DNA of 64,000 bases, from positions 186,001 to 250,000 of the forward strand of contig NW_026851682.1 in assembly GCF_026571515.1 (NCBI RefSeq), written 5' to 3'. This document shows positions 1 to 64,000 of the stretch, piece after piece. The position numbers and the translations under genes are program-made. A model generated the notes under the pieces. It searched no databases. It saw nothing but the letters and a program-made list of their open reading frames with translations, and was not told where the DNA came from. The stretch's first letter is position 1. Every line of letters starts with the position of its first letter. The stretch comes from Ruditapes philippinarum. Lineage: Eukaryota.

Positions 1-137
1 GTCATAGAACGCTGACCAGAACGTCATGGTGTGACGGCCCCATAACGGAAAATTGGCATACCCGTTTTGTTATGAATGTTGCATTACATGATACTAAGTA
101 GACTACTTTTATTGATATTAAACCATTAAATTTTCAC

Positions 138-3100
138 CATGACATTCTTGTACAATACAATCTTCTGATTCTGAGCTGGATCCGCTACATGAACCGCCTC
201 CTTCACAAGTCCTTGTCCGAGATTGTGAGCCCTTGCCGCATGTTGTAGAACACGTGCTCCATTCACTCCAAAGTCCATATTCACCTGTTGAATATTAACG
301 CATCAGTTAGGATGTCAACAACATTTTCATTTATTATTATATAATTGACTCAATACTCGATCAGGTTTTGAATTATACAATTATTTTGTCTTCCGTTCGT
401 TGGACATGTCTATGTGATTTCCTCTTCACATCTCCTCTTCAAAACCGATTTCAAACATTTGGCATACAGTTTAATTTATCTTTTTATAATTAAATTCCTA
501 CCAGTTAGATTCAGTCAGTTTATACGAGTATTCATTTTCCATATAGAAAAGTGATGTTGCTTTATACACTATATAGACTATATTCCCCTTTCCAAAATGT
601 ACTTTCGGATATTTCGTCACTTTCCGTGCTTCAAAAAGATAATATACGCGTCTCTATGACTCGGAACAATAAAATGCTCGTTAACTTAATGCTTTCTTTT
701 TAATATAAGTTACGGATAATTACGTAATTTGTCGAATTGTTAACAATAACGGGAACAGCTCAGTAACGAATATTTAAAGACGCAAAGAAATTTTTCAAAA
801 GTCACGAACGTTTCAACGATAAATATCTAATTTGTTGTCTATGCGTACGTACGGCAAAACATATTTTACTTTTTTTATTCCCATAAGTAAACGTCATCAT
901 AGAATCTCACTTGTTATGTGTTTGGTTTCTTTATAATATATTTATCTATATAACTGATTATTTTGTGATCAATAAGACAAAATTGGATATCAACAAACGC
1001 TCTTAACCGTTAAGTTACTTATGTTGCGTTAAATGATATTTAGTGTTAACAAGAAACAACTTAAAATGATATGATTTCACCTGGACATTCTTGTACAGTG
1101 CAATATTTCGATTCTGAACTGGGTCCGCTACATGAACCGCCTCCTTCACAAGTCCTTGTCCGAGATTGTGAACCCTGGCCGCATGATTTAGAGCACGTGC
1201 TCCAAACACTCCAAAGTCCATAGTCTCCTGTTGAATATAAAATATTGGACTGGGCGCTTGTCGTGTCTACTATAGGTCTTGCAGCTGCATGAACTTGTCT
1301 TGTATTCAACAACATACATTTACATTTTAACAGTACAGAGTTACTTTAAGTACAATAAAGATTTAATATGGTTTTGTTTGGACTCTGAAAATGAAAGCGA
1401 GGCTATGCGGAGTACAATAATGACTTGACGCGTTTTAATTTACTTTGAAAATGAAAACAACTCTAGACGGAAAACAAAAATGATTCGATATGGATTGTTT
1501 GAACGAGGTTAATTTTTTTTAAGATGGGTCCAATAAAAATTGCAAACGGTTGGTGCTAACGCTGAAAATAAAATACATTAGAATCATTTTATAGGATGTA
1601 AAATAAAGTTATTAATTTCTGTGTTCATTGGTCATAACTATGTCAAATTCCAATCCTGCTTTTCCATACCGATTTTAGACAATGAACATAAAATGTAAAA
1701 GTCTTTTTTTAAAAGTTAATTTTCTACCGGTGCAAATTTATATTTAATGCTCATGTTCTTTAGTTAAACAATAACAAACTTAATATATATCAAAACAGGT
1801 TTAGTTACCAGCACATTGCTGTTCGTTACAAAGCTCCGATTGGCTTTTATCTCCCTCGCAATCCTTTCCACCATTGGCTGGTGTTGGGTTGTTGCACGAT
1901 CTGGTTCGAGTTCGAGACCCTCCGCCACAATTTTGATTACACTCTGACCAATATCCCCAAAATCCAAACTGACCATCAACTGATTGTTTTGTAATGATAT
2001 AATACATCCATATAATACATATTCGATTATATATTTAGTTATAAAGTTACAATTAGAATATGTTGTATATTCATTGCAAATATCAGTTTAGTATCAGAAA
2101 CTATGGAAAGTCGTAACAGGCAAAGCTATAAATCCATTCCCGTTAGCGGCATGCCGTTGTTTTCGTGAGCAAGAAAGCTTGTACTGGTTGGTTTTAGGAC
2201 CGAATACGAGAAGCTTTTAATAAGCTTATAGGTTCAAACACAATCGGACAAAAAACGCATAAACTGCAGTATAAATCCATTTTGTTTCAACTAGAACAAA
2301 ATACGCGAACGTTTACATTTTTATTACGCTTTCAGAACTAAGGAGCGATTTAAGCAGGAAAGTATGGTAGCATACATGTCAATCTATACACACGTGCAAC
2401 ATTACGAAACTGTATATCATGGATGCTCCATTGTAGAATTTAGACGTGCTGCCTCATAAAAACTGTGTATATAAACGCAAAAAAATATAGAAACAATAAA
2501 CAAAATACCTGGACACTCTGTTATTGTACAGTCTTTAATTTCCGTGCTTTCTCCTTCGCAAACCTGTTCACCGGAAATTGGTCCAATGCTGCAATCACGT
2601 GTTCGTAGTGTGATACCCTGGCCACATGTTAACGTGCACGTCGACCATCCAGTCCAACCGCTCCATTCTCCATCTGGAAATGATAGGTTTTTTATATTTA
2701 TGTGCTAAATTGAGTTTCGCGTTTGTATATATGAGCCGCGTCACGACAAAACCAACGTAATGTGTTTGCATTTGCGCAGTCTGATCAGGATCCATGCTGT
2801 TCGCTATCAGTTTCTCTACTTGGATTAGGGTTTGTAAGCGAACAGCATGGATCCTGATTAGATTGCGCGGATGCGCAGGCTGGTCGCAAACCCATTATGT
2901 TGGTTTTGTCGTGTATTTCTCATATGTATGTTCTGTATTGAACGGCAAATTACTAAATTTTAACGTGTGTCGTTACAAATAGCAATATAGATTTCACATG
3001 GTAATATAGATTTCACATGGTAATATAGATTTCACATGGTAATATAGATTTCACATGGTAATATAAATATCACGTGCCAATAAATATCACAAAGGCACAA

Positions 3101-4816
3101 ATAAATACATACTTACACAAGTCTATATTATAAAGTTAACAAACATTTGGTCCGTGAAAAAAAAACACTTTTCTAAAAAGGTTATAAAATGTAATTCTTA
3201 AGTGGTTAGCTAACTTTGAGGAAGTAAATTTACTCAAAATAAAGCTTTTAAAAGTATAAAGTGACACATTATTATCATGTGTGCTATAAATTACTTTCAT
3301 TTTATAGTCATACTGATTTAGTTTGATTGTTTTTTTTTTATATATAAACAAGTATTCATCAGAGTGAACAAAAAATAATAATACAAACATGGCATAGATG
3401 TAAATAAGTAAATAAGGAAGATGACTTAAGTGAAATTTAAGCATTGTTGCTTTAACAAAAATGGCTGTATTAAATATAGTATTTCTGTTGTCGCTACACA
3501 TAAGAGCCTGAATATTTAAAATTCTAGGAAATCTTTAATAATAATAACTGATATACTTGTGTCTTTCATGAGTAAAATAACTACACTTAAAAATATAGTG
3601 AAATTCATCACCTATTTCTTGCTGGTTACAAATTGAGCATGTTCTATTTTCACTTTCAATACCAAAATAGCGACCTTTCTCTATAGGAATATCAGAATAG
3701 AGACATCAACATTTACAAAGAGTAATAGGAAGTAAAGAAACTTTTTTTATAGTTACGGTGATTGTAAGAATAATTCGTCATGTAACTTACTGTTTAGGAA
3801 ACAATTTAAAAATGTGTACATTGCATCGTAGAATGTTGCCACACTAGCTCCACATTTCGCAGAAACGCATGCTTTAGTCTTAGAAGTATACCTGAATAGG
3901 GAAAACTTTTAGTAAAAATAATTTTTTTAAATGCACAAGCGTCCTATTTTTGTAAAAAAATAAAGTCTTCATGCTCAGTCATTTGTAACCCATCTCATAC
4001 ATGATTTTAAGCGGAATATTTTTCATGACATCATGTTCGTTTATATATTTCAGAGATTTACGATTTCATCCAACAATATTCGCTATTCAATATTCAATTG
4101 TCACCTGGACCAGCCGTTTCAAAGTGACTCATTTATAGACGGTAAACGACTTGAATACTACTAAATTGGAATTAAGTCTAGATTTGTCTTGGTCTGCACT
4201 TGACGCATAGTTAAAATCTGTTTCCACTAGCATTGTTAATGTAAATTTTTGCCCAGTCATGCATTACTTACTTCCAACACAAGCAGTTGGAAATACCTGA
4301 TTAAAACAACAAACCCTCTAATAACTTCTCGGCATGAAATAATATTATGTATCCTACAAGACTCGAACCCACAGAGTTCAGGCGCACGTTATTCTAAGTA
4401 TATTTCTGACTATAAATATTAATCTGCACATAGCACTGTGAATATAATTGGAAACTATCATATCTTGTTTTAAAATATTTTAATTTCCTTCAAAAAATAA
4501 ACTACGCATAAAATTCAGTCGGAATAAATTAGCAAAATGTCCTTACTGGCAGTTCATAGTCAAAAACGTCATGTTTATTGTCGAAATGATGCCGCACTGA
4601 GCAATATCACCAACTTTTGACTGAATACATTGTACATCTTCATCTGAAAATGACGTAATCTTTTTGTCTTTATTTCAAGATTTAAGATATCCCTCATTAA
4701 CAATTTGAATAAGTTATTAAGAGAAACCCTGATTTTTTTTGTAAAATTTCAATTTTATATCGAAAATGTAATGACTCAAGAATTCAAAACATTGACGCTT
4801 TCGCATTTATATCATG

Positions 4817-4852
<36 letters not shown>

Positions 4853-7800
4853 TAACCGACATACAGTCATTATGTAAAAAGTGCGTATTACTGCAACAAT
4901 CAAGATATACATATATTTAGTTACCTCCAATTTTTGCACATTCTGCTAATGTGTTGGTGGCAAGTGACGAGTATGATAAAAGACCCGAGGGTGTATTTAA
5001 CTGGTACGTCGAAAACTGTTCTACAGTAACAGGACAAGATGGCTGTAAATCCGCAAGGCATTTGAACATAGTCCACAACGATACTTCCGGTCTGAAATGT
5101 ATTTGGTGATGTAAAGAATTCTTAAATGAAACGTTATGGATATGAGCCGCGTCATGACAAAGCCAACATAATGCCTTTGCGACCAGCATGGATCCAGACC
5201 AGCCTGAGCATCCGCGCAGTCTGATCAGGATCCATGCTGTTCGCTTACAAACCCTATAACAAGTAGAGAAACTGATAGCGAACAGCATGGATCCTGATCA
5301 GACTGCGCGGATGCGCAGGCTGGTCTGGATCCATGCTGGTCGCAAACGCATTATGTTGGTTTTGTCATGGCACGGCTAATATATATTTTTACTTTGGATA
5401 GTTAAGGTATGTCACTTTGATTCTAATAGTGGTGACAGCAGATAGTGTGTGTAAATTTAATATGAATGTAGGCAAAGCCTATGAACAGGGAGGTTAGATA
5501 AAAAAAATCGTTCATTTTTATTTTAAATTTTTCGTTTTAAATGTGTCATTCTGTATACCATGCACCGTATATCCTGCACCGCTTCTTTTTTCAATCGGAA
5601 CACCTCAACGAATATTCTTAAGCTGAAAAGTTGCGGTTGTTCCATTGTCGGAATAGCTCGCCGATTATCATTCAGTTACATTAAAAATGGCGGCGCTAAA
5701 CTAGAAATGACACTGAAAATTCCATTGATAAGTATAAAACTCATTTTTTAATTATTTTGTTTAATATTTGATTTCCTTTTAAATATACACACCCGCAGAA
5801 ATATTTGTAGAAATCATACACTGTCACCCCTTGGAAGCCGTATATACTTGACGGTACGCAGAGTGTGACACCCTGACAGACGGTGTCTGAAAAAAGAATA
5901 TATGACTTTGAAATTACACCTTTGATAATTCTATGCTACCTGTATAGTATTAGGCCAGCCACGGTGACCATCAAAGTAAAAGGCACATTCGTGCGGTATG
6001 GCTAGGCTTTAGAACTCTTAATTATTTCATAATTTTATGATGTTTGCCTTCTGGTGTTATAACTTTTCATTAATAAACATTCAAATTACTATTATATTTA
6101 CCTAGTGATAGTATAGTTCAGAAGAAAACTTATATAATAAAGAGAAAGAACGTCTTCAACAGAAAAAGTCGCCCCTGCGTTCCTCTTTTTGAGCTTGTTT
6201 TTTTTTCTTTTATTATAAGCATCTGTTTATTGCATGGCGGGAATGTTTTAAACATTTAGCCTCATGCTGTCGTAAAATATATATGTAGTAAAGAAACGAT
6301 TCGTAAAACGCTATCGCAAATTCCTTAATTTGAAAATTTTAACAAAATACTATTTCCAATATACCTGAAATATGCTATGCAACATAATTACAGGTATACA
6401 TGTACCAGTTCTTAAAGATCCTGTAACACATTTTTTTGTTTTAAATCATAAATATTGTGCTCAAATTAAGATTTATCAATATTGTAGTTTCCAAATTCAT
6501 TATTCCTAAAGATATTTCCGAATTTTACATTTCATGTAAATAAAGGGAGGTAATAAAAAAATATTTTCTATAAAATTCAAGTCAAATTTTACAAAAAGAA
6601 ATGAATACATCTATTTACATACATATAATACGGACAACTTGACTGGCTTTCGGTTTCATAAATAATTCCTTTATTCATATACTTTAAATACGATTTAATT
6701 TCACTTCTATAATAGCCTACTCTAATCTTGTTTTATTTTTGTTTAATGAGATTATATTTATGATTCAGGTGAAAATTAATGAAAACTAAGGTGTAAGGTA
6801 AAATATCCTTGTTCAANNNNNNNNNNNNNNNNNNNNNNNNNNNNNNNNNNNNNNNNNNNNNNNNNNNNNNNNNNNNNNNNNNNNNNNNNNNNNNNNNNNN
6901 NNNNNNNNNNNNNNNNNNNNNNNNNNNNNNNNNNNNNNNNNNNNNNNNNNNNNNNNNNNNNNNNNNNNNNNNNNNNNNNNNNNNNNNNNNNNNNNNNNNN
7001 NNNNNNNNNNNNNNNNNNNNNNNNNNNNNNNNNNNGCGAATCCTATGTTCATTTTGTATGGGTCGAATCGAGCTTTGAATTTTTCTAGAAACGTTGTTTG
7101 AACTGCATTTTCAGTAGGACAGTTATTCTGTGCTAAAATACACGAGTATACCAGTTTTCCTTGGTCACTGTAAACATAATATTAATGGCATAATAGCTAA
7201 AAATATCCTATGCTATAAACGTTATTTTTTTTAAAGTTTTAGATTTTTGCTTTATTTCACGATAGAAAAATCGTCATATTTTATTGCCAAAAAAGAAACA
7301 TATACATTTTGAACATGCATGTAACGACAGTTACAATACAATGATATAATATATTTGGCAAAAGGGTTGATCTTCGAGTGCTCTCAACATAAGCAACAGA
7401 TCTTCCTTTACGATGTGATTGTAAAGTTTTTTATACATTTGTATAATTTGTATATTTTTTTAGATTTCTGGCGGTCGCAAGTAAAAGTTGTACATCCTTA
7501 ATCATCAAACAAATCATTGCCAAATAATATTTGAGCCGCGCCATGACAAAACCAACATAATGGGTTTGCGACCAGCATGGATCCAGACCAGACTGATCAG
7601 GATTCATGCTGTTCGCTTACAAACCCTTTTACAAGTAGAGAAACTGATAGCGAACAGCATGGATCCTGATCAGACTGCACGGATGCGCAGTCTGGTCTGG
7701 ATTCTTGCTGGTCGCAAACCCATTATGTTGGTTTTGTCGTGACGTGGCTCATTTACAACATGGAAATAATCACCACAATAACAAAATGGTCAGCTTCAAC

Positions 7801-8746
7801 TACCGACAAAATAGTAACACGAAAAGAAAGAAGAAGAAAACAGAAAAGGAAATGTAATTTGATGGACGAACCTGCAAATATTAGTCCAGAAATTTGTCGT
7901 CAGATAATTGTTGTAGGGTGTCATACATTCTGATTCGAAAGCGTCATCAGTCTTACACGAGAACCCATAACCTGATGGCAAATTGAATGATACATATGAA
8001 AACCAGGAATAAAAACAACACAGCTACCTATATTTTGTTATGGGCAGCATGTGAATATTACAACATGCCAAGTTTCGAACTTTTCATGATCGTAAATTTT
8101 GCATAATATGGGCCCTAACTAAAGACGTCAATTCGACGAATTCGTAACAGGAATATATGCATGCTGATTTGTTACACTTTTGCCATTTTACCATTTAAAA
8201 ATTCTTTGTTTATTTTATTGCTATAGACAGAAGCATATTTATGAAATAATCATAAATGAAGTATTGAGGAATGTTCATGGAATAAAACGTATATTTTCAT
8301 TTTCCATATTTTCACTGCAAAATAAATATTTTTCACTACAGTGAAACATATTTACGTATTTTCACTAGTGTCTTAGCGGACTATTTTCTGCCTCTTATTA
8401 TAACGTCCAAAAAGAGATAAAATGTATATAATATTTATAAAATTCTTTTTTTTTTTACTATAAATACAGGATTTATTGTCATCTTGTGGTATGAAAAGTA
8501 TCATATTTCACACGTGGCTACCGCCAATGATGAAATATTTACTTTCATACCATTCGATAAAAAAAAACCGTTTTTGTAGAAACAATTTAATTTTCCTCCA
8601 TTTATTTTTCAAAAATGTCAATAGTATTTGATATGTCTACAGCATCATTATCATTATTATTATTATAATATAAGTAGGCTAAACCGAAAATGTGCAAAAT
8701 GGGGTAATTCACCCTCAATGGGATCCTCTGTGCATGGGTACGTGCA
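138..8746 (-). CDS. Multi-exon protein with Cys-rich modules followed by at least 4 thrombospondin type-1 repeats (incomplete at both ends)
   Basis: Phase-compatible AG/GT exons: 8713-8746 (tentative), 7872-7971, 7167 into the gap at 7035, 5793-5886, 4925-5091, 4547-4643, 3791-3891. Then four phase 1-1 TSR exons at 2509-2673, 1809-1979, 1081-1227 and 138-284, each with WxxWSxCxxxCGxG..R.R.C (e.g. [22 protein letters not shown]). Confidence 0.85.
2731..2923. mobile_element. Palindromic MITE (TGAGCCGCG termini), partially deleted copy
   Basis: Same sequence as the copies at 5142, 7531, 17422 and 18491; right end degenerate. Confidence 0.8.
2983..3065. repeat. 19-bp minisatellite (aatatagatttcacatggt) x4
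   Basis: Direct tandem copies. Confidence 0.9.
5142..5380. mobile_element. Palindromic ~240-bp MITE
   Basis: Inverted arms of about 100 bp (atgagccgcgtcatgacaa...ttgtcatggcacggctaat) around a short core; five copies in the window. Confidence 0.88.
7531..7752. mobile_element. Palindromic MITE, same family
   Basis: ttgagccgcgccatgacaaaacc...ggttttgtcgtgacgtggctcat. Confidence 0.85.
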
Positions 8747-9755
8747 CTGAATAAGATAAAATATATTTCATGTTTTTCAAATATTTGTTAAATTTATGAA
8801 TCGCCTGAATAACCACTGTCAATATGAATTATCTAACTTTAAAAAACGTAGTGTAACGTAAAGTATTCATAATATGCAAAGCGCAGATCAATATAATTTT
8901 ATTGCTTTTGATTGGAATGGCATGCTATTAACATAAACAATTAAATATATATAAATATACAAATAAGACTCAGCCCAACATTATGAGCAAAACGTTATAG
9001 TAGAAAAATAACATCTCGTGAACTCCAGAATTGGTAAATTCACACGTGAACCGATCGCAACCAGAAATTGTATAAAATGTTGTATTGTTTTAATTTTTTT
9101 ATACATTTTATATACATTCTGGAGGAGTATCTTCCGAAACTTAGAGAAATCGGTATGTAGAAGAGACACTAGATTTGATAAATGAATATTTCCTATTTTG
9201 AAATGCGGAACAATTTCGAGACATTTCTGAGACATACTTTATAAAACAAATTGAAATGTCTGCGTGGGTTCTATGTAAATTATTAAAAATAGCCAGTAAC
9301 ACCTTCAGAAGGAACTAAGGCATTATTTACTCCTTATTATTGTACTTTTTTATTGATTAGTTGCTTCATTGATTGATCACGTAATTGATCGATTGATAGT
9401 TGACTGATTACTTGCTTGATTAATTGATTGATTGATTGATTGATTGATTGAACATGTGCCTGATTGATTGATTGATTGATTAATTTATTTATCTATTAAT
9501 TCGATCAATCAATCCTTCGGTCAATTGTTTGATTGATTGACTCTAAACTAAGCATACAGGCATTTCGGGCAAAACAAACAATCAATAGAAGTTGCGATCG
9601 ATCTTTGCTTTTCGTGCTCGAAAAGTGCTCGAAAAGTGTTACTGTGCAGAAATTCGCATATCCTACTTGGGATATGACGACGCAAAAGGACTAAATGTAT
9701 AACGAAATGCTGACCTCATACATGTTAATCATGCATCATTGCATTTCGTTATTAG

Positions 9756-11712
9756 CTGGGGATCGAACGTATAGATGTTCGATATCGATATAAGGGATGT
9801 GAAATGGTACGATACGGAGTAATGGCGGATTTAAGCGAGATGAAGTGGTACGATACGGAGTAATGGCGGATTTAAGCGAGGTGAAATGGTACGATACGGG
9901 GTAATGGCGGATTTAAGAATATAAACACACGTCAGACTGAGTACATTTTAGAAAAAATTAATGTTGGAGAGATTTACTGGTAAAATTAAATTTTTTTGTT
10001 AATCATGTGGGACTGTGTTCTACACATATTTACGGTGGCACAAAGGTGACATGTGTGTGTTTTTATTTATCTCGTGGCCACGAGATATTATGTCGCGGCC
10101 ACGAGTTACTAAGTCGTGGCCACGAGATAGCTAAGTCGTGGCCACGAGTTACTAAGTCGTGGCCACGAGTTACTAAGTCGTGGCCACGAGATACTATATC
10201 GTGGCCACGAGTTACTAAGTCGTGTCCACGAGATAGCTAAGTCGTGGCCACCATCAGGAAAAAGAAAAAAATAAGAAAGGAATTTTGAGGCAGTTTGGAG
10301 GAAGGAAACGTCAATGGGGTTACAATCTGTTAGAATATGTTACAAGGTTGAAGAAAAACAAATATTGCCTTTGTTAGTTTTAGGAGAAGCTCAGGGCGTG
10401 CTATTTAGTTCATCAAAAGAAAGAACTTGATAGTTTTAATAATTTATTTTAATAAAAAAAAAACATCTCACAATAGTGAACTTGAATACAAGGGCGGTAA
10501 AATGTGTATATCCATTTCAATAGTTTGCAGTTCGAATGTACAATTTCGTGATTCTACAAATCCAACAATGCAATTTAAATACTATAGACGTGTATTTTAA
10601 TTTCAACTTACAATTTACACCAGTTGAATAGTGAAATAGATGTAGAACTTCTTGTTGGTGTTTACGTTCTCATAAAAAAATCTTATAAAATCATTATAAA
10701 ATATTAATACATGGTTTCCTGTCTCAATGTATGGCTGAATGTCCTAATAAGAATTTTCCTTGCTGCTTTACATCATATCGCTTTTTTCACATACATACTG
10801 GCTAAAGACTATGCTCAGGCAAGACTTTTCATAATTAGGGCACACGCATATATATAGAAGGCATATGTGCACTGCCATGTGTCTGTCAAACGGATCCTTC
10901 TTTAAATAGAGCACACATTCCACAATCTTCAGTATGAAGATTTGTCTAGAATTAAGCACACACATATACCAAAACTATTTTACTGAAAAGAAAACACATT
11001 TCGATTTAGATCCAAAGAGGTGATTTCATATTTCATTGTATCAGAACAGGGAATACTTCCTCCCTAATCAGAACTGGCCCGTCCTTGTATTCATTTGCAA
11101 ATGCTTTGATCATAGGCATTTAACTATGATATAGTTATTTGTTCATAAGATGAAACTGTTTTCACCATACAAGTAACTAATTGCCAATGCGCAGTGAACA
11201 GATATCAAACGGTCATAAAAACTCATCGTAAGGAACCAAAATTTTTTGCGTACAGTTATTTTATCGAACCAATTACCATACGTACAGTAAGGAATACGGA
11301 AATGTTATATACATGCAAAATAGATATTAGAATATTTTCGTGCATTTAGCTTTGATATTAATAGTTAAAATGTTGGTGCTTAAACTAATCAAATATCTGT
11401 TTCATTATGTCTGTTATTGTTTTCTATTTTGTAAGCATTTAAGGTTGCCGGTGGCATCTGAAGAAGCAAAACCTCAATAACTTTCTCTTAAGTACGAAAT
11501 ATGTTCTTTTCTTTTGACTATCATATACAGTTATATAATCTGCTCCGCATGCACTTTATTATTTGAACAAAAATAACAACATACAACAGATATTTGAAAC
11601 AAACCGGCTCTCACCAACGTTAATTTTTCATTTTTTCCGCCATTATTCCGTATCGCACCATTTCTTCACCTCATTTAAAAAAGTAACGAACATTAATACG
11701 TTCGAACCCCTG
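9756..11712. mobile_element. Non-autonomous TIR DNA transposon with 6-bp TSD (hAT-like)
   Basis: TIRs ctggggatcgaacgtatagatgttcg / cgaacattaatacgttcgaacccctg. TSD tattag at 9750-9755 and 11713-11718. A 41-bp subterminal repeat occurs three times on the left and once inverted near 11635-11665. Confidence 0.8.
10069..10252. repeat. 21-bp tandem repeat with palindromic core tcgtggccacga (about 8 copies)
   Basis: Unit gtggccacgagttactaagtc; lies inside the 9756-11712 element. Confidence 0.9.
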
Positions 11713-12697
11713 TATTAGTGAAGCACGGCGTTATTGTGCAAATACATAACTTTAAATTTTCAGAGCCACGCCTCGTAAACAACAGAACTACCTCTTTCGG
11801 AGCTTATACGATAAATTGCTCTATCGCTACTTCGCACATTTTAGTTTTGTTAATAATTATGTCCATTTTATAGAGAATTACGTTTAGCTTTTAGATAATC
11901 ATTACACATGGCCTAATATGGACAAATTCAATAAGCTTATGTCAACACCCAAGAGATCTGTTCTACTGAAACTTGCAAAATGTGTCTGGCTTTAAAGAAG
12001 AGAAATGAGAGTGTTGTTGTATAATAAGATATGTATTTTTTAAAACTATTTGTCATATTTATGATGTATTTTATTAAACATGTTAAATATGCCGTGACTT
12101 ATATTGTATGTGTTTATATGTACTTAAATATGCCAATCTTATGTTAAAACATGAAGATGAAACTTAAATTATATGTTTTCATACTTTTCAATATTATATT
12201 TCTATTGTTAATCTAACCGCCAATTATGTGTGGCGAAAAACATGTTTGTATGTTAATGTTAATAAATACTTTTATTTAATTTTACCTATGAAATATGGTG
12301 CTATATCAGTCAAATATATTTCATATTTTTTAAAAATAAATATGAAATATAAATATGAAAGTGGGCGGAGTCAAAACTCATATTTATTTTAAGGGACTTC
12401 TTGTTTGAAAAATCTGATAAATACAAACAACTTTTTTGTTGAATTTTGTTTTGAAAACTATCTAGAATGATAGAAAATGGTCTAACTAAGAAAATAAATC
12501 CGAACACCAATATCTTTAATTCAGCCATTAACGCTGTACAGACGTTTAAAAAGTTGTTTACGTGACGTCACAATCTAGCGCTAAATATCGCGTGAAAAAC
12601 AAGACGATACTTATATTACTGCGCGCTGTATAATTGCAGTTGCGTAGCAGGCAAGGGGGTTCATAACCATTTTTCTTTGATAATGAAATTAAATAAA

Positions 12698-12863
12698 AAG
12701 GTTATCTTTACGTTTTTCGTGAAATATGGTATATATTTTCACTCAACATGATAAAATGCCCCATATTTTCACTCGCCGTCCCGGCTCGTGAAAATATGTG
12801 GCATTTTATCATGTTTCGTGAAAATATATTCCATATTTCACTCAAACGAAAAAATATCCTCTT
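12698..12863. repeat. Foldback or hairpin MITE
   Basis: Inverted arms gtgaaatatgg..atattttcac..catgataaaatgcc.catattttcac centred near 12780. Confidence 0.65.
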
Positions 12864-15800
12864 AGGTTTTGAATGTCAATAAACGTAAAATGATGTCTTA
12901 TTTTATGTTTTTTGAAAACTCATCGAAGAATGCTATACCAGATTTGATTTAAGTTTCAGGGGAACTTAAATTGATGAATTTATGTTTGAAATAAAATTAT
13001 GGGGCGTTACCCAATTTTAGCGCTTTTAGCGTTGAAATGGACTGTTTCATCATGAGAAAATTGCTATTGCCTCATAGGTTTATTCTAAAAGCAAACTGGG
13101 TTAAAATGAACACATTTTAAATAAATGTTTATGCGGAAAAAAGAAATTCACTTTTCGCCATTTGAAAAATAGATTTAATATATACTCAGTTGAAAAAGAA
13201 AGTGTGCACTTGGTTAATTCGAAATTCTGTATACAGACAAGAACGAAACAATTGGGTCGAGTGATGTTCCATCAAACCATTCAAGTTTTAAAAGGCAAAA
13301 GCGCATTTACAAAAACGTACACTTCTACTATTACTTTTCATCCCTCGGCTGCTTTTACGTAACCAAAGTTCTGATAATAATCAGATCTCAATTAAAAGTC
13401 AAACATCATATAATCAATATATATTTCTGCAAATGTTGATATATCAAATATGCCAAAAGTGTTCTTAAATAAGTAAAGAAAGCTTCTCTGTAACCATATG
13501 CACACTTTCTTTTGAAAGTCAGTATATGGCGTCACATGGAATCACACTTGTCTTTTCTGATTTTGCTATCGAAAGAGAAAAAGGAACCTGCACACTTTGT
13601 AACCAGCAAGAAATAGGCGATGAATTTCACTGTTTTTTTCAAATGTAGTTATTTTACTCATGAAAGTCACAAGCATATCAGTAATTACTATTCAAGGTTT
13701 CCTTGTATTTCAAATATTCAGGCGTTAATGTGTAGTGATAACAGAAATACTTTATTTAATCTAGCAATTCTTGTTAAAGAAATAATGCTTAAATTCCACT
13801 TTAGTCATCTTCCTTATTTACTTATTTACTTTTACGCCATGTTTAAAGGAGACTGCAATGATGTATTTCTTCTGCACAGAGAGCTGTAACAATGAGTTAA
13901 TGTACAGGATAATGAATTGTACATAATTAACTTATGAGAGTGGATATCTCCCGATCAGAAGTGTGAACGAGTCCCTTTAAATAGTTGAAACTGTAAATAA
14001 TTAATTAACTTTTTTTAACTTTTAAATATCACGGAAATATTTAAATTATTTTAGATATGTAATTGAAGGTCTGACCTGGAAAGAGAGAAATTGTCACAAA
14101 AGATATCATCAATGTCAAATCCATCATTCAAAAGGTCGTGTTTTTCTATTCTATGTAGTATGACCCATGACTATCGAGTACATCCGAAAACAAAACTTCT
14201 GTGTTTAAGTTGTTCCTTTTATCCCTTTGAAAACAACCCGATACTGGTGTTAACAATATAATGACATTCCATTATTTACAAATTTCAAACGACATCACAA
14301 AGTAAAAAGAGTCTTTTTTCTTCGGAGCGGGTACTAATTTATCCAACGTTTCAGAATGGGAAATGATTTACGTTTTGGAGCGGGTACATAATATTTAAGT
14401 TATTTCGGGTTTCTACTCATATATACATATCGCTTTACGCTCCACCGGCGGGAACTGTATATAACGTAAATTGGATAATAAATATTCAATAGAGTCATAA
14501 ATTATTCGCTGGAGCATGGGAAAATTAGATGTTACAGTCAGTTGCTGGGTATACCATCTCCTTTTCAATGATAAAAAACGATATTAAAAACGATACGCTT
14601 TTTAAAGATAAAAACCCCTACTTTACTGCTAAGCATTACAACATACTGCGTGATATTGACTGATGAGTATTATTCTTTTTATAAGGAAGGTGTTACTTAT
14701 ATATTCATTAAAAAATCCCCCGTCATTATTTACAGCTTAAACAGTTAACGTTTAAAATCCACTTACTGTGAAGATGATGGAATTATTATCTTTCGAAAGA
14801 CATTATTAAAAGTTTAAAAGGTCAAAACATATTATCGTAACGTGATTTTAATGAATTTTGTTAAATAAATATTTCCTCTATTTATTCCAATATATCAATT
14901 CTATATGATTATGAGATAAACAGACAACAGTTTACAAAAAGGAAGGAAANNNNNNNNNNNNNNNNNNNNNNNNNNNNNNNNNNNNNNNNNNNNNNNNNNN
15001 NNNNNNNNNNNNNNNNNNNNNNNNNNNNNNNNNNNNNNNNNNNNNNNNNNNNNNNNNNNNNNNNNNNNNNNNNNNNNNNNNNNNNNNNNNNNNNNNNNNN
15101 NNNNNNNNNNNNNNNNGTGAGCGATAAGAACGAAAAGAGCTAAACGAATGAAAAAAATATTGAAGTAGATTGAGATAACATAAAAAAAAGTCGCAAAACA
15201 GCCTTATTCATCTTTATCTCTTGATGTATAGATTATTACGAAAAATTCTAAATGGCATAATTATTTACATGTACATATATCAGACAAGATGAATTAAATC
15301 ACCTTCTTACGCTATCTTGTTCACTTGCCTATTAATTAAACAAGACTATTAATACGCGTATTAATGTAGTTCGTTGGCATTTAAGTAAACCAGAGAAAAA
15401 AGTTCCTAAGACATGTATAAAGAAGCAATTTCTTTGGAGAAAACGTTTTAATTTTCCAGAGATAATTTTTGAAATATAATTTTTAAAAACAAAAACATTA
15501 TTTTATTTTTGTAAACGCACAAATCTAAATATAAACTACAGCAGTTACTTCCTCTTACCTTAAAAAGGCGTGGTGACTTCACACAGACATATTTAGCCCT
15601 AAGGCAATGGTTCTATGAGTAAGAAGTGAAAATGTATCTATATAGTTTCTGAAATCGCCTTCCTGATTATGTTACGGAAACATTGTAAATGTCATATGAT
15701 TAAAGCTGCATGCCTATAGGTGAGCCAAAAATTTTTCAAGAAAATCCAAATTTGAAAAAAAAAATGTACAAATGCACTAAGATTTTAAGAAAAATAAAAA

Positions 15801-17421
15801 GATTTAATATTTAAGTTATATATAATTCATATGTCATATGTGATTTATCATTGATTTTGCAGTATTCACCACCATATTGCTACTACTGCGTGACTTTCGT
15901 GGTGAGGGTTTTTTCTAAATCATATCGTAATAAGAATAGCACAAAACTACGATTTTTAATTTATTTCTGAGTATATTTCTTAATTATCGAAACAATTGCA
16001 CATCTTTCTGTTTTCGTGCCTAAGCTGATCTATATATGAGATTCTAATTTTATATTTTAAGCTTTTGGACCTGAGTGGAGTCCCTTAAGCTCAAGAGTGT
16101 CTTGAAACCTATTGAACTAGCGAAAACCAAGAACATGTGTTTGAAAGATATATTGACTTCATTGCAGAATAGTTTAACACCACTTCGTTCGTTTAAAGTA
16201 AATTTGAAACCAGTTCAAACCACCGTCTTCAGGAGAAAACCAAAAATAACTAGACATAAGCTGAGTTTCTATAAGGATAGATAATTTAAACGACAGTCAA
16301 ACTGGTGAACAAAGGTCATCCAAAGGAAGGACCCAACATAACCGAAACATTATAAGTTAAAGACACTCCACTGATTTTTTTTAACATAAAGGGTTCGAGA
16401 TCTATGTTCCATTTGCTGTACGTCTTGACCAATAATGTTTGTACAAAATTTCAGATCATCTATTTTTCCAGAATAATTATTTTTATCATGAAAAATTATT
16501 GTTGCAACACTTTTCACTCAAATTAAGCTACGACTAGCACGTGCTACGATGTTCGCTATTCAATCACAACATGTGTTAAAGTTTCCCCTTAGAATGATGA
16601 ATGATTTGGTTTCACCTTGAATACGCTCCCTTCGCAGCCCAAGTTTTTTAAAAAAAGTGAGCGATGCACAGGAGAGTACGCATTGAATGAGACATAGACT
16701 GACGTTTTAAAGATCACGCAATTATATATATATAGATATATATTTTAATTTTAAGGTTGTGAATATAAATGGGTTTAACTTAACCGTGATCTGAATTTGA
16801 AAATAATTTGTAACAATTTTTTTTCTATCTTTCCTTTCTTCAAACTTCAAACTTTTATTTCCATCAAAGGTTTGCATCAAGTAAACAGCATTTTATCAGC
16901 ATTATTTAAAAAAAATTGCAGTGAATAATGGCGGCATATTTAGTAAACAAGTGACTGTATTCAAGTAAATGGAGAACGACGAACATATCCAAATAAAATT
17001 AAATAGAGGTCAAGTAAAAATACATTTATCTATCTGTAGAATAAATAAGAAGTACATAGTATCCAAAAATACTTCATACTATCTTTTGACAAAGGTGTCT
17101 CATGAAGTCACGTGGCCTAAACAATCAATATATTTCCCTTTTAAAATAACAACCTTTGTTAATAATTTCATGTAATTTTGCAAAACAATTAGAAGTTTAA
17201 TTTTTGTAATATCTTAATTCTGCAGTGCTTATTAATTTTACAAAAAAAAGATTGGTTGATATCATAAAGCTGTGTGAATTCAGTTAAAAAAAAATTAAGA
17301 AAAATAATTAATAGATAAATAAAAAAGATATTTTGTTGTTGGTTCAGATGATTGTTTGGTGTGAGTTTAGTCATATCGTAACGGTTACATCAAGTTTACT
17401 AGTGACAGCAGACATTATTAT

Positions 17422-17660
17422 TTGAGCCGCGTCACGACAAAACCAACGTAATGCGTTTGCGACCAGCATGGATCCAGATCAGTCTGCGCATCCTCGCAGT
17501 CTGATCAGGATCCATGTTGTTCGCTATCAGTTTCTCTACTTGTAATAGGGTTAGTTAGCGAACAGCATGGATCCTGATCAGACTGCGCGGATGCGCAGGC
17601 TGGTCTGGATCCATGCTGGTCGCAAACCCATTATGTTGGTTTTGTCGTGACGCGGCTCAT
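17422..17660. mobile_element. Palindromic MITE, same family
   Basis: Near-perfect inverted arms tgagccgcgtcacgacaaaacc...ggttttgtcgtgacgcggctca. Confidence 0.9.
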
Positions 17661-17765
17661 TTTAGGCACGTTAAACTCACACTTACTTCACGTCTTTATA
17701 CGAGTACTCATCGTTTGCAGTGAAATCAGAGTGATTTTAAAACATTCATTCGTTCGTTCGTTCGC

Positions 17766-17808
<43 letters not shown>

Positions 17809-18490
17809 TTCATTCACTCATTTACTTACTCACAACTATGACAACTGCTGGTGTAACTGTGAGATTATTAAATTAGGTTTTGATAACATTTACATGTATA
17901 TAGAGTAAATGCAGTTTGCTTTTTCTACCCATATTTATGTCATCTATTTTATCTAAATATGTCTGAATGGGTGTGTATTTATTTTCAAGGATGATTCAGA
18001 AGATAGGTTGCTGCGTTTTATTCATGAGAGAAAGTCGCATCAAGATTTTATGCTTTGATGTGTGAGATTATCAACTGAATATGAACAATTACCTTTTTTT
18101 ACAACCTATAAATTCACAATGAAAAAAAAAAAAGAAATTTTCCTTGACTTAATTTTTCCCATACGTTGAGGAATATTGAGTTAATGTTCAGAATTTGTGT
18201 CTAGACTAAAGAAAATGTAAACGAATTATTGGAGTAAGTTAGTTTAAACAGATCAACTGATGCTCGATTACGAAACAATTTGTTTCAACTTATGTCCACT
18301 TCCGCTTCTGTCATAAAAAGAAACACGCTCGTGATCCGAGCAAAGGTTTGAATCAACTATCCATTAATTGAGAGTCAGACACCTAAGCCACTAGATCGTT
18401 ATTAGCACATTCTAAATTACAATTCAATTCAATTCAATTAAAACGATGTTATTTGTCAGAAACAACTTTATTCAAATGATGACTTATTAT

Positions 18491-18721
18491 TTGAGCCGCG
18501 TCACGACAAAATCAACATAATGGGTTTGCGACCAGCATGGATCCAGACCAACCTGCGCAGTCTGATCAGGAACCATGCTGTTTGCTATCATTTTCTCTAC
18601 TTGTAATATAGTTTGGAAGCGGACAGCATGTATCCTGATCAGACTGCGCGGATGCACAGGCTGGTCTGGATACATGCTGGTCGCAAACCCATTATGTTGG
18701 TTTTGTCATGACGCGGCTCAT
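18491..18721. mobile_element. Palindromic MITE, same family
   Basis: Same termini and core as the other copies. Confidence 0.88.
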
Positions 18722-19956
18722 TTGATAACTAGAAACAATGGTTGCCACCCCTTAGACAACTTTAATTGAAAAAGTAAATATTGTATAGTGAATAGACTTT
18801 TTAAAGGCAGAGTATTTCATGAACACTAGTTATTTCTATATTCTTTAGAAAAAGCAAACACGGCTTAAAGAGCGTTTAAATATATACTATGCTCATCCTT
18901 GAGAAAAATATTTTTATCACAGAAATTTTCTGAAATATATTAAATTCGTTCTGCATGTGTCTAATATGAATTAAAAAATGGGTAGACTATGTACAGGAAA
19001 CTGCGTTCCCTATTACAGGTCAAAAAAAGTTGGTATTTTCTGGGAAAAAACCTGTTCTTCAGTTCTTTAGTTCTTTTTAATAACATTTATCATATTGTGA
19101 CCACCACATAGTGTGTAGAGATTTAAACATAAAATATATACTTTATGTAAAGTCAAAACATGTTTATTTTATATTTACAAAGAGACAATGTAGAAATTAT
19201 CAATATTTTCTAATTTCAAATTTGAGCATAGTATATCTTTAAGAACGTGTTTTTTTATCAACAAAAAGAAAGTAATGCTGAATGTAAAAATGTAATTGTC
19301 ATGAACGGAACAAAATGTAGAGTAAACAAAGTAGTATTTTGACTTACATACAAAATACTAAATAACTATAACCTCCCTCATTGTAAAAAAACAAAGTATG
19401 GTTCAGATTATTAGCCAATCAATAACGTTTTGGAAACTATAAAATGACACAAAGATTTTGAGGAATCAAATAAAAGCATTTCAGGAGAAGTACGTGGCTT
19501 TAAAATGAAGAGAGAAAAAATTTCTTTCACTTTTCTTTCTTTTATTTTTCGGCAGATTTTTTATTTTAAATATGGAAACGTTAGCATGGACTAAACATAT
19601 AGCTTACATAAATACAATAATTTCCATATTAACAACCAGGGGCAGTTGGTTTTTTAATTGCTACATTGCGAACAATCCCAGAGTCATCAATACACTTGAC
19701 TTTGATAAAAAAAGATTCTTAGTGTAGTTTGAACATATTGTTACTTCATCTATAAATCGTGAAAAGTCGTACATATCGTCATTTTCCGTAACTTATCTGT
19801 TTTTCAAAAGGATGTACATTAACACAACAGTTTGGAGTTTTTGCATATTTCAACGCATGAATACGGAACGGAAGCCGGTCGAAATATGCTGAAATCTTTT
19901 AGATAAGTTTTAAGATAAATGTATTTTCTTAATTTTCCAAAAAGATTGATTTGAAA

Positions 19957-22332
19957 TCACCTGTCATGCCTTCCGTTCCTAAACTGGTGTAAAACATTCA
20001 GATTTTGAAATAACTTTTCAATATCAATACGTGTTTCATTGGAACTACTTTCGTGAAAATGTGATTTTCCATTTAGGTTTCTTTTAATGCCAATATCTGG
20101 TATTTTGTTGCCTTTACCTTCATCATGGCCTTTGTGTTCTAATATGTGATGTTTATAGAAGTGTTCCGAATTCCATGATGGAAGATTCTCCGTCAGTTGT
20201 TTTTTCTTCGCAGTCCATGAATAAACAGAAGGGTACTTTTTCCTATTCTTTCCAAAATTATGCGTGTTGTCTATGAGTGTATCAGTGCTACTCCTGCTAG
20301 AGGGTATCAAAAATGAAGTGTCTTTATACTCATAACCATTCCATAACTGCCCTAAACTGTGATACGTTTGACTAGAATATAAAGTAGTCAAGCTATTCTT
20401 CTTTGAACCAATGCTTGGTTTCAAAACTGTTTCAATTGAACTTTTACTTGTTTTCTTTTTCTTTGTCAAACAAGATTTCAACTTCATTGATGTTACACCC
20501 GTAAAAACCGGCAAGAGTAAGACAGTTGTCAGCAAGGCTAAAACTAAAAGCGCCTCTTCGAAAAATGCAATAACTAGAGCTCCTGTCACTAAAGAAAACA
20601 GTGAGTAACCCCAAAGATGCCTGAAACCAGAGATAAATGGGTTTGAATTTCGAAACTCTTCTTCAACTGCCCTCTGTGGAACCCATTTAGCATTTAGAGA
20701 AACGTTTGCATGAAGCGCCCGTATAAGACGGATGCTACCAACCAACGCTTCCGGTGTGAATTGTAAAACGGAAGCTACTGATTCAATAATCACAGATTTA
20801 TAATTCTCACGATTACACACCGCAAATTTCGGAAATATCAAAATGCTAAACATGACGATGATTATAGATAAGTTAGGTTGTTTTAAATGAACACTCACGT
20901 TTATACAAATGTACAGTAATAACAAAGGCTTCATCAACATATGTCTCAATGCGGAGTGTGCTATATATGACGTCACAAAGTCTAATTTCGATTCAGTTCG
21001 GACTTTAGTCTTGTTGAATTTTGATTTCTGAAAATATTTTTGAAGCCATCTCATTGGCTTGCCAAAAGCGTTTTTCCAGAAATATGTGGCAAGGATAATT
21101 TCGCCTCTATTCCAGCGTCTTTCGCGTATACCCCATGTGACGTAATTGTGACTTGGTGCTTCCAAAAGGTACGTACTTCCGGCGTATAACGGCTTAAGGA
21201 GCGCAGCTTCGAAAGTATCATGACTAAGAACATCAACGGGTACTCTTTCGATTAAATTGTCTTCGCTTCCAATAACATGTTCGATGTACAATTTATTGTT
21301 TATCAAAGCTTTTCCAAAAAATCCAGACTGTCCGAAGAGAGCCGTCAGAGCATTAGTCAATGGTTCATAAATGGATTGCCTCATGGCCTCTAAATGCATA
21401 TATAGAGTATCATCTTTCGTGCATTTAAACTTAATTGACGGTTGTATTATTCCTTTGTCAGGATGTGCCGCAGCTATTTCAAGAAGCTTGAACACAACTC
21501 CCCTCAACACTCCTGTATCACCGTCCAGGACCAAAGTATAGTCAAACTTTCTGTTTCTAATATTCCTGACGTCATCACTATCGTGGAAGAGATTTTCACC
21601 AAAAGTCCTCGCTTGTTTTCCATAATAACTAATGTCACAGTAAGTAAATGCTTTGGAAATTCCTTCTGAAAGAAGCATTAGGTCCTGATATTGGCCGCAT
21701 TTCTTTAAAACACGACTCACTCGATGGACCACCATAAATTCTTGAGAGTACCTTTCACACAAACTTTCCAGATAACATTCTTCAAATTCATTCCCGTCAA
21801 TGTCGCAATATTCTTTCCAGACATTTTTGAAATGCATGTCGTCAATATCATCAAACCGTCTGTTGGAAAAGGCCAGTCCCTCTCTATATAACTCATCATG
21901 TATTATTTTACGGTATTTATCTCTTAGTTCTAGTTCATATTCCTTCAGTTCTTTGTCATTTGTAGCACTTACCAAAACAGCTGAAACCTTCGGACTCATA
22001 TTCCCTTTGTAAGCCATATACATTGTTTCTATGCACTCCTCGATATCATCTTTACTCGTCGCTAGCAAATTATAGTTCAAAATAAGCGAAAGATGGTCAC
22101 ATGATGCACGTTTATTTTCCCGCCTTTTTCCTCCCATTGCAAAGGTGGCCACTGTCTGAAGTGGAAATTCAAGAACAGAACCTTGAAGTATTCCAAGTAC
22201 AGCGACTATGACTGCCCCGAGCACCTTGTTAGTCTTTGTCCAGTCAATGTTAAAGCAGTTCAAAACTACGCAGAAGCTCGCCAGCAGGATCCAACCGGAA
22301 AAATATATCCGCACACGATTTGTAAGTTTCAT
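19957..22332 (-). CDS. Glucans biosynthesis glucosyltransferase H (OpgH/MdoH)-like processive GT-A glycosyltransferase, intronless, 791 aa
   Basis: Ordered motifs KKCG, YTLVLDGDT (DxD at 21517-21525), HPDKGIIQPS, DTLY, IYEPL, FGK, YIEH, RVP..VLSHDTFEAALL (21217-21225) and RERRWNRGE (21112-21120). These match recalled OpgH motifs RKSG, YMVVLDADS, NPNAGIIQSS, DTLY, VYGPL, FIEH, ILSHDFVEAALM and RDRRWCHGN. Two N-terminal and about four C-terminal hydrophobic segments. Confidence 0.88.
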   Translation of the reverse strand: MKLTNRVRIYFSGWILLASFCVVLNCFNIDWTKTNKVLGAVIVAVLGILQGSVLEFPLQTVATFAMGGKRRENKRASCDHLSLILNYNLLATSKDDIEECIETMYMAYKGNMSPKVSAVLVSATNDKELKEYELELRDKYRKIIHDELYREGLAFSNRRFDDIDDMHFKNVWKEYCDIDGNEFEECYLESLCERYSQEFMVVHRVSRVLKKCGQYQDLMLLSEGISKAFTYCDISYYGKQARTFGENLFHDSDDVRNIRNRKFDYTLVLDGDTGVLRGVVFKLLEIAAAHPDKGIIQPSIKFKCTKDDTLYMHLEAMRQSIYEPLTNALTALFGQSGFFGKALINNKLYIEHVIGSEDNLIERVPVDVLSHDTFEAALLKPLYAGSTYLLEAPSHNYVTWGIRERRWNRGEIILATYFWKNAFGKPMRWLQKYFQKSKFNKTKVRTESKLDFVTSYIAHSALRHMLMKPLLLLYICINVSVHLKQPNLSIIIVMFSILIFPKFAVCNRENYKSVIIESVASVLQFTPEALVGSIRLIRALHANVSLNAKWVPQRAVEEEFRNSNPFISGFRHLWGYSLFSLVTGALVIAFFEEALLVLALLTTVLLLPVFTGVTSMKLKSCLTKKKKTSKSSIETVLKPSIGSKKNSLTTLYSSQTYHSLGQLWNGYEYKDTSFLIPSSRSSTDTLIDNTHNFGKNRKKYPSVYSWTAKKKQLTENLPSWNSEHFYKHHILEHKGHDEGKGNKIPDIGIKRNLNGKSHFHESSSNETRIDIEKLFQNLNVLHQFRNGRHDR

Positions 22333-23762
22333 TGTAAAAGGCCGTCAGTATGATAATGTATCTCACGTGGATGGATCGATGTCATTTTAATTTCAGTTTT
22401 GACTTTCTTTTTCTAGTCCCGGTTTTAACAAGTTATATATTTTTAATTTTTATTTAATTGTCTCGTTATTAATTTAACAATGGGACTTCTTTATAACATA
22501 TTGTCAGTGTGACCATCTAGATCAACCTACTTCTTTTTTTTATATTCATATTTCAAAAGAGGACAGTTGTATTCTATTTTCATGTGATAATTAATAGAAT
22601 GATCATCGCACAAGAAAAGCGCGGACGTATTGAATTGCGTTATTAGGCAATGTGATAGTCTTAACCGATTTTTTTTTTTCAAAAAAAAAGAAAAAAAAAG
22701 AATAAAGAGTAGTCATACCTATCCAGTTTTTGACCTTATCTTTATTCAACGAAAACTTGATAATTTATGGCTAACATGCTGGAGAAAAAAAGGACTAGCA
22801 ACAAGTAGAACAGTACATTCATGGGTTATTAAAAAAGCACTTTAAGTCATATTTCAGTATGTGTGGAATTGAAAGTGTTTTACGGTTAAAATTAAAGCAT
22901 CACGCCTCCNNNNNNNNNNNNNNNNNNNNNNNNNNNNNNNNNNNNNNNNNNNNNNNNNNNNNNNNNNNNNNNNNNNNNNNNNNNNNNNNNNNNNNNNNNN
23001 NNNNNNNNNNNNNNNNNNNNNNNNNNNNNNNNNNNNNNNNNNNNNNNNNNNNNNNNNNNNNNNNNNNNNNNNNNNNNNNNNNNNNNNNNNNNNNNNNNNN
23101 NNNNNNNNNNNNNNNNNNNNNNNNNNNNNNNNNNNNNNNNNNNNNNNNNNNNNNNNNNNNNNNNNNNNNNNNNNNNNNNNNNNNNNNNNNNNNNNNNNNN
23201 NNNNNNNGATAAAATAGGTGACAATTTTTACAATTAAGTGCCTTTACCTAAGCTTAGAAATAACCAATAACTTTTAAAAATAAGCAGAAATTTCTCTTAT
23301 TCCAGTTGTAAGTTTGAATATAGAAATCAACTCAATTTATCAGGGAAAACGTAGAAGAAGGTTTTTTTTTCAAAGTTTGATTTTGAATAATTATTTATAT
23401 TATCTCATTTGAAGGCGAGTCCCCTTAAGAGTATCTTTATCGTGAGAACTTGAAGCTTTGAAAAGAAGAAATTTCTGAAAATATGATAGGCAATAAATTT
23501 GATAAAAAGGTATTTTAATTGAAAAAAAGTGTGTAAAATCTTCACGGTACTGAAATAGATCGTAACAAAATGAAAAAAGTGAAAAAAGTTAAATTGACTT
23601 ATTAATGGGTCAGAAGACCGCGAATTGATTGAAAGGTTGACATAATAAAAGAAGAGTTTCTTTATCTTGTTTTTATGTTGTTGTTGTTATTTTTTCTTTC
23701 TTGCTTTATAGTGGCGGCTAAGATTATTTATGTTTTGATCTAAATATTCGGACATTAATGTG

Positions 23763-23763
<1 letters not shown>

Positions 23764-23819
<56 letters not shown>
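23764..23819. repeat. (CAT)n microsatellite
   Basis: About 19 perfect units. Confidence 0.95.
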
Positions 23820-24053
23820 TACAGTTACAATTACCACTATTATTATTAGTTTCTACCTTAAATTTAAATATTAGTTATAAAAATATATATTGATGAATAC
23901 ATGTATATGCATTTTGTCATTTGGGAAAAAAAGAATCACCATATTTCACCATATCAAATTTTATTTCACTTTTTTACATTAACATAGGCACTGATACATG
24001 TACGTTTCATTAACAGATGTTGATTCTTTTGCATTTTCTTAGTTCAAGCTTTT

Positions 24054-26097
24054 CCAGGACTTCTGGGCTTTTTAACTTGTTAATTTGTAAGTACTGGTGG
24101 CCTATAACTGGCTAATTTGTAAGAACTGGTGGGCTTTATCTGGTTAATTTGTAAGAACTGGTGGGTTTTAACTCATTAATTTGTAAGAACTGGTGGTATA
24201 TAATTGGCTAATTTGTAAGAACTGGTGGGCTTTATCTGGTAGATTTGTAAGAACTGGTGGACTATAACTGGCTAATTGGTAAGAACTGGCGGGTTTTATC
24301 TGGTTAATTTGTAGGAACTGGTGGCCTATAACTGGCTAATTTGTAGGAACTGGTGGGCTTTATCTGGTTAATTGTAAGAACTGGTGGGTTTTAAACTTAT
24401 TTATTTGTAAGAACTGGTTGCCTATAACTGGCTTATTTGTAAGAACTGGTGGGTTTTATCAGGTTAATTTGTAAGAACTGGTGGCCTATAACTGGCTAAT
24501 TTGTAAGAACTGGTGGGCTTTATCTGGTTAATTTGTAAGAACTGGTGGGTTTTAACTCATTAATTTGTAAGAACTGGTGGCCTATAATTGGCTTATTTGT
24601 AAGAACTGGTGGGCTCTATCTGGTAGATTTGTAAGAACTGGTGGACTATAACTGGCTAATTGGTAAGAACTGGTGGGTTTTAAACTTATTAACTTGTAAG
24701 AACTGGTGGCCTATAACTAGCTAATTTGTAAGAACTGGTGGGTTTTATCAGGTTAATTTGTAAGACCTGGTGGCCTATAAGTGGCTAATTTGTAAGAACT
24801 GGTGGGCTTTATCTGGTTAATTTGTAAGAACTGGTGGGTTTTAACTCATTAATTTGTAAGAACTGGTGGCCTATAACTGGCTAATTTGTAAGAAAAGGTG
24901 GGCTTTATCTGGTAGATTTGTAAGAACTAGTGGACTATAACTGGCTAATTTGTAAGAACTGGTGGGCTTTATCTGGTTAATTTGTAAGAACTGGTGGGTT
25001 TTAACTCATTAATTTGTAAGAACTGGTGGCCTATAATTGGCTAATTTGTAAGAACTGGTGGGCTTTATCTGGTAGATTTGTAAGAACTGGTGGACTATAA
25101 CTGGCTAATTGGTAAGAACTGGTGGGTTTTATCTGGTTAATTTGTAAGAACTGGTGGCCTATAACTGGCTAATTTGTAGGAACTGGTGGGCTTTATCTGG
25201 TTAAATGTAAGAACTGGTGGGTTTTAAACTTATTTATTTGTAAGAACTGGTGGCCTATAACTGGCTAATTTGTAAGAACTGGTGGGCTTTATCTGGTTAA
25301 TTTGTAAGAACTGGTGGGTTTTAACTCATTAATTTGTAAGAACTGGTGGCCTATAATTGGCTAATTTGTAAGAACTGGTGGGCTTTATCTGGTAGATTTG
25401 TAAGAACTGGTGGACTATAACTGGCTAATTTGTAAGAACTGGTGGGTTTTATCTGGTTAATTTGAAAGAACTGGTGGTCTTTAACTGGCTAATATGTAAG
25501 AACTGGTGGGTTTTATCTGGTTAATTTGTAAGTACTGGTGGCCTCTAACTGGCTAATTTGTAAGATCTGGTGGGCTTTATCTGGTTAATTTGTAAGAACT
25601 GGTGTGTTTTAACTGATAAGTTTGTAAGTCCTGGTGGGTTTTAACTGATTAATTTGTAAGAACTGGTGGACTATAGCTGGTTAATTTGTAAGAACTGGTG
25701 GACTATAACTGGTTTATTTGTAAGAACTGGTGGACTATAAATGGTGGACTATAACTGGTTAATTTGTAAGTACTGGTGGCCTATAACTGGTTAATTTGTA
25801 AAAACTAGTGGACTATAACTGAATAATTTGTAAGTACTGGTGGACTATAACTGGTTAATTTGTAAGTACTGGTGGATTATAACTGGTTAATTTGTAAGAA
25901 CTGGTGGACTATAACTGGTTAATTTGTAAGTACTGGTGGACTATAACTGAATAATTTGTAAGAACTTGTGGACTATAACTGGTTAATTTGTAAGTACTGG
26001 TGGACTAAAACTGGTTGATTTGTAAGTACTGGTGGGCCATAACTGGTTTATTTGTAAGTACTGGTGGACTATAACTGTTTAATTGTGTTAGTACTGA
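24054..26097. repeat. 32-bp satellite array with higher-order variant pattern
   Basis: Unit aatttgtaagaactggtgggctttatctggtt, period 32, about 63 units. Confidence 0.95.
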
Positions 26098-26410
26098 TAC
26101 GCTTTAAAGGGATTCCACTGAGATTTGTTGTCATGATGGGATTGGAAATATTTTTTTCTAGATTAATGATCCATTTGACAATAACTTGTATGCAAAATTT
26201 AGGATTATTCCCCACTCCGTTGTTCCAGAATGAAATACATGTATTCTAACTGTGAAAAATGACCCAAAACTGAAACGCTTTGCAATGTTTTGCTAAAAGT
26301 AGCACAAAAGTATGATTTTCAATTAATTTATGGGTATATTTCTTCATTATCTTTTGCGTGTCTTTTTAATTTAAGTGTCCCAGCTGATCTATGTAAGAAA
26401 TTCAAATGTC

Positions 26411-28270
26411 AATTTGTATGTACTGTTGGGCTATAACTGGTTAATTTATAGTACTGATGAGCTACTACTGGTAAATTCGTAAGTATTGGTGCGATATAAC
26501 TGGTTAATTTATAGTACTGATGGGCTACTACCGGTAAATTTGTACGTATTGGTGCGATATAACTGGTTAATTTATAGTACTGATGGGCTACTACCGGTAA
26601 ATTCGTACGTATTGGTGCGATATAACTGGTTAATTTATAGAACTGATGGGCTACTACCGGTAAATTCGTAAGTATTGGTGCGATATAACTGGTTAATTTA
26701 TAGTACTGATGGGCTACTACCGGTAAAATTCGTACGTATTGGTGCGATATAACTGGTTAATTTATAGTACTGATGGGCTACTACCGGTAAATTCGTAAGT
26801 ATTGGTGCGATATAACTGGTTAATTTATAGTACTGATGGGCTACTACTGGTAAATTCGTACGTATTGGTGCGATATAACTGGTTAATTTATAGTACTGAT
26901 GGGCTATTACTTGTAAATTCGTAAGTATTGGTGCGATATAACTGGTTAATTTATAGTACTGATGGGCTACTACTGGTAAATTCGTACGTATTGGTGCGAT
27001 ATAACTGGTTAATTTATAGTACTGATGAGCTACTACCGGTAAATTCGTACGTATTGGTGCGATATAACTGGTTAATTTATAGTACTGATGGGCTACTACC
27101 GGTAAATTCGTACGTATTGGTGCGATATAACTGGTTAATTTATAGTACTGATGGGCTACTACCGGTAAATTCGTACGTATTGGTGCGATATAACTGGTTA
27201 ATGTATAGTACTGATGGGCTACTACCGGTAAATTCGTAAGTATTGGTGCGATATAACTGGTTAATTTATAGTACTGATGGGCTACTACTGGTAAATTCGT
27301 ACGTATTGGTGCGATATAACTGGTTAATTTATAGTACTGATGAGCTACTACCGGTAAATTCGTAAGTATTGATGCGATATAACTGGTTAATTTATAGTAC
27401 TGATGGGCTACTACTGGTAAATTCGTAAATATTGGTGCGATATAACTGGTTAATTTTTAGTACTGATGAGCTGCTACCGGTAAATTCGTAAGTATTGGTG
27501 CGATATAACTGGTTAATTTATAGTACTGATGGGCTACTACCGGTAAATTCGTAAGTATTGGTGCAACATAACTGGTTAATTTATAGCACTGATGAGCTAC
27601 TACTGGTAAATTCGTAAATATTGGTGGGATATAACTGGTTAATTTATAGTACTGATGGGCTACTACTGGAAAGTTCGTAAGTATTGGTGCGATATAACTT
27701 GTTAATTTTTAGTACTGATGAGCTACTACCGGTAAATTCGTAAGTATTGATGCGATATAACTGGTTAATTTATAGTACTGATGGGCTACTACCGGTAAAT
27801 TCGTAAGTATTGGTGCGATATAACTGGTTAATTATAGTACTGATGGGCTACTACTGGTAAATTCGTAAGTATTGGTGTGATATAACTGGTTAATTTATAG
27901 TACTGATGGGCTACTACCGGTAAATTCGTACGTATTGGTGCGATATAACTGGTTAATTTATAGTACTGATGGGCTACTACCGGTAAATTCGTAAGTATTG
28001 GTGCGATATAACTGTTTAATTTATAGTACTGATGGGCTACTACCGGTAAATTCGTAAGTATTGGTGCGATATAACTGGTTAATTTATAGTACTGATGGGC
28101 TACTGCTGGTAAATTCGTAAGTATTGGTGCGATATAACTGTATAATTTTTAAGTACTGGTAGACTATAACTGGTTAACTTGTAAGTAATGGTGGGCTATC
28201 ACTTTTTTGTAAGTACTGGTACGCTTTAACTTGTTAATTTCTAGGAACTGTGGGTTATAACTGTTTAATT
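26411..28270. repeat. 63-bp dimeric (31+32) satellite array
   Basis: Unit attggtgcgatataactggttaatttatagtactgatgggctactaccggtaaattcgta(a/c)gt, about 27 units. Confidence 0.95.
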
Positions 28271-28327
28271 TGCAGTACTGTGGGGTTCATTTTTAGAAAT
28301 AGAGTGGTATATTGAATGTTCATGATA

Positions 28328-29612
28328 GTACTGTTTGGCTATTACTGGTTAATTTGTAAGTGCTGTTTGGCTGTAACATGTTTATTTGAAGTACTGGTGG
28401 GCTATAACATGTTTATTTAAAGTACTGGTGGACTATAACATGTTTATTTGAAGTACTGGTGGTCTATAACATGTTTATTTGAAGTACTGGTGGGCTATAA
28501 CATGTTTATTTGAAGTACTGGTGGGCTATAACATGTTTATTTGAAGTACTAGTGGGCTATTACATGTTTATTTAAAGTACTGGTGGGCTATAACATGTTT
28601 ATTGGAAATACTTGTGGGCTGTAACATGTTTATTTGAAGTATTGGTGGGCTATAACATGTTTATTTAAAGTACTGGTGGACTATAACATGTTTATTTGAA
28701 GTACTGGTGGGCTATAAGATGTTTATTTGAAGTACTGGTGGGCTATAACATGTTTATTTGAAGTACTGGTGGGCTATAAGATGTTTATTTGAAGTACTGG
28801 TGGGCTATAACATGTTTATTTGAAGTACTGGTGGGCTATAACATGTTTATTTAAAGTACTGGTGGGCTATAACATGTTTATTTGAAGTACTAGTGGGCTA
28901 TTACATGTTTATTTAAAGTACTGGTGGGCTATAACATGTTTATTGGAAATACTTGTGGGCTGTAACATGTTTATTTGAAAGTATTGGTGGGCTATAACAT
29001 GTTTATTTAAAGTACTGGTGGACTATAACATGTTTATTTGAAGTACTGGTGGGCTATAACATGTTTATTTGAAGTACTGGTGGGCTATAACATGTTTATG
29101 TGAAGTACTGGTGGGCTATAAGATGTTTATTTGAAGTACTGGTGGGCTATAACATGTTTATTTGAAGTACTGGTGGGCTATAACATGTTTATTTAAAGTA
29201 CTGGTGGGCTATAACATATTTATTTGAAGTACTGGTGGGCTATAAGATGTTTATTTGAAGTACTGGTGGGCTATAACATGTTTATTTGAAGTACTGGTGG
29301 GCTGTAACATGTTTATTTGAAGTACTGGTGGGCTATAACATGTTTATTTGAATTAATAGTGGGCTTTTACATGTTTATTGGAAGTACTTGTGGGCTGTAA
29401 CATGTTTATTTGAAGTATTGGTGGGCTATAACATATTTATTTGAAGTACTGGTGGGCTATAAGATGTTTATTTGAAGTACTGGTGGGGTATAACATGTTT
29501 ATTGGAAGTACTGGTGGGCTATAACATGTTTATTTGAAGTACTGGTGGGCTATAAGATGTTTATTTGAAGTACTGGTGGGCTATTACATGTTTATTAGAA
29601 GTACCAGTGAGC
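28328..29612. repeat. 31-bp satellite array
   Basis: Unit gtactggtgggctataacatgtttatttgaa, about 40 units. Confidence 0.95.
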
Positions 29613-29913
29613 TAAAATGTGTTCATTTATCAGTTTGGGGCCATTTTTGTATGTTTCAGAATGATAAGCTTTTAACTTAGCCCTGAAATAACTCCCATAA
29701 ATAGTCAACTCATTTAGTTTGTCAGTATGTCATAAAGAGAGTGGAAAACAAATAAGTTAGAAACGTAAACGAGACGGTTTAAAAGACTGCGTGTGGGTGA
29801 GAGTTTAGAATAGACCTTTTTATACTCGTACATGGTTATTAATCGCAACATTCCTTACATAATCTGTGATATTTTTTTAATTTTCAAACAGTGCAATAAT
29901 GGATTTTTATATA

Positions 29914-30155
29914 CAGTAGAACTCCGGTAAGTCGAAGTTGAAGGGACTTGCGTAAAAACTTCGACATATCGTACTCGATTTATTCTATACGGACCTTGAA
30001 AAAACTTCGACACATCGAAAAATTCGAAACATAAAATTTCGACCCATAAATAGGTTTTTATGAGGAATACATATGGGGAAAATCGGGACTTTCAATTTAC
30101 TTCGACACATCGAGAAAATCGACTTATCGAAGTTCGACTCATAGAAGTTCTACTG
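29914..30155. mobile_element. Tc1/mariner (pogo-type) MITE
   Basis: TA|cagtagaact...agttctactg|TA, with internal tcga-core subrepeats. Confidence 0.8.
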
Positions 30156-30698
30156 TAGTTCATCATGTGAAAAGTATCAGTTTAATGACTCGTATTTCAT
30201 GTAATATATGAAAAAGTATTGGTTGTGTCCGTAAACGATGCCAACACCATGAAGTAATGTGGGTTTGTTTGTTTGCCCGTCCGTCCGTCTGGTGTTCCGG
30301 GAACTTTATTTCGAAGAGAAAAGTCGAGTTGACGCAAGCTGGTTTTCGAATTAATGACAACATGTATGTTATACATGACACGCAGTAGTGTATCCATAGA
30401 TATTTTAGATGTATAATTTCCTTTAAAAAGGATCGGGATTTTTATTGTTGTTGTTGTTGTTCCTGTTGCTGTTGCGTTGCGNNNNNNNNNNNNNNNNNNN
30501 NNNNNNNNNNNNNNNNNNNNNNNNNNNNNNNNNNNNNNNNNNNNNNNNNNNNNNNNNNNNNNNNNNNNNNNNNNNNNNNNNNNNNNNNNNNNNNNNNNNN
30601 NNNNNNNNNNNNNNNNNNNNNNNNNNNNNGATATATTTTAAGAATCAAATGCAGTTTAGTTTACTACAATAGATCTTTCAGATGATCTAGATACACAA

Positions 30699-32713
30699 TT
30701 ATTATGTCTCCCCCACCTCGGGGGGAGACATATTGTTTTTGCCCTGTCCGTCCGTCAGTCCGTCCGTCCGTCAGTCCGTCCGTCAGTCCGTCCGTCCATT
30801 CTTCGTTTCCGGACGATAACTAGAGTTCCTTTTGACCTACAGCTCTCAAACTTCATAGGATGAATGGTCTTATTGAGCAGATGATCCCTATTGTTTTTGG
30901 GGTCAGTAGTTCAAAGGTCAAGGTCACAGTGACCGTTGGTCAATTTCTCGTTTCCGGATGATAACTAGAGTTCCTTTTGACCTACAGCCCTCAAACTTCA
31001 TAGGATGATTGGTCTTATAGAGCTGATGATCCCTATTGTTTTTGGGGTCAGTAGGTCAAAGGTCAAGGTCACACTGACCGTTGGTCAATTTCTCGTTTCC
31101 GGATGATAACTAGAGTTCCTTTAGACCTACAGACCTCAAACTTCATAGGATGATTGGTCTTATTGAGCAGATGATCCCTATTGTTTTTTGGGGTCAGTAG
31201 TTCAAAGGTCAAGGTCACAGTGACCGTTGGTCAATTTCTCGTTTCCGGATGATAACTAGAGTTCCTTTTGACCTACAGCCCTCAAACTTCATAGGATGAT
31301 TGGTCTTATAGAGCAGATGATCCCTATTGTTTTTGGGGTCAGTAGGTCAAAGATCAAGGTCACAGTGACCGTTGGTCAATTTCTCATTTCCGGATGATAA
31401 CTAGAGTTCCTTTTGACCTACAACCCTCAAACTTCATAGGATGATTGGTCTTATTAATCAAATGATCCCTATTGTTTTAATGGTCAGTAGGTCAAAGGTC
31501 AAGGTCACAGCGACCGTTGGTTAATTTCTCCTTTCCGGATGATAACTAGAGTTCCTTTAGACCTACAACCCTCAAACTTCATAGGATGATTGGTCTTATT
31601 GAGCAGATGATCCCTCTTGTTTATGGGGTCAGTAGGTCAAAGGTTAAGGTCACAGTGACCATTGGTCATTTTCTCATTTCCGGATGATAACTAGAGTTCT
31701 TATCAGTGAGGACATTTAACTATTATTCATATATCAGTGATATATCAGTTGTCTGGTTTTATATACTCTGTTCTAGGAGACTTCAACATTGACCTCATTC
31801 AATATTTAGAACATCCATTGACCCACACTATGTTACGACATCGCTTTAAACAAATAATAAACAAGGCTACTACAGCACACAACACACTTATTGACCATAT
31901 CTACCAGAGAGGCTTGATTGTGAAAACGAGTGGAGTCATCCCAACACACTACAGTTATCATGATTTGACATACATTGAAATTTGAGTTGTCTTTCAATAG
32001 TGTAAAAAATCTGACAATATGAACGTTTGTTTCAAGTATCATCAAAATCCTTCAAAGGGTTGAAGAGTTATGGAGCAGACACAATTTCCTTTAATTTCGT
32101 TTGTGAAACTATATATGATATGACATTCAAGTGTCAAGTAGACCTTGACCTTGGAACCAGCCATACGAAACATGTACTCTACACGTTCTCTGGATGTGGT
32201 GAATTTTTGTTTCAAGTATCTACAAGAGAGGCTTCATTGTGAAAACGAGTGGAGTCATCCCAACACACTACAGTTATCATGATTTTACATACATTGTAAT
32301 TTGAGTTGTCTTTCAATAGTGTAAAAAAATCTGACAATATGAACGTTTGTTTCAAGTATCATCAAAATCCTTTAAAGGTTTGAAGAATTATGGAGCAGAC
32401 ACAATTTCATTTAATTTCATTTGTGAAACTATATATGATATGACCATCAAGTGCAATTTCGTTTGACGCCCGCCTGCCATACGCTGATTGAATAACCAGG
32501 ATTTTCAAAATTGAATACCTGGTTAAAAACAAACAGTTTAGGAAGCATCTTCTCATACAACCTTAACAATAGAAACCATCCATAGACAGCCTTCATTGAA
32601 GTGACTACCGGGTATTTACATTATCTTATCTCCATTTCCATTCCTGTTTCCATTCACAGTTATTCTCAGCAGTGGGGGAGACATGCGCTTTTTTACAAAA
32701 GCATCCTCTAGTT
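30699..32713 (+). mobile_element. Helentron-derived element (HINE) with 145-bp internal tandem repeats and an endonuclease remnant
   Basis: 5' atgtctccccc hairpin/subTIR, (GTCC)n tract, six 145-bp repeats (ccgga at 30809, 30954, 31099, 31245, 31390, 31535, 31680), 3' gggggagacat subTIR, gcttttt/aaaagc hairpin and ctagtt end. Confidence 0.85.
31764..31985 (+). pseudogene. C-terminal fragment of an APE/EEP-type endonuclease (Helentron ORF remnant)
   Basis: VLGDFNIDL...TT..TLIDHIY...SGVIPTHYSYHD then a stop, i.e. the GDFN, IDH and SxH motifs of EEP nucleases; no upstream part. Confidence 0.75.
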
Positions 32714-32843
32714 ACATTCAGGTGTGCGTTTGTTTTAAAAATAAATTTTCATAATTTGGAAGAAATAAAAAATCAAGTCTGTACATTCAACATTACATAT
32801 ATTTTAGATAACTTTTACTAGCGATCGTCTAGATTTAATACAG

Positions 32844-33691
32844 CTACTTTGTTTCATCATTCATAGCTTCAAGTGTGTACCGTCGTTTCAATCCAGCCAC
32901 ATCTACCTTATTCCAATCCCATGTTGTTGGGTCGAACACAGCGCTTTCCAATTCAGTAACAAATTTACAATCCGTATCTGTTGCATACTCCATTTCCTTC
33001 ATCATGTACTCAAGTTCCACAATCTTCTCGTTCATTTCCCGCTTCCGGGCAATCAAGGCGCTCATTGACCCATCCGGTGACTTTGACTTTCTGCCCGGAG
33101 TGGAACAGCGTTCAGGGTTTCTTATTCCCTTTAAAAGTAGCGGGAAATGTGTAATATAGAACTTATATGATTCTGTTGATCTTTTGAATGGAAGTGCTCT
33201 TAGTTCAAAAGAATTTACAATAGATTCAAATAATTCCTCATCAATTTTAAGTGGTAGTGGTGGTTCAATTGTAGGCCGGCGAATTAGAAATGTAGCCGTT
33301 GGAATTCGTCTTTTGAAAATCGGAATTGGCGTTACAGAACTACTTGTTGAATATGAGCTATCAGAGCGCATGCTTGGCGTAGGGATCGGTGAAGATATCG
33401 GACTTCTTGAATATGAAACAACATCTATGTCCAATTTAGAGAGCAATTTAAGCCATGTTTCACGGGTCGAATTTCTTATAGGGAATTCTGGGAGTTTTTC
33501 TGATTTTCCAGTCACAGTCCATGTGTTGGCATCTGAGAGATGTTTCGCCGATGAAGTATTCTGTTCTTTAAATAATGGTGCAAGTCGAAAGTTAACATAT
33601 TGTGCTGATGGAGGGCCTGGTAATCTACGTTTCCTGTACACTTCAAACGGTGGTTTCAGTATTCCTCGCAGCCTTGCCTTGTCCTCGAGAA
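32844..33691 (-). CDS. Terminal coding exon of an uncharacterised Ser/Pro-rich protein with a probable C-terminal coiled coil
   Basis: 282-codon open frame, GC-richer than its flanks, starting after a tttattccag acceptor (phase 1). The upstream exon is unresolved; 34060-34096 is a possible first exon. Confidence 0.6.
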
Positions 33692-36600
33692 CTGGAATAA
33701 AACGAAACTAATGAGAAAAGTTAGTAAGTATTCCTTTCAACGCTTCGTTATAATTGTTATTATTTGCATTTGAAAGTTTAAGTTTCAAAATGAAGTTCAT
33801 CTAGTATTTCAAAAAATGCATCATAATTCGAAATGTCTTGAATATCAAATACCGCGTCAATTGTATTCCATATCGTTACTGAGAAACTTGTTCAATTTGC
33901 CATGCCGTACAGAGATTTCTTTTTTCTTCTTTGTTGATGTTGTTGTTTTTGTCCTACTATCATTGTTAACACGTTTCATATTAATTAACTAAACTCAACT
34001 TCATATATTTTAAAAGCGTTCAGATGCTTGCCATAATCTGTGTAAGTTTCTCAACATTACCATGACATAATGTATTCAAGCTCCTAAATATCACCATGAC
34101 GCTTTATAAAAAGATTTGGCCGGAACTTTGATATCTATACAATCTAGGCTATTATCAATAATCGAAGACTGTCGGAAAGAGCCGATCAGTTGCGATTGAG
34201 CGTTATATTCCATTTGCGTCACTATTTTGCTCTCTCTACAGCTTCTATAATTGTAACTTTAGAGGCAGAGAACCAATCAACTCACTATGATAAATGTTAG
34301 ATATTAAGTGTGCAAATAAACTGTGCAAATGTAAATATGATTTAAAAGCGCAAATTATTAAGTTTGAAGCAACACAACTCTTATTCTATATTTGGTTAAA
34401 TGGAAAGCAAGCATATAAGCAAATGCGAATGAGAATGAATTTTTAAGTCTCGTAAATTACACGTGATAAAATCTCGCTAATGATATATTCCTATAATTAC
34501 ATAATTAACCCGAAAAGTGATTTTTACACTAGTAGTTAATTGTTATAAGCGCACTGTAACGACTTTTCAATAGTAAATGGTAAATGCTACATATCTTAAA
34601 TCGACGGTCTAGACAAAAACATATATCATTTTAGCGAAATTTTTCAAACATTTAACTGAGTAAGTAACAGTGCAGACCGTAAATAGACGGCAAGGCATGT
34701 ATGTGACAGCATATATCTTGGTCTGCATTTGTTGCTTAGATAGAATCTGTTGCCAACAGCAGGCTAAAGGTTAATTAAAGGCGTGTCTTTTTAGAGTACA
34801 ACCTCTTTGGGGGTGGTGCAAACAATAATTTGGTTGGTGCAGAGAAGAGGCTCTAGAAAAGTTAAATATATAGTTGAAGTCTTACTTTAGGAATGAATAA
34901 GTTAAACTGTTGTTGTAAAGAGGTTTTTTAATTGTTTTTTTTTTTTATTTTGGATTTTTGTATACAAATGTACAAGTTATAGACAGAATATTTAAAGATG
35001 ACTTAAAAATGGGACATGTAAGATAGGTCCCAGCTTAAAACGAAGTTATCTACAATTATCATATCACTGTTAGATCTAAGTTGCAAGTAAATAAAGCAAG
35101 TAGCTCTATTGCATTATTAAACTTTTAAGAATTTTGTAATTTCTCAGAAGATTTTTGTCTGAATATATTATAAAGCAAAATTATACGTGTACATGTGCGT
35201 CATGCAAACTTATTGCGTAATATAGGCTCAGTAATGCACATAAATTTAAATGTTTAAAAAGTTGCAAACTAAAATGTTTTAAAGATAAAAAGTTTTAGCA
35301 CAAAAGTGAAAATAAGTTTCATCATACCTTTTTCATAATCCTTGTTAAATGTTCCACTCTCATCCATTCGTATATGAAAAAGTAATTGAGGTATGCTAGA
35401 TTCACTATTTGCGTGCATTGTTGTTACATTTTCTCTTATTTTTTTCCTTCTCGTTTTTTGTATCAATTATAATAAGATAATTATAATAAGATAATTATAA
35501 TAAGATAATTATAATAAGATAATTTCCATTGTTGATCTTCTTCTAAACTGCCATTAATCTACATAACGTCGTTGCCATTAGCTATATAAAAAAACTGACG
35601 CATAGTTATATTTGTGACGTCTATTACGTCATTAACGTCATCTTTGTCTAATTGAATACTTTAGTTGCATTCGTATTTTTTTTAATTATGTGTTTTGATC
35701 TTTGTTTTTGAAAACCTGATATCAATAGTTTTTATTGTTTTGTTTAATAGTTGTGTATTAACTTTTTATCTATCCTTCACTCTTACTAATAAATACATTT
35801 TTAAAAATGACGACTTAAAGTTTTAAAGTAAGTCTCTAGCTGTCCTGATAATGTTCATTTTCAGGTTTGTATTTTCTCTCACACCATTTACTAACACGTC
35901 CGACGTGCACTATTCTTGCCTATAACACTCGCGAGACGGTTTGGTAGTCCTCAGAGATAGATATATATTGCAAAAAAAAACAACTTTAGAAACAAAATGT
36001 AAAAAAGATGAAGGTAGCGTGTTTCTTTTTTTCTCACAAATTAAAATGAAAGAAACTACTCCACGGTACAAATAAAACTATAATGAGTATTCGAGTTAAC
36101 GTCATTAATACTGTGCAAGGTAATTCTTTGATGCAGTCGGCATTATTTTACAGCATCATTTCTGTATCGATTAATCGATCTATGGTGAGAAATCTGACAA
36201 TGACATCGTATTGTTGAGGAGGAGATTAGAAAAATGATTACTTGTTAGATCTACATGTTATTGTCAAGTTATTGTCAATACAATTGCAAACCATAATAGT
36301 GTGAACAATGAGTGTCAATTCGGAGGGGGAAAACGGCATGCTTTTCAGTGGACACTAAAATTTTATTTTGAAAAGATAGAAGAAAACGACCACAGAGTCC
36401 ATAAAAACCGCCCAAAGCGATAAAATGGAATTTGTTGCAGGCTCGGGTTGGATGAGTCTTATCATGGACGGTATTATTGCACTTTGCTTCACTGTGAAAT
36501 TCTTAGAATATAATTATATCGTAGATCTAGATCTTTACATATCCAAGCTATATTTTAAATGCGGATGAATATAATAAATCGAAATTTTGTTAAAAACACT

Positions 36601-37779
36601 TTATTGTAAGTTAAGTAGACTACTCAGAATAATAGGGAGCACAGAGATATTCGTATACATCATGCTTCATTGTACATTGTCGCATAGAATCTTAGNNNNN
36701 NNNNNNNNNNNNNNNNNNNNNNNNNNNNNNNNNNNNNNNNNNNNNNNNNNNNNNNNNNNNNNNNNNNNNNNNNNNNNNNNNNNNNNNNNNNNNNNNNNNN
36801 NNNNNNNNNNNNNNNNNNNNNNNNNNNNNNNNNNNNNNNNNNNNNNNNNNNNNNNNNNNNNNNNNNNNNNNNNNNNNNNNNNNNNNNNNNNNNNNNNNNN
36901 NNNNNNNNNNNNNNNNNNNNNNNNNNNNNNNNNNNNNNTGTATTTCCTAGAATACTAAAACAAAACCTAACGTGCCGCCCGTTTTCTGTATTTTTTTTTT
37001 TACAATACTGAATATAGTTGATTTACGCATACAAATTAAAAAATTTATTAAATCTAAGCGGCGTGTTGGAGAATCATTTTGTTTTTGTTTAATAAAATAA
37101 TATTATTATTTACGGAAAGTGGAATACATATCAAAGGATAGAAAGAATCCTTAGGGAGTCAATTATCACTGAAAATACCTAAAATGAGATTTTTTGCCTA
37201 GTAGATTTATCCATCTTTTCTGAACACATTCGTGATTTAATTTTGGAAGCAGTTAGTCCAAAAAATGTGTTTTTAAACGTTTTAAAACGGTACCTGTACC
37301 ATTTTTATCTGCTATTCGCGTAACCTGTCAATTATCGATAACGCTCCGCCCCCTGTTGAGGCATCAATGAGGGAAATCGGTAGTTCCATATATGCGTGAA
37401 TTACCGGTCCATACTGGTCCATACTACTCGTAATTCATGTATCGTACAAATACCGAATATCGTCTACCTTTTATTAAGCCTTTTTTATAAAATAAGAAAT
37501 TGTCGGCCAATGTACGTAACATAATGTATGAAACATAAATAATTAAGTATAGCGGTAAATCGTTGATTAAAAATGTAATTGCTAAAATATCCATAATGTG
37601 TGAAAATAATTTGTCAGTCCCGTTAATCTGATAGATATTACATTGAGTTTATGGACTTTGTACGGATTCAAGGGCTTGCTTTACATTCAACCTCGTTTTC
37701 TAACAATGTCAAGTAAAACAACAACAAAAACAGACAACATTTTTTATGTGAACGCCTATATATGACTTGTGGTAATTAA

Positions 37780-39090
37780 GGTGTCCCTGACAAATTTCTA
37801 AACCATTTTAGGTTGTCTAAGGCTGATTATTTCTCTATGAATCAGTAAAAAAAGATAATAAAATATATTATCAGTGAATGGTTTGAATAAATTGTTCGCC
37901 AGTAAATCGGACACAGTACTAATAAACCTGGGACAAAGTATAGAATTTATTGTATATCCCAGTAGAAACTGGATCTCTATGCCGTGCTTAGATGCATAGA
38001 TGATATTCATGATAATAGAAGTAAAAAAGGTCAGATCTTAATGAACGAGTGATACCTTTTATTTCTATTAAAATATGTTAAGCATTTATATCAATTTGGA
38101 GGAAAAAATATATAATATCCCGTTCTTATTTGTACATCTACCATGGACTTTAAAAGACCGTCAGAAGCTCAGTTTTTTGTTATTTTGATTTATATTTTAA
38201 CGGAATTTCATAAACGAATACACAGAGTGACACTGGTATAATATAATAATAATGCTGATGATATTTAAAAGTGAAACAATTATATACCCCGCTAGCGTTG
38301 CGCAAATACGTTCCATTTCCCCCCACCGAGTGCCTCAAATTTTACAGAAAGTCACGTGACATGTGCGGACGGTAAATCACGTTAAGATTTGAAGAAATTT
38401 CTGTTATAAACTGATATTAATCAGCAACTTTTTAATTGGTCAGATGTCACTGGGTCATAAAATGTTGTTAGAGTATGTTACCGCAACTTGTGACCCTCTC
38501 TGGTGCGAAATTTGTGTATTATGCAATTATTTAGCGTGAAACGTAGGGGGTCCGAGAGAGAACAGCCGATTTATGACACTTCGTTTGATGTGGGTCGGAC
38601 TATTTTTGAATCGGCATAACTTTTTTAATAATCAAGCAATTAACATTCGGTTTAAAGCACATGAAAGGGAATTCATTTACGGAGGGAACCGTGTCAGGGA
38701 TTTTTGTTTGCTCAATCAGCGGCTTAATTATCTTTAATTACGTAATATGTATGGTGAAAAAAGTCGCATAAAATGTTTGACGTTACGTAATATTTTTTTG
38801 AGAAAAGATAGAAAAAATTTGAGACACCGTTCCCCAGATATTATAAGTATGTTTATTTTCCAAAAGTTTGATGACAAAAAAATAAAAAATGACTTTGATA
38901 TGACGATTTAAAATGTTTGGATTTTTATTAAAAATCAATCATTTACAAAGGCATTTTTTTCAAATATGTTATTTTTTTTGATGATCAACGACATTTAATG
39001 CACAAAGATTAAATAAATAACAATTATTACTAAAATAAGTTGGTTTAAATGACATTTATGTGAGTACCACGAAAAGTGTCTGTTGTCACC
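37780..39090. mobile_element. Possible Kolobok-type non-autonomous DNA transposon
   Basis: TTAA|ggtgtccctgaca ... tgtctgttgtcacc|TTAA; the TIRs are imperfect. Confidence 0.45.
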
Positions 39091-39509
39091 TTAAAACCTC
39101 ACTTATTAACTCTGCCTGTCACATTGTCCTTGATAATGGGTCCTTTTCATTTTACTGCTTCGAAGTCAGTTTGCACTTTGATTTGCCACCCCTACTGTAA
39201 AGTTTCTGACAGATAGATAGATTTAGTTGCACATAAAATAAATACATGTATTTACATGGCAATGGCATATTTTAAAACATACGTAAAACTACTGACAGAC
39301 ATGTTTGAGTGAAAAACAAAGTCATGTCAATCAACATTATATAAGTTGGCACAAAAAAGGGTCGTTGTGACTCTTATTTCCATTGTAGTTCTTAAGTTTT
39401 ATCTGACAGGTATTTCATAAGTTTTATGTTACAGTCGTTTCATTTGCCGAGAAAATTCGTTTGTAGTATGGACTGACCGAGTCTATAGACTAGTCTGACC
39501 ATGAATTCC

Positions 39510-39609
39510 GACCCGGAAAAGTCGGTTCGAACGGCATTTAGCCAAGAGCGCTTTGCACCGGAAAACGTGTCCCCACGTTATTTCCGGTTATTTCCTCTTT
39601 CTTTTCAAC
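39510..39609 (+). promoter_or_regulatory. RPL13A promoter: TCT/5'TOP pyrimidine initiator with ETS-like ccggaa sites
   Basis: tttcctctttcttttc at 39591-39606 just before the ATG; ccggaa/ttccgg at about 39512, 39558 and 39582. Confidence 0.75.
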
Positions 39610-42600
39610 ATGGGTTTCTCAACTAAGGTAGAAGTGCTTCCCTCATTAGAACGATTTTAAATGAAACACACTTGAGATATTTGAAAATTTAATGGTTCAT
39701 TTTTGAAGATGAAAGGGATCTTCGTTTGTTATTGAGTCCAATATGTAGAATCTGTCAGTTAAACACTGATAATCATGTTAAATAGGTGCAGTAGTTTGGA
39801 AAAAACGAAATGAAAAATTAGACATCATGAATCTGCTTCTTTAAGTTATTTGATTTACAACATACATTGATATTTTTATCTGTAGTTTTAAGTCTTATTA
39901 AGTGGCGTCTGAATTTTATTATTTGTTTTTTTTTGAAAACTGCAATTTAATTAGTGTGACCTGCTTAATTTTTTACCCATTTTTTATTTTACAGAGTTGA
40001 ATTAGCAATATATAATTTCCTAAATATTGGCTATTTTAAAGCTGATTGACTAATAATTGATAATCAGAGACAGCTGATTGACTAATAATTGATAATCAGA
40101 AATGTTATTGATACAATATAAAAACTATCTAAATTACAAAAAGACCTAATTTGTAACTGATAAAATTCCGTTGGTCACATTGTTCTTTGGTTAAAACTAA
40201 GGAAGAGGCTAGCCGTACGGCTAGCCAAAAGTTCTAGTCGTACGTGAGTCACGTACGACTAGCCTGGACTCGCTGTTTTGTCTAGCCGTACGGCACTTTT
40301 AAAATTAACATGGAGCTAAATATAAGATGTTTATCAGGGTTCTCGGGGACGCTTATTTCGGCGTCCCGGTACGCATGTTTAATACAGCTGGACGCAAATA
40401 TTTCAGAGCAAGGATTCCACGTACGCTTAATTTTGCCTGGGGACGCATAAACATTACCGATTGTTCACAACCACAAATACACAAATGCGTCAGCGCGTGT
40501 CAGTCTATAGGTAGGCGGTCCTATGCATATCGACCCGTGAAGCGATTAGCCAATCAGCGATAACGCTTCCGATCATTATCACGCAATAGTGATCAGACTA
40601 ATGTATACACGCTCTGATTACCAGATATATAACACGAGGTGATAATTTTATACCTTTGATCAACAGTTGATTGGAAATTAGCAAATTTTACCTACAAAAG
40701 GATAATTTTATTGACTATTTACGCCGCAAGTTTAAAGACTGTTTTCTCAAATTACAAATGAGTGTAATTTTGAATGATTGTCGAATATTTTCGGCATTTT
40801 CTAGGCACAATTTTGCTTTAGTTTCATTCTTGCAAAACTTTTCTATAATTTAAGATATTGTGCCGAAATGCCAGGTACACATACGCTTTTATTCTATCCG
40901 AAAATTGATCCGGAACATCGGCGATTTCACGTTCGCCAGAAACCCTAAAATTTCGCAAAAATTCTCGGTTACCAAGCCAAACATGCGAATGAATTGTTCC
41001 TTTATTATTTAATCAACATTAAATCTTTAAATATCGATCTACAATTTGTCCCCATTTGAAGATATTTGCTAAAATAATTGTCAATCGGATGAATCTCTTA
41101 CACACTGCGTGAAGCTGTACACGATTTTCCTATTCATTCCGCTAAACGCTGCCTATATACATTTACGTTTTTTTTTACAAATACAAACTTTTTGTCTTTA
41201 GAGTAGACTTTTTTAACCAGAATAAAATTTGATTTGGTATAAAAGTGAAAAAAAAAACGATTTCCATGTGTTGATGCATTAATATGAAATAATTCCATAA
41301 TAAAAATTAACAACAAAACAATAATTATACTATGTAGTTCAGAGTTTCTTTTGAATAACTATAAACTTTGGAAGTCTCTTGAAGATTCAAAATATCAGCA
41401 ATGCTATTGTGAGCATTGAATGACTAATCTGTAAACATATTAATTGCGACGCGCTTTTGGACTCCAACTTTTTCAGGGTTGGGAGTCCATGGACTCCATG
41501 TTTTAAAGTCCTAATGAGAACCCTGGTTTATATATCTGTGAAATTATATGGAAGTCGAACATGCATATGTTATTTTTTGCCTCATGATTATGATTTGTTG
41601 TTTTATTTGTATGAAAGGTGAATTTTTGTTAATTAAGCACATGGATCGAATAAATAATGATCGGAGTGGAATAAATAAAAAGAACATTGAAGAAAAAAAT
41701 AAAACGGTGAAAAACAAAAATAATTGTATAATTTTCAAATACAGTAGATAAATATCGAACATAAAAGCACAATCAATTAATAAGCCTTAATTAAAGCCTA
41801 TATACCCAGGGACTGACAATAGAATTTTAAAATGCGTTTCACAGAACATGCAAACTCCTTAATGATAAACAAACTTCTACACCGTCTGTAATTGACGCAA
41901 TTATCAGATCCAAACGACAATAATTTTTCATTTTAAAGGTGTCGAACATTAAACTTATTTAAACAAAAACGGATTATCATCAAAATCAAAATTTTGTAAA
42001 CTATTTCAATTGATGTTATTTAACTGCGATCAAAGGCTATTTTTTGTCAACGTACGTCTTCAGGGACAAAGATCAATATTCATACTTTATTTACTGTAGC
42101 CAACAAGGCGATTAATTAATCTCTAAAAAGTAAACATTCGAAGACAATTGCTGTTTCTTGGTTAAAATCCTCGCTTAAAGATATAAAATAACATAAGTAT
42201 TTTAGACTTCCATCTAATTTTGAAAATGCCGTACGGCTAACCAATATAGTGTGTCCTTGCTAGCCGTATGTGACTCACGGTAGAACTTTTGGCTAGTCGT
42301 ACGGGCCTGTACGGCTAGCCACTACCTAAAACTAAATTAAATATTCTTATTTCATTCAAATTCTTATGGATTCGGTCTTGTGGCTAAGTACAAAACTTAG
42401 CCGAACGTGTAAGTGTAAAATATGTGTCAAATGCTGCTGTCCATGAAGCGGTAGGTGTTGTCAATTCATCACACAAGTTTGGTTTTATACTTAGCCACAT
42501 ACAGTCATAGGTATTCGTCGCGTTGATTGGTCACTACCCCCAGGCCCCAATAGCCTCCTCTACAGCCCTCCTAACTCTCAAAACCATGTAAACTGTAGTA

Positions 42601-45600
42601 TTTTTCATTTGAAACATGTTTAAATATTTGGCATATATGCTTTTTATCCAATTTTCTTTTTTTCCCACAAAAAATAAAAATTGATACATCTATATCCTGC
42701 ATATTAAGTAAAGGTATGCAACTCTCGGCTCATTTTTCAGCACACAAAGTCATCTTAATATGAACTCCGTAACTCCAACATTTTTTTACCAATTTTCAAA
42801 ATCTTTGTACCAAATGGTCGAGAATTGATAACTTTAAAAGGAAATAAAGCAGTTATTACAATCATTTCAAGTTATAAAAAGATATGTAATCTCCAATTCA
42901 CGCAAGTGTAGTAAGTTGACGGAGACTTGACCATGGTTTTTTGTCAAAATTACCTGACTAAACGGCAGTTTGTTCGAAATGAAGAATATTTTTTTGTATT
43001 GCACATTTAAAAATGATAGAATTTTATTATTATTTGTAATAACTGTTCAATCAAAATATATGAAACTATAACAAACCGTTTTTCTGATATGACAAATTGT
43101 CATGCAAGTAATGGTTCTGCAGAGTGCTCTCCCCTTTATTTTATTGTACAAAGTATTTTCATTGGTCTGTTTTCACACAACCAATGAAAATACTCCATAC
43201 AAATGCATCTGTTTATATTGAGAATTTGACAAATCTGAACAGTTACAAAACATTTTCTTTTTCAAAGTTTAATCCCCTCTTCCCCTGAAATGCATTGTGG
43301 TGATGTCTATTTCAGATGCATACATTTCTTTATATCTACAGCCCTGAAAATTGATGACATCGATCAATTGCTCTGTAAATATATATATCAAACTTGTAAT
43401 GAAGTTGTTTGCTTTCCTATGTTTATTAAGGTGACTGTCGGTTAATTTAATTGATGCAATAGATATGATTATAACTGGTATTGTTGTGACTTTATGTATC
43501 AACTAATAGCATGAATTTCAGTAAAAAACAGTAATTTTACTAGAGTGGAAAAGGATAACATGGGATATATAAAGACCACTTATGATGATAACTCACTGGC
43601 ATTGAATGTAAAATGAAACTACTTACATGCACTACCAGCTGATGTGGTTTTATATGTTGATTGAATTGAGTCACAAAAGTTTAAAATTTGATTTTGACAT
43701 TTTTACACCAAATTGATGATACTTGTAAGATATACTTCAATTTGGAATTGATAATGTAAAACTTAACATTTATTTAAACAAAAGCCCTAATTGCCTAAAG
43801 TGGACTAGATTTGGGAATTTTGTGTCATTTTGCAGAAAATAGGAATTTTTTCTGCCAATAGCAAAATTAATAGTCTACTTTGCTAGAAGCTTAAATAAAT
43901 TTAATATATTGTAATTGGTCTTTAGTGTAAAAAAAATGAGAGGGACTTAAAAAAAATAGGGGAAAACATTTGTTAATTGGGTAGGGCAATGTGCCAAAAT
44001 TAATTTAGGCTCCAAATTACCATGAAATTAGGGCTTTGTATACGTAATAAAAATATTAAAATTTCTTACATCACAACTTGTCTCTTTTCAGCCCATTCTC
44101 ATCGATGCCAGAGGGCATCTGATGGGAAGACTTGCAGCAATTGTGGCCAAGACTATACTGCAAGGTTTGTAAAATTCATTCATTGTTCTTGTACATAAAA
44201 TTTTGTCTTGATAAAATATTTTTTGAACACCATAATGTAATATTAACAAGTGTACTAATTTGTTTTACCGAAATACTTACGTGTAATAGCAATTTCGATT
44301 ATTTTATTTATTTTTGGTGATTAACTTATTGGAAACTAATTTGTATATTTAGGTCAGCGTGTTGTTATTGTACGATGTGAAGGTATCAACATTTCTGGAA
44401 ACTTCTACAGAAACAAATGTAAGTAATATCCAGTCAATAATTTCATTATTTTTATAGTCTTAAATTTCATTACTTTAGGAAAAAAAGTATGTCGATAAAT
44501 TTGAAAAAAAAAAGAAGAAACGATTTGATTCTATTTTGGGCAAAGTGGAATTTTTCTGACATTGGGACTTAGTAAATGCTTGCCTGTCTGAAGATTTTTG
44601 TCTTTGTACTTACACATTTATGTGGCAGATAAGCTTGAATTTATTTTGCTGTATAACTGTTGATATTCTTGAGTATTTGATACATGATTGTTTTATACCA
44701 CTTATGATGATAACTCACTGGAATTGATGCAGAAATGAAACTATTTACATGCACTACCAGCTGATGTGGTCTTCTTTTGTTTCCAAAATAAATGCAATTT
44801 GTATAGACACATTGCAAAATGCAACACTTGTTCTGTTTCAACTTCAATATTGTATATTATAATCTTACCACTTATGATGATAACTCACTGGAATTGATGC
44901 AGAAATGAAACTATTTACATGCACTACCAGCTGATGTGGTCTTCTTTTGTTTCCAAAATAAATGCAATTTGTATAGACACATTGCAAAATGCAACACTTG
45001 TTCTGTTTCAACTTCAATATTGTATATTACAACCTTACCACTTATGATGATTACTCACTGGAATTGATGCAGAAATGAAACTATTTACATGCACTACCAG
45101 CTGATGTGGTTTTCATTTCTTTCTTTACAAAATTAATGTAATTTGTATAGTCACATTACAAAATGCAACACTTGTTCTGTTTCAACTCCAATATTGTATA
45201 TTACAACCTTACCACTTATGATGATAACTCACTGGAATTGATGCAGAAATGAAACTATTTACATGCACTACCAGCTGATGTGGTCTTCTTTTGTTTCCAA
45301 AATAAATGTAATTTGTATAGACACATTGCAAAATGAAACACTTGTTCTGTTTCAACTTCAATATTGTATATTACAACCTTACCACTTATGATGATTACTC
45401 ACTGGAATTGATGCAGAAATGAAACTATTTACATGCACTACCAGCTGATGTGGTTTTCTTTGTTGTTCTTTTCTTTCCAAAATAAATGTAATTTATATAG
45501 TCACATTGCAAAATGCAACACTTTTTCTGTTTCAACTCCAATATTGTATATTACAACCTTACCACTTATGATGATAACTCACTGGAATTGATGCAGAAAT

Positions 45601-48600
45601 GAAACTATTTACATGCACTACCAGCTGATGTGGTTTTCTTTTTCTTTTATTGTTGCCAAAATGACAGTCAAATTTGCTTTGTTGAATTATGATACTTGAC
45701 ACTTGAACTGTTCGAATTTCAATAAAAATATATACTGTACTTATTCAAGTCAATATTGTATGTATAATATTTTGACCATGTATGATGATAAATCACTGGA
45801 ATTGATGCAGAAATGAAACTATTTACATGCACTACCAGCTGATGTGGTCATTTTTCATGTTACAAGAATTCCCCCAATATTAAACCTTTTGAAAGTTGTT
45901 GGATAAAAACTGCACAGGATGATAACTCACTGGTATTGAAAGCAAAATGAAATTAATCACATGCACTACCAGCTGATGTGGTTTTACTGTATAAAGTGTG
46001 CGGGAATATTCTTGTTTTGAAGTAATTGTCATTAATGTTGAAACACTTGTCATTAATGTTGTCATAATTGTTGAAATAATTGTCATAAATATTCAGATGA
46101 TTGATAAATATTCTTACATGTGTTTCAGTGAAGTACTTGAAGTATCTGAAATACAGATGTAATGTGAACCCGTCACGAGGACCCTTCCATTACCGTGCTC
46201 CTTCAAGAATCTTCTTCAAGGCCGTAAAGGGTAAGTTTACTCTCTAGTATATCATAGCACACAAATCTTTTGATAATGCTGGAATTGAAATGAATTGCTC
46301 CTTTTAATGTAGGATTATGCAAGCATTTTTCAAACGATTTTGCAATGCCTTGTTTAGTACCTCTAGATTTGATGTGAAAATATTTCATCTAAAGGTTAGT
46401 TTTAAATATATTGAAGGTCGATTGCAAGACAAGTTCTTGGGACTTGTATAATAATATATTTTACAGTCTGCTTCCTGGACCTAACCAGTATTGGTGTCAT
46501 CTGAGGAAACAGGGTCATGACCTATGTAGGGCACGAACCCATGATCCTTGGGTTGAGAGACAACCTAATCACTAGGCCACTGCACCTCCTCAATCAACTG
46601 TAGAAATGATACTGACTTGACACTTTGTTCTATCTGGTTATTAGTTTAGTACAAAAATTCTCAGTGCTTCTTTTTGTCATATCATGATCTTCTTTGTGTT
46701 TTATAGGAATGATCCCACACACCACAACTCGTGGTAAGGAAGCCCTTGGCCGTTTGAAGGTATTTGAGGGTGTCCCACCCCCATACGACAAACAGAAGAG
46801 GAAAGTAGTACCAGCAGCTCTCCGTATTCTCAGACTGAAACAAAACAGAAGGGTATGACTTGTTAAATCTGTTCAGTTATAGCTATTACAATGTATAGTA
46901 CTGTAAGTGTTTCAAACTTTGTACAAATGCTTAACTTTGATGACTTTATTAAATTTTTTGGCATAGTTTACTGCAGTAGGTGTAAAGTTTTTGAAAATAG
47001 CTCTTAATTAAAATTGTGGATCCATATTCTTTAGAATTTACGTAATATCTAGTACTTCCTGTGGATGCCCAATCTTTCATTGCTGAGTTTTGTAGAATCC
47101 TCCCTTTCATAATCGCTCTAAACCACAAAATGATAAATACTTGCTCCTCACCGCTGTGGGTTTGAATCCCGACAGGGACTTGGGATTCTTTCTTGTGAGG
47201 AAGGTATCAAGCTAGCTCGCAGAATGTTGGTGGCTCTACTCAGGTGCCCGTTTGTGCCTGAATTAATGCATGGAATTTCACCTGAGGTCTTCCTCCACAA
47301 GTAAAGCTGGAAAGTTGCCTATGACGTATTCTGTGTTTGTGCAACATAAACCCAAACTCTTACTTGAAATATAAAACTGAATCTTTGTGTCTCCTACAGT
47401 ACTGTGATTTGAACAGACTTGCCCATGAAGTTGGATGGAAATACCAAGGTGTTATTGGTACACTTGAGGCCAAGAGAAAAGTCAAGTCAAAGAAATTCTA
47501 CGAAAATAAAAAAGTTGCTGATGTAAGTATGGTAGTAAGGCTGGACAGGTTATACACTATGTAGACCATTTGTGATGATCATTTCCCGAACTTGATCTTA
47601 ACTGAAAAATAAAAATATTGATCTGAAGTGGTTTACATTTTACTTTGAAGTTATTTTACCTAGGAGAAAAAATCTAGTTCTATTCAATGTAGCTGTAAAA
47701 GTGAGCTTAGCTAGACAGTGTATTGATATATATATATAACATGCATGGATGGAGAGTTATCTTGGTTACCCAGGTGTCTGTTTAAACTCTTTGTACTACA
47801 TCAGTCAGGAGATATTCAAGCTTTAGTCTAGATTGCTATTATACAGGCAACTTGTGTAAATCATGCAAGTTTGCTATTTTTTACATGAAAGGGGATGTAC
47901 AGTATACATGATTACTTAATCGGTCTGTAAAGTATATACCTACAAGTTAATGGTGCTACCAAAAAAAACCCAAACTGTTTTTGTCAAACTTTCCAAATAT
48001 TTCAATAATTTGAATTTTCTATAATTTGAGTTCAAAATCCTGTAGGTCTTAAAATTGGTTTAGTCTGTCACTGCTAATGATGTTTATGTAATATTTGCTA
48101 CTCTTGATGTGAAATGATGTCAACATTACGCTGAAGCAGTAACAAACCATTTATATATTTCAAATTAGGTTATGTTAGGTTCCTTGTTGAAGAGGGAGGA
48201 GCTTCGGATTAGAAAAGCATCGACAAAGTGTATTTTGTCAGCGATAAAAGTTTGGTTGAAGGAAATAATCAATAAAATACATTTTCAGTTTCTATTTTTG
48301 CCAATGTTAATTATCACAATTAGGGATATCATGTTATCGGGTCAAAAATAAAGAGCCTAGTTAAACTGCACTTGTAGGAAAGGTTTGTCACTCCATTGCC
48401 ACAATTTAAATTTTAAAGAGGATGAATTTCGTTAAATTGTGGTAAAAACATGTCAAAATTGATCATCCTTTAAAAGCTTGGTTGTCTTTTGAGAATGTTT
48501 ATTTTTGGTTTATCCAAAATTTGATCAATTGGGGTGGGCTCTAGAAACAAATTGTATTATGTTAAGAAACCGTCTACATAAACCATTGGTGATGTTAATT

Positions 48601-50759
48601 TCCCGAACTTGAAACTTCGTGAAAACTCAATATTAGCTGAAATGGTTTATACTTTCATCTTTTTTGTCAGACATTAGTAAGAAGTGACAATGAATCTATG
48701 TCAAAAGAATACATTTTTTTTTACTGTCAAATGTCCGTTATTTTCGTTTGACTTTACGGAGTGGGGCTATCCTTCTCACCTGAGTGTCAGGGTAACAAAA
48801 GTTGAAGTTTTACATGCAAATTACTGTACTTCATCATATCTCATCAAGATCTTTGCCTGTAACTTCACATGCTTATAAGAAATCATGCTAGGTCAAGATC
48901 CAAGGTCCATAACTCGAGCATGACTTGACTGATTAATGGCCTTATGGCATTTTATGAAATTAGAAAAATTCCTGATTTAAACCTTGCATGCTACATCTGT
49001 CAGAAACAAATTGTATTATGTTAAGAAACAGTCTACATAAACCATTGGTGATGTTAATTTCCCGAACTTGAAACTTCGTGAAAACTCAATATTAGCTGAA
49101 ATGGTTTATACAGGGTTCGTACAGACCTGGAAAAGTCATGGAAAATCGTTTTTTTTTTGTGAAGAAATCATGGAAAACTCAGGGAATTCTGAAATTTGGT
49201 AATTTATCAGGGAATTTCACAAAATAATCATGGAATTTCTAATAAATATCCTTGAATTATTTAATTTGCAGAGTATTATTCGCTTAAAATAAAAATGTAC
49301 TATTTAACTATATGCGTCTACGTTATACGACAATGGCGTTTGAAATTGGGATTTAGTTGTGTTACACCTAGTTATATTTTTCTCACGGGTACAAATTGTT
49401 ACGACACCGGTTTGGTTACTTCCGTTTTCACGACCTTGCATTTTTAAATGCATTCTACTAAATAAATGAATGAAATCATTTTTATGTTTTTTCTTTACCA
49501 TTTTGAGGACTGGTGTTGTTAAACAGATGAAATTTGATATCATGGAAAACTGAAATTTGTCATGGAAAAATCATGGAATTTTAGGTCAGCAAGTCTGTAC
49601 GAACCCTGTTTATACTTTCATCTTTTTTGTCAGACATTAGTAAGAAGTGACAATGAATCTATGTCAAAAGAATACATTTTTTTTTACTGTCAAATGTCCG
49701 TTATTTTCGTTTGACTTTACGGAGTGGGGCTATCCTTCTCACCTGAGTGTCAGGGTAACAAAAGTTGAAGTTTTACATGCAAATTACTGTACTTCATCAT
49801 ATCTCATCAAGATCTTTGCCTGTAACTTCACATGCTTATAAGAAATCATGCTAGGTCAAGATCCAAGGTCCATAACTCGAGCATGACTTGACTGATTAAT
49901 GGCCTTATGGCATTTTGTGAAATTAGAAAAATTCCTGATTTAAACCTTGCATGCTACATCAGTCTTCAAAATTATTGAAGGTTTTTACATTAAACTTATA
50001 ATTGCTCTTGGGGGTCATATTAATAGGTCATAATCCATCACCCACTCATAACATGGATTTTGACAGTTTTTGAAGTTAGAAATTCTTGGTTCACTTGAGT
50101 ACGCCCTCATACTTATAGCTTTTTATCAGCTTATGTTTGTTTATTTTGAAAGGCAATTTTTATATGAAAACTGACATTTTCTCCTAACCAGGGCTATATA
50201 AAAATATTACCATGTATTTTATGAAATTGCTAGGATCATAGTATCTATGCCTTTTTCAATTGACCAAAATTTTAAGTAATTACAAGTCACTGCTAATGAT
50301 GTCATAACATAATATTTGCTACTCTTGATGTAGAATGATGTCAACAAACTCTGAAGCAATGACTTGTAAATAAGAAATCCTCTATAAAATATGAAATTAA
50401 ATGTTTTATATATTATGTATAACCTTTATGTATATGAACTTCAAGCATGGAAAGATATGACTGTGGAATTGAGATAATCCTGCTATATGTATATTCTATA
50501 CTAATAATATCTTGGTAGGACTTTTAGCCTGGCCTTGTTCTTAATTGGTTACTTAGACAATGTCATTATAGTTGCGAATGCTTGAGTGATGAGTATCTGA
50601 CACGAGTATAACAACTGTTCATGCAAAATACTAAAGATATCACACATGTAAAAATGTATATTATTGTATTTTCAGAACTTGAGAGCCAAGGCACGTCTTA
50701 ATGTTGCATCCAAGATTGCACAGTACCAGAAAGTGATCGAGGGTTACGGCTATAGATAA
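39610..50759 (+). CDS. RPL13A: 60S ribosomal protein L13a (uL13), 203 aa, 7 exons
   Basis: Exons 39610-39627, 44092-44164, 44353-44418, 46129-46230, 46707-46852, 47400-47522 and 50676-50759 total 612 nt, all GT-AG. Translation includes [57 protein letters not shown] and [16 protein letters not shown] at 50789. Confidence 0.98.
40201..42326. mobile_element. Non-autonomous Mutator-like element in RPL13A intron 1
   Basis: Imperfect TIRs of about 130 bp (ggaagaggctagccgtacgg / gtacggctagccactacc) and an exact 9-bp TSD taaaactaa at 40192-40200 and 42327-42335. Confidence 0.8.
40335..41525. mobile_element. Nested CAGGG-terminal TIR element with 6-bp TSD
   Basis: cagggttctc...gagaaccctg flanked by gtttat on both sides. 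Confidence 0.75.
43575..43648 (+). ncRNA. SNORD33: Box C/D snoRNA SNORD33 (U33)-like, RPL13A intron 1
   Basis: Terminal stem accac/gtggt, C box ATGATGA, D box CTGA preceded by CATGCACTACCA, which is antisense to 18S UGGUGGUGCAUG. The D+5 rule gives the equivalent of human Um1326. Confidence 0.88.
44697..44770 (+). ncRNA. SNORD33: SNORD33-like snoRNA, intron 3 array copy 1
   Basis: Intact C and D boxes, terminal stem and 18S guide. Confidence 0.88.
44867..44940 (+). ncRNA. SNORD33: SNORD33-like snoRNA, array copy 2
   Basis: Identical to copy 1, 170 bp downstream. Confidence 0.88.
45037..45110 (+). ncRNA. SNORD33: SNORD33-like snoRNA, array copy 3
   Basis: Intact boxes and guide; one substitution after the C box. 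Confidence 0.88.
45211..45284 (+). ncRNA. SNORD33: SNORD33-like snoRNA, array copy 4
   Basis: Intact boxes and guide. Confidence 0.88.
45381..45454 (+). ncRNA. SNORD33: SNORD33-like snoRNA, array copy 5
   Basis: Intact boxes and guide. Confidence 0.88.
45561..45634 (+). ncRNA. SNORD33: SNORD33-like snoRNA, array copy 6
   Basis: Intact boxes and guide. Confidence 0.88.
45773..45850 (+). ncRNA. SNORD33: SNORD33-like snoRNA, array copy 7
   Basis: Diverged flanks but intact boxes and guide, with its own stem tgaccat/gtggtca. Confidence 0.87.
45905..45986 (+). ncRNA. SNORD33: SNORD33-like snoRNA, array copy 8 (diverged)
   Basis: C box variant AGGATGA; guide CATGCACTACCA and CTGA are intact. 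Confidence 0.75.
46467..46582 (-). mobile_element. tRNA-derived SINE fragment
   Basis: Reverse strand shows an A box (tggcctagtga) and a B box (gggttcgtgccc); no tRNA cloverleaf. Confidence 0.6.
47139..47357 (+). mobile_element. 5'-degenerate tRNA-derived SINE (MetaSINE-like)
   Basis: B box gggtttgaatccc followed by gtgaggaagg..agctag..caggtgccc..tcttcctccac..aaagctggaaag, resembling recalled bivalve SINE bodies. Confidence 0.6.
47565..47632 (+). ncRNA. SNORD50: Box C/D snoRNA SNORD50-like, intron 6 copy 1
   Basis: Stem accatt/agtggt, C box GTGATGA, guide TTTCCCGAAC then D' TTGA, D box CTGA. Parallels recalled human U50 (GTGATGATCTTATCCCGAACCTGA); antisense to 28S CUUCGGGA(A/U)A. Confidence 0.78.
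48070..48140 (+). ncRNA. SNORD76: Box C/D snoRNA SNORD76-like, intron 6 copy 1
   Basis: Stem actgct/agcagt, C box ATGATGT, guide AATATTTGCTACT-C then D' TTGA, C' ATGATG, D box CTGA. Antisense to 28S AGUAGCAAAUAUU, in the register of U76 rather than U24. Confidence 0.8.
48582..48646 (+). ncRNA. SNORD50: SNORD50-like snoRNA copy 2
   Basis: Stem ataaaccatt/aatggtttat, C box GTGATGT, TTTCCCGAAC-TTGA, D box CTGA. Confidence 0.75.
49041..49105 (+). ncRNA. SNORD50: SNORD50-like snoRNA copy 3
   Basis: Identical to copy 2, within the tandem duplication. Confidence 0.75.
49111..49608. mobile_element. 498-bp MITE with CAGGG termini and 6-bp TSD
   Basis: cagggttcgtacagac...gtctgtacgaaccctg with TSD tttata; the empty site is visible at about 48646-48651. 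Confidence 0.92.
50281..50368 (+). ncRNA. SNORD76: SNORD76-like snoRNA copy 2
   Basis: 14-bp terminal stem with one mismatch (tacaagtcactgct/agcaatgacttgta); same boxes and guide AATATTTGCTACTCTTGA as copy 1, diverged elsewhere. Confidence 0.8.
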
Positions 50760-52693
50760 ACTGTCACATTGTCTGTTATTTAACATTAAATAAAGCTGAC
50801 CAGACGAAATGAAAATCTTAAGTTTTATTTCAGTTGACTCTTAAAATAACATGTTCTGTGTATTTGAGAGTCATCAGGAAGTCTTATCTAGTTTGTACAG
50901 AATTTATTTTTGTTTGATTGTGAAGCAAGCTATAAGCTTATACACTGTCACACTGGAATTCATTCTTGGAATCAAGCAGCTGGTGTAAACTTTTTTTGCT
51001 GAAGGAAACAACAACTATTCCCAGATGGGATTTGAACCATGTGGCCAGCAATCCTTAATTTACTAGTCTGTAAACTTAAAATAAGTTGGCCACCCAACCA
51101 CTATTTAAAGCAAGCTTGTGGTTAGCCTAAGGAATAATACTTTGGTATGAACTATGGCGCAGAATCTTCCTTCACCTATAAAATTAACAAGTGCCAGTTT
51201 TGAGTTCTGACCCTCGAAAACAACCATTCTGAGAGAAATACACTTGCATTATTTAAATGCTGGGGGGGCGGGAAGCTTATTTAAGAGAAACGTGAATATT
51301 TAATACTCTGTGTTTTGAGTATCTTGAAATGATGCCACTCAACTGTAGTGTATCACCAGAGCATGTATTACTTTATCTTCACCATTGGTAGGGATATTCT
51401 GTATATCCTTGACTTATGTAAAGGTCTAGTGTTTCCATAAGAAACAATATTGAGTTATTAATAAAGTTCATATTAAAATTGATTATGAAAAAGTAATAAG
51501 TGGTCGGCAACTGTCCATGGACGAAACTGCTCTACATTTAAATTTATGGCAGTAATTGAAGAAAAAAACTGAAACTGAAATAATTTTTTGTCTTGTTGAA
51601 TTGCAGTATTTCTTATGAATTGTAACACACTTTGATAAATTGGGTCTAGTTAATCAACTGGTAAGAAAAATGGTTTGTATTCACGAGTAAACATTTACAA
51701 TACTAAATTATTCAAGTGACTGTGCTGTTTTTAGCTGATTTTGTAAAAGCTTACTTTGTGAACACCAACACAGTGTGTATTCTAGGACACCGGATTGCAG
51801 GATTCATTCTATTTTTTCCAGGTTGACGCACAGTTTTGAAATGTGCAATTGAATTGATGAAGCTTTCTCAAAAAGTGTAATATTTCTAGTCCAAAGGGAG
51901 GTAAAATTCTAGGGAAAAATACCAATCCTGGCTTGACATAAACATTTCTTAAATTTTGTAATAGAAACATACTTTATATTGGCTCCCCTTGTTTTTGAAA
52001 ATCCTATTTGTTAAAAGTGAGGGATGGAGGCTTAAAAAATCACTGCAATTTTTGAATTACAAGAATAGACACTAACCTTTTATATACAAAACAAAATTAA
52101 CCAATGACTCATTTAGAGGCAGATAGTTGTTTATCTAAAGCATCTGATTGCGTCCCAGTTTTGATGAAAAACTGCTGATTATCTTTGTAAACTAAGTCGA
52201 AATAAGAAACAAAAACTGGTAAAAGTTTACTACAATTTAATACAATAAAGTGAGATTTTTATATGTAAAATTTTGATATGTTTTATACATTTAAAGCAAT
52301 ATAATAACAACAATAAACAACATTGCTAAATAAATACAGTATTAATAAGCTTTTCTATATGAAAAAGTAAGTACCGGTATTTCATAAAAATAGAAACATG
52401 AACACTATATAAAAAGATACTGCAATAACAATTTTAAGAATAAAAATTTGTTCAATTCAGACCTGGCCATTATTGGTAAACAAATAATGAAAAAATGAAC
52501 ACAAGTTACTAATATAATGCCGCGTTCAATAAGGGAGATTCTAATAGGATTTCAAGCTTAATCATAAAGATTTAACTGTAAAACAACAATTCAAAGATAA
52601 AAATACATTCAGACTAGAAAACTGAAAGCACACGCCTTAAAAATTCAGCCACTTTAATATACATAGATATAACAAAAGCTGCTAGGTAGAAAG

Positions 52694-55600
52694 TTAATTA
52701 TCTTTATCCCACTCGACATCCTTAATCTTCAAGAACAACTTTGCTTCAAGGTTCCCATTTACAATGTATGGAGAGTTATCTGCCTTGAGATGTTCTATTT
52801 GGACAACATTGTCTTCTGTGAAGACGCTAGACGAGGCTGTAAATTTATGGGTGGCATTGTAGGAGAAGGCAACGTATTTTACCCCATTTTTGATCCCGTA
52901 CAAGATCAGGGACATGGAAGTGTCCACAGCAGACAAATTTTTACACAGCATTTTCAACGACATAGTGACATTTGGGGACGTGTAGCCGTACCAACTGAAT
53001 GTCTTGAATGGACCTTTGGGCCAGAACGTGACCTCAAAAGGGATCTCTTTCATATTCTTTTTGTTGGACGAAGCAACAACATCAACTGGGATAGTTACCA
53101 AATGGTTGATTTTGCTCTCAAACTTCTCTACGTAGTTGTAATGCAGCAATGTGAGGTCTATACATAGGCAGTAAAATTTGCACATATAGTTCCGGAACAT
53201 TTCATCCCTGTGATTTTGATACACTTCATTCATGATGAGTGAATGGTAACGATATGCGGCATTTATTTTATCAGAAAATATATCTTTGTGATCCACATAC
53301 AACTGTGACTTTTCGATCTCCAACAACTGCTTTGGCTGCATCATTTTAAACCTCAAGAGCGGGACAACTTCCTTCACATTTAATGCAACATCCTTGTGGT
53401 TACTTTCACTCAACAGCCACTGCTCAAGCTTTAGCCATAAATCAAACTCGTTTGAAATAACAAGATCGCTACTTGACAAAAACTCCACAACTTCATCTTT
53501 CGACAGATCCATCCAGTCTGCTGTCTTCAGAATGATTTCAAAATTTGATAAGATGAATTTGCGGCACTTATCCACAAGTAGGCTGTTTCCCGTCATCTTG
53601 GAGTATTGGTACCATGACAAGGTTCGGTTTGTGTCGGGTGATTCAACAATGTGACGGGTCATGTATTCCACACAGGCTGTACTAAGTGCAGGGATGCAGT
53701 ACTTGTCAGCTAACAGCAATATTGGCAGAACGTTATCTGTTGTTAGACCAACAGAACCAGAATATATGTACCTGAAAAAATATGAAATGGTATATAATTA
53801 TGTCTTTTAGATAATTAGATTTATTTTTAACACATATCCGTATAAGTATTTCTATTCAATTTTATTAGGTAGGTAAAGTAATAAAAAAGATTTGCTTGTG
53901 AATCAGACTTAAGCTATCAACTGTAAATTACTATCAACTTCTGAAATAATAAGCAAAAAAAATGATCATTTTAAAATCATAGGAATATAACCTATCTTTA
54001 TTGGAAAAGAAATAAATAACATTTATATATCAACTTACCGGAGGAATAGAGAAAATACAGGTATACATTCCTCCTCCTCTGTCAGTTTAATCTCAGGTTG
54101 GCTTGCTTCTTTCCATCTATCCTCATTTAACATTGCCCTGTAAATTGCCAAGAATATATTAAATATATTAACTTTATCTGTTCTAGACTTCTTTACATAG
54201 AATAATCAATGAAATATTATCTCCTATTTTTAGGCAAACAAATTTGTAATTTTGCATTAACATTAAATTACATCAATATGCCTTATTACTAAAGAATTAT
54301 TCTCGCCCTGTTTAATTTCATGATGTCTTTATTAAAAATTTAATTAATAACAGAGATCTAATTTATATACTGTACATTTAATTTAATCAGTATGCAATCA
54401 GGCATGGTAATCAGTCAAAAGAAATTAAAATGATTTTATTAAAGCATATGCATGCTCTTAATATAAATGACCTGTTTTCATTTATTTTTTTTGCCTTAAA
54501 CTGTAAAAATTAAATTAAAATGAAAGAATAATATTCATTTATTTGTTCAACTCACTCAAAGACCTCACTGCAGATGATCAGCATGAATTTATGGGCGTAA
54601 AATCTTTCGTCCCCAACTTGTATTATTATATCACTCAATTTTTCATTGTTGAAAAGGGAGGCAAATCTGTCCACAACCAATTTATTATTTTCTATATTCT
54701 CCAAAGAAGGGTTTGTACATGTATTACCGACTCCGCTAGAACTCTGAGCATCTTTCAGCGATTCTGTAGCAGACATTTTATGGGTTCTTTTTCTGCCATA
54801 CCCTGAAAATATATCAAAGAAATAAATTTAAGGGCAAGCAGTCATACCAAATCTGCAATTTTATTATGATATAGGGTCTATAAAAAAACCCCCAAAAATC
54901 TTCTTGGGTTTCTGTGACTGCTTTGAAGCAAAGCAAATTTTTGGAACTTTATAATCCTTCTGTGAGTTTTTATACCCTTGAAACGAAGTTTGGGGGGTAT
55001 ATAGGAGTCACTCGGTGGTATGTCGGTCCAGCGGTCCGTTGCATTTTCCTTGTCCAAATCATAACTTGAAGACTAATGATTGGAATTCAATACAACTTCA
55101 TACAATGATCAAGCACATTGAGAGAAAGTGCTATGCACAAGAATCATAATTCTATCTTGACTTATTACAGAGTTATTGCCCTTTGTTACTTTTCTTAGTC
55201 CGGAGCATAACTTGATAACTACTAGTTGGAATTTAACAAAACAACTTCATACAATAGTCAAGCACAATAAGGGGAAGTGCAGTGCACAAGAAACATAACC
55301 CTATCTAAAGTAATTACAGAGTTATTGCCCTTTGTTACTTTTCCATAGCTTTCTTTTGTCTGGGCCATAACTTGAAGACTAATGATTGGAATTCAATACA
55401 ACTTCGCACATTAAGAGGAAGTGCAGTGCACAAGAACCATAACTCTATCTTGACTAATTACAGAGTTATTGCCCTTTGTTACTTTTCCTTGTCCGGAGCA
55501 TAACTTGAAAACTACTGGTTGGAATTCAAAACAACTTCATACAATGGTCAAGCACAATAAGAGGAAGTGCAGTGCACAAGAACCATAACTCTATCTAAAG

Positions 55601-57731
55601 TAATTACAGAGTTATTGCCCTTTGTTACTTTTCCATTGCTTTTTTTGTCCGGAGCATAACTTGAAGACTAATGGTTGGAATTCAATACAACTTCATACAA
55701 TGATCAAGCACATTGAGAGAAAGTGCAGTGCATAGAAACCATAACTCTTTCTTGACTCATTTAAGAGTTTTTGCCCTTTGTTACTTTTTATTGTCCAGTG
55801 CATAACTTGAAAATTAATGGTTGGAATTCAATGAAACTTCATACAATGGTTAAGGGCAGTGAGATGAAGTGCAGTGCACAAGAACCATAACTCTATTTGG
55901 ACAAATTACAGTTATTGCCTTTGTTACTTTTTTGTCCAGTGCATAACTTGAAATCCAGTGGTTGGAATTCAAAACAACTTCATACAATGGTAAAGGGCAA
56001 TGAGAGGAAGTACAGTGTACAATAACCATAACTCCATCTTCAGTATTTGTAGAGTTATTACCCTTTGTTCTTTTTCCTTGTCCGGTGCATAACTTAAAAA
56101 CAAATGTTTAATGCAACTTCATACAATGGTCAAGCCAATGAGAGGAAGTGCAGTGCTCAAGAAGCGTAACTCTTTCTGGACTTATTACAGAGTAATTCAA
56201 TAAAACTTCATCAATGGTCAACCACATTAAAAGGAAATGCAACATACAAGAACCACAACTACATGTATCTTTAATTGCCCACAACCATAACTCTATTTCA
56301 AGTCTTTTGCAAGGTATTCTGTTACTAGTAACTAGTTACTAGTAACTAGTTACTAGTAACTTCCTTCTTTCAAAAGCAGTCTTGTGGGGGGTATTTATCA
56401 CATTTAGTGATAGTTCTAGTTTTTTACAGAAGACGCAATTATGGTTTCATACAAAGATACTACCTACCTTCTTTAAATACTTCATTTAAATATAGACCAT
56501 GTTTAATCATGGACCTTGCAAGATTTTAACAGTGAAAAAATAAGCCCAGAATTTCCTATTGATTGCTTAAGGTCAACTGCTTACATGAATATAAAAGTAT
56601 CACATACAAAACCATGTTAACTTTTGTTTTGTGTAAACCTGAGGTTAACCAGTGACTATGTATTACCACAGTGTTGCAATTGGATAGCCATTCTGTCAGA
56701 TTTGACACTCAGAGAAAGGTCCATTGATGATTCTAAAGCCAATGCATGTGAATAATGGTGAATGGTTAAAGTTCAGTTAAATTCCCTCTGCTCATCAAAA
56801 CTGCCCTCAGGTGTGGAAGCTGAGGTTACAACTAATTGGTGCAGTGTGATCATGATCACTTTAGATTAGACAACATGAAAAAACAATTAATCTTTGATAA
56901 GTGATGCTTTTCCACAAATAACTTAAATTTGCAATAATTAAACCCTAATAACCTGCCTTATTTTTTGCAATATGGATTTGCCCAACTTTGAATCTTGAAC
57001 AGTCTGCTCAAAGTTGAAGGGATTTCAATATAAATACAACAATTGAGCCTGGTCAGACTGCACAGAATGAGATCTAAGAACAGGGGTATTGCTAGACCAT
57101 CTAATAGACTTGTCAAAATGACAGAGATGACTTTGGACGGGCAATGTCTTTCCCAACGGTTTGACAGTATGAAATTACGGTCTATGATTTTGATTAAACC
57201 GTTCACACCGAATTAATTAGGATAGGGTGTATCAAATTTTACAGTCATTTTTTACAGTCATTTAAGTGTACTCTGATGTGAGTGCCAATTAATGCCCATG
57301 GTGAAAGCCTGGTGAGTACTCTACTTATTCTTTAAATACACATGTACTTAAGTTAAGGCAAATAAAATACACCTACATCTTCAGTTTAATTATTAATGAC
57401 TAGTGTAGAAATCTAGTTAACAGGTTAAAATTGATGATGAATATTTCTTAATTTTGCAGTACACTACTTACTGCAATCACTACTTATACTCATTTAAACT
57501 TTCACTTCTTAATTGAACAATAAAAAAAATGCTAAAAATAAAAAATAAAGTCAATATTTCCATACAAAGCATAAGAAAACTTACAAAAATACAAAAACAT
57601 TAAGCATTTACATTCAGATGGGAGAGTACTCTAAATTCCCATAGCTAATTGAATTTTAAAGGGGTATTGTGTTCAATCAAAGTTGATATATTACCTCTGA
57701 TATTTTCTCTGTAACCTAATATGTATTCCAT
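52694..57731 (-). CDS. BTB/POZ-BACK domain protein, BTBD17-like (about 486 aa)
   Basis: Exons 57695-57731 (tentative, phase-compatible), 54556-54802, 54039-54137 and 52694-53771. BTB motifs LSDIIIQVGDERFYAHKFML..CSEVFEAML, FLRYIYSG and LLADKY; BACK motifs CRKFILSNF and LSSSDLVISNEFDLW; a beta-rich C-terminus instead of Kelch repeats. Confidence 0.9.
54967..56421 (+). mobile_element. HINE (non-autonomous Helentron) with ~145-160-bp internal tandem repeats
   Basis: tttttataccc...gggtata 5' structure, degenerate GTCG/GTCC tract, repeats containing cataacttga..ttggaattcaa..agagttattgcccttt, 3' gggggtat, tatcac/gtgata hairpin and ctagtt end. Confidence 0.82.
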
Positions 57732-57978
57732 TTTATTTTACCATGTTTTCATATTTTTCTTTCATTTTTGTTAAATAATGTCGTTGTTACGCACTGTTAG
57801 CGCTGCACAACGATGTTGTACGTTACGTCACGGTGCATGTCGTCACAATATTACCGTATTCCCCTTTAAAAAATTGTTATTCAGAGTGATCTCCCTTCCA
57901 GGAAGAAGAACTATTGAAATAAAATATTTTTTTGTAAACAATAAATGTTCTGAATAATTGCGTTGTTAAGCTTGGAAG
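57732..57978. promoter_or_regulatory. Putative bidirectional promoter between the BTB gene and TOLLIP
   Basis: Divergent ATGs separated by 247 bp; CpG-containing core with a CRE/ATF-like TTACGTCA (57823-57830) and a CGTCA half-site (57841). Confidence 0.6.
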
Positions 57979-60900
57979 ATGTCTGAAACAACAGGTACAA
58001 ATCATACACCTAGCAGCGATAGGAGAAATCATGTAAGAATTTTAATAATTTGGAGTAAAAGTTAAAAAAATTATGTAAAAAGTGTTTGAGCATTTAACAG
58101 ATAAATTTAGAAATCGCTCCAGCATACACTGTCATTTCACTTTCACTGTGATTGATCATGAAATCCTTTCTGCGGTCATTTGCACTGTACCCCTGCTCAG
58201 GTATGTACAGAAGTTTCAGTTCCTTACGAAAGTGAAGGCAACTAGTACTAGTAAACAGGACAGCCTGGCCAGGAATGATGCGAAGCTTGAACTGCGCTCT
58301 GGTAAATTCAATGTGTCTTACTGAAAAATACCAGCACCATCACCACAAGGGTAAAGGGTCAACTCAGCCCTATACCAACTTGGCACGGGTATACTCGGCA
58401 CTTTATTGAAACCTTTTAGGATATAGTTGGTTTAGTTAATAAACATTTTAAGGATTAATTAATATACTATAAGAGTAAATTCAGAGGTACTGGTTGGTCC
58501 CAAAAATGCTTGATTTAGTTCTTTTTCTTTGTTCAGTGGTTATCAGTATATCAGTCTTTGTTTTAATCAACAATAAATGAATATTTTTTCTTTCATTTAG
58601 TAATTAAATTTATTTCAATTAATGTAAACGGTAATATTTAAATATCTACTTCAAGAACATTGGCGTTAAAAATTTGGACGTCAAGAGGGCAATACCTTAA
58701 TTACCTCTTGTACTAGCTTATAATAATCATTTGCAATGTAATTAAACGATAGAATATCCAAAACTTCAGCTTTGCTGCTGAAATTTTGTATATCATTTTA
58801 AAAATAAAAAATTTAAACACCCAAGCTTTTATCTGAATTAAATCAGCGTCATTACATATCTGTCCAGACACATGGTACCGTAGTGTGGACAATTTAGGTA
58901 ATTTTGATAAAAAGTAATAATCAGTAATATACAATTTTGGGCTGAGTTGATCCGTGCCAAGTTGGTAGAAGGTCGAGATGACTCATGGGGCTGAGTTAGT
59001 TTTAGGGTTGAGTTGACCCAGATTCAATGCTAAGTAATGTTTACCAGTTTGTAGTACAATTATATATATATATATATATATACATGTATATATATATGGG
59101 TCGGCATAACAATAAAATTGTATTAAAAATTAACAAGTTTATTCAAATTTCACCAAAATTATCAACTATATTGTATACAGATTTACTTATAGAGTTTTTC
59201 TTTTTAACATAGGTTATGGTGGGTGAGCTGCCAGGTGATTTTCTTCGAATTAATGGTACACCACAGCAGCAACAGGCGTTAGCAGATGAACGAGTGGCAC
59301 AGATTCTGCAGGCCCAACAGCAAGCTGGTTACTATTCCATGCCTGCTAATATAAAAGGAAGAATTAACATCAGTGTTGTGCAGGTGTGACTCTTGGGAAT
59401 CTATTTGTGAAGTGCATGCATTTTAAATCTGATAAACTTATATATAAAATATAATAAATAAAATCTCTAATTCGCTGTATATTATTAAAAATGCTAATTT
59501 GAATTTGCCGTAGCTTTGGGACGGGCTTCTTCAGTAGCATTTATTATACATACAAATACAATCAGACAAAACAAGGGAAGTGATGTATCATCATTGAGCA
59601 ATGCCGGCCATAGCATTGTGTGCTGTCTGCTGCGTTATTCTTTAGTATTTACTCCGTAAAGACCAATACCGGATGACAATAGAAAATTTATTGAAAAATA
59701 AATTAAGAACATAATTATAGACCTTACAGAGGAAATACTTAAGATTAGGGCAAATTCAAATTAGCGTTTTAAATTAAACTGAATTAATATAGACATATAA
59801 ATGCAAAAGGAATATAAACAATTCCTTTAAAGATTCTAAATTGATGATAATGGAAAATAATGTTAGAAAATTTGTAAATTTAAATCAATAGTTTTGTTTT
59901 ATTTTATTTCAATATTTTTATTTGCTTTCTTTGAATGCTTTGTCAACTATTCCATTAGAAGGATTCTTTCATTACAAATTCTCGATGAATATTGAAAGAT
60001 TTCTTTAGACTATAGCATTTCTTTGTCATGTATATATTTTCTCAACTGCAGGCAAAGCTTACTAAGAACTATGGTTTGACCAGGATGGATCCATACTGTA
60101 GACTAAGGGTCGGTCATGCTGTGTTTGAAACACCTACAGCTTACAATGGGGGTAAAAATCCGCAATGGTGTAAAGACATACAATGGTAAATGTTCTTTAT
60201 TATGTTTTTCACATATGTTTTAGGAACTCTATTTTTAAGAGATGAAAATCTGCACTCTGTATCATTTATTTTACTCATTAAAGAAAGCAAATGTCTGCTA
60301 GTAATAAAGAAAACTTCTACAATGATGCTGGTTATGAAAAAATGCATTCAATTTTGATAAAAAGAGATTGCTAACAAATTTACTAACAAACTTAAGTCTA
60401 TCTTCTTGCAATGTATTATGATTTCTTTTACATTCATTTGATATGAAATATTATTAAATATGTTTAGAGAGGCCTAAGTATAGAATTTAAAAATTATGCA
60501 TTTTTATTATTTTCAAAGAACTTTGTGTAATAATAATCTTTTTCTTTCTTCCTTCATTTTGTTGTAGAACATAATAAAGCTAAACCTGTGGATACAGACC
60601 ATCTGTAGATTTAGACCACCTGTATTCTAACTTCTTGTTTCGCTGGTTGACTATAGATTGGGTTTCTTCATTCAATTCATGTTTTGTGATACCAATGTTC
60701 ATGCATGTATATAGATAGAAAACAATGTGTGTAGCCTAGTGGGAGGTTACTTTTTTGGTTTATATATTTCAGTTACCTGCCAAGTGGTGTTGATAACATG
60801 TATGTTGAAATATTTGATGAGGTAGGGTATTCACCTTTATTATCATTTTATAAGTCAATTACTGATTAATTCTTGTTTGTATTGGTTGAACTTTGATTAG

Positions 60901-63476
60901 TTCATGTATTTATATTAGTACAATGTACATGCAATTGAATTTTGATGAATTTATCATTGAATTTTTATAAACTTACGTTTGTATGAATTGAACTTTGATA
61001 AATTAATTCTTCTATTAATTGAATTTTGATGGATTTATAATTGAATTTTAATAAATTTATGTTTGTATTAATTGACTTTGATGGTTTTCAAATGAAACTT
61101 GTAAATAAAAAGATAAAAAAAGTGAAACATTTTATTAATGCAAAACAAAGCATCCTAAAAGTTATCATTTGTAGAAAATTTAGACTTGATATGTCTATTA
61201 ACATGAGGGGTAAAAATTTAAGTTACTGGATATTACTCAATGATTTTAACTGATTTTTAGCTCGACTTTTCTATGAAAAGGGGAGCTATCCTACTCGCCC
61301 CGGCGTCGGCGTCGGCGTCGGCGTCACACCTTGGTTAAGTTTTTCGTACCACCCCACTTTATTTCAGAAGTATTACAAGTATGGCTTTGAAACTTACCAT
61401 ACTTGTTCACCATCATAACCTCCATCTACAGACAAGAGTACATAACTCTGTCAAGGTTTTTGACAGAATTATGGCCCTTTTTTGACTTAGAAAGTGTATT
61501 GAGCTTGGTTAAGTTTTTTGTACCACCTCACTTTATTTCAAAAACCATTGGAGGTATTGCTTTGAAACTGACCATACTTGTTTACCATCACGACCTTCAT
61601 CAACAGACAAGAGGACATAACTCTGTCAAGGTTTTTGACAGAATTATGCCCCTTTTTGACTTAGAAAATACATTGAATATGGGTAAAATCCACTTATTGC
61701 CTTAACCCTTTGAGATATTGCTTTGAAACTTTTAATGCTATTTCACATCATTACCCCCATCTGTACGCAAGAGAAGGTAACTCTGTCAAGGATTTGTTTT
61801 AAAAATTAAGGCCTTTTATCGACTTAGAATCTTGGTTAAGTTTTTAGTACCAGTCCACTTTTTGACTGAACTGTTTGAGATATTAATTTGAAAGTTGGAA
61901 TACTTGTTTACAATCATGATTCCCAAACATGTCTTTTGACTTAAACATTTCAAACTTTGCTGCAGTGTTCAAGGGTATCACACAATTCAGTAAAATAATT
62001 CTTCACTAAATATCTTAATGCTCATGGCCATTGTTCACTTTAAAAATACAGAGATTCTTGTATTGCCTTTTACTGCAAAAACTTTTTTTATTGGCAAGCA
62101 ATAAAAAAGTCGAGCGCGCTGTCTTACGGACAGCTCTTGTTAAAAAATGACAGACTTTGTGGGGATCATTGATTTTCAATATATACATATAGTAAAAAAT
62201 CAAAAAATCTTATTATCTGAAGGTACAAGGCTTAGAGCTTTAATATTTGTTAAAGGATTTCATCTATAGGTACTCTACCAAGTTGTTCAAATTTTGCCTG
62301 TAGTGTCAAAATTAGCCCCGCCCTGGGGGCTATAGGTTTTTCTTATATGGAACCTTTACCAAGATAATGTTCAAATTATAATTGTTTGGTGGACCTGTAT
62401 CAAGATTGCTTTGAATTAAACCCTTTGGTCCAAAATTTTGCCTTGCCTAAGGGGACAGTGACCTACTTTCTTGTCCTTTGATGTACAGCAATGAAATTTT
62501 GACCATGTGCACAGTTTTAGTTGTAAAATTGAACTTTAATATAGTAAAAAATCAAAAAATCTTATTGTCTGAAGGTACAAGGCTTAGAGCTTTAATATTT
62601 GTTAAATGATTTCATCTATAGGTACTCTACCAAAATTGTTCAAATTTTGCCTCTAGTGCAAAATTAGCCCCGCCCTGGGGGCTATAGGTTTTCCTTATAT
62701 GGAACCTTTACCAAGATTGTTCAAATTATAATTGTTTGGTGGACCTGTATCAAGATTGTTTTGAATTAAACCCTTTGGTCCAAAATTTTGCCTTGCCCAA
62801 GGGGACATTGACCTTCTTTCTTGCCCTTTGATGTACAGCAATGAAATTTTGACCATGTGCACAGTTTTAGTTGTAAAATTGAACTTTGATATCAGATGAC
62901 CTAGATTTTGATGATGTGACCTACTTTCTTGTCCTTTAATGTACAGCTATGAAATTTGAACCATGTGCATGGATTAAGATGTAAAGTGAATTTTGATTTC
63001 AGCTGACCTAGATTTTGACAAAGTGTCTTACTGTGTTGTCCTTTGATGTAGTCATGAAATTTAGGCTGTGTGAAATATGACCTTCACCACCAAATTCACT
63101 AGACTCGAGTGCATTGATATATTCCTACTCTAATCTTTTATTGAGTTTACAACAGATTTAACCACTAATCTGATAATAGGAATCAGATAGGTCAGGGATC
63201 TATGCATTATGGCAATCTTCAAAATTGTATAGAAACCAAAAAAATCTGTTTCTACACTACTATTTAGTGTTGTATTAATGCGGTGGCATAGCATTTTTCT
63301 CAAATGCAATCTTGTTTCTTCAGAAATCATTTACCTCAGATGATCGTGTAGCGTGGGCATATGTTAACATTCCTCCTCCAGCTTTAAGTGGGGAAACAGT
63401 CGACGAATGGTTTGCACTCAGTGGTAAACAAGGTGATGAGAAAGAAGGCACCTTAAACCTTGTCATAACTTTTACT
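57979..63476 (+). CDS. TOLLIP: Toll-interacting protein (exons 1-5; CUE-domain exons lie beyond the window)
   Basis: Exons 57979-58032, 59213-59383, 60052-60185, 60773-60821 and 63324-63476. Translation includes [55 protein letters not shown] and [16 protein letters not shown]. Confidence 0.97.
58356..59019. mobile_element. Degenerate TIR element in TOLLIP intron 1
   Basis: gggtcaactcagccc..ccaacttggcacgg on the left, inverted ccgtgccaagttgg..gggttgagttgaccc on the right; no clear TSD. Confidence 0.6.
61254..62141 (+). mobile_element. HINE (non-autonomous Helentron)
   Basis: subTIR gctcgactttt/aaaagtcgagc, (GGCGTC)n tract, ~180-bp internal repeats, 3' hairpin gctgtc-ttacg-gacagc, tt ends. 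Confidence 0.85.
62188..63070. repeat. ~350-bp tandem duplication of degenerate HINE-type repeat sequence
   Basis: The block atatagtaaaaaatcaaaaaatcttatt...ttgaacttt recurs at about 62188 and 62540. Confidence 0.75.
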
Positions 63477-64000
63477 GTAAGTTTTATTTTTCTTTATTTC
63501 ACAATAACATTGATTTTCATTGGATAATCATGACATGGCTAGTCCTTTTGTCAATTTATGCTGAAATGTCACTTTTTTCTATAGAAAAAGGAAGTTTGCA
63601 TATTGTAAATTTGTTATGAATATTCCTGACAGGTTATATGGCCATATATAAACAGTTGTTTGCAATATAACCCAAGCTGCTATTTCCAATCAACCATTTA
63701 TATATAGCCATATAACCTGTCAAAATTCTTCATAACTAAAAATATTTATATTTATACTTTGACAATAAGTGTTTAGAAAAATAAGATTATAGACTAACAT
63801 GAGTAAAAAAGATTTTGTCTTTAGAAAGAGATACAAAAATACCTTTTACGTCTTTTACATCTTATGCATATTCATATGCTTTAGATTCATCGAGATTGTG
63901 CAGAAAATTTACGGTGCTAAATACTAAAAATCAGTGAATACTACTTATCAATTGTTGTATAACCCTTACCATCTAAAATGGACTCATCCATCTTTCAATC

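What the first reader, a model, noticed from the sequence alone, without database searches (positions are those of the whole stretch)
19957..22332. Intronless bacterial-type beta-1,2-glucan synthase (OpgH/Cgs-like) in an animal genome
Seen: an intact 791-codon ORF with no introns, among intron-rich genes, carrying DGD, GIIQP, LSHD and RERRW motifs and flanking hydrophobic segments. It shares a gap-free stretch (15117-22909) with two MITEs of the family found in the TSR gene introns, and it is AT-rich like the host exons; both argue against contamination. Known: LSHDxxE and RxxRWxxG, in place of TED and QxxRW, mark bacterial OpgH (GT2, osmoregulated periplasmic glucan backbone) and the GT84 domain of cyclic beta-1,2-glucan synthase. 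This protein mixes features of both (DTLY, IYEPL and EAAL as in OpgH; GK, RVP and RWxRG[DE] as in Cgs). It lacks chitin synthase EDR/QRRRW. I know of no established beta-1,2-glucan synthesis in animals. Inference: a domesticated horizontally acquired gene that may give the animal an undescribed glucan (mucus, shell matrix, osmotic or immune role). Caveat: the first conserved Asp (OpgH LSDS) reads VSAT here.
Basis: partly seen in the sequence, partly recalled or inferred. Interest (0 to 1): 0.92.

Follow-up and report, generated by a model that had tools for sequence, protein, structure and literature searches.

The report
Conserved OpgH/Cgs-like glycosyltransferase gene in a clam
The intact intronless gene is real and belongs to the clam, but it is not a private bacterial import: it is one paralogue of an old, uncharacterised enzyme family shared by molluscs, acorn worms, a ribbon worm, dinoflagellates, giant viruses and a few bacteria, distantly related to the bacterial enzymes that make beta-1,2-glucan.

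Summary
Observation confirmed. It sits in gap-free sequence with two copies of a host MITE family.

Interpretation partly supported. The protein is a membrane GT2. [quoted passage not shown] It is a member of neither.

It belongs to a small separate family of 182 clusters among 1.84 billion representatives. Named members are molluscs, hemichordates, one nemertean and dinoflagellates. Other members lie on giant-virus contigs or inside giant multidomain proteins of a few Elusimicrobiota and Omnitrophota.

The whole family has replaced the first UDP-binding Asp by Ala (S-A-T). An ancient bacterial origin remains possible.

The window gene is a fast-evolving paralogue. A second copy in the same genome is 94% identical to the Mercenaria orthologue. 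The window copy keeps 86 of 86 highly conserved columns, so it is under constraint.

The product (beta-1,2-glucan?) is inferred, not shown. RefSeq already names some orthologues "glucans biosynthesis glucosyltransferase H-like", and I found no paper on them. No RNA evidence could be obtained.

The parts
19957..22332 (-). Complete intronless CDS, 791 codons plus stop
   Evidence: The N-terminus lines up with residue 1-6 of mollusc and hemichordate homologues.
22156..22317 (-). Two N-terminal transmembrane helices (aa 6-59)
   Evidence: Hydrophobic segments 6-29 and 35-59. Model helices 3-28 and 36-66 with pLDDT about 90. They align to the Cgs TM region.
21148..22095 (-). GT-A catalytic domain (aa 80-395)
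   Evidence: Model strands and helices 83-391. Profile match to Cgs GT84, to OpgH, and by fold.
21961..21969 (-). S122-A123-T124, at the position of the first UDP-binding Asp of Cgs (D527) and OpgH (LSDS); Asp replaced by Ala
   Evidence: S122 and T124 are invariant in the 30-sequence family alignment. The role of D527 is from PMC10901819.
21682..21702 (-). KCGQYQD motif, aligned with OpgH RKSGNIDD and Cgs RKRGKL
   Evidence: K211, C212, G213, Y215 and D217 are invariant.
21517..21525 (-). DGD (D270, D272), the DxD motif equivalent to Cgs D624/D626
21208..21228 (-). LSHDTFE; D372 is equivalent to the catalytic base D739 of Cgs (TED of BcsA)
21103..21126 (-). RERRWNRG; R406-W407 is equivalent to Cgs R773-W774 (QxxRW of BcsA)
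20467..21144 (-). Interface helices and four C-terminal transmembrane helices (aa 397-622)
   Evidence: Aligns to Cgs up to about residue 990.
19960..20460 (-). Disordered Ser/Lys/Asn-rich C-terminal tail (aa 625-791), poorly conserved across the family
   Evidence: pLDDT under 50; composition. A 176-aa fragment from another source is 91% identical to it (P0143).
19540..19575 (-). AATAAA-type hexamers about 390 nt downstream of the stop; possible poly(A) signals, weak evidence in AT-rich DNA
   Evidence: Read directly.
18485..18739 (.). Host MITE copy (palindromic, ~240 bp) 1.2 kb downstream of the gene, in the same gap-free stretch
17416..17662 (.). Second host MITE copy; the family has at least 3694 candidate copies in the genome
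22910..23207 (.). Assembly gap 578 bp upstream of the ATG, so the promoter region is only partly readable

Best explanation
This is a functional, host-encoded paralogue of an old eukaryote and giant-virus family of membrane-embedded inverting family-2 glycosyltransferases. The family is a third branch beside bacterial OpgH and the GT84 domain of Cgs.

Architecture (shown): two transmembrane helices, a cytosol-type GT-A domain, four more transmembrane helices, then a disordered tail. This is the same 2+4 TM plus GT core as Cgs.

Catalytic equipment (shown): the DxD motif (D270/D272), the base (D372 in SHD), the RxxRW acceptor motif (R406/W407) and the K-x-G-[NQK] motif are all kept.

Mechanism (inferred): it takes a nucleotide sugar, most likely UDP-glucose, at the cytosolic face and builds a beta-linked glucan or oligoglucan. 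The linkage is most likely beta-1,2, as made by its only characterised relatives.

Main reservation: the family-wide loss of the first UDP-binding Asp (S-A-T in place of S-D-x), together with family-specific invariant Y87/N88, implies a remodelled nucleotide pocket. Donor and linkage are therefore uncertain.

Evolution: the gene has been inherited vertically within molluscs. The window copy arose by duplication within heterodont (imparidentian) bivalves and evolves several times faster than its sister copy, while keeping every highly conserved residue.
For: Host gene:
- Contiguous with host MITEs.
- AT-rich like the host (GC 38%), against 60-64% in the bacterial relatives.
- Orthologues sit on chromosome-scale scaffolds of many molluscs.

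Family:
- 163 word-index hits and 182 clusters among 1.84e9 representatives.
- Named members: bivalves, gastropods, cephalopods, hemichordates, the nemertean Tubulanus, and the dinoflagellates Biecheleria and Noctiluca.
- Giant-virus contigs carry it next to topoisomerase II, HSP70 and NAD-ligase genes.
- Bacterial members include one on a 2.53-Mb contig.

Relationship to OpgH and Cgs:
- NCBIfam MdoH models only, E 6.5e-10.
- Family profile against PDB hits only Cgs, E 2.7e-13.
- Family HMM scores OpgH at 52 bits, Cgs at 44-57 bits, BcsA no hit.
- Foldseek best match is Cgs, E 7.5e-17.
- VIA-align: Cgs Z 23.5, 514 aa, 3.5 A; BcsA Z 18.
- 24 of 30 ESM Atlas feature hits fall in the Pfam-family set typified by bacterial OpgH-named clusters, at 0.93.

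Catalytic residues are mapped through PMC10901819.

Vertical descent: trees.

Constraint: 86 of 86 columns conserved at 90% or more, and 143 of 145 at 80% or more, are kept, while 39% of variable columns differ from Mercenaria.

Paralogy: the copy on C7305/C63 is 94% identical to Mercenaria P0005, while the window copy is 67% identical.
Against:
- No biochemical data for any family member that I could find.
- The first UDP-binding Asp is missing.
- The genome shows no OpgG, GH144-type or GH94 partner enzymes, so the bacterial pathway context is absent.
- Sequence identity to OpgH and Cgs is only 25-29%, over the second half of the GT domain only.
- No beta-1,2-glucan is known from animals (my knowledge).
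Confidence: 0.6

Rival explanations
1. Same family and fold, but a different reaction. The remodelled nucleotide pocket (Asp to Ala, invariant NYN and S-x-T) means another donor sugar or nucleotide, another linkage, or a non-processive transfer to a lipid or protein acceptor. The product would then not be a beta-1,2-glucan.
For: - Family-wide loss of the Asp that binds UDP in Cgs (D527) and BcsA (D179).
- No OpgG, GH144 or GH94 genes in the genome.
- Similarity to OpgH and Cgs covers only about 170 residues at 25-29% identity.
- GT2 specificity is notoriously hard to read from sequence (my knowledge).
Against: - The acceptor-side and base motifs (SHD..E, RxxRW, GK) are those of the two beta-1,2-glucan synthases, not of cellulose, chitin or hyaluronan synthases.
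- Cgs is the best fold match across the whole ordered protein.
Confidence: 0.33
2. Recent horizontal acquisition from a bacterium by this animal or its close ancestors, since domesticated.
For: - Intronless in all four copies of this genome.
- The only characterised relatives are bacterial.
Against: - Orthologues occur throughout Mollusca, with a tree that tracks species relationships.
- The closest bacterial sequences are 26-28% identical.
- Composition is host-like.
- Ordinary OpgH is not reached by a full phmmer scan at E 1e-3.
Confidence: 0.03
3. Decaying or non-functional duplicate. The window copy is the fast-evolving paralogue and may be on its way to pseudogenisation, with the Mercenaria-like copy doing the work.
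For: - Terminal branch 0.37 against 0.06-0.09 for the Mercenaria, Mya and Dreissena orthologues.
- The genome holds one clearly dead copy on C12760.
- No expression data.
Against: - Intact 791-codon frame (P about 1e-27 by chance).
- All 86 highly conserved columns are kept.
- An 83%-identical full-length orthologue exists in another source (P0001).
- It is the Mercenaria-like copy on C7305 that carries two frame breaks in this assembly.
Confidence: 0.04

Closest known systems
[quoted passage not shown]
   Same: - Best fold match: Z 23.5, 514 residues, 3.5 A, covering model residues 1 to about 630.
- The only PDB sequence match of the family profile.
- Same 2+4 TM arrangement.
- DxD, SHD base, RW, GK and RWxRG[DE] motifs are shared.
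   Different: - No N-terminal domain, no cyclase (GH189) and no GH94 phosphorylase domain. The protein has 791 aa against about 2800-2900.
- The first UDP-binding Asp (D527) is Ala.
- The primer tyrosine Y694 falls in a Cgs-specific insertion with no aligned counterpart.
- Eukaryotic and viral, not bacterial.
OpgH/MdoH, osmoregulated periplasmic glucan glucosyltransferase (E. coli b1049)
   Same: - 29% identity over 170 aa, with VLDxD, GIIQ, DTLY, LSHDxxEAAL and RRW shared.
- The only NCBIfam hits.
- RefSeq uses this name for some orthologues.
   Different: - 38 bits against a curated cut-off of 419.
- LSDS is replaced by VSAT.
- GK where OpgH has GH.
- No OpgG partner in the genome.
- Six rather than the eight TM segments described for OpgH (the OpgH figure is my knowledge).
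Fungal OpgH homologues of Verticillium, Fusarium oxysporum and Metarhizium (Klosterman et al. 2011, PMC3145793)
   Same: An OpgH-related glucosyltransferase in a eukaryote, attributed to transfer from bacteria, with a knockout phenotype.
   Different: - That paper describes them as 'closely related to bacterial enzymes' and as clustering with Rhizobiales.
- The family here is far from any OpgH and much older.
- That paper reported no other eukaryotic homologues.
Giant-virus and animal processive GT2 synthases (chlorovirus and vertebrate hyaluronan synthase, chitin synthase, BcsA)
   Same: - Membrane GT2 fold with a cytosolic GT-A domain (Z 14-18).
- Shared between giant viruses and animals.
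   Different: - TED/EDR and QxxRW motifs there, SHD and RxxRW here.
- The family HMM does not detect BcsA.

Membership tests
OpgH/MdoH (NCBIfam equivalogs NF003955-NF003963) | Score above the curated whole-protein cut-off | tested here: not met
   Best 37.8 bits against a cut-off of 419; only aa 261-410 match.
OpgH/MdoH | Catalytic motifs DxD, LSHDxxE and RxxRW | tested here: met
OpgH/MdoH | First nucleotide-binding Asp (LSDS in E. coli) | tested here: not met
   VSAT; Ala at the Asp position in 24 of 30 family members, never Asp.
OpgH/MdoH | Works with periplasmic OpgG/OpgD (MdoG, PF04349) | tested here: not met
   No match in the 1.41-Gb genome; the E. coli control was positive.
OpgH/MdoH | Makes a beta-1,2-glucan backbone from UDP-glucose | not testable with these tools
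   Needs enzyme assay and linkage analysis.
[quoted passage not shown] | GT84 fold docked under six TM helices | tested here: met
   Z 23.5, 514 aa aligned, rmsd 3.5 A; six hydrophobic segments, 2+4.
Cgs GT84 | D624/D626, catalytic base D739 and R773 of the RW motif | tested here: met
   D270/D272, D372 and R406.
Cgs GT84 | UDP-coordinating D527 | tested here: not met
   Aligned to A123.
Cgs GT84 | Fused cyclase and GH94 phosphorylase domains | tested here: not met
   No Pfam domain in the ORF. Real Cgs from Elusimicrobiota shows GH94 and Glycoamylase domains. No GH94 anywhere in the genome.
Cgs GT84 | Autoglycosylated primer tyrosine (Y694) | tested here: inconclusive
   Y694 lies in an insertion relative to the family profile.
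Eukaryote and giant-virus 'S-A-T' OpgH/Cgs-like family (RefSeq 'glucans biosynthesis glucosyltransferase H-like'; ESM Atlas cluster 'Glycosyltransferase 2-like domain-containing') | Full-length homology and all family-invariant residues | tested here: met
   55-83% identity over 75-100% of the length to mollusc members. 38 invariant columns. 86 of 86 conserved columns kept.
Eukaryote and giant-virus 'S-A-T' family | Placement inside the mollusc clade of the family tree | tested here: met
   With P0001 (100) inside the imparidentian bivalves (96-99).
Cellulose / chitin / hyaluronan synthases | TED or EDR base motif and QxxRW | tested here: not met
   SHD and RERRW. The family HMM does not hit E. 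coli BcsA. Lower fold scores, Z 14-18.
Recently transferred bacterial gene | Nearest relatives bacterial; foreign composition; absent from sister taxa | tested here: not met

The most novel reading that the evidence does not exclude
Molluscs, hemichordates and nemerteans make a so far undescribed beta-1,2-linked (or related) glucan or oligoglucan. They would do so with an ancient enzyme that they share with dinoflagellates and giant viruses, whose deepest relatives are bacterial. The family may have moved between eukaryotes through giant viruses. In some protists it is fused to an ABCC-type exporter that carries the product out of the cell, as Cgt/ChvA does for Cgs.
Probability: 0.3. Interest if true: 0.8.

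Novelty: new variant of a known kind. Interest (0 to 1): 0.55.

Why it matters
Beta-1,2-glucans are regarded as bacterial products used for osmoprotection, symbiosis and virulence. No animal synthase or animal beta-1,2-glucan is established, as far as I know.

This gene points to a strongly conserved family: about 50% identity between clam and acorn worm. Its catalytic centre matches only the two bacterial beta-1,2-glucan synthases. That makes the question of what this enzyme makes in animals, dinoflagellates and giant viruses directly testable by expression and linkage analysis.

The family also gives a natural experiment on the GT2 nucleotide pocket, because the first Asp is replaced in every member. 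Its scattered distribution is worth a proper study of gene flow between bacteria, giant viruses, protists and animals.

For this particular window the result is more modest. It is one more paralogue of a family that databases already list, and not a lineage-specific acquisition.

Tried and rejected
- Pfam on the ORF: no domain.
- Single-sequence PDB search: nothing.
I therefore have no DNA of orthologues, no dN/dS, no intron check and no synteny in other species.
- Bacterial and archaeal genome scan with the giant-virus protein P0154: none.
- First tree with the mixture model on 94 rows did not finish. It was replaced by LG+G4 on 94 rows and the mixture model on 48 rows.
- OpgH model NF003958 in 151 Elusimicrobiota: none at E 1e-20.
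- The ABC part of the fusion proteins is ABCC/MRP-like, not specifically the glucan exporter NdvA/ChvA type. The fusion supports export of a cytosolic product only by analogy.
- BFVD fold search: only distant GT2s at 8-12% identity.
- Partner enzymes OpgG, GH144-type and GH94: none in the genome.
- Literature: no paper in the library on the animal genes. The HGT compendium PMC13342648 has no supplements held.
- Contamination: rejected.
- Non-monophyly of animals: the free tree nests a dinoflagellate-containing clade between hemichordates and molluscs. The AU test does not reject a single animal clade (p 0.30), so I make no claim on direction.
Full report
**1. The observation**

It is far longer than any other ORF of the window; the next is 341 aa. 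With the window's composition (A+T 67%) a stop is expected at 7.5% of random codons. An open frame of 791 codons therefore has a chance of about 1e-27.

All quoted motifs are present: NYN 86-88, VSAT 121-124, KCGQYQD 211-217, DGD 270-272, GIIQP 294-298, FFGK 338-341, LSHDTFE 369-375 and RERRWNRG 403-410. Six hydrophobic segments flank the catalytic part: 6-29, 35-59, 465-483, 485-508, 572-591 and 596-618.

N runs at 14950-15116 and 22910-23207 bound a gap-free stretch. That stretch also holds two ~240-bp palindromic MITE copies, at 17416-17662 and 18485-18739. These have relatives at 2711-2913, 5140-5383 and 7525-7770. The MITE family has at least 3694 first-look candidates in the 1.41-Gb assembly.

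The ORF has GC 38% and GC3 37%. A metazoan-type BACK + BTBD17-TRAF ORF lies at 52694-53719. Contamination can be dismissed.

**2. What the protein is**

Sequence searches:
- Pfam finds nothing.
- NCBIfam finds only the MdoH/OpgH equivalog models. The best is E 6.5e-10 at 37.8 bits against a curated cut-off of 419, and it covers only residues 261-410.
- The same profile scores E. coli OpgH at 52 bits and four Cgs proteins at 44-57 bits. These Cgs are bona fide, with GH94 and Glycoamylase domains. It does not detect E. coli BcsA.

Structure:
- An AlphaFold2 model built on A1 is confident for residues 1-624 (block means 81-98). Residues 625-791 are disordered.
- Foldseek ranks Cgs first (E 7.5e-17), then BcsA and the hyaluronan synthases.
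- VIA-align gives Cgs Z 23.5 (514 residues, 3.5 A, model 1 to about 630 on chain 401 to about 990) against Z 18 for BcsA.

The ordered protein therefore equals the TM1-6 plus GT84 core of Cgs, without its N-terminal, cyclase and phosphorylase domains.

**3. Catalytic residues**

Sedzicki et al. 2024 (PMC10901819) assign the residues in Cgs:
- D527 and D624 bind UDP.
- D739 is the base.
- R773 belongs to the RW motif.
- The BcsA equivalents are D179, D246, D343 and R382.

Counting along the alignment, which uses native numbering for 8rf0, the window equivalents are:

| Cgs residue | Window residue |
|---|---|
| D624/D626 | D270/D272 |
| D739 | D372 |
| R773-W774 | R406-W407 |

All of these are invariant in the family. 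The K-x-G-[NQK] motif also lines up: KCGQYQD here, RKSGNIDD in OpgH and RKRGKL in Cgs.

The exception is D527. It aligns with A123, inside the family-invariant S122-x-T124. OpgH has LSDS and Cgs has L[LS][ST]D. Every member of the present family (animal, protist, viral and bacterial) has S-[AVTS]-[TS] instead. It also has an invariant Y87-N88 where OpgH and Cgs have nothing similar.

It is not an accident of this gene but a defining trait of the family. The nucleotide pocket is remodelled, and the donor cannot be taken for granted.

**4. The family and its distribution**

The word-index search found 163 relatives. The exhaustive phmmer scan of 1.84 billion cluster representatives found only 182 at E 1e-3 or better. 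This is a small family, and ordinary bacterial OpgH is not reached.

Named members:
- Bivalves: Mercenaria, Mactra, Mya, Dreissena, Sinanodonta, Potamilus, Pinctada, Saccostrea, Mizuhopecten, Argopecten, Ylistrum.
- Gastropods: Haliotis, Patella, Lottia, Littorina, Batillaria, Babylonia, Nucella.
- Cephalopods: Argonauta, Octopus.
- Hemichordates: Saccoglossus, Ptychodera, Glandiceps.
- A nemertean: Tubulanus.
- Dinoflagellates: Biecheleria, Noctiluca.

A second search seeded with the Tubulanus protein added no further named animal phylum.

Two of the more distant full-length members (30-34% identity) lie on giant-virus contigs of IMG/VR. Their neighbours are a fused topoisomerase II, HSP70 and NAD-dependent DNA ligase.

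Among 185,579 prokaryotic species genomes, a motif scan found two relatives, an Elusimicrobia MAG and an Omnitrophota MAG (26-28% identity). Profile searches of 151 genomes of each phylum found strong full-length matches in 2 and 1 genomes respectively. One of them is on a 2.53-Mb contig. In these bacteria (GC 60-64%) the domain is buried in proteins of 1300 to 3390 residues. In one case it sits beside a second GT2 domain and LysM.

Some unnamed eukaryote-like sequences carry one to three copies of the domain fused to ABCC/MRP-type ABC transporter halves.

RefSeq and UniProt already label several mollusc members 'glucans biosynthesis glucosyltransferase H(-like)'. The ESM Atlas holds the cluster as 'Glycosyltransferase 2-like domain-containing', mostly Mollusca, with bacterial OpgH clusters as next neighbours.

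**5. Phylogeny**

I built two trees rooted on OpgH and Cgs: LG+G4 on 94 rows and LG+C20+F+G4 on 48 rows. Both give the same picture.

- Clade A holds the Noctiluca-type proteins and the bacterial giants.
- Clade B holds the giant viruses with an unnamed group, then Tubulanus, two unnamed sequences and the hemichordates.
- After the hemichordates comes a node (96-98) uniting the molluscs with a well-supported clade (100) that contains Biecheleria, many unnamed marine sequences and the ABC fusions.

Inside the molluscs the gastropod subtree reproduces the species tree: (Haliotis), (Patella, Lottia), (Batillaria, (Littorina, (Babylonia, Nucella))). The window gene sits with P0001 (100) inside the imparidentian bivalves (96-99).

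That is vertical inheritance since at least the mollusc ancestor.

The AU test does not reject a single clade of all named animal sequences (p 0.30). I therefore do not claim transfer between animals and dinoflagellates.

An ancient bacterial origin of the whole family is plausible, because both outgroups are bacterial and an Omnitrophota protein with S-A-S lies among them. It is not demonstrated.

**6. This copy**

The genome holds other copies:
- C7305 carries a copy with two frame breaks in the assembly.
- C63 carries the first 216 codons at a contig end.
- C12760 carries a decayed pseudogene.
- All are collinear with the protein, that is, without introns.

The C7305 and C63 copies are 94% identical to Mercenaria LOC123547353. 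The window protein is only 67% identical to it and 83% to P0001. The genome is therefore that of a clam close to Mercenaria (inference), and the window gene is the divergent paralogue. Its branch is four to five times longer than those of the Mercenaria, Mya and Dreissena orthologues.

It nevertheless keeps 86 of 86 columns that are at least 90% conserved in clade B, and 143 of 145 at 80% or more. Conservation was computed without the window protein and P0001. Meanwhile 39% of the variable columns differ from Mercenaria. That is strong purifying selection on the core.

**7. Mechanism**

Shown:
- A GT2 fold with a complete base, DxD and acceptor-motif set of the OpgH/Cgs type.
- A Cgs-like 2+4 TM core.
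- Constraint on the conserved core.

Inferred:
- Processive transfer of glucose from UDP-glucose at the cytosolic face, giving a beta-1,2-linked chain.

Whether the chain is threaded through the membrane (as proposed for OpgH) or released inside and exported (as for Cgs with Cgt/ChvA) is unknown. The ABC fusions in protist-like relatives favour the second only by analogy.

Against a simple copy of the bacterial pathway, the genome has no OpgG, GH144-type or GH94 genes, and the first Asp is missing.

My confidence figures:
- About 0.9 that this is a functional host member of this family.
- About 0.4 that the product is a beta-1,2-glucan.

**8. Literature**

I found no paper in the held library on the animal genes. 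The nearest precedent is the OpgH homologue of Verticillium, Fusarium and Metarhizium. It is attributed to transfer from Rhizobiales-like bacteria, and its knockout reduces virulence (PMC3145793). That paper describes those genes as 'closely related to bacterial enzymes'. The family described here is not.

**9. Limits**

- As a result there is no transcript evidence, no read-level check of the assembly, and no dN/dS, intron or synteny comparison with other species.
- Taxon labels are missing for most metagenomic and Logan sequences.
- The deep branches of the tree join long and compositionally odd sequences and should be read with care.

Noticed in passing
G000:C7305:60376-62422 (L002) and G000:C63:12947-13594 (L004): A second copy of the gene is 94% identical in protein to Mercenaria mercenaria LOC123547353. 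On C7305 it has two frame breaks, near codons 40-50 and 364-365. The C63 piece, at a contig end, reads through the first of them, so these may be assembly errors or haplotigs rather than a dead gene.
   Followed up: partly
G000:C12760:293235-294808 (L005): An old decayed pseudogene of the same family: 39-45% identity and many stops.
   Followed up: partly
P0121, P0122, P0123, P0124, P0083 (unnamed Logan/JGI proteins): One to three copies of this glycosyltransferase domain are fused into ABCC/MRP-type ABC transporters, giving proteins of 1149-3301 aa. This looks like a synthase-exporter fusion in protist-like organisms that cluster with the dinoflagellate Biecheleria.
   Followed up: partly
L008, L009, L012 (IMG/VR giant-virus contigs): Giant-virus (GVMAG) genomes encode 600-650-aa members of the family, next to topoisomerase II, HSP70 and NAD-dependent ligase genes. 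One contig also carries another GT2 gene 6.5 kb away.
   Followed up: partly
L033 (G126:C1, 2.53-Mb Elusimicrobiota contig), L037 (G001), L017 (G002): The bacterial members are giant proteins (1832 aa, at least 1304 aa, and a 3390-aa open frame). The family domain is preceded by long unassigned regions; in one case it sits beside a second GT2 domain and a LysM domain. In G001 the next gene is a 2115-aa protein ending in GGDEF.
   Followed up: partly
One search list (Dreissena DPMN_165331/165333/165335; Sinanodonta ACJMK2_005017/18/20/22): Freshwater bivalves (Dreissena, Sinanodonta, Potamilus) show the most copies, with near-consecutive locus tags that suggest tandem arrays. This could hint at a link with low osmolarity, as for bacterial OPGs. 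It has not been tested, and the list is truncated.
   Followed up: no
window 44697-50368: Two other notes of the scan describe snoRNA arrays in RPL13A introns here. Rfam at gathering score finds no family anywhere in the window. A PF00572 (Ribosomal_L13) search of the genome gave its only match on another contig. Short exons and divergent snoRNAs could be missed, so this neither confirms nor refutes them.
   Followed up: partly
window 52694-53719 (-): A 341-aa ORF with BACK and BTBD17-type TRAF domains: a metazoan-type gene, apparently in one exon.
   Followed up: partly
window 17416-17662, 18485-18739, 2711-2913, 5140-5383, 7525-7770: A very abundant ~245-bp MITE that is nearly its own reverse complement (88-90% when matched to itself in reverse). 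Many copies are 95-97% identical, which suggests recent activity.
   Followed up: partly

What the first reader, a model, noticed from the sequence alone, without database searches (positions are those of the whole stretch)
44697..45986. A satellite-like array in RPL13A intron 3 is eight tandem SNORD33 snoRNA genes
Seen: units of 170-180 bp, each with a 74-nt core holding a terminal stem, C box, D'/C' boxes, 18S guide and D box. The first six cores differ at about one position while spacers collect indels. Copies 7, 8 and the intron 1 copy have diverged flanks but keep boxes and guide. Copies 3 and 5 share the variant gattactc, suggesting amplification of a two-unit block. Known: vertebrate intronic snoRNAs are normally one per intron and released by exonucleolytic trimming; polycistronic intronic clusters are typical of plants and some insects. 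Inference: eight copies in one intron need endonucleolytic separation or cryptic splicing, or they yield a long RNA capped by snoRNPs at both ends; nine copies for one methylation site suggests dosage amplification or a second function.
Basis: partly seen in the sequence, partly recalled or inferred. Interest (0 to 1): 0.8.

Follow-up and report, generated by a model that had tools for sequence, protein, structure and literature searches.

The report
Eight tandem SNORD33-like snoRNAs, clam RPL13A
One intron of a clam's only RPL13A ribosomal-protein gene holds eight head-to-tail copies of a small RNA that guides one methylation of 18S ribosomal RNA; the copies are kept intact by selection, an arrangement rare in animals but already known from flies and rice.

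Summary
Intron 3 (44419-46128) of an intact, single-copy RPL13A gene carries eight 74-nt box C/D units. Six lie in a 170-180 bp array and two more lie behind it with unrelated flanks. A ninth sits in intron 1.

All nine hit Rfam SNORD33/32 end to end, but below the curated cut-off (34-39 bits against 44). All keep a 12-bp antisense to the clam's own 18S. The box D rule places the methylated base on the U equivalent to human 18S-U1326, the SNORD33 site.

Cores vary far less than spacers (1 of 74 sites against 14 of 96, p=0.002). Changes in the older copies avoid the boxes, guide and stem. Core and spacer occur nowhere else in the 1.4-Gb assembly.

The genome is a clam's, so the vertebrate rule is not the right yardstick. 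Intron 6 of the same gene holds five more snoRNAs.

My reading is a lineage-specific tandem amplification of a working SNORD33 orthologue. How the inner copies are released is untested: endonuclease cuts, snoRNA-ended long RNAs or cryptic splicing. The one RNA run was uninformative, and short-read contigs collapse the internal copy number.

It is a new variant of a known kind, the intronic snoRNA gene cluster.

The parts
43419..43430 (+). RPL13A exon 1 coding part (ATG..AAG), preceded by a CTTTCC oligopyrimidine start typical of ribosomal-protein genes
   Evidence: Read from the sequence. GT donor at 43431. The phase fits exon 2.
43575..43648 (+). Ninth SNORD33-like box C/D copy, alone in intron 1 (43431-44091)
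   Evidence: Rfam RF00133 39.1 bits, E 2.4e-4, model 1-85. It differs from core 1 at 7 of 74 positions, mostly in the D'-C' loop.
44092..44164 (+). RPL13A exon 2
   Evidence: Translation [28 protein letters not shown] borders.
44353..44418 (+). RPL13A exon 3
   Evidence: Translation [25 protein letters not shown] borders.
44419..46128 (+). Intron 3 (1710 nt) holding the eight copies. Copy 1 starts 278 nt after the 5' splice site; copy 8 ends 146 nt before the 3' splice site.
44697..44770 (+). Copy 1 (type A core)
   Evidence: RF00133 36.9 bits. The left junction is bridged by contigs of runs X1 and X6 (records 5 and 20).
44867..44940 (+). Copy 2 (type A core, identical to copy 1)
   Evidence: RF00133 36.9 bits.
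45037..45110 (+). Copy 3 (type B core, A>T at core position 16)
   Evidence: RF00133 36.6 bits.
45211..45284 (+). Copy 4 (type A core)
   Evidence: RF00133 36.9 bits.
45381..45454 (+). Copy 5 (type B core)
   Evidence: RF00133 36.6 bits.
45561..45634 (+). Copy 6 (type A core, followed by a 140-nt largely unrelated spacer)
   Evidence: RF00133 36.9 bits. A contig of X3 runs from its 3' end through the unique spacer into copy 7 (record 11).
45775..45848 (+). Copy 7. It has three changes; one turns a stem C-G into U-G, so the stem is kept.
   Evidence: RF00133 36.4 bits.
45909..45982 (+). Copy 8, the most diverged (14 of 74). Box C reads AGGAUGA and the 5' stem is rebuilt as CACA/UGUG. The guide, box D and C'/D' are intact.
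   Evidence: RF00133 34.1 bits. Contigs of X1, X3 and X6 cover it (records 6, 12, 21).
44867..45560 (+). Two copies of a two-unit (A-B) higher-order block, 344 and 350 nt
   Evidence: TRF period 344, 95% matches, score 1689 against 1628 for period 170. Spacer distances are A-A 2-4% and A-B 7-11%.
46129..46230 (+). RPL13A exon 4
   Evidence: Translation [33 protein letters not shown].
46707..46852 (+). RPL13A exon 5
   Evidence: The 48-aa peptide has a single match in the whole genome and hits many L13a-like proteins.
47400..47522 (+). RPL13A exon 6
50676..50759 (+). RPL13A exon 7 with stop codon. The seven exons sum to 606 nt (201 codons plus stop).
   Evidence: The phases were checked by hand and the exons were never joined.

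Best explanation
This is a lineage-specific tandem amplification of the clam's SNORD33 orthologue inside intron 3 of its only RPL13A gene. SNORD33 is a box C/D guide RNA for 2'-O-methylation of the 18S U equivalent to human U1326.

Unequal crossing-over built the array in several rounds. Copies 7 and 8 are old. An A/B pair then formed, the two-unit block was duplicated, and a single-unit duplication came very recently.

The 74-nt cores are held by purifying selection, so most copies are probably assembled into snoRNPs on the RPL13A pre-mRNA or excised intron.

All eight share one intron, so trimming from the two intron ends can free only the outermost ends. Inner copies must be separated by endonucleolytic cuts in the U-rich spacers, followed by trimming to the snoRNP-protected ends. 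That matches the intronic snoRNA gene clusters of rice and Drosophila. Multimeric snoRNA-ended RNAs are the expected intermediates or by-products.

Shown here: the anatomy, the target pairing, the constraint on the cores, the uniqueness in the genome and the single-copy host gene. Inferred: expression, the mode of release and a dosage benefit.
For: - Nine full-length hits to Rfam SNORD33/32, E 2e-4 to 4e-3 in a 9-kb search.
- These nine are the only exact guide+D matches in 1.4 Gb. The spacer occurs only in the array.
- The guide CAUGCACUACCA pairs over 12 bp (one G-U) with UGGUGGUGCAUG of the clam's own 18S copy. The fifth base upstream of CUGA lies opposite the U two bases before GGUGCAUGG. 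The register is the same as in the Rfam consensus. SNORD33 guides 18S-U1326 and is hosted by RPL13A in mammals (PMC6466398, PMC4234469).
- Cores show 1 variable site of 74 against 14 of 96 in the spacers, Fisher p=0.002.
- In copies 7, 8 and the intron 1 copy the flanks cannot be aligned. Their core changes sit mostly in the D'-C' loop, the unpaired stretch 5' of the guide and, in copy 8, the 5' stem.
- The host gene is intact (606 nt, GT-AG introns) and single-copy.
- Contigs from three separate studies cover both array borders and copies 7 and 8. They also show the type B variant.
- Intron 6 of the same gene holds five more snoRNAs, so multi-snoRNA introns are not a one-off here.
Against: - No copy reaches the Rfam gathering score of 44 bits.
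- There is no RNA evidence. The one raw-read RNA run gave almost no depth even on the RPL13A exons, so it says nothing either way.
- The internal copy number is not confirmed independently, because short-read contigs collapse the identical cores.
- The spacer has no significant structure that would mark an RNase III site (z -0.9).
- Units 1, 2 and 4 are so young (2-4% spacer divergence) that their intact cores say little on their own.
- Copy 8 has G in place of the conserved U of box C and may be weak or dead.
Confidence: 0.62

Rival explanations
1. snoRNA-ended long RNA. Exonucleases trim the excised intron only as far as copy 1 and copy 8. This leaves a stable RNA of about 1.29 kb (44697-45982), or a ladder of multimers, that carries snoRNPs along its length. 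The inner copies act mainly as part of that RNA and not as free guides.
For: In mammals, two snoRNAs in one intron are the stated prerequisite for sno-lncRNAs. One such RNA forms in mouse Rpl13a with SNORD33 and SNORD34 at its ends (PMC4234469; reviews PMC11028025, PMC10557570). A few 150-nt RNA reads lie on the array and must span core plus spacer.
Against: The read count is tiny and intron 5 shows similar depth. The spacers drift freely, so no function sits in them. Selection on every inner core is easier to explain if each makes a guide RNA.
Confidence: 0.17
2. Each unit is spliced on its own. Cryptic exons in the spacers give every snoRNA its own small intron, as in the SNORD115/116 arrays, and the extra exons are then removed or the transcripts decay.
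For: Each array spacer contains an acceptor-like tttgtatag followed about 45 nt later by a donor-like gtatatta (read).
Against: Both sites are weak next to the gene's real ones. The core would lie only about 36 nt before the putative acceptor. No joints were seen in the array, though RNA depth was near zero. Including such exons would break the RPL13A reading frame.
Confidence: 0.08
3. Neutral, recent amplification. One or two copies work, and the rest are young passengers kept alike by recency or gene conversion.
For: Units 1, 2 and 4 differ by only 2-4% in their spacers. Depth in the array differs between individuals, which hints at copy-number change. Copy 8 has a flawed box C.
Against: The core/spacer contrast holds between the A and B types, whose spacers differ by 7-11% but whose cores differ by 1 of 74. 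Copies 7, 8 and the intron 1 copy have saturated flanks yet intact boxes and guide. Conversion tracts would not be expected to stop at the stem ends.
Confidence: 0.1
4. Assembly artefact: the array is an over-expanded repeat.
For: No long read or single contig spanning the array was available.
Against: The units are distinguishable by spacer indels and substitutions. Both borders, copies 7 and 8 and the type B variant are present in other samples, and array depth is raised in them, not lowered.
Confidence: 0.03

Closest known systems
Mammalian SNORD33 (U33) in RPL13A
   Same: Box C/D architecture. The same 3' guide in the same register, pointing to the 18S U equivalent to U1326. The same host gene (PMC6466398, PMC4234469).
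   Different: Mammals have one copy per intron. The clam has eight in intron 3 and one in intron 1. The 5' half (D' guide region) differs, and Rfam scores stay below the cut-off.
Intronic snoRNA gene clusters of rice and Drosophila
   Same: Several snoRNA genes on the sense strand of a single host intron (organisation named in PMC2780460, citing Liang 2002 and Huang 2004/2005).
   Different: This is a near-identical homomeric tandem array with a higher-order repeat, in a mollusc ribosomal-protein gene. I found no mollusc report. Processing of those clusters could not be read here because the papers are not held.
sno-lncRNAs, including the mouse Rpl13a SNORD33-SNORD34 RNA
   Same: More than one snoRNA in one excised intron, in the same host gene family (PMC4234469).
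   Different: Here the arrangement is constitutive, not produced by exon skipping. There are eight snoRNAs, not two, and no RNA product has been shown.
SNORD115/SNORD116 tandem arrays
   Same: Tandem repeat units each carrying one box C/D snoRNA, and evolution by unit and block duplication (PMC3413130, PMC11028025).
   Different: Those units each have their own exons and intron in a non-coding host, and they are orphan guides. Here all units share one intron of a coding gene and keep a canonical rRNA guide.

Membership tests
Box C/D snoRNA | Box C (RUGAUGA) near the 5' end and box D (CUGA) near the 3' end | tested here: met
   AUGAUGA and CUGA in eight of nine copies. Copy 8 has AGGAUGA.
Box C/D snoRNA | Short terminal stem bringing C and D together | tested here: met
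   ACCAC/GUGGU. Copy 7 keeps it with U-G; copy 8 uses CACA/UGUG.
Box C/D snoRNA | At least 10 nt of antisense to rRNA ending next to box D, with the target base opposite the fifth nucleotide upstream | tested here: met
   12 bp including one G-U against an 18S copy of the same genome.
Box C/D snoRNA | Accumulates as a ~70-nt RNA bound by the core snoRNP proteins | tested here: inconclusive
   The only raw-read RNA run had almost no depth across the whole gene, and it was a standard cDNA library, not small RNA.
Rfam RF00133 (Z195/SNORD33/SNORD32) | Score at or above the gathering cut-off of 44 bits | tested here: not met
   34.1-39.1 bits, E 2.4e-4 to 4e-3, full model length.
Rfam RF00133 (Z195/SNORD33/SNORD32) | Guide for 18S-U1326 (SNORD33), as opposed to 18S-G1328 plus 28S-A1511 (SNORD32) | tested here: met
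   The register gives the U1326 equivalent in all nine copies (sites from PMC6466398). The 5' guide does not match the CACCAU type seen in metagenome homologues. Its target could not be tested because no 28S was recoverable.
Rfam RF00133 (Z195/SNORD33/SNORD32) | Hosted in an RPL13A intron | tested here: met
   Exon model and single-copy gene. Two metagenome eukaryotes also carry the snoRNA between RPL13A exons.
Intronic snoRNA gene cluster | Two or more snoRNA genes, sense strand, within one intron of a host gene | tested here: met
   Eight in intron 3 and five in intron 6.
Intronic snoRNA gene cluster | Individual snoRNAs released from the common intron | not testable with these tools
   Needs small-RNA data or Northern blots. 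The read tool's single call is spent.
sno-lncRNA | Stable intron-derived RNA with snoRNA ends | tested here: inconclusive
   The prerequisite is met (more than one snoRNA per intron). Only a handful of reads lie on the array.
SNORD115/116-type array | Each repeat unit has its own exon(s), so each snoRNA has its own intron | tested here: inconclusive
   Weak splice-like motifs lie in the spacers. No joints were seen, but depth was near zero.

The most novel reading that the evidence does not exclude
The array is a copy-number-variable module. Its excised intron persists as a multi-snoRNP RNA or a ladder of multimers, 'beads on a string' of up to 1.3 kb. That RNA would act beyond 18S methylation, for example as a sink for snoRNP proteins or a regulator tied to RPL13A output. 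This would be an invertebrate, constitutive counterpart of the mammalian Rpl13a sno-lncRNA.
Probability: 0.15. Interest if true: 0.65.

Novelty: new variant of a known kind. Interest (0 to 1): 0.42.

Why it matters
Animal snoRNAs mostly follow a rule of one per intron, because release depends on exonucleases trimming the excised intron (PMC11028025). A selected eight-copy homomeric array in a very highly expressed, single-copy gene is a natural test case. It can show how animals separate snoRNAs that share an intron, and whether snoRNA dosage can be tuned by tandem copy number.

The copy-specific variants (type A, type B, copy 7, copy 8, intron 1) make each copy's output readable in small-RNA data.

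The finding also extends the SNORD33-RPL13A association, known in mammals, to a mollusc.

Tried and rejected
- **Rfam at gathering threshold:** no hit in the window. The E-value mode was needed.
- **D' guide target:** I scanned the available rRNA loci for pairing with UAACUCACUGGAA and found nothing convincing. The assembly gave only fragmentary 18S, 28S and isolated 5.8S copies, so the 28S could not be tested.
- **RNase III-type hairpin in the spacer:** the fold is not better than shuffles.
- **Independent promoter:** there is a TATA-like run only 10-20 nt upstream, too close to act as one. I rejected this on reading the sequence alone.
- **Dispersed satellite or mobile element:** rejected, because core and spacer are confined to this locus.
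- **Other molluscs:** the exact clam pattern found nothing in metagenome contigs. A looser pattern gave 118+ contigs from assorted eukaryotes, written to exclude the T of the Rfam consensus at the one open position so as to avoid vertebrate-type, possibly human, sequence. Only two of these contigs carry RPL13A exons, each with one snoRNA per intron.
- **Spliced model:** it was searched exon by exon.
- **Literature:** two Drosophila and rice papers on intronic clusters are not held.
Full report
**What is there**

The window is a stretch of a 1.4-Gb clam assembly. RPL13A runs on the + strand from about 43.4 to 50.8 kb. I read seven coding exons:
- 43419-43430
- 44092-44164
- 44353-44418
- 46129-46230
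- 46707-46852
- 47400-47522
- 50676-50759

All introns are GT-AG. The exon lengths sum to 606 nt, and the phases fit from exon to exon. I checked phases by length and by single-exon translations and did not join the exons. The exon 5 peptide matches one place only in the whole genome, so this is the animal's only RPL13A gene.

Intron 3 is 44419-46128. The finding's coordinates, 44697-45986, lie wholly inside it.

**The array**

TRF reports 44696-45642 with period 170 (5.5 copies, 92%) and with period 344 (2.7 copies, 95%, higher score).

Eight 74-nt cores start at 44697, 44867, 45037, 45211, 45381, 45561, 45775 and 45909. A ninth starts at 43575 in intron 1.
- Cores 1, 2, 4 and 6 are identical.
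- Cores 3 and 5 share A>T at core position 16.
- Core 7 differs at 3 positions, core 8 at 14 and the intron 1 copy at 7.

Each core reads, in order:
- 5' stem ACCAC
- box C AUGAUGA
- a 13-nt stretch
- UUGA (D')
- a 6-nt loop
- AUGAAA-type C'
- a spacer
- CAUGCACUACCA, then G
- box D CUGA
- 3' stem GUGGU

The same layout appears in homologues from other eukaryotes found in metagenome contigs.

Copy 8 has AGGAUGA in place of AUGAUGA and a shifted stem. From general knowledge of the C/D kink-turn, the U at that box C position is strongly conserved, so copy 8 may be impaired.

**Family**

At Rfam's curated thresholds nothing in the window scores. In the E-value search all nine align over the full SNORD33/SNORD32 model at 34.1-39.1 bits (cut-off 44), with E 2.4e-4 to 4e-3. 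The whole-genome search returns the same nine plus one weak unrelated hit.

The loss of score comes from the 5' half. The 3' guide, box D and stem match the consensus.

The exact guide plus box D occurs only at these nine places in 1.4 Gb. The spacer occurs only in the array. So this is a local amplification, not a dispersed repeat.

**Target**

An 18S copy from the same genome contains GGGUGGUGGUGCAUGGCC. The guide pairs with UGGUGGUGCAUG over 12 bp with one G-U. The fifth nucleotide upstream of CUGA faces the middle U, two bases before GGUGCAUGG.

The Rfam consensus has the same register. Tables list SNORD33 as the guide for human 18S-U1326, SNORD32 for 18S-G1328 and 28S-A1511, and RPL13A as host (PMC6466398; PMC4234469). 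The equivalence of the clam U to U1326 rests on that conserved sequence context and on my knowledge of the human numbering.

All nine copies have the SNORD33 register.

The 5' guide region keeps UCACUGG in all nine, but it differs from the CACCAU type of the metagenome homologues. I found no target for it. A usable 28S could not be recovered.

**Constraint**

Among units 1-5 the cores have 1 variable column of 74. The spacers have 14 of 96 plus 10 indel columns, Fisher p=0.002.

Type A and type B spacers differ by 7-11% while their cores differ by one base. A-A spacers differ by 2-4%.

Around copies 7, 8 and the intron 1 copy the flanks no longer align. Most of their core changes fall in the D'-C' loop and the unpaired stretch 5' of the guide. 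Copy 7's changes lie in the 5' stem (one pair kept as U-G) and the 5' guide stretch, and copy 8 also changes its 5' stem and box C.

This is the pattern expected of working box C/D genes. It is hard to get from recency or gene conversion alone.

The history that fits is:
1. Old duplications gave the intron 1 copy, copy 8 and copy 7.
2. An A/B pair formed.
3. The two-unit block was duplicated.
4. A single-unit duplication (units 1 and 2) came very recently.

**Reads**

One call was allowed.

Contigs from three DNA studies cover both borders of the array, the unique spacer between copies 6 and 7, and copies 7 and 8. They also carry the type B base. One of these samples may be the source of the assembly.

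Inside the array the short-read contigs collapse, so the unit count is not independently confirmed. Summed word depth in the array bins reaches about 3-6 times the flanking level. Averaged over the array it exceeds the flanks in two runs. That fits many copies, and perhaps copy-number differences, but it is not a measurement.

The raw-read RNA run gave essentially no depth on any RPL13A exon. For a ribosomal-protein gene that means the run or its filtering was uninformative. A few reads lie on the array and a few on intron 5. I draw nothing from it.

Six RNA runs labelled mollusc metagenome hold 8-12% of the query's words. That is about the exon share of the query, but I could not lay them.

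**How it works**

In animals, excised introns are debranched and trimmed by exonucleases up to the snoRNP, which is why one snoRNA per intron is the norm (PMC11028025, PMC10557570). With two snoRNAs in an intron, the same steps give snoRNA-ended long RNAs. One example forms in mouse Rpl13a when SNORD33 and SNORD34 fall into one intron (PMC4234469).

Eight selected copies therefore imply a further step that separates them. [quoted passage not shown] This is inference.

The spacer shows no significant fold. All nine cores are followed within 12 nt by a run of four or more T, against 13% of intron windows. This was noticed after the fact and is unexplained.

So this clam evidently tolerates multi-snoRNA introns.

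**Comparison and verdict**

Its family assignment is right by guide and host gene, though not by the Rfam cut-off.

Its surprise was measured against vertebrates, but this is a mollusc. In two other eukaryotes with RPL13A exons on the contig, the snoRNA sits one per intron, so the clam array is derived.

I found no paper on mollusc snoRNA organisation. The route to other mollusc loci was closed.

I class it as a new variant of a known kind, of moderate interest. It would become more interesting if RNA data showed multimeric snoRNP RNAs or copy-number-linked dosage.

Noticed in passing
window 47567-47629, 48072-48138, 48584-48643, 49043-49102, 50291-50358: Intron 6 of RPL13A holds five more box C/D candidates on the + strand. 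Three are SNORD50-like (34.2, 24.4 and 24.4 bits) and two are SNORD24-like (35.3 and 39 bits). All are below the Rfam cut-offs.
   Followed up: partly
window 49111-49608: A roughly 500-bp insert has 15-nt terminal inverted repeats (CAGGGTTCGTACAGAC / GTCTGTACGAACCCTG). It is flanked by a duplicated GTTTATAC and lies a few bases after the snoRNA at 49043-49102. It looks like a small non-autonomous DNA transposon inside one arm of a segmental duplication (about 48.55-48.99 kb against 49.0-49.96 kb).
   Followed up: partly
window 47122-47415 and 46387-46680: Very high-copy repeats in introns 5 and 4. Summed word depth is 30,000-275,000 against a baseline of 5-60 in three DNA runs. Hundreds of RNA reads run on into unlike sequence, so these are SINE-like dispersed elements.
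   Followed up: no
window 24070-29604: A 5.5-kb minisatellite of 31-32 bp units with higher-order periods of 63 and 96 and a strong G-over-C skew (0.27-0.41).
   Followed up: no
window 43648, 44770 ... 45982 (3' ends of all nine cores): Every core is followed within 12 nt by a run of four or more T. Only 13% of 12-nt intron windows here have one. This may bear on 3' processing. It was noticed after the fact.
   Followed up: partly
G000 contigs C8048, C7645, C8036, C815, C13473, C5783: Only fragmentary 18S and 28S and isolated 5.8S copies were found, and no complete rDNA unit. Either the rDNA arrays are missing from the assembly or these are dispersed rDNA fragments.
   Followed up: partly
L037 (metagenome contig Ga0209780_1006456): Three SNORD33-type snoRNAs lie within 4 kb on one strand in an unidentified eukaryote, with no RPL13A exon detected on the contig. 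L042 has two near-identical copies 234 bp apart with an exon-like piece between them.
   Followed up: partly
window 43300-47700, RNA run X24: A 48-gigabase RNA-seq run labelled with the same species gave almost no reads on any exon of the only RPL13A gene. Likely causes are the tool's filter for conserved genes or a mislabelled or divergent sample.
   Followed up: no
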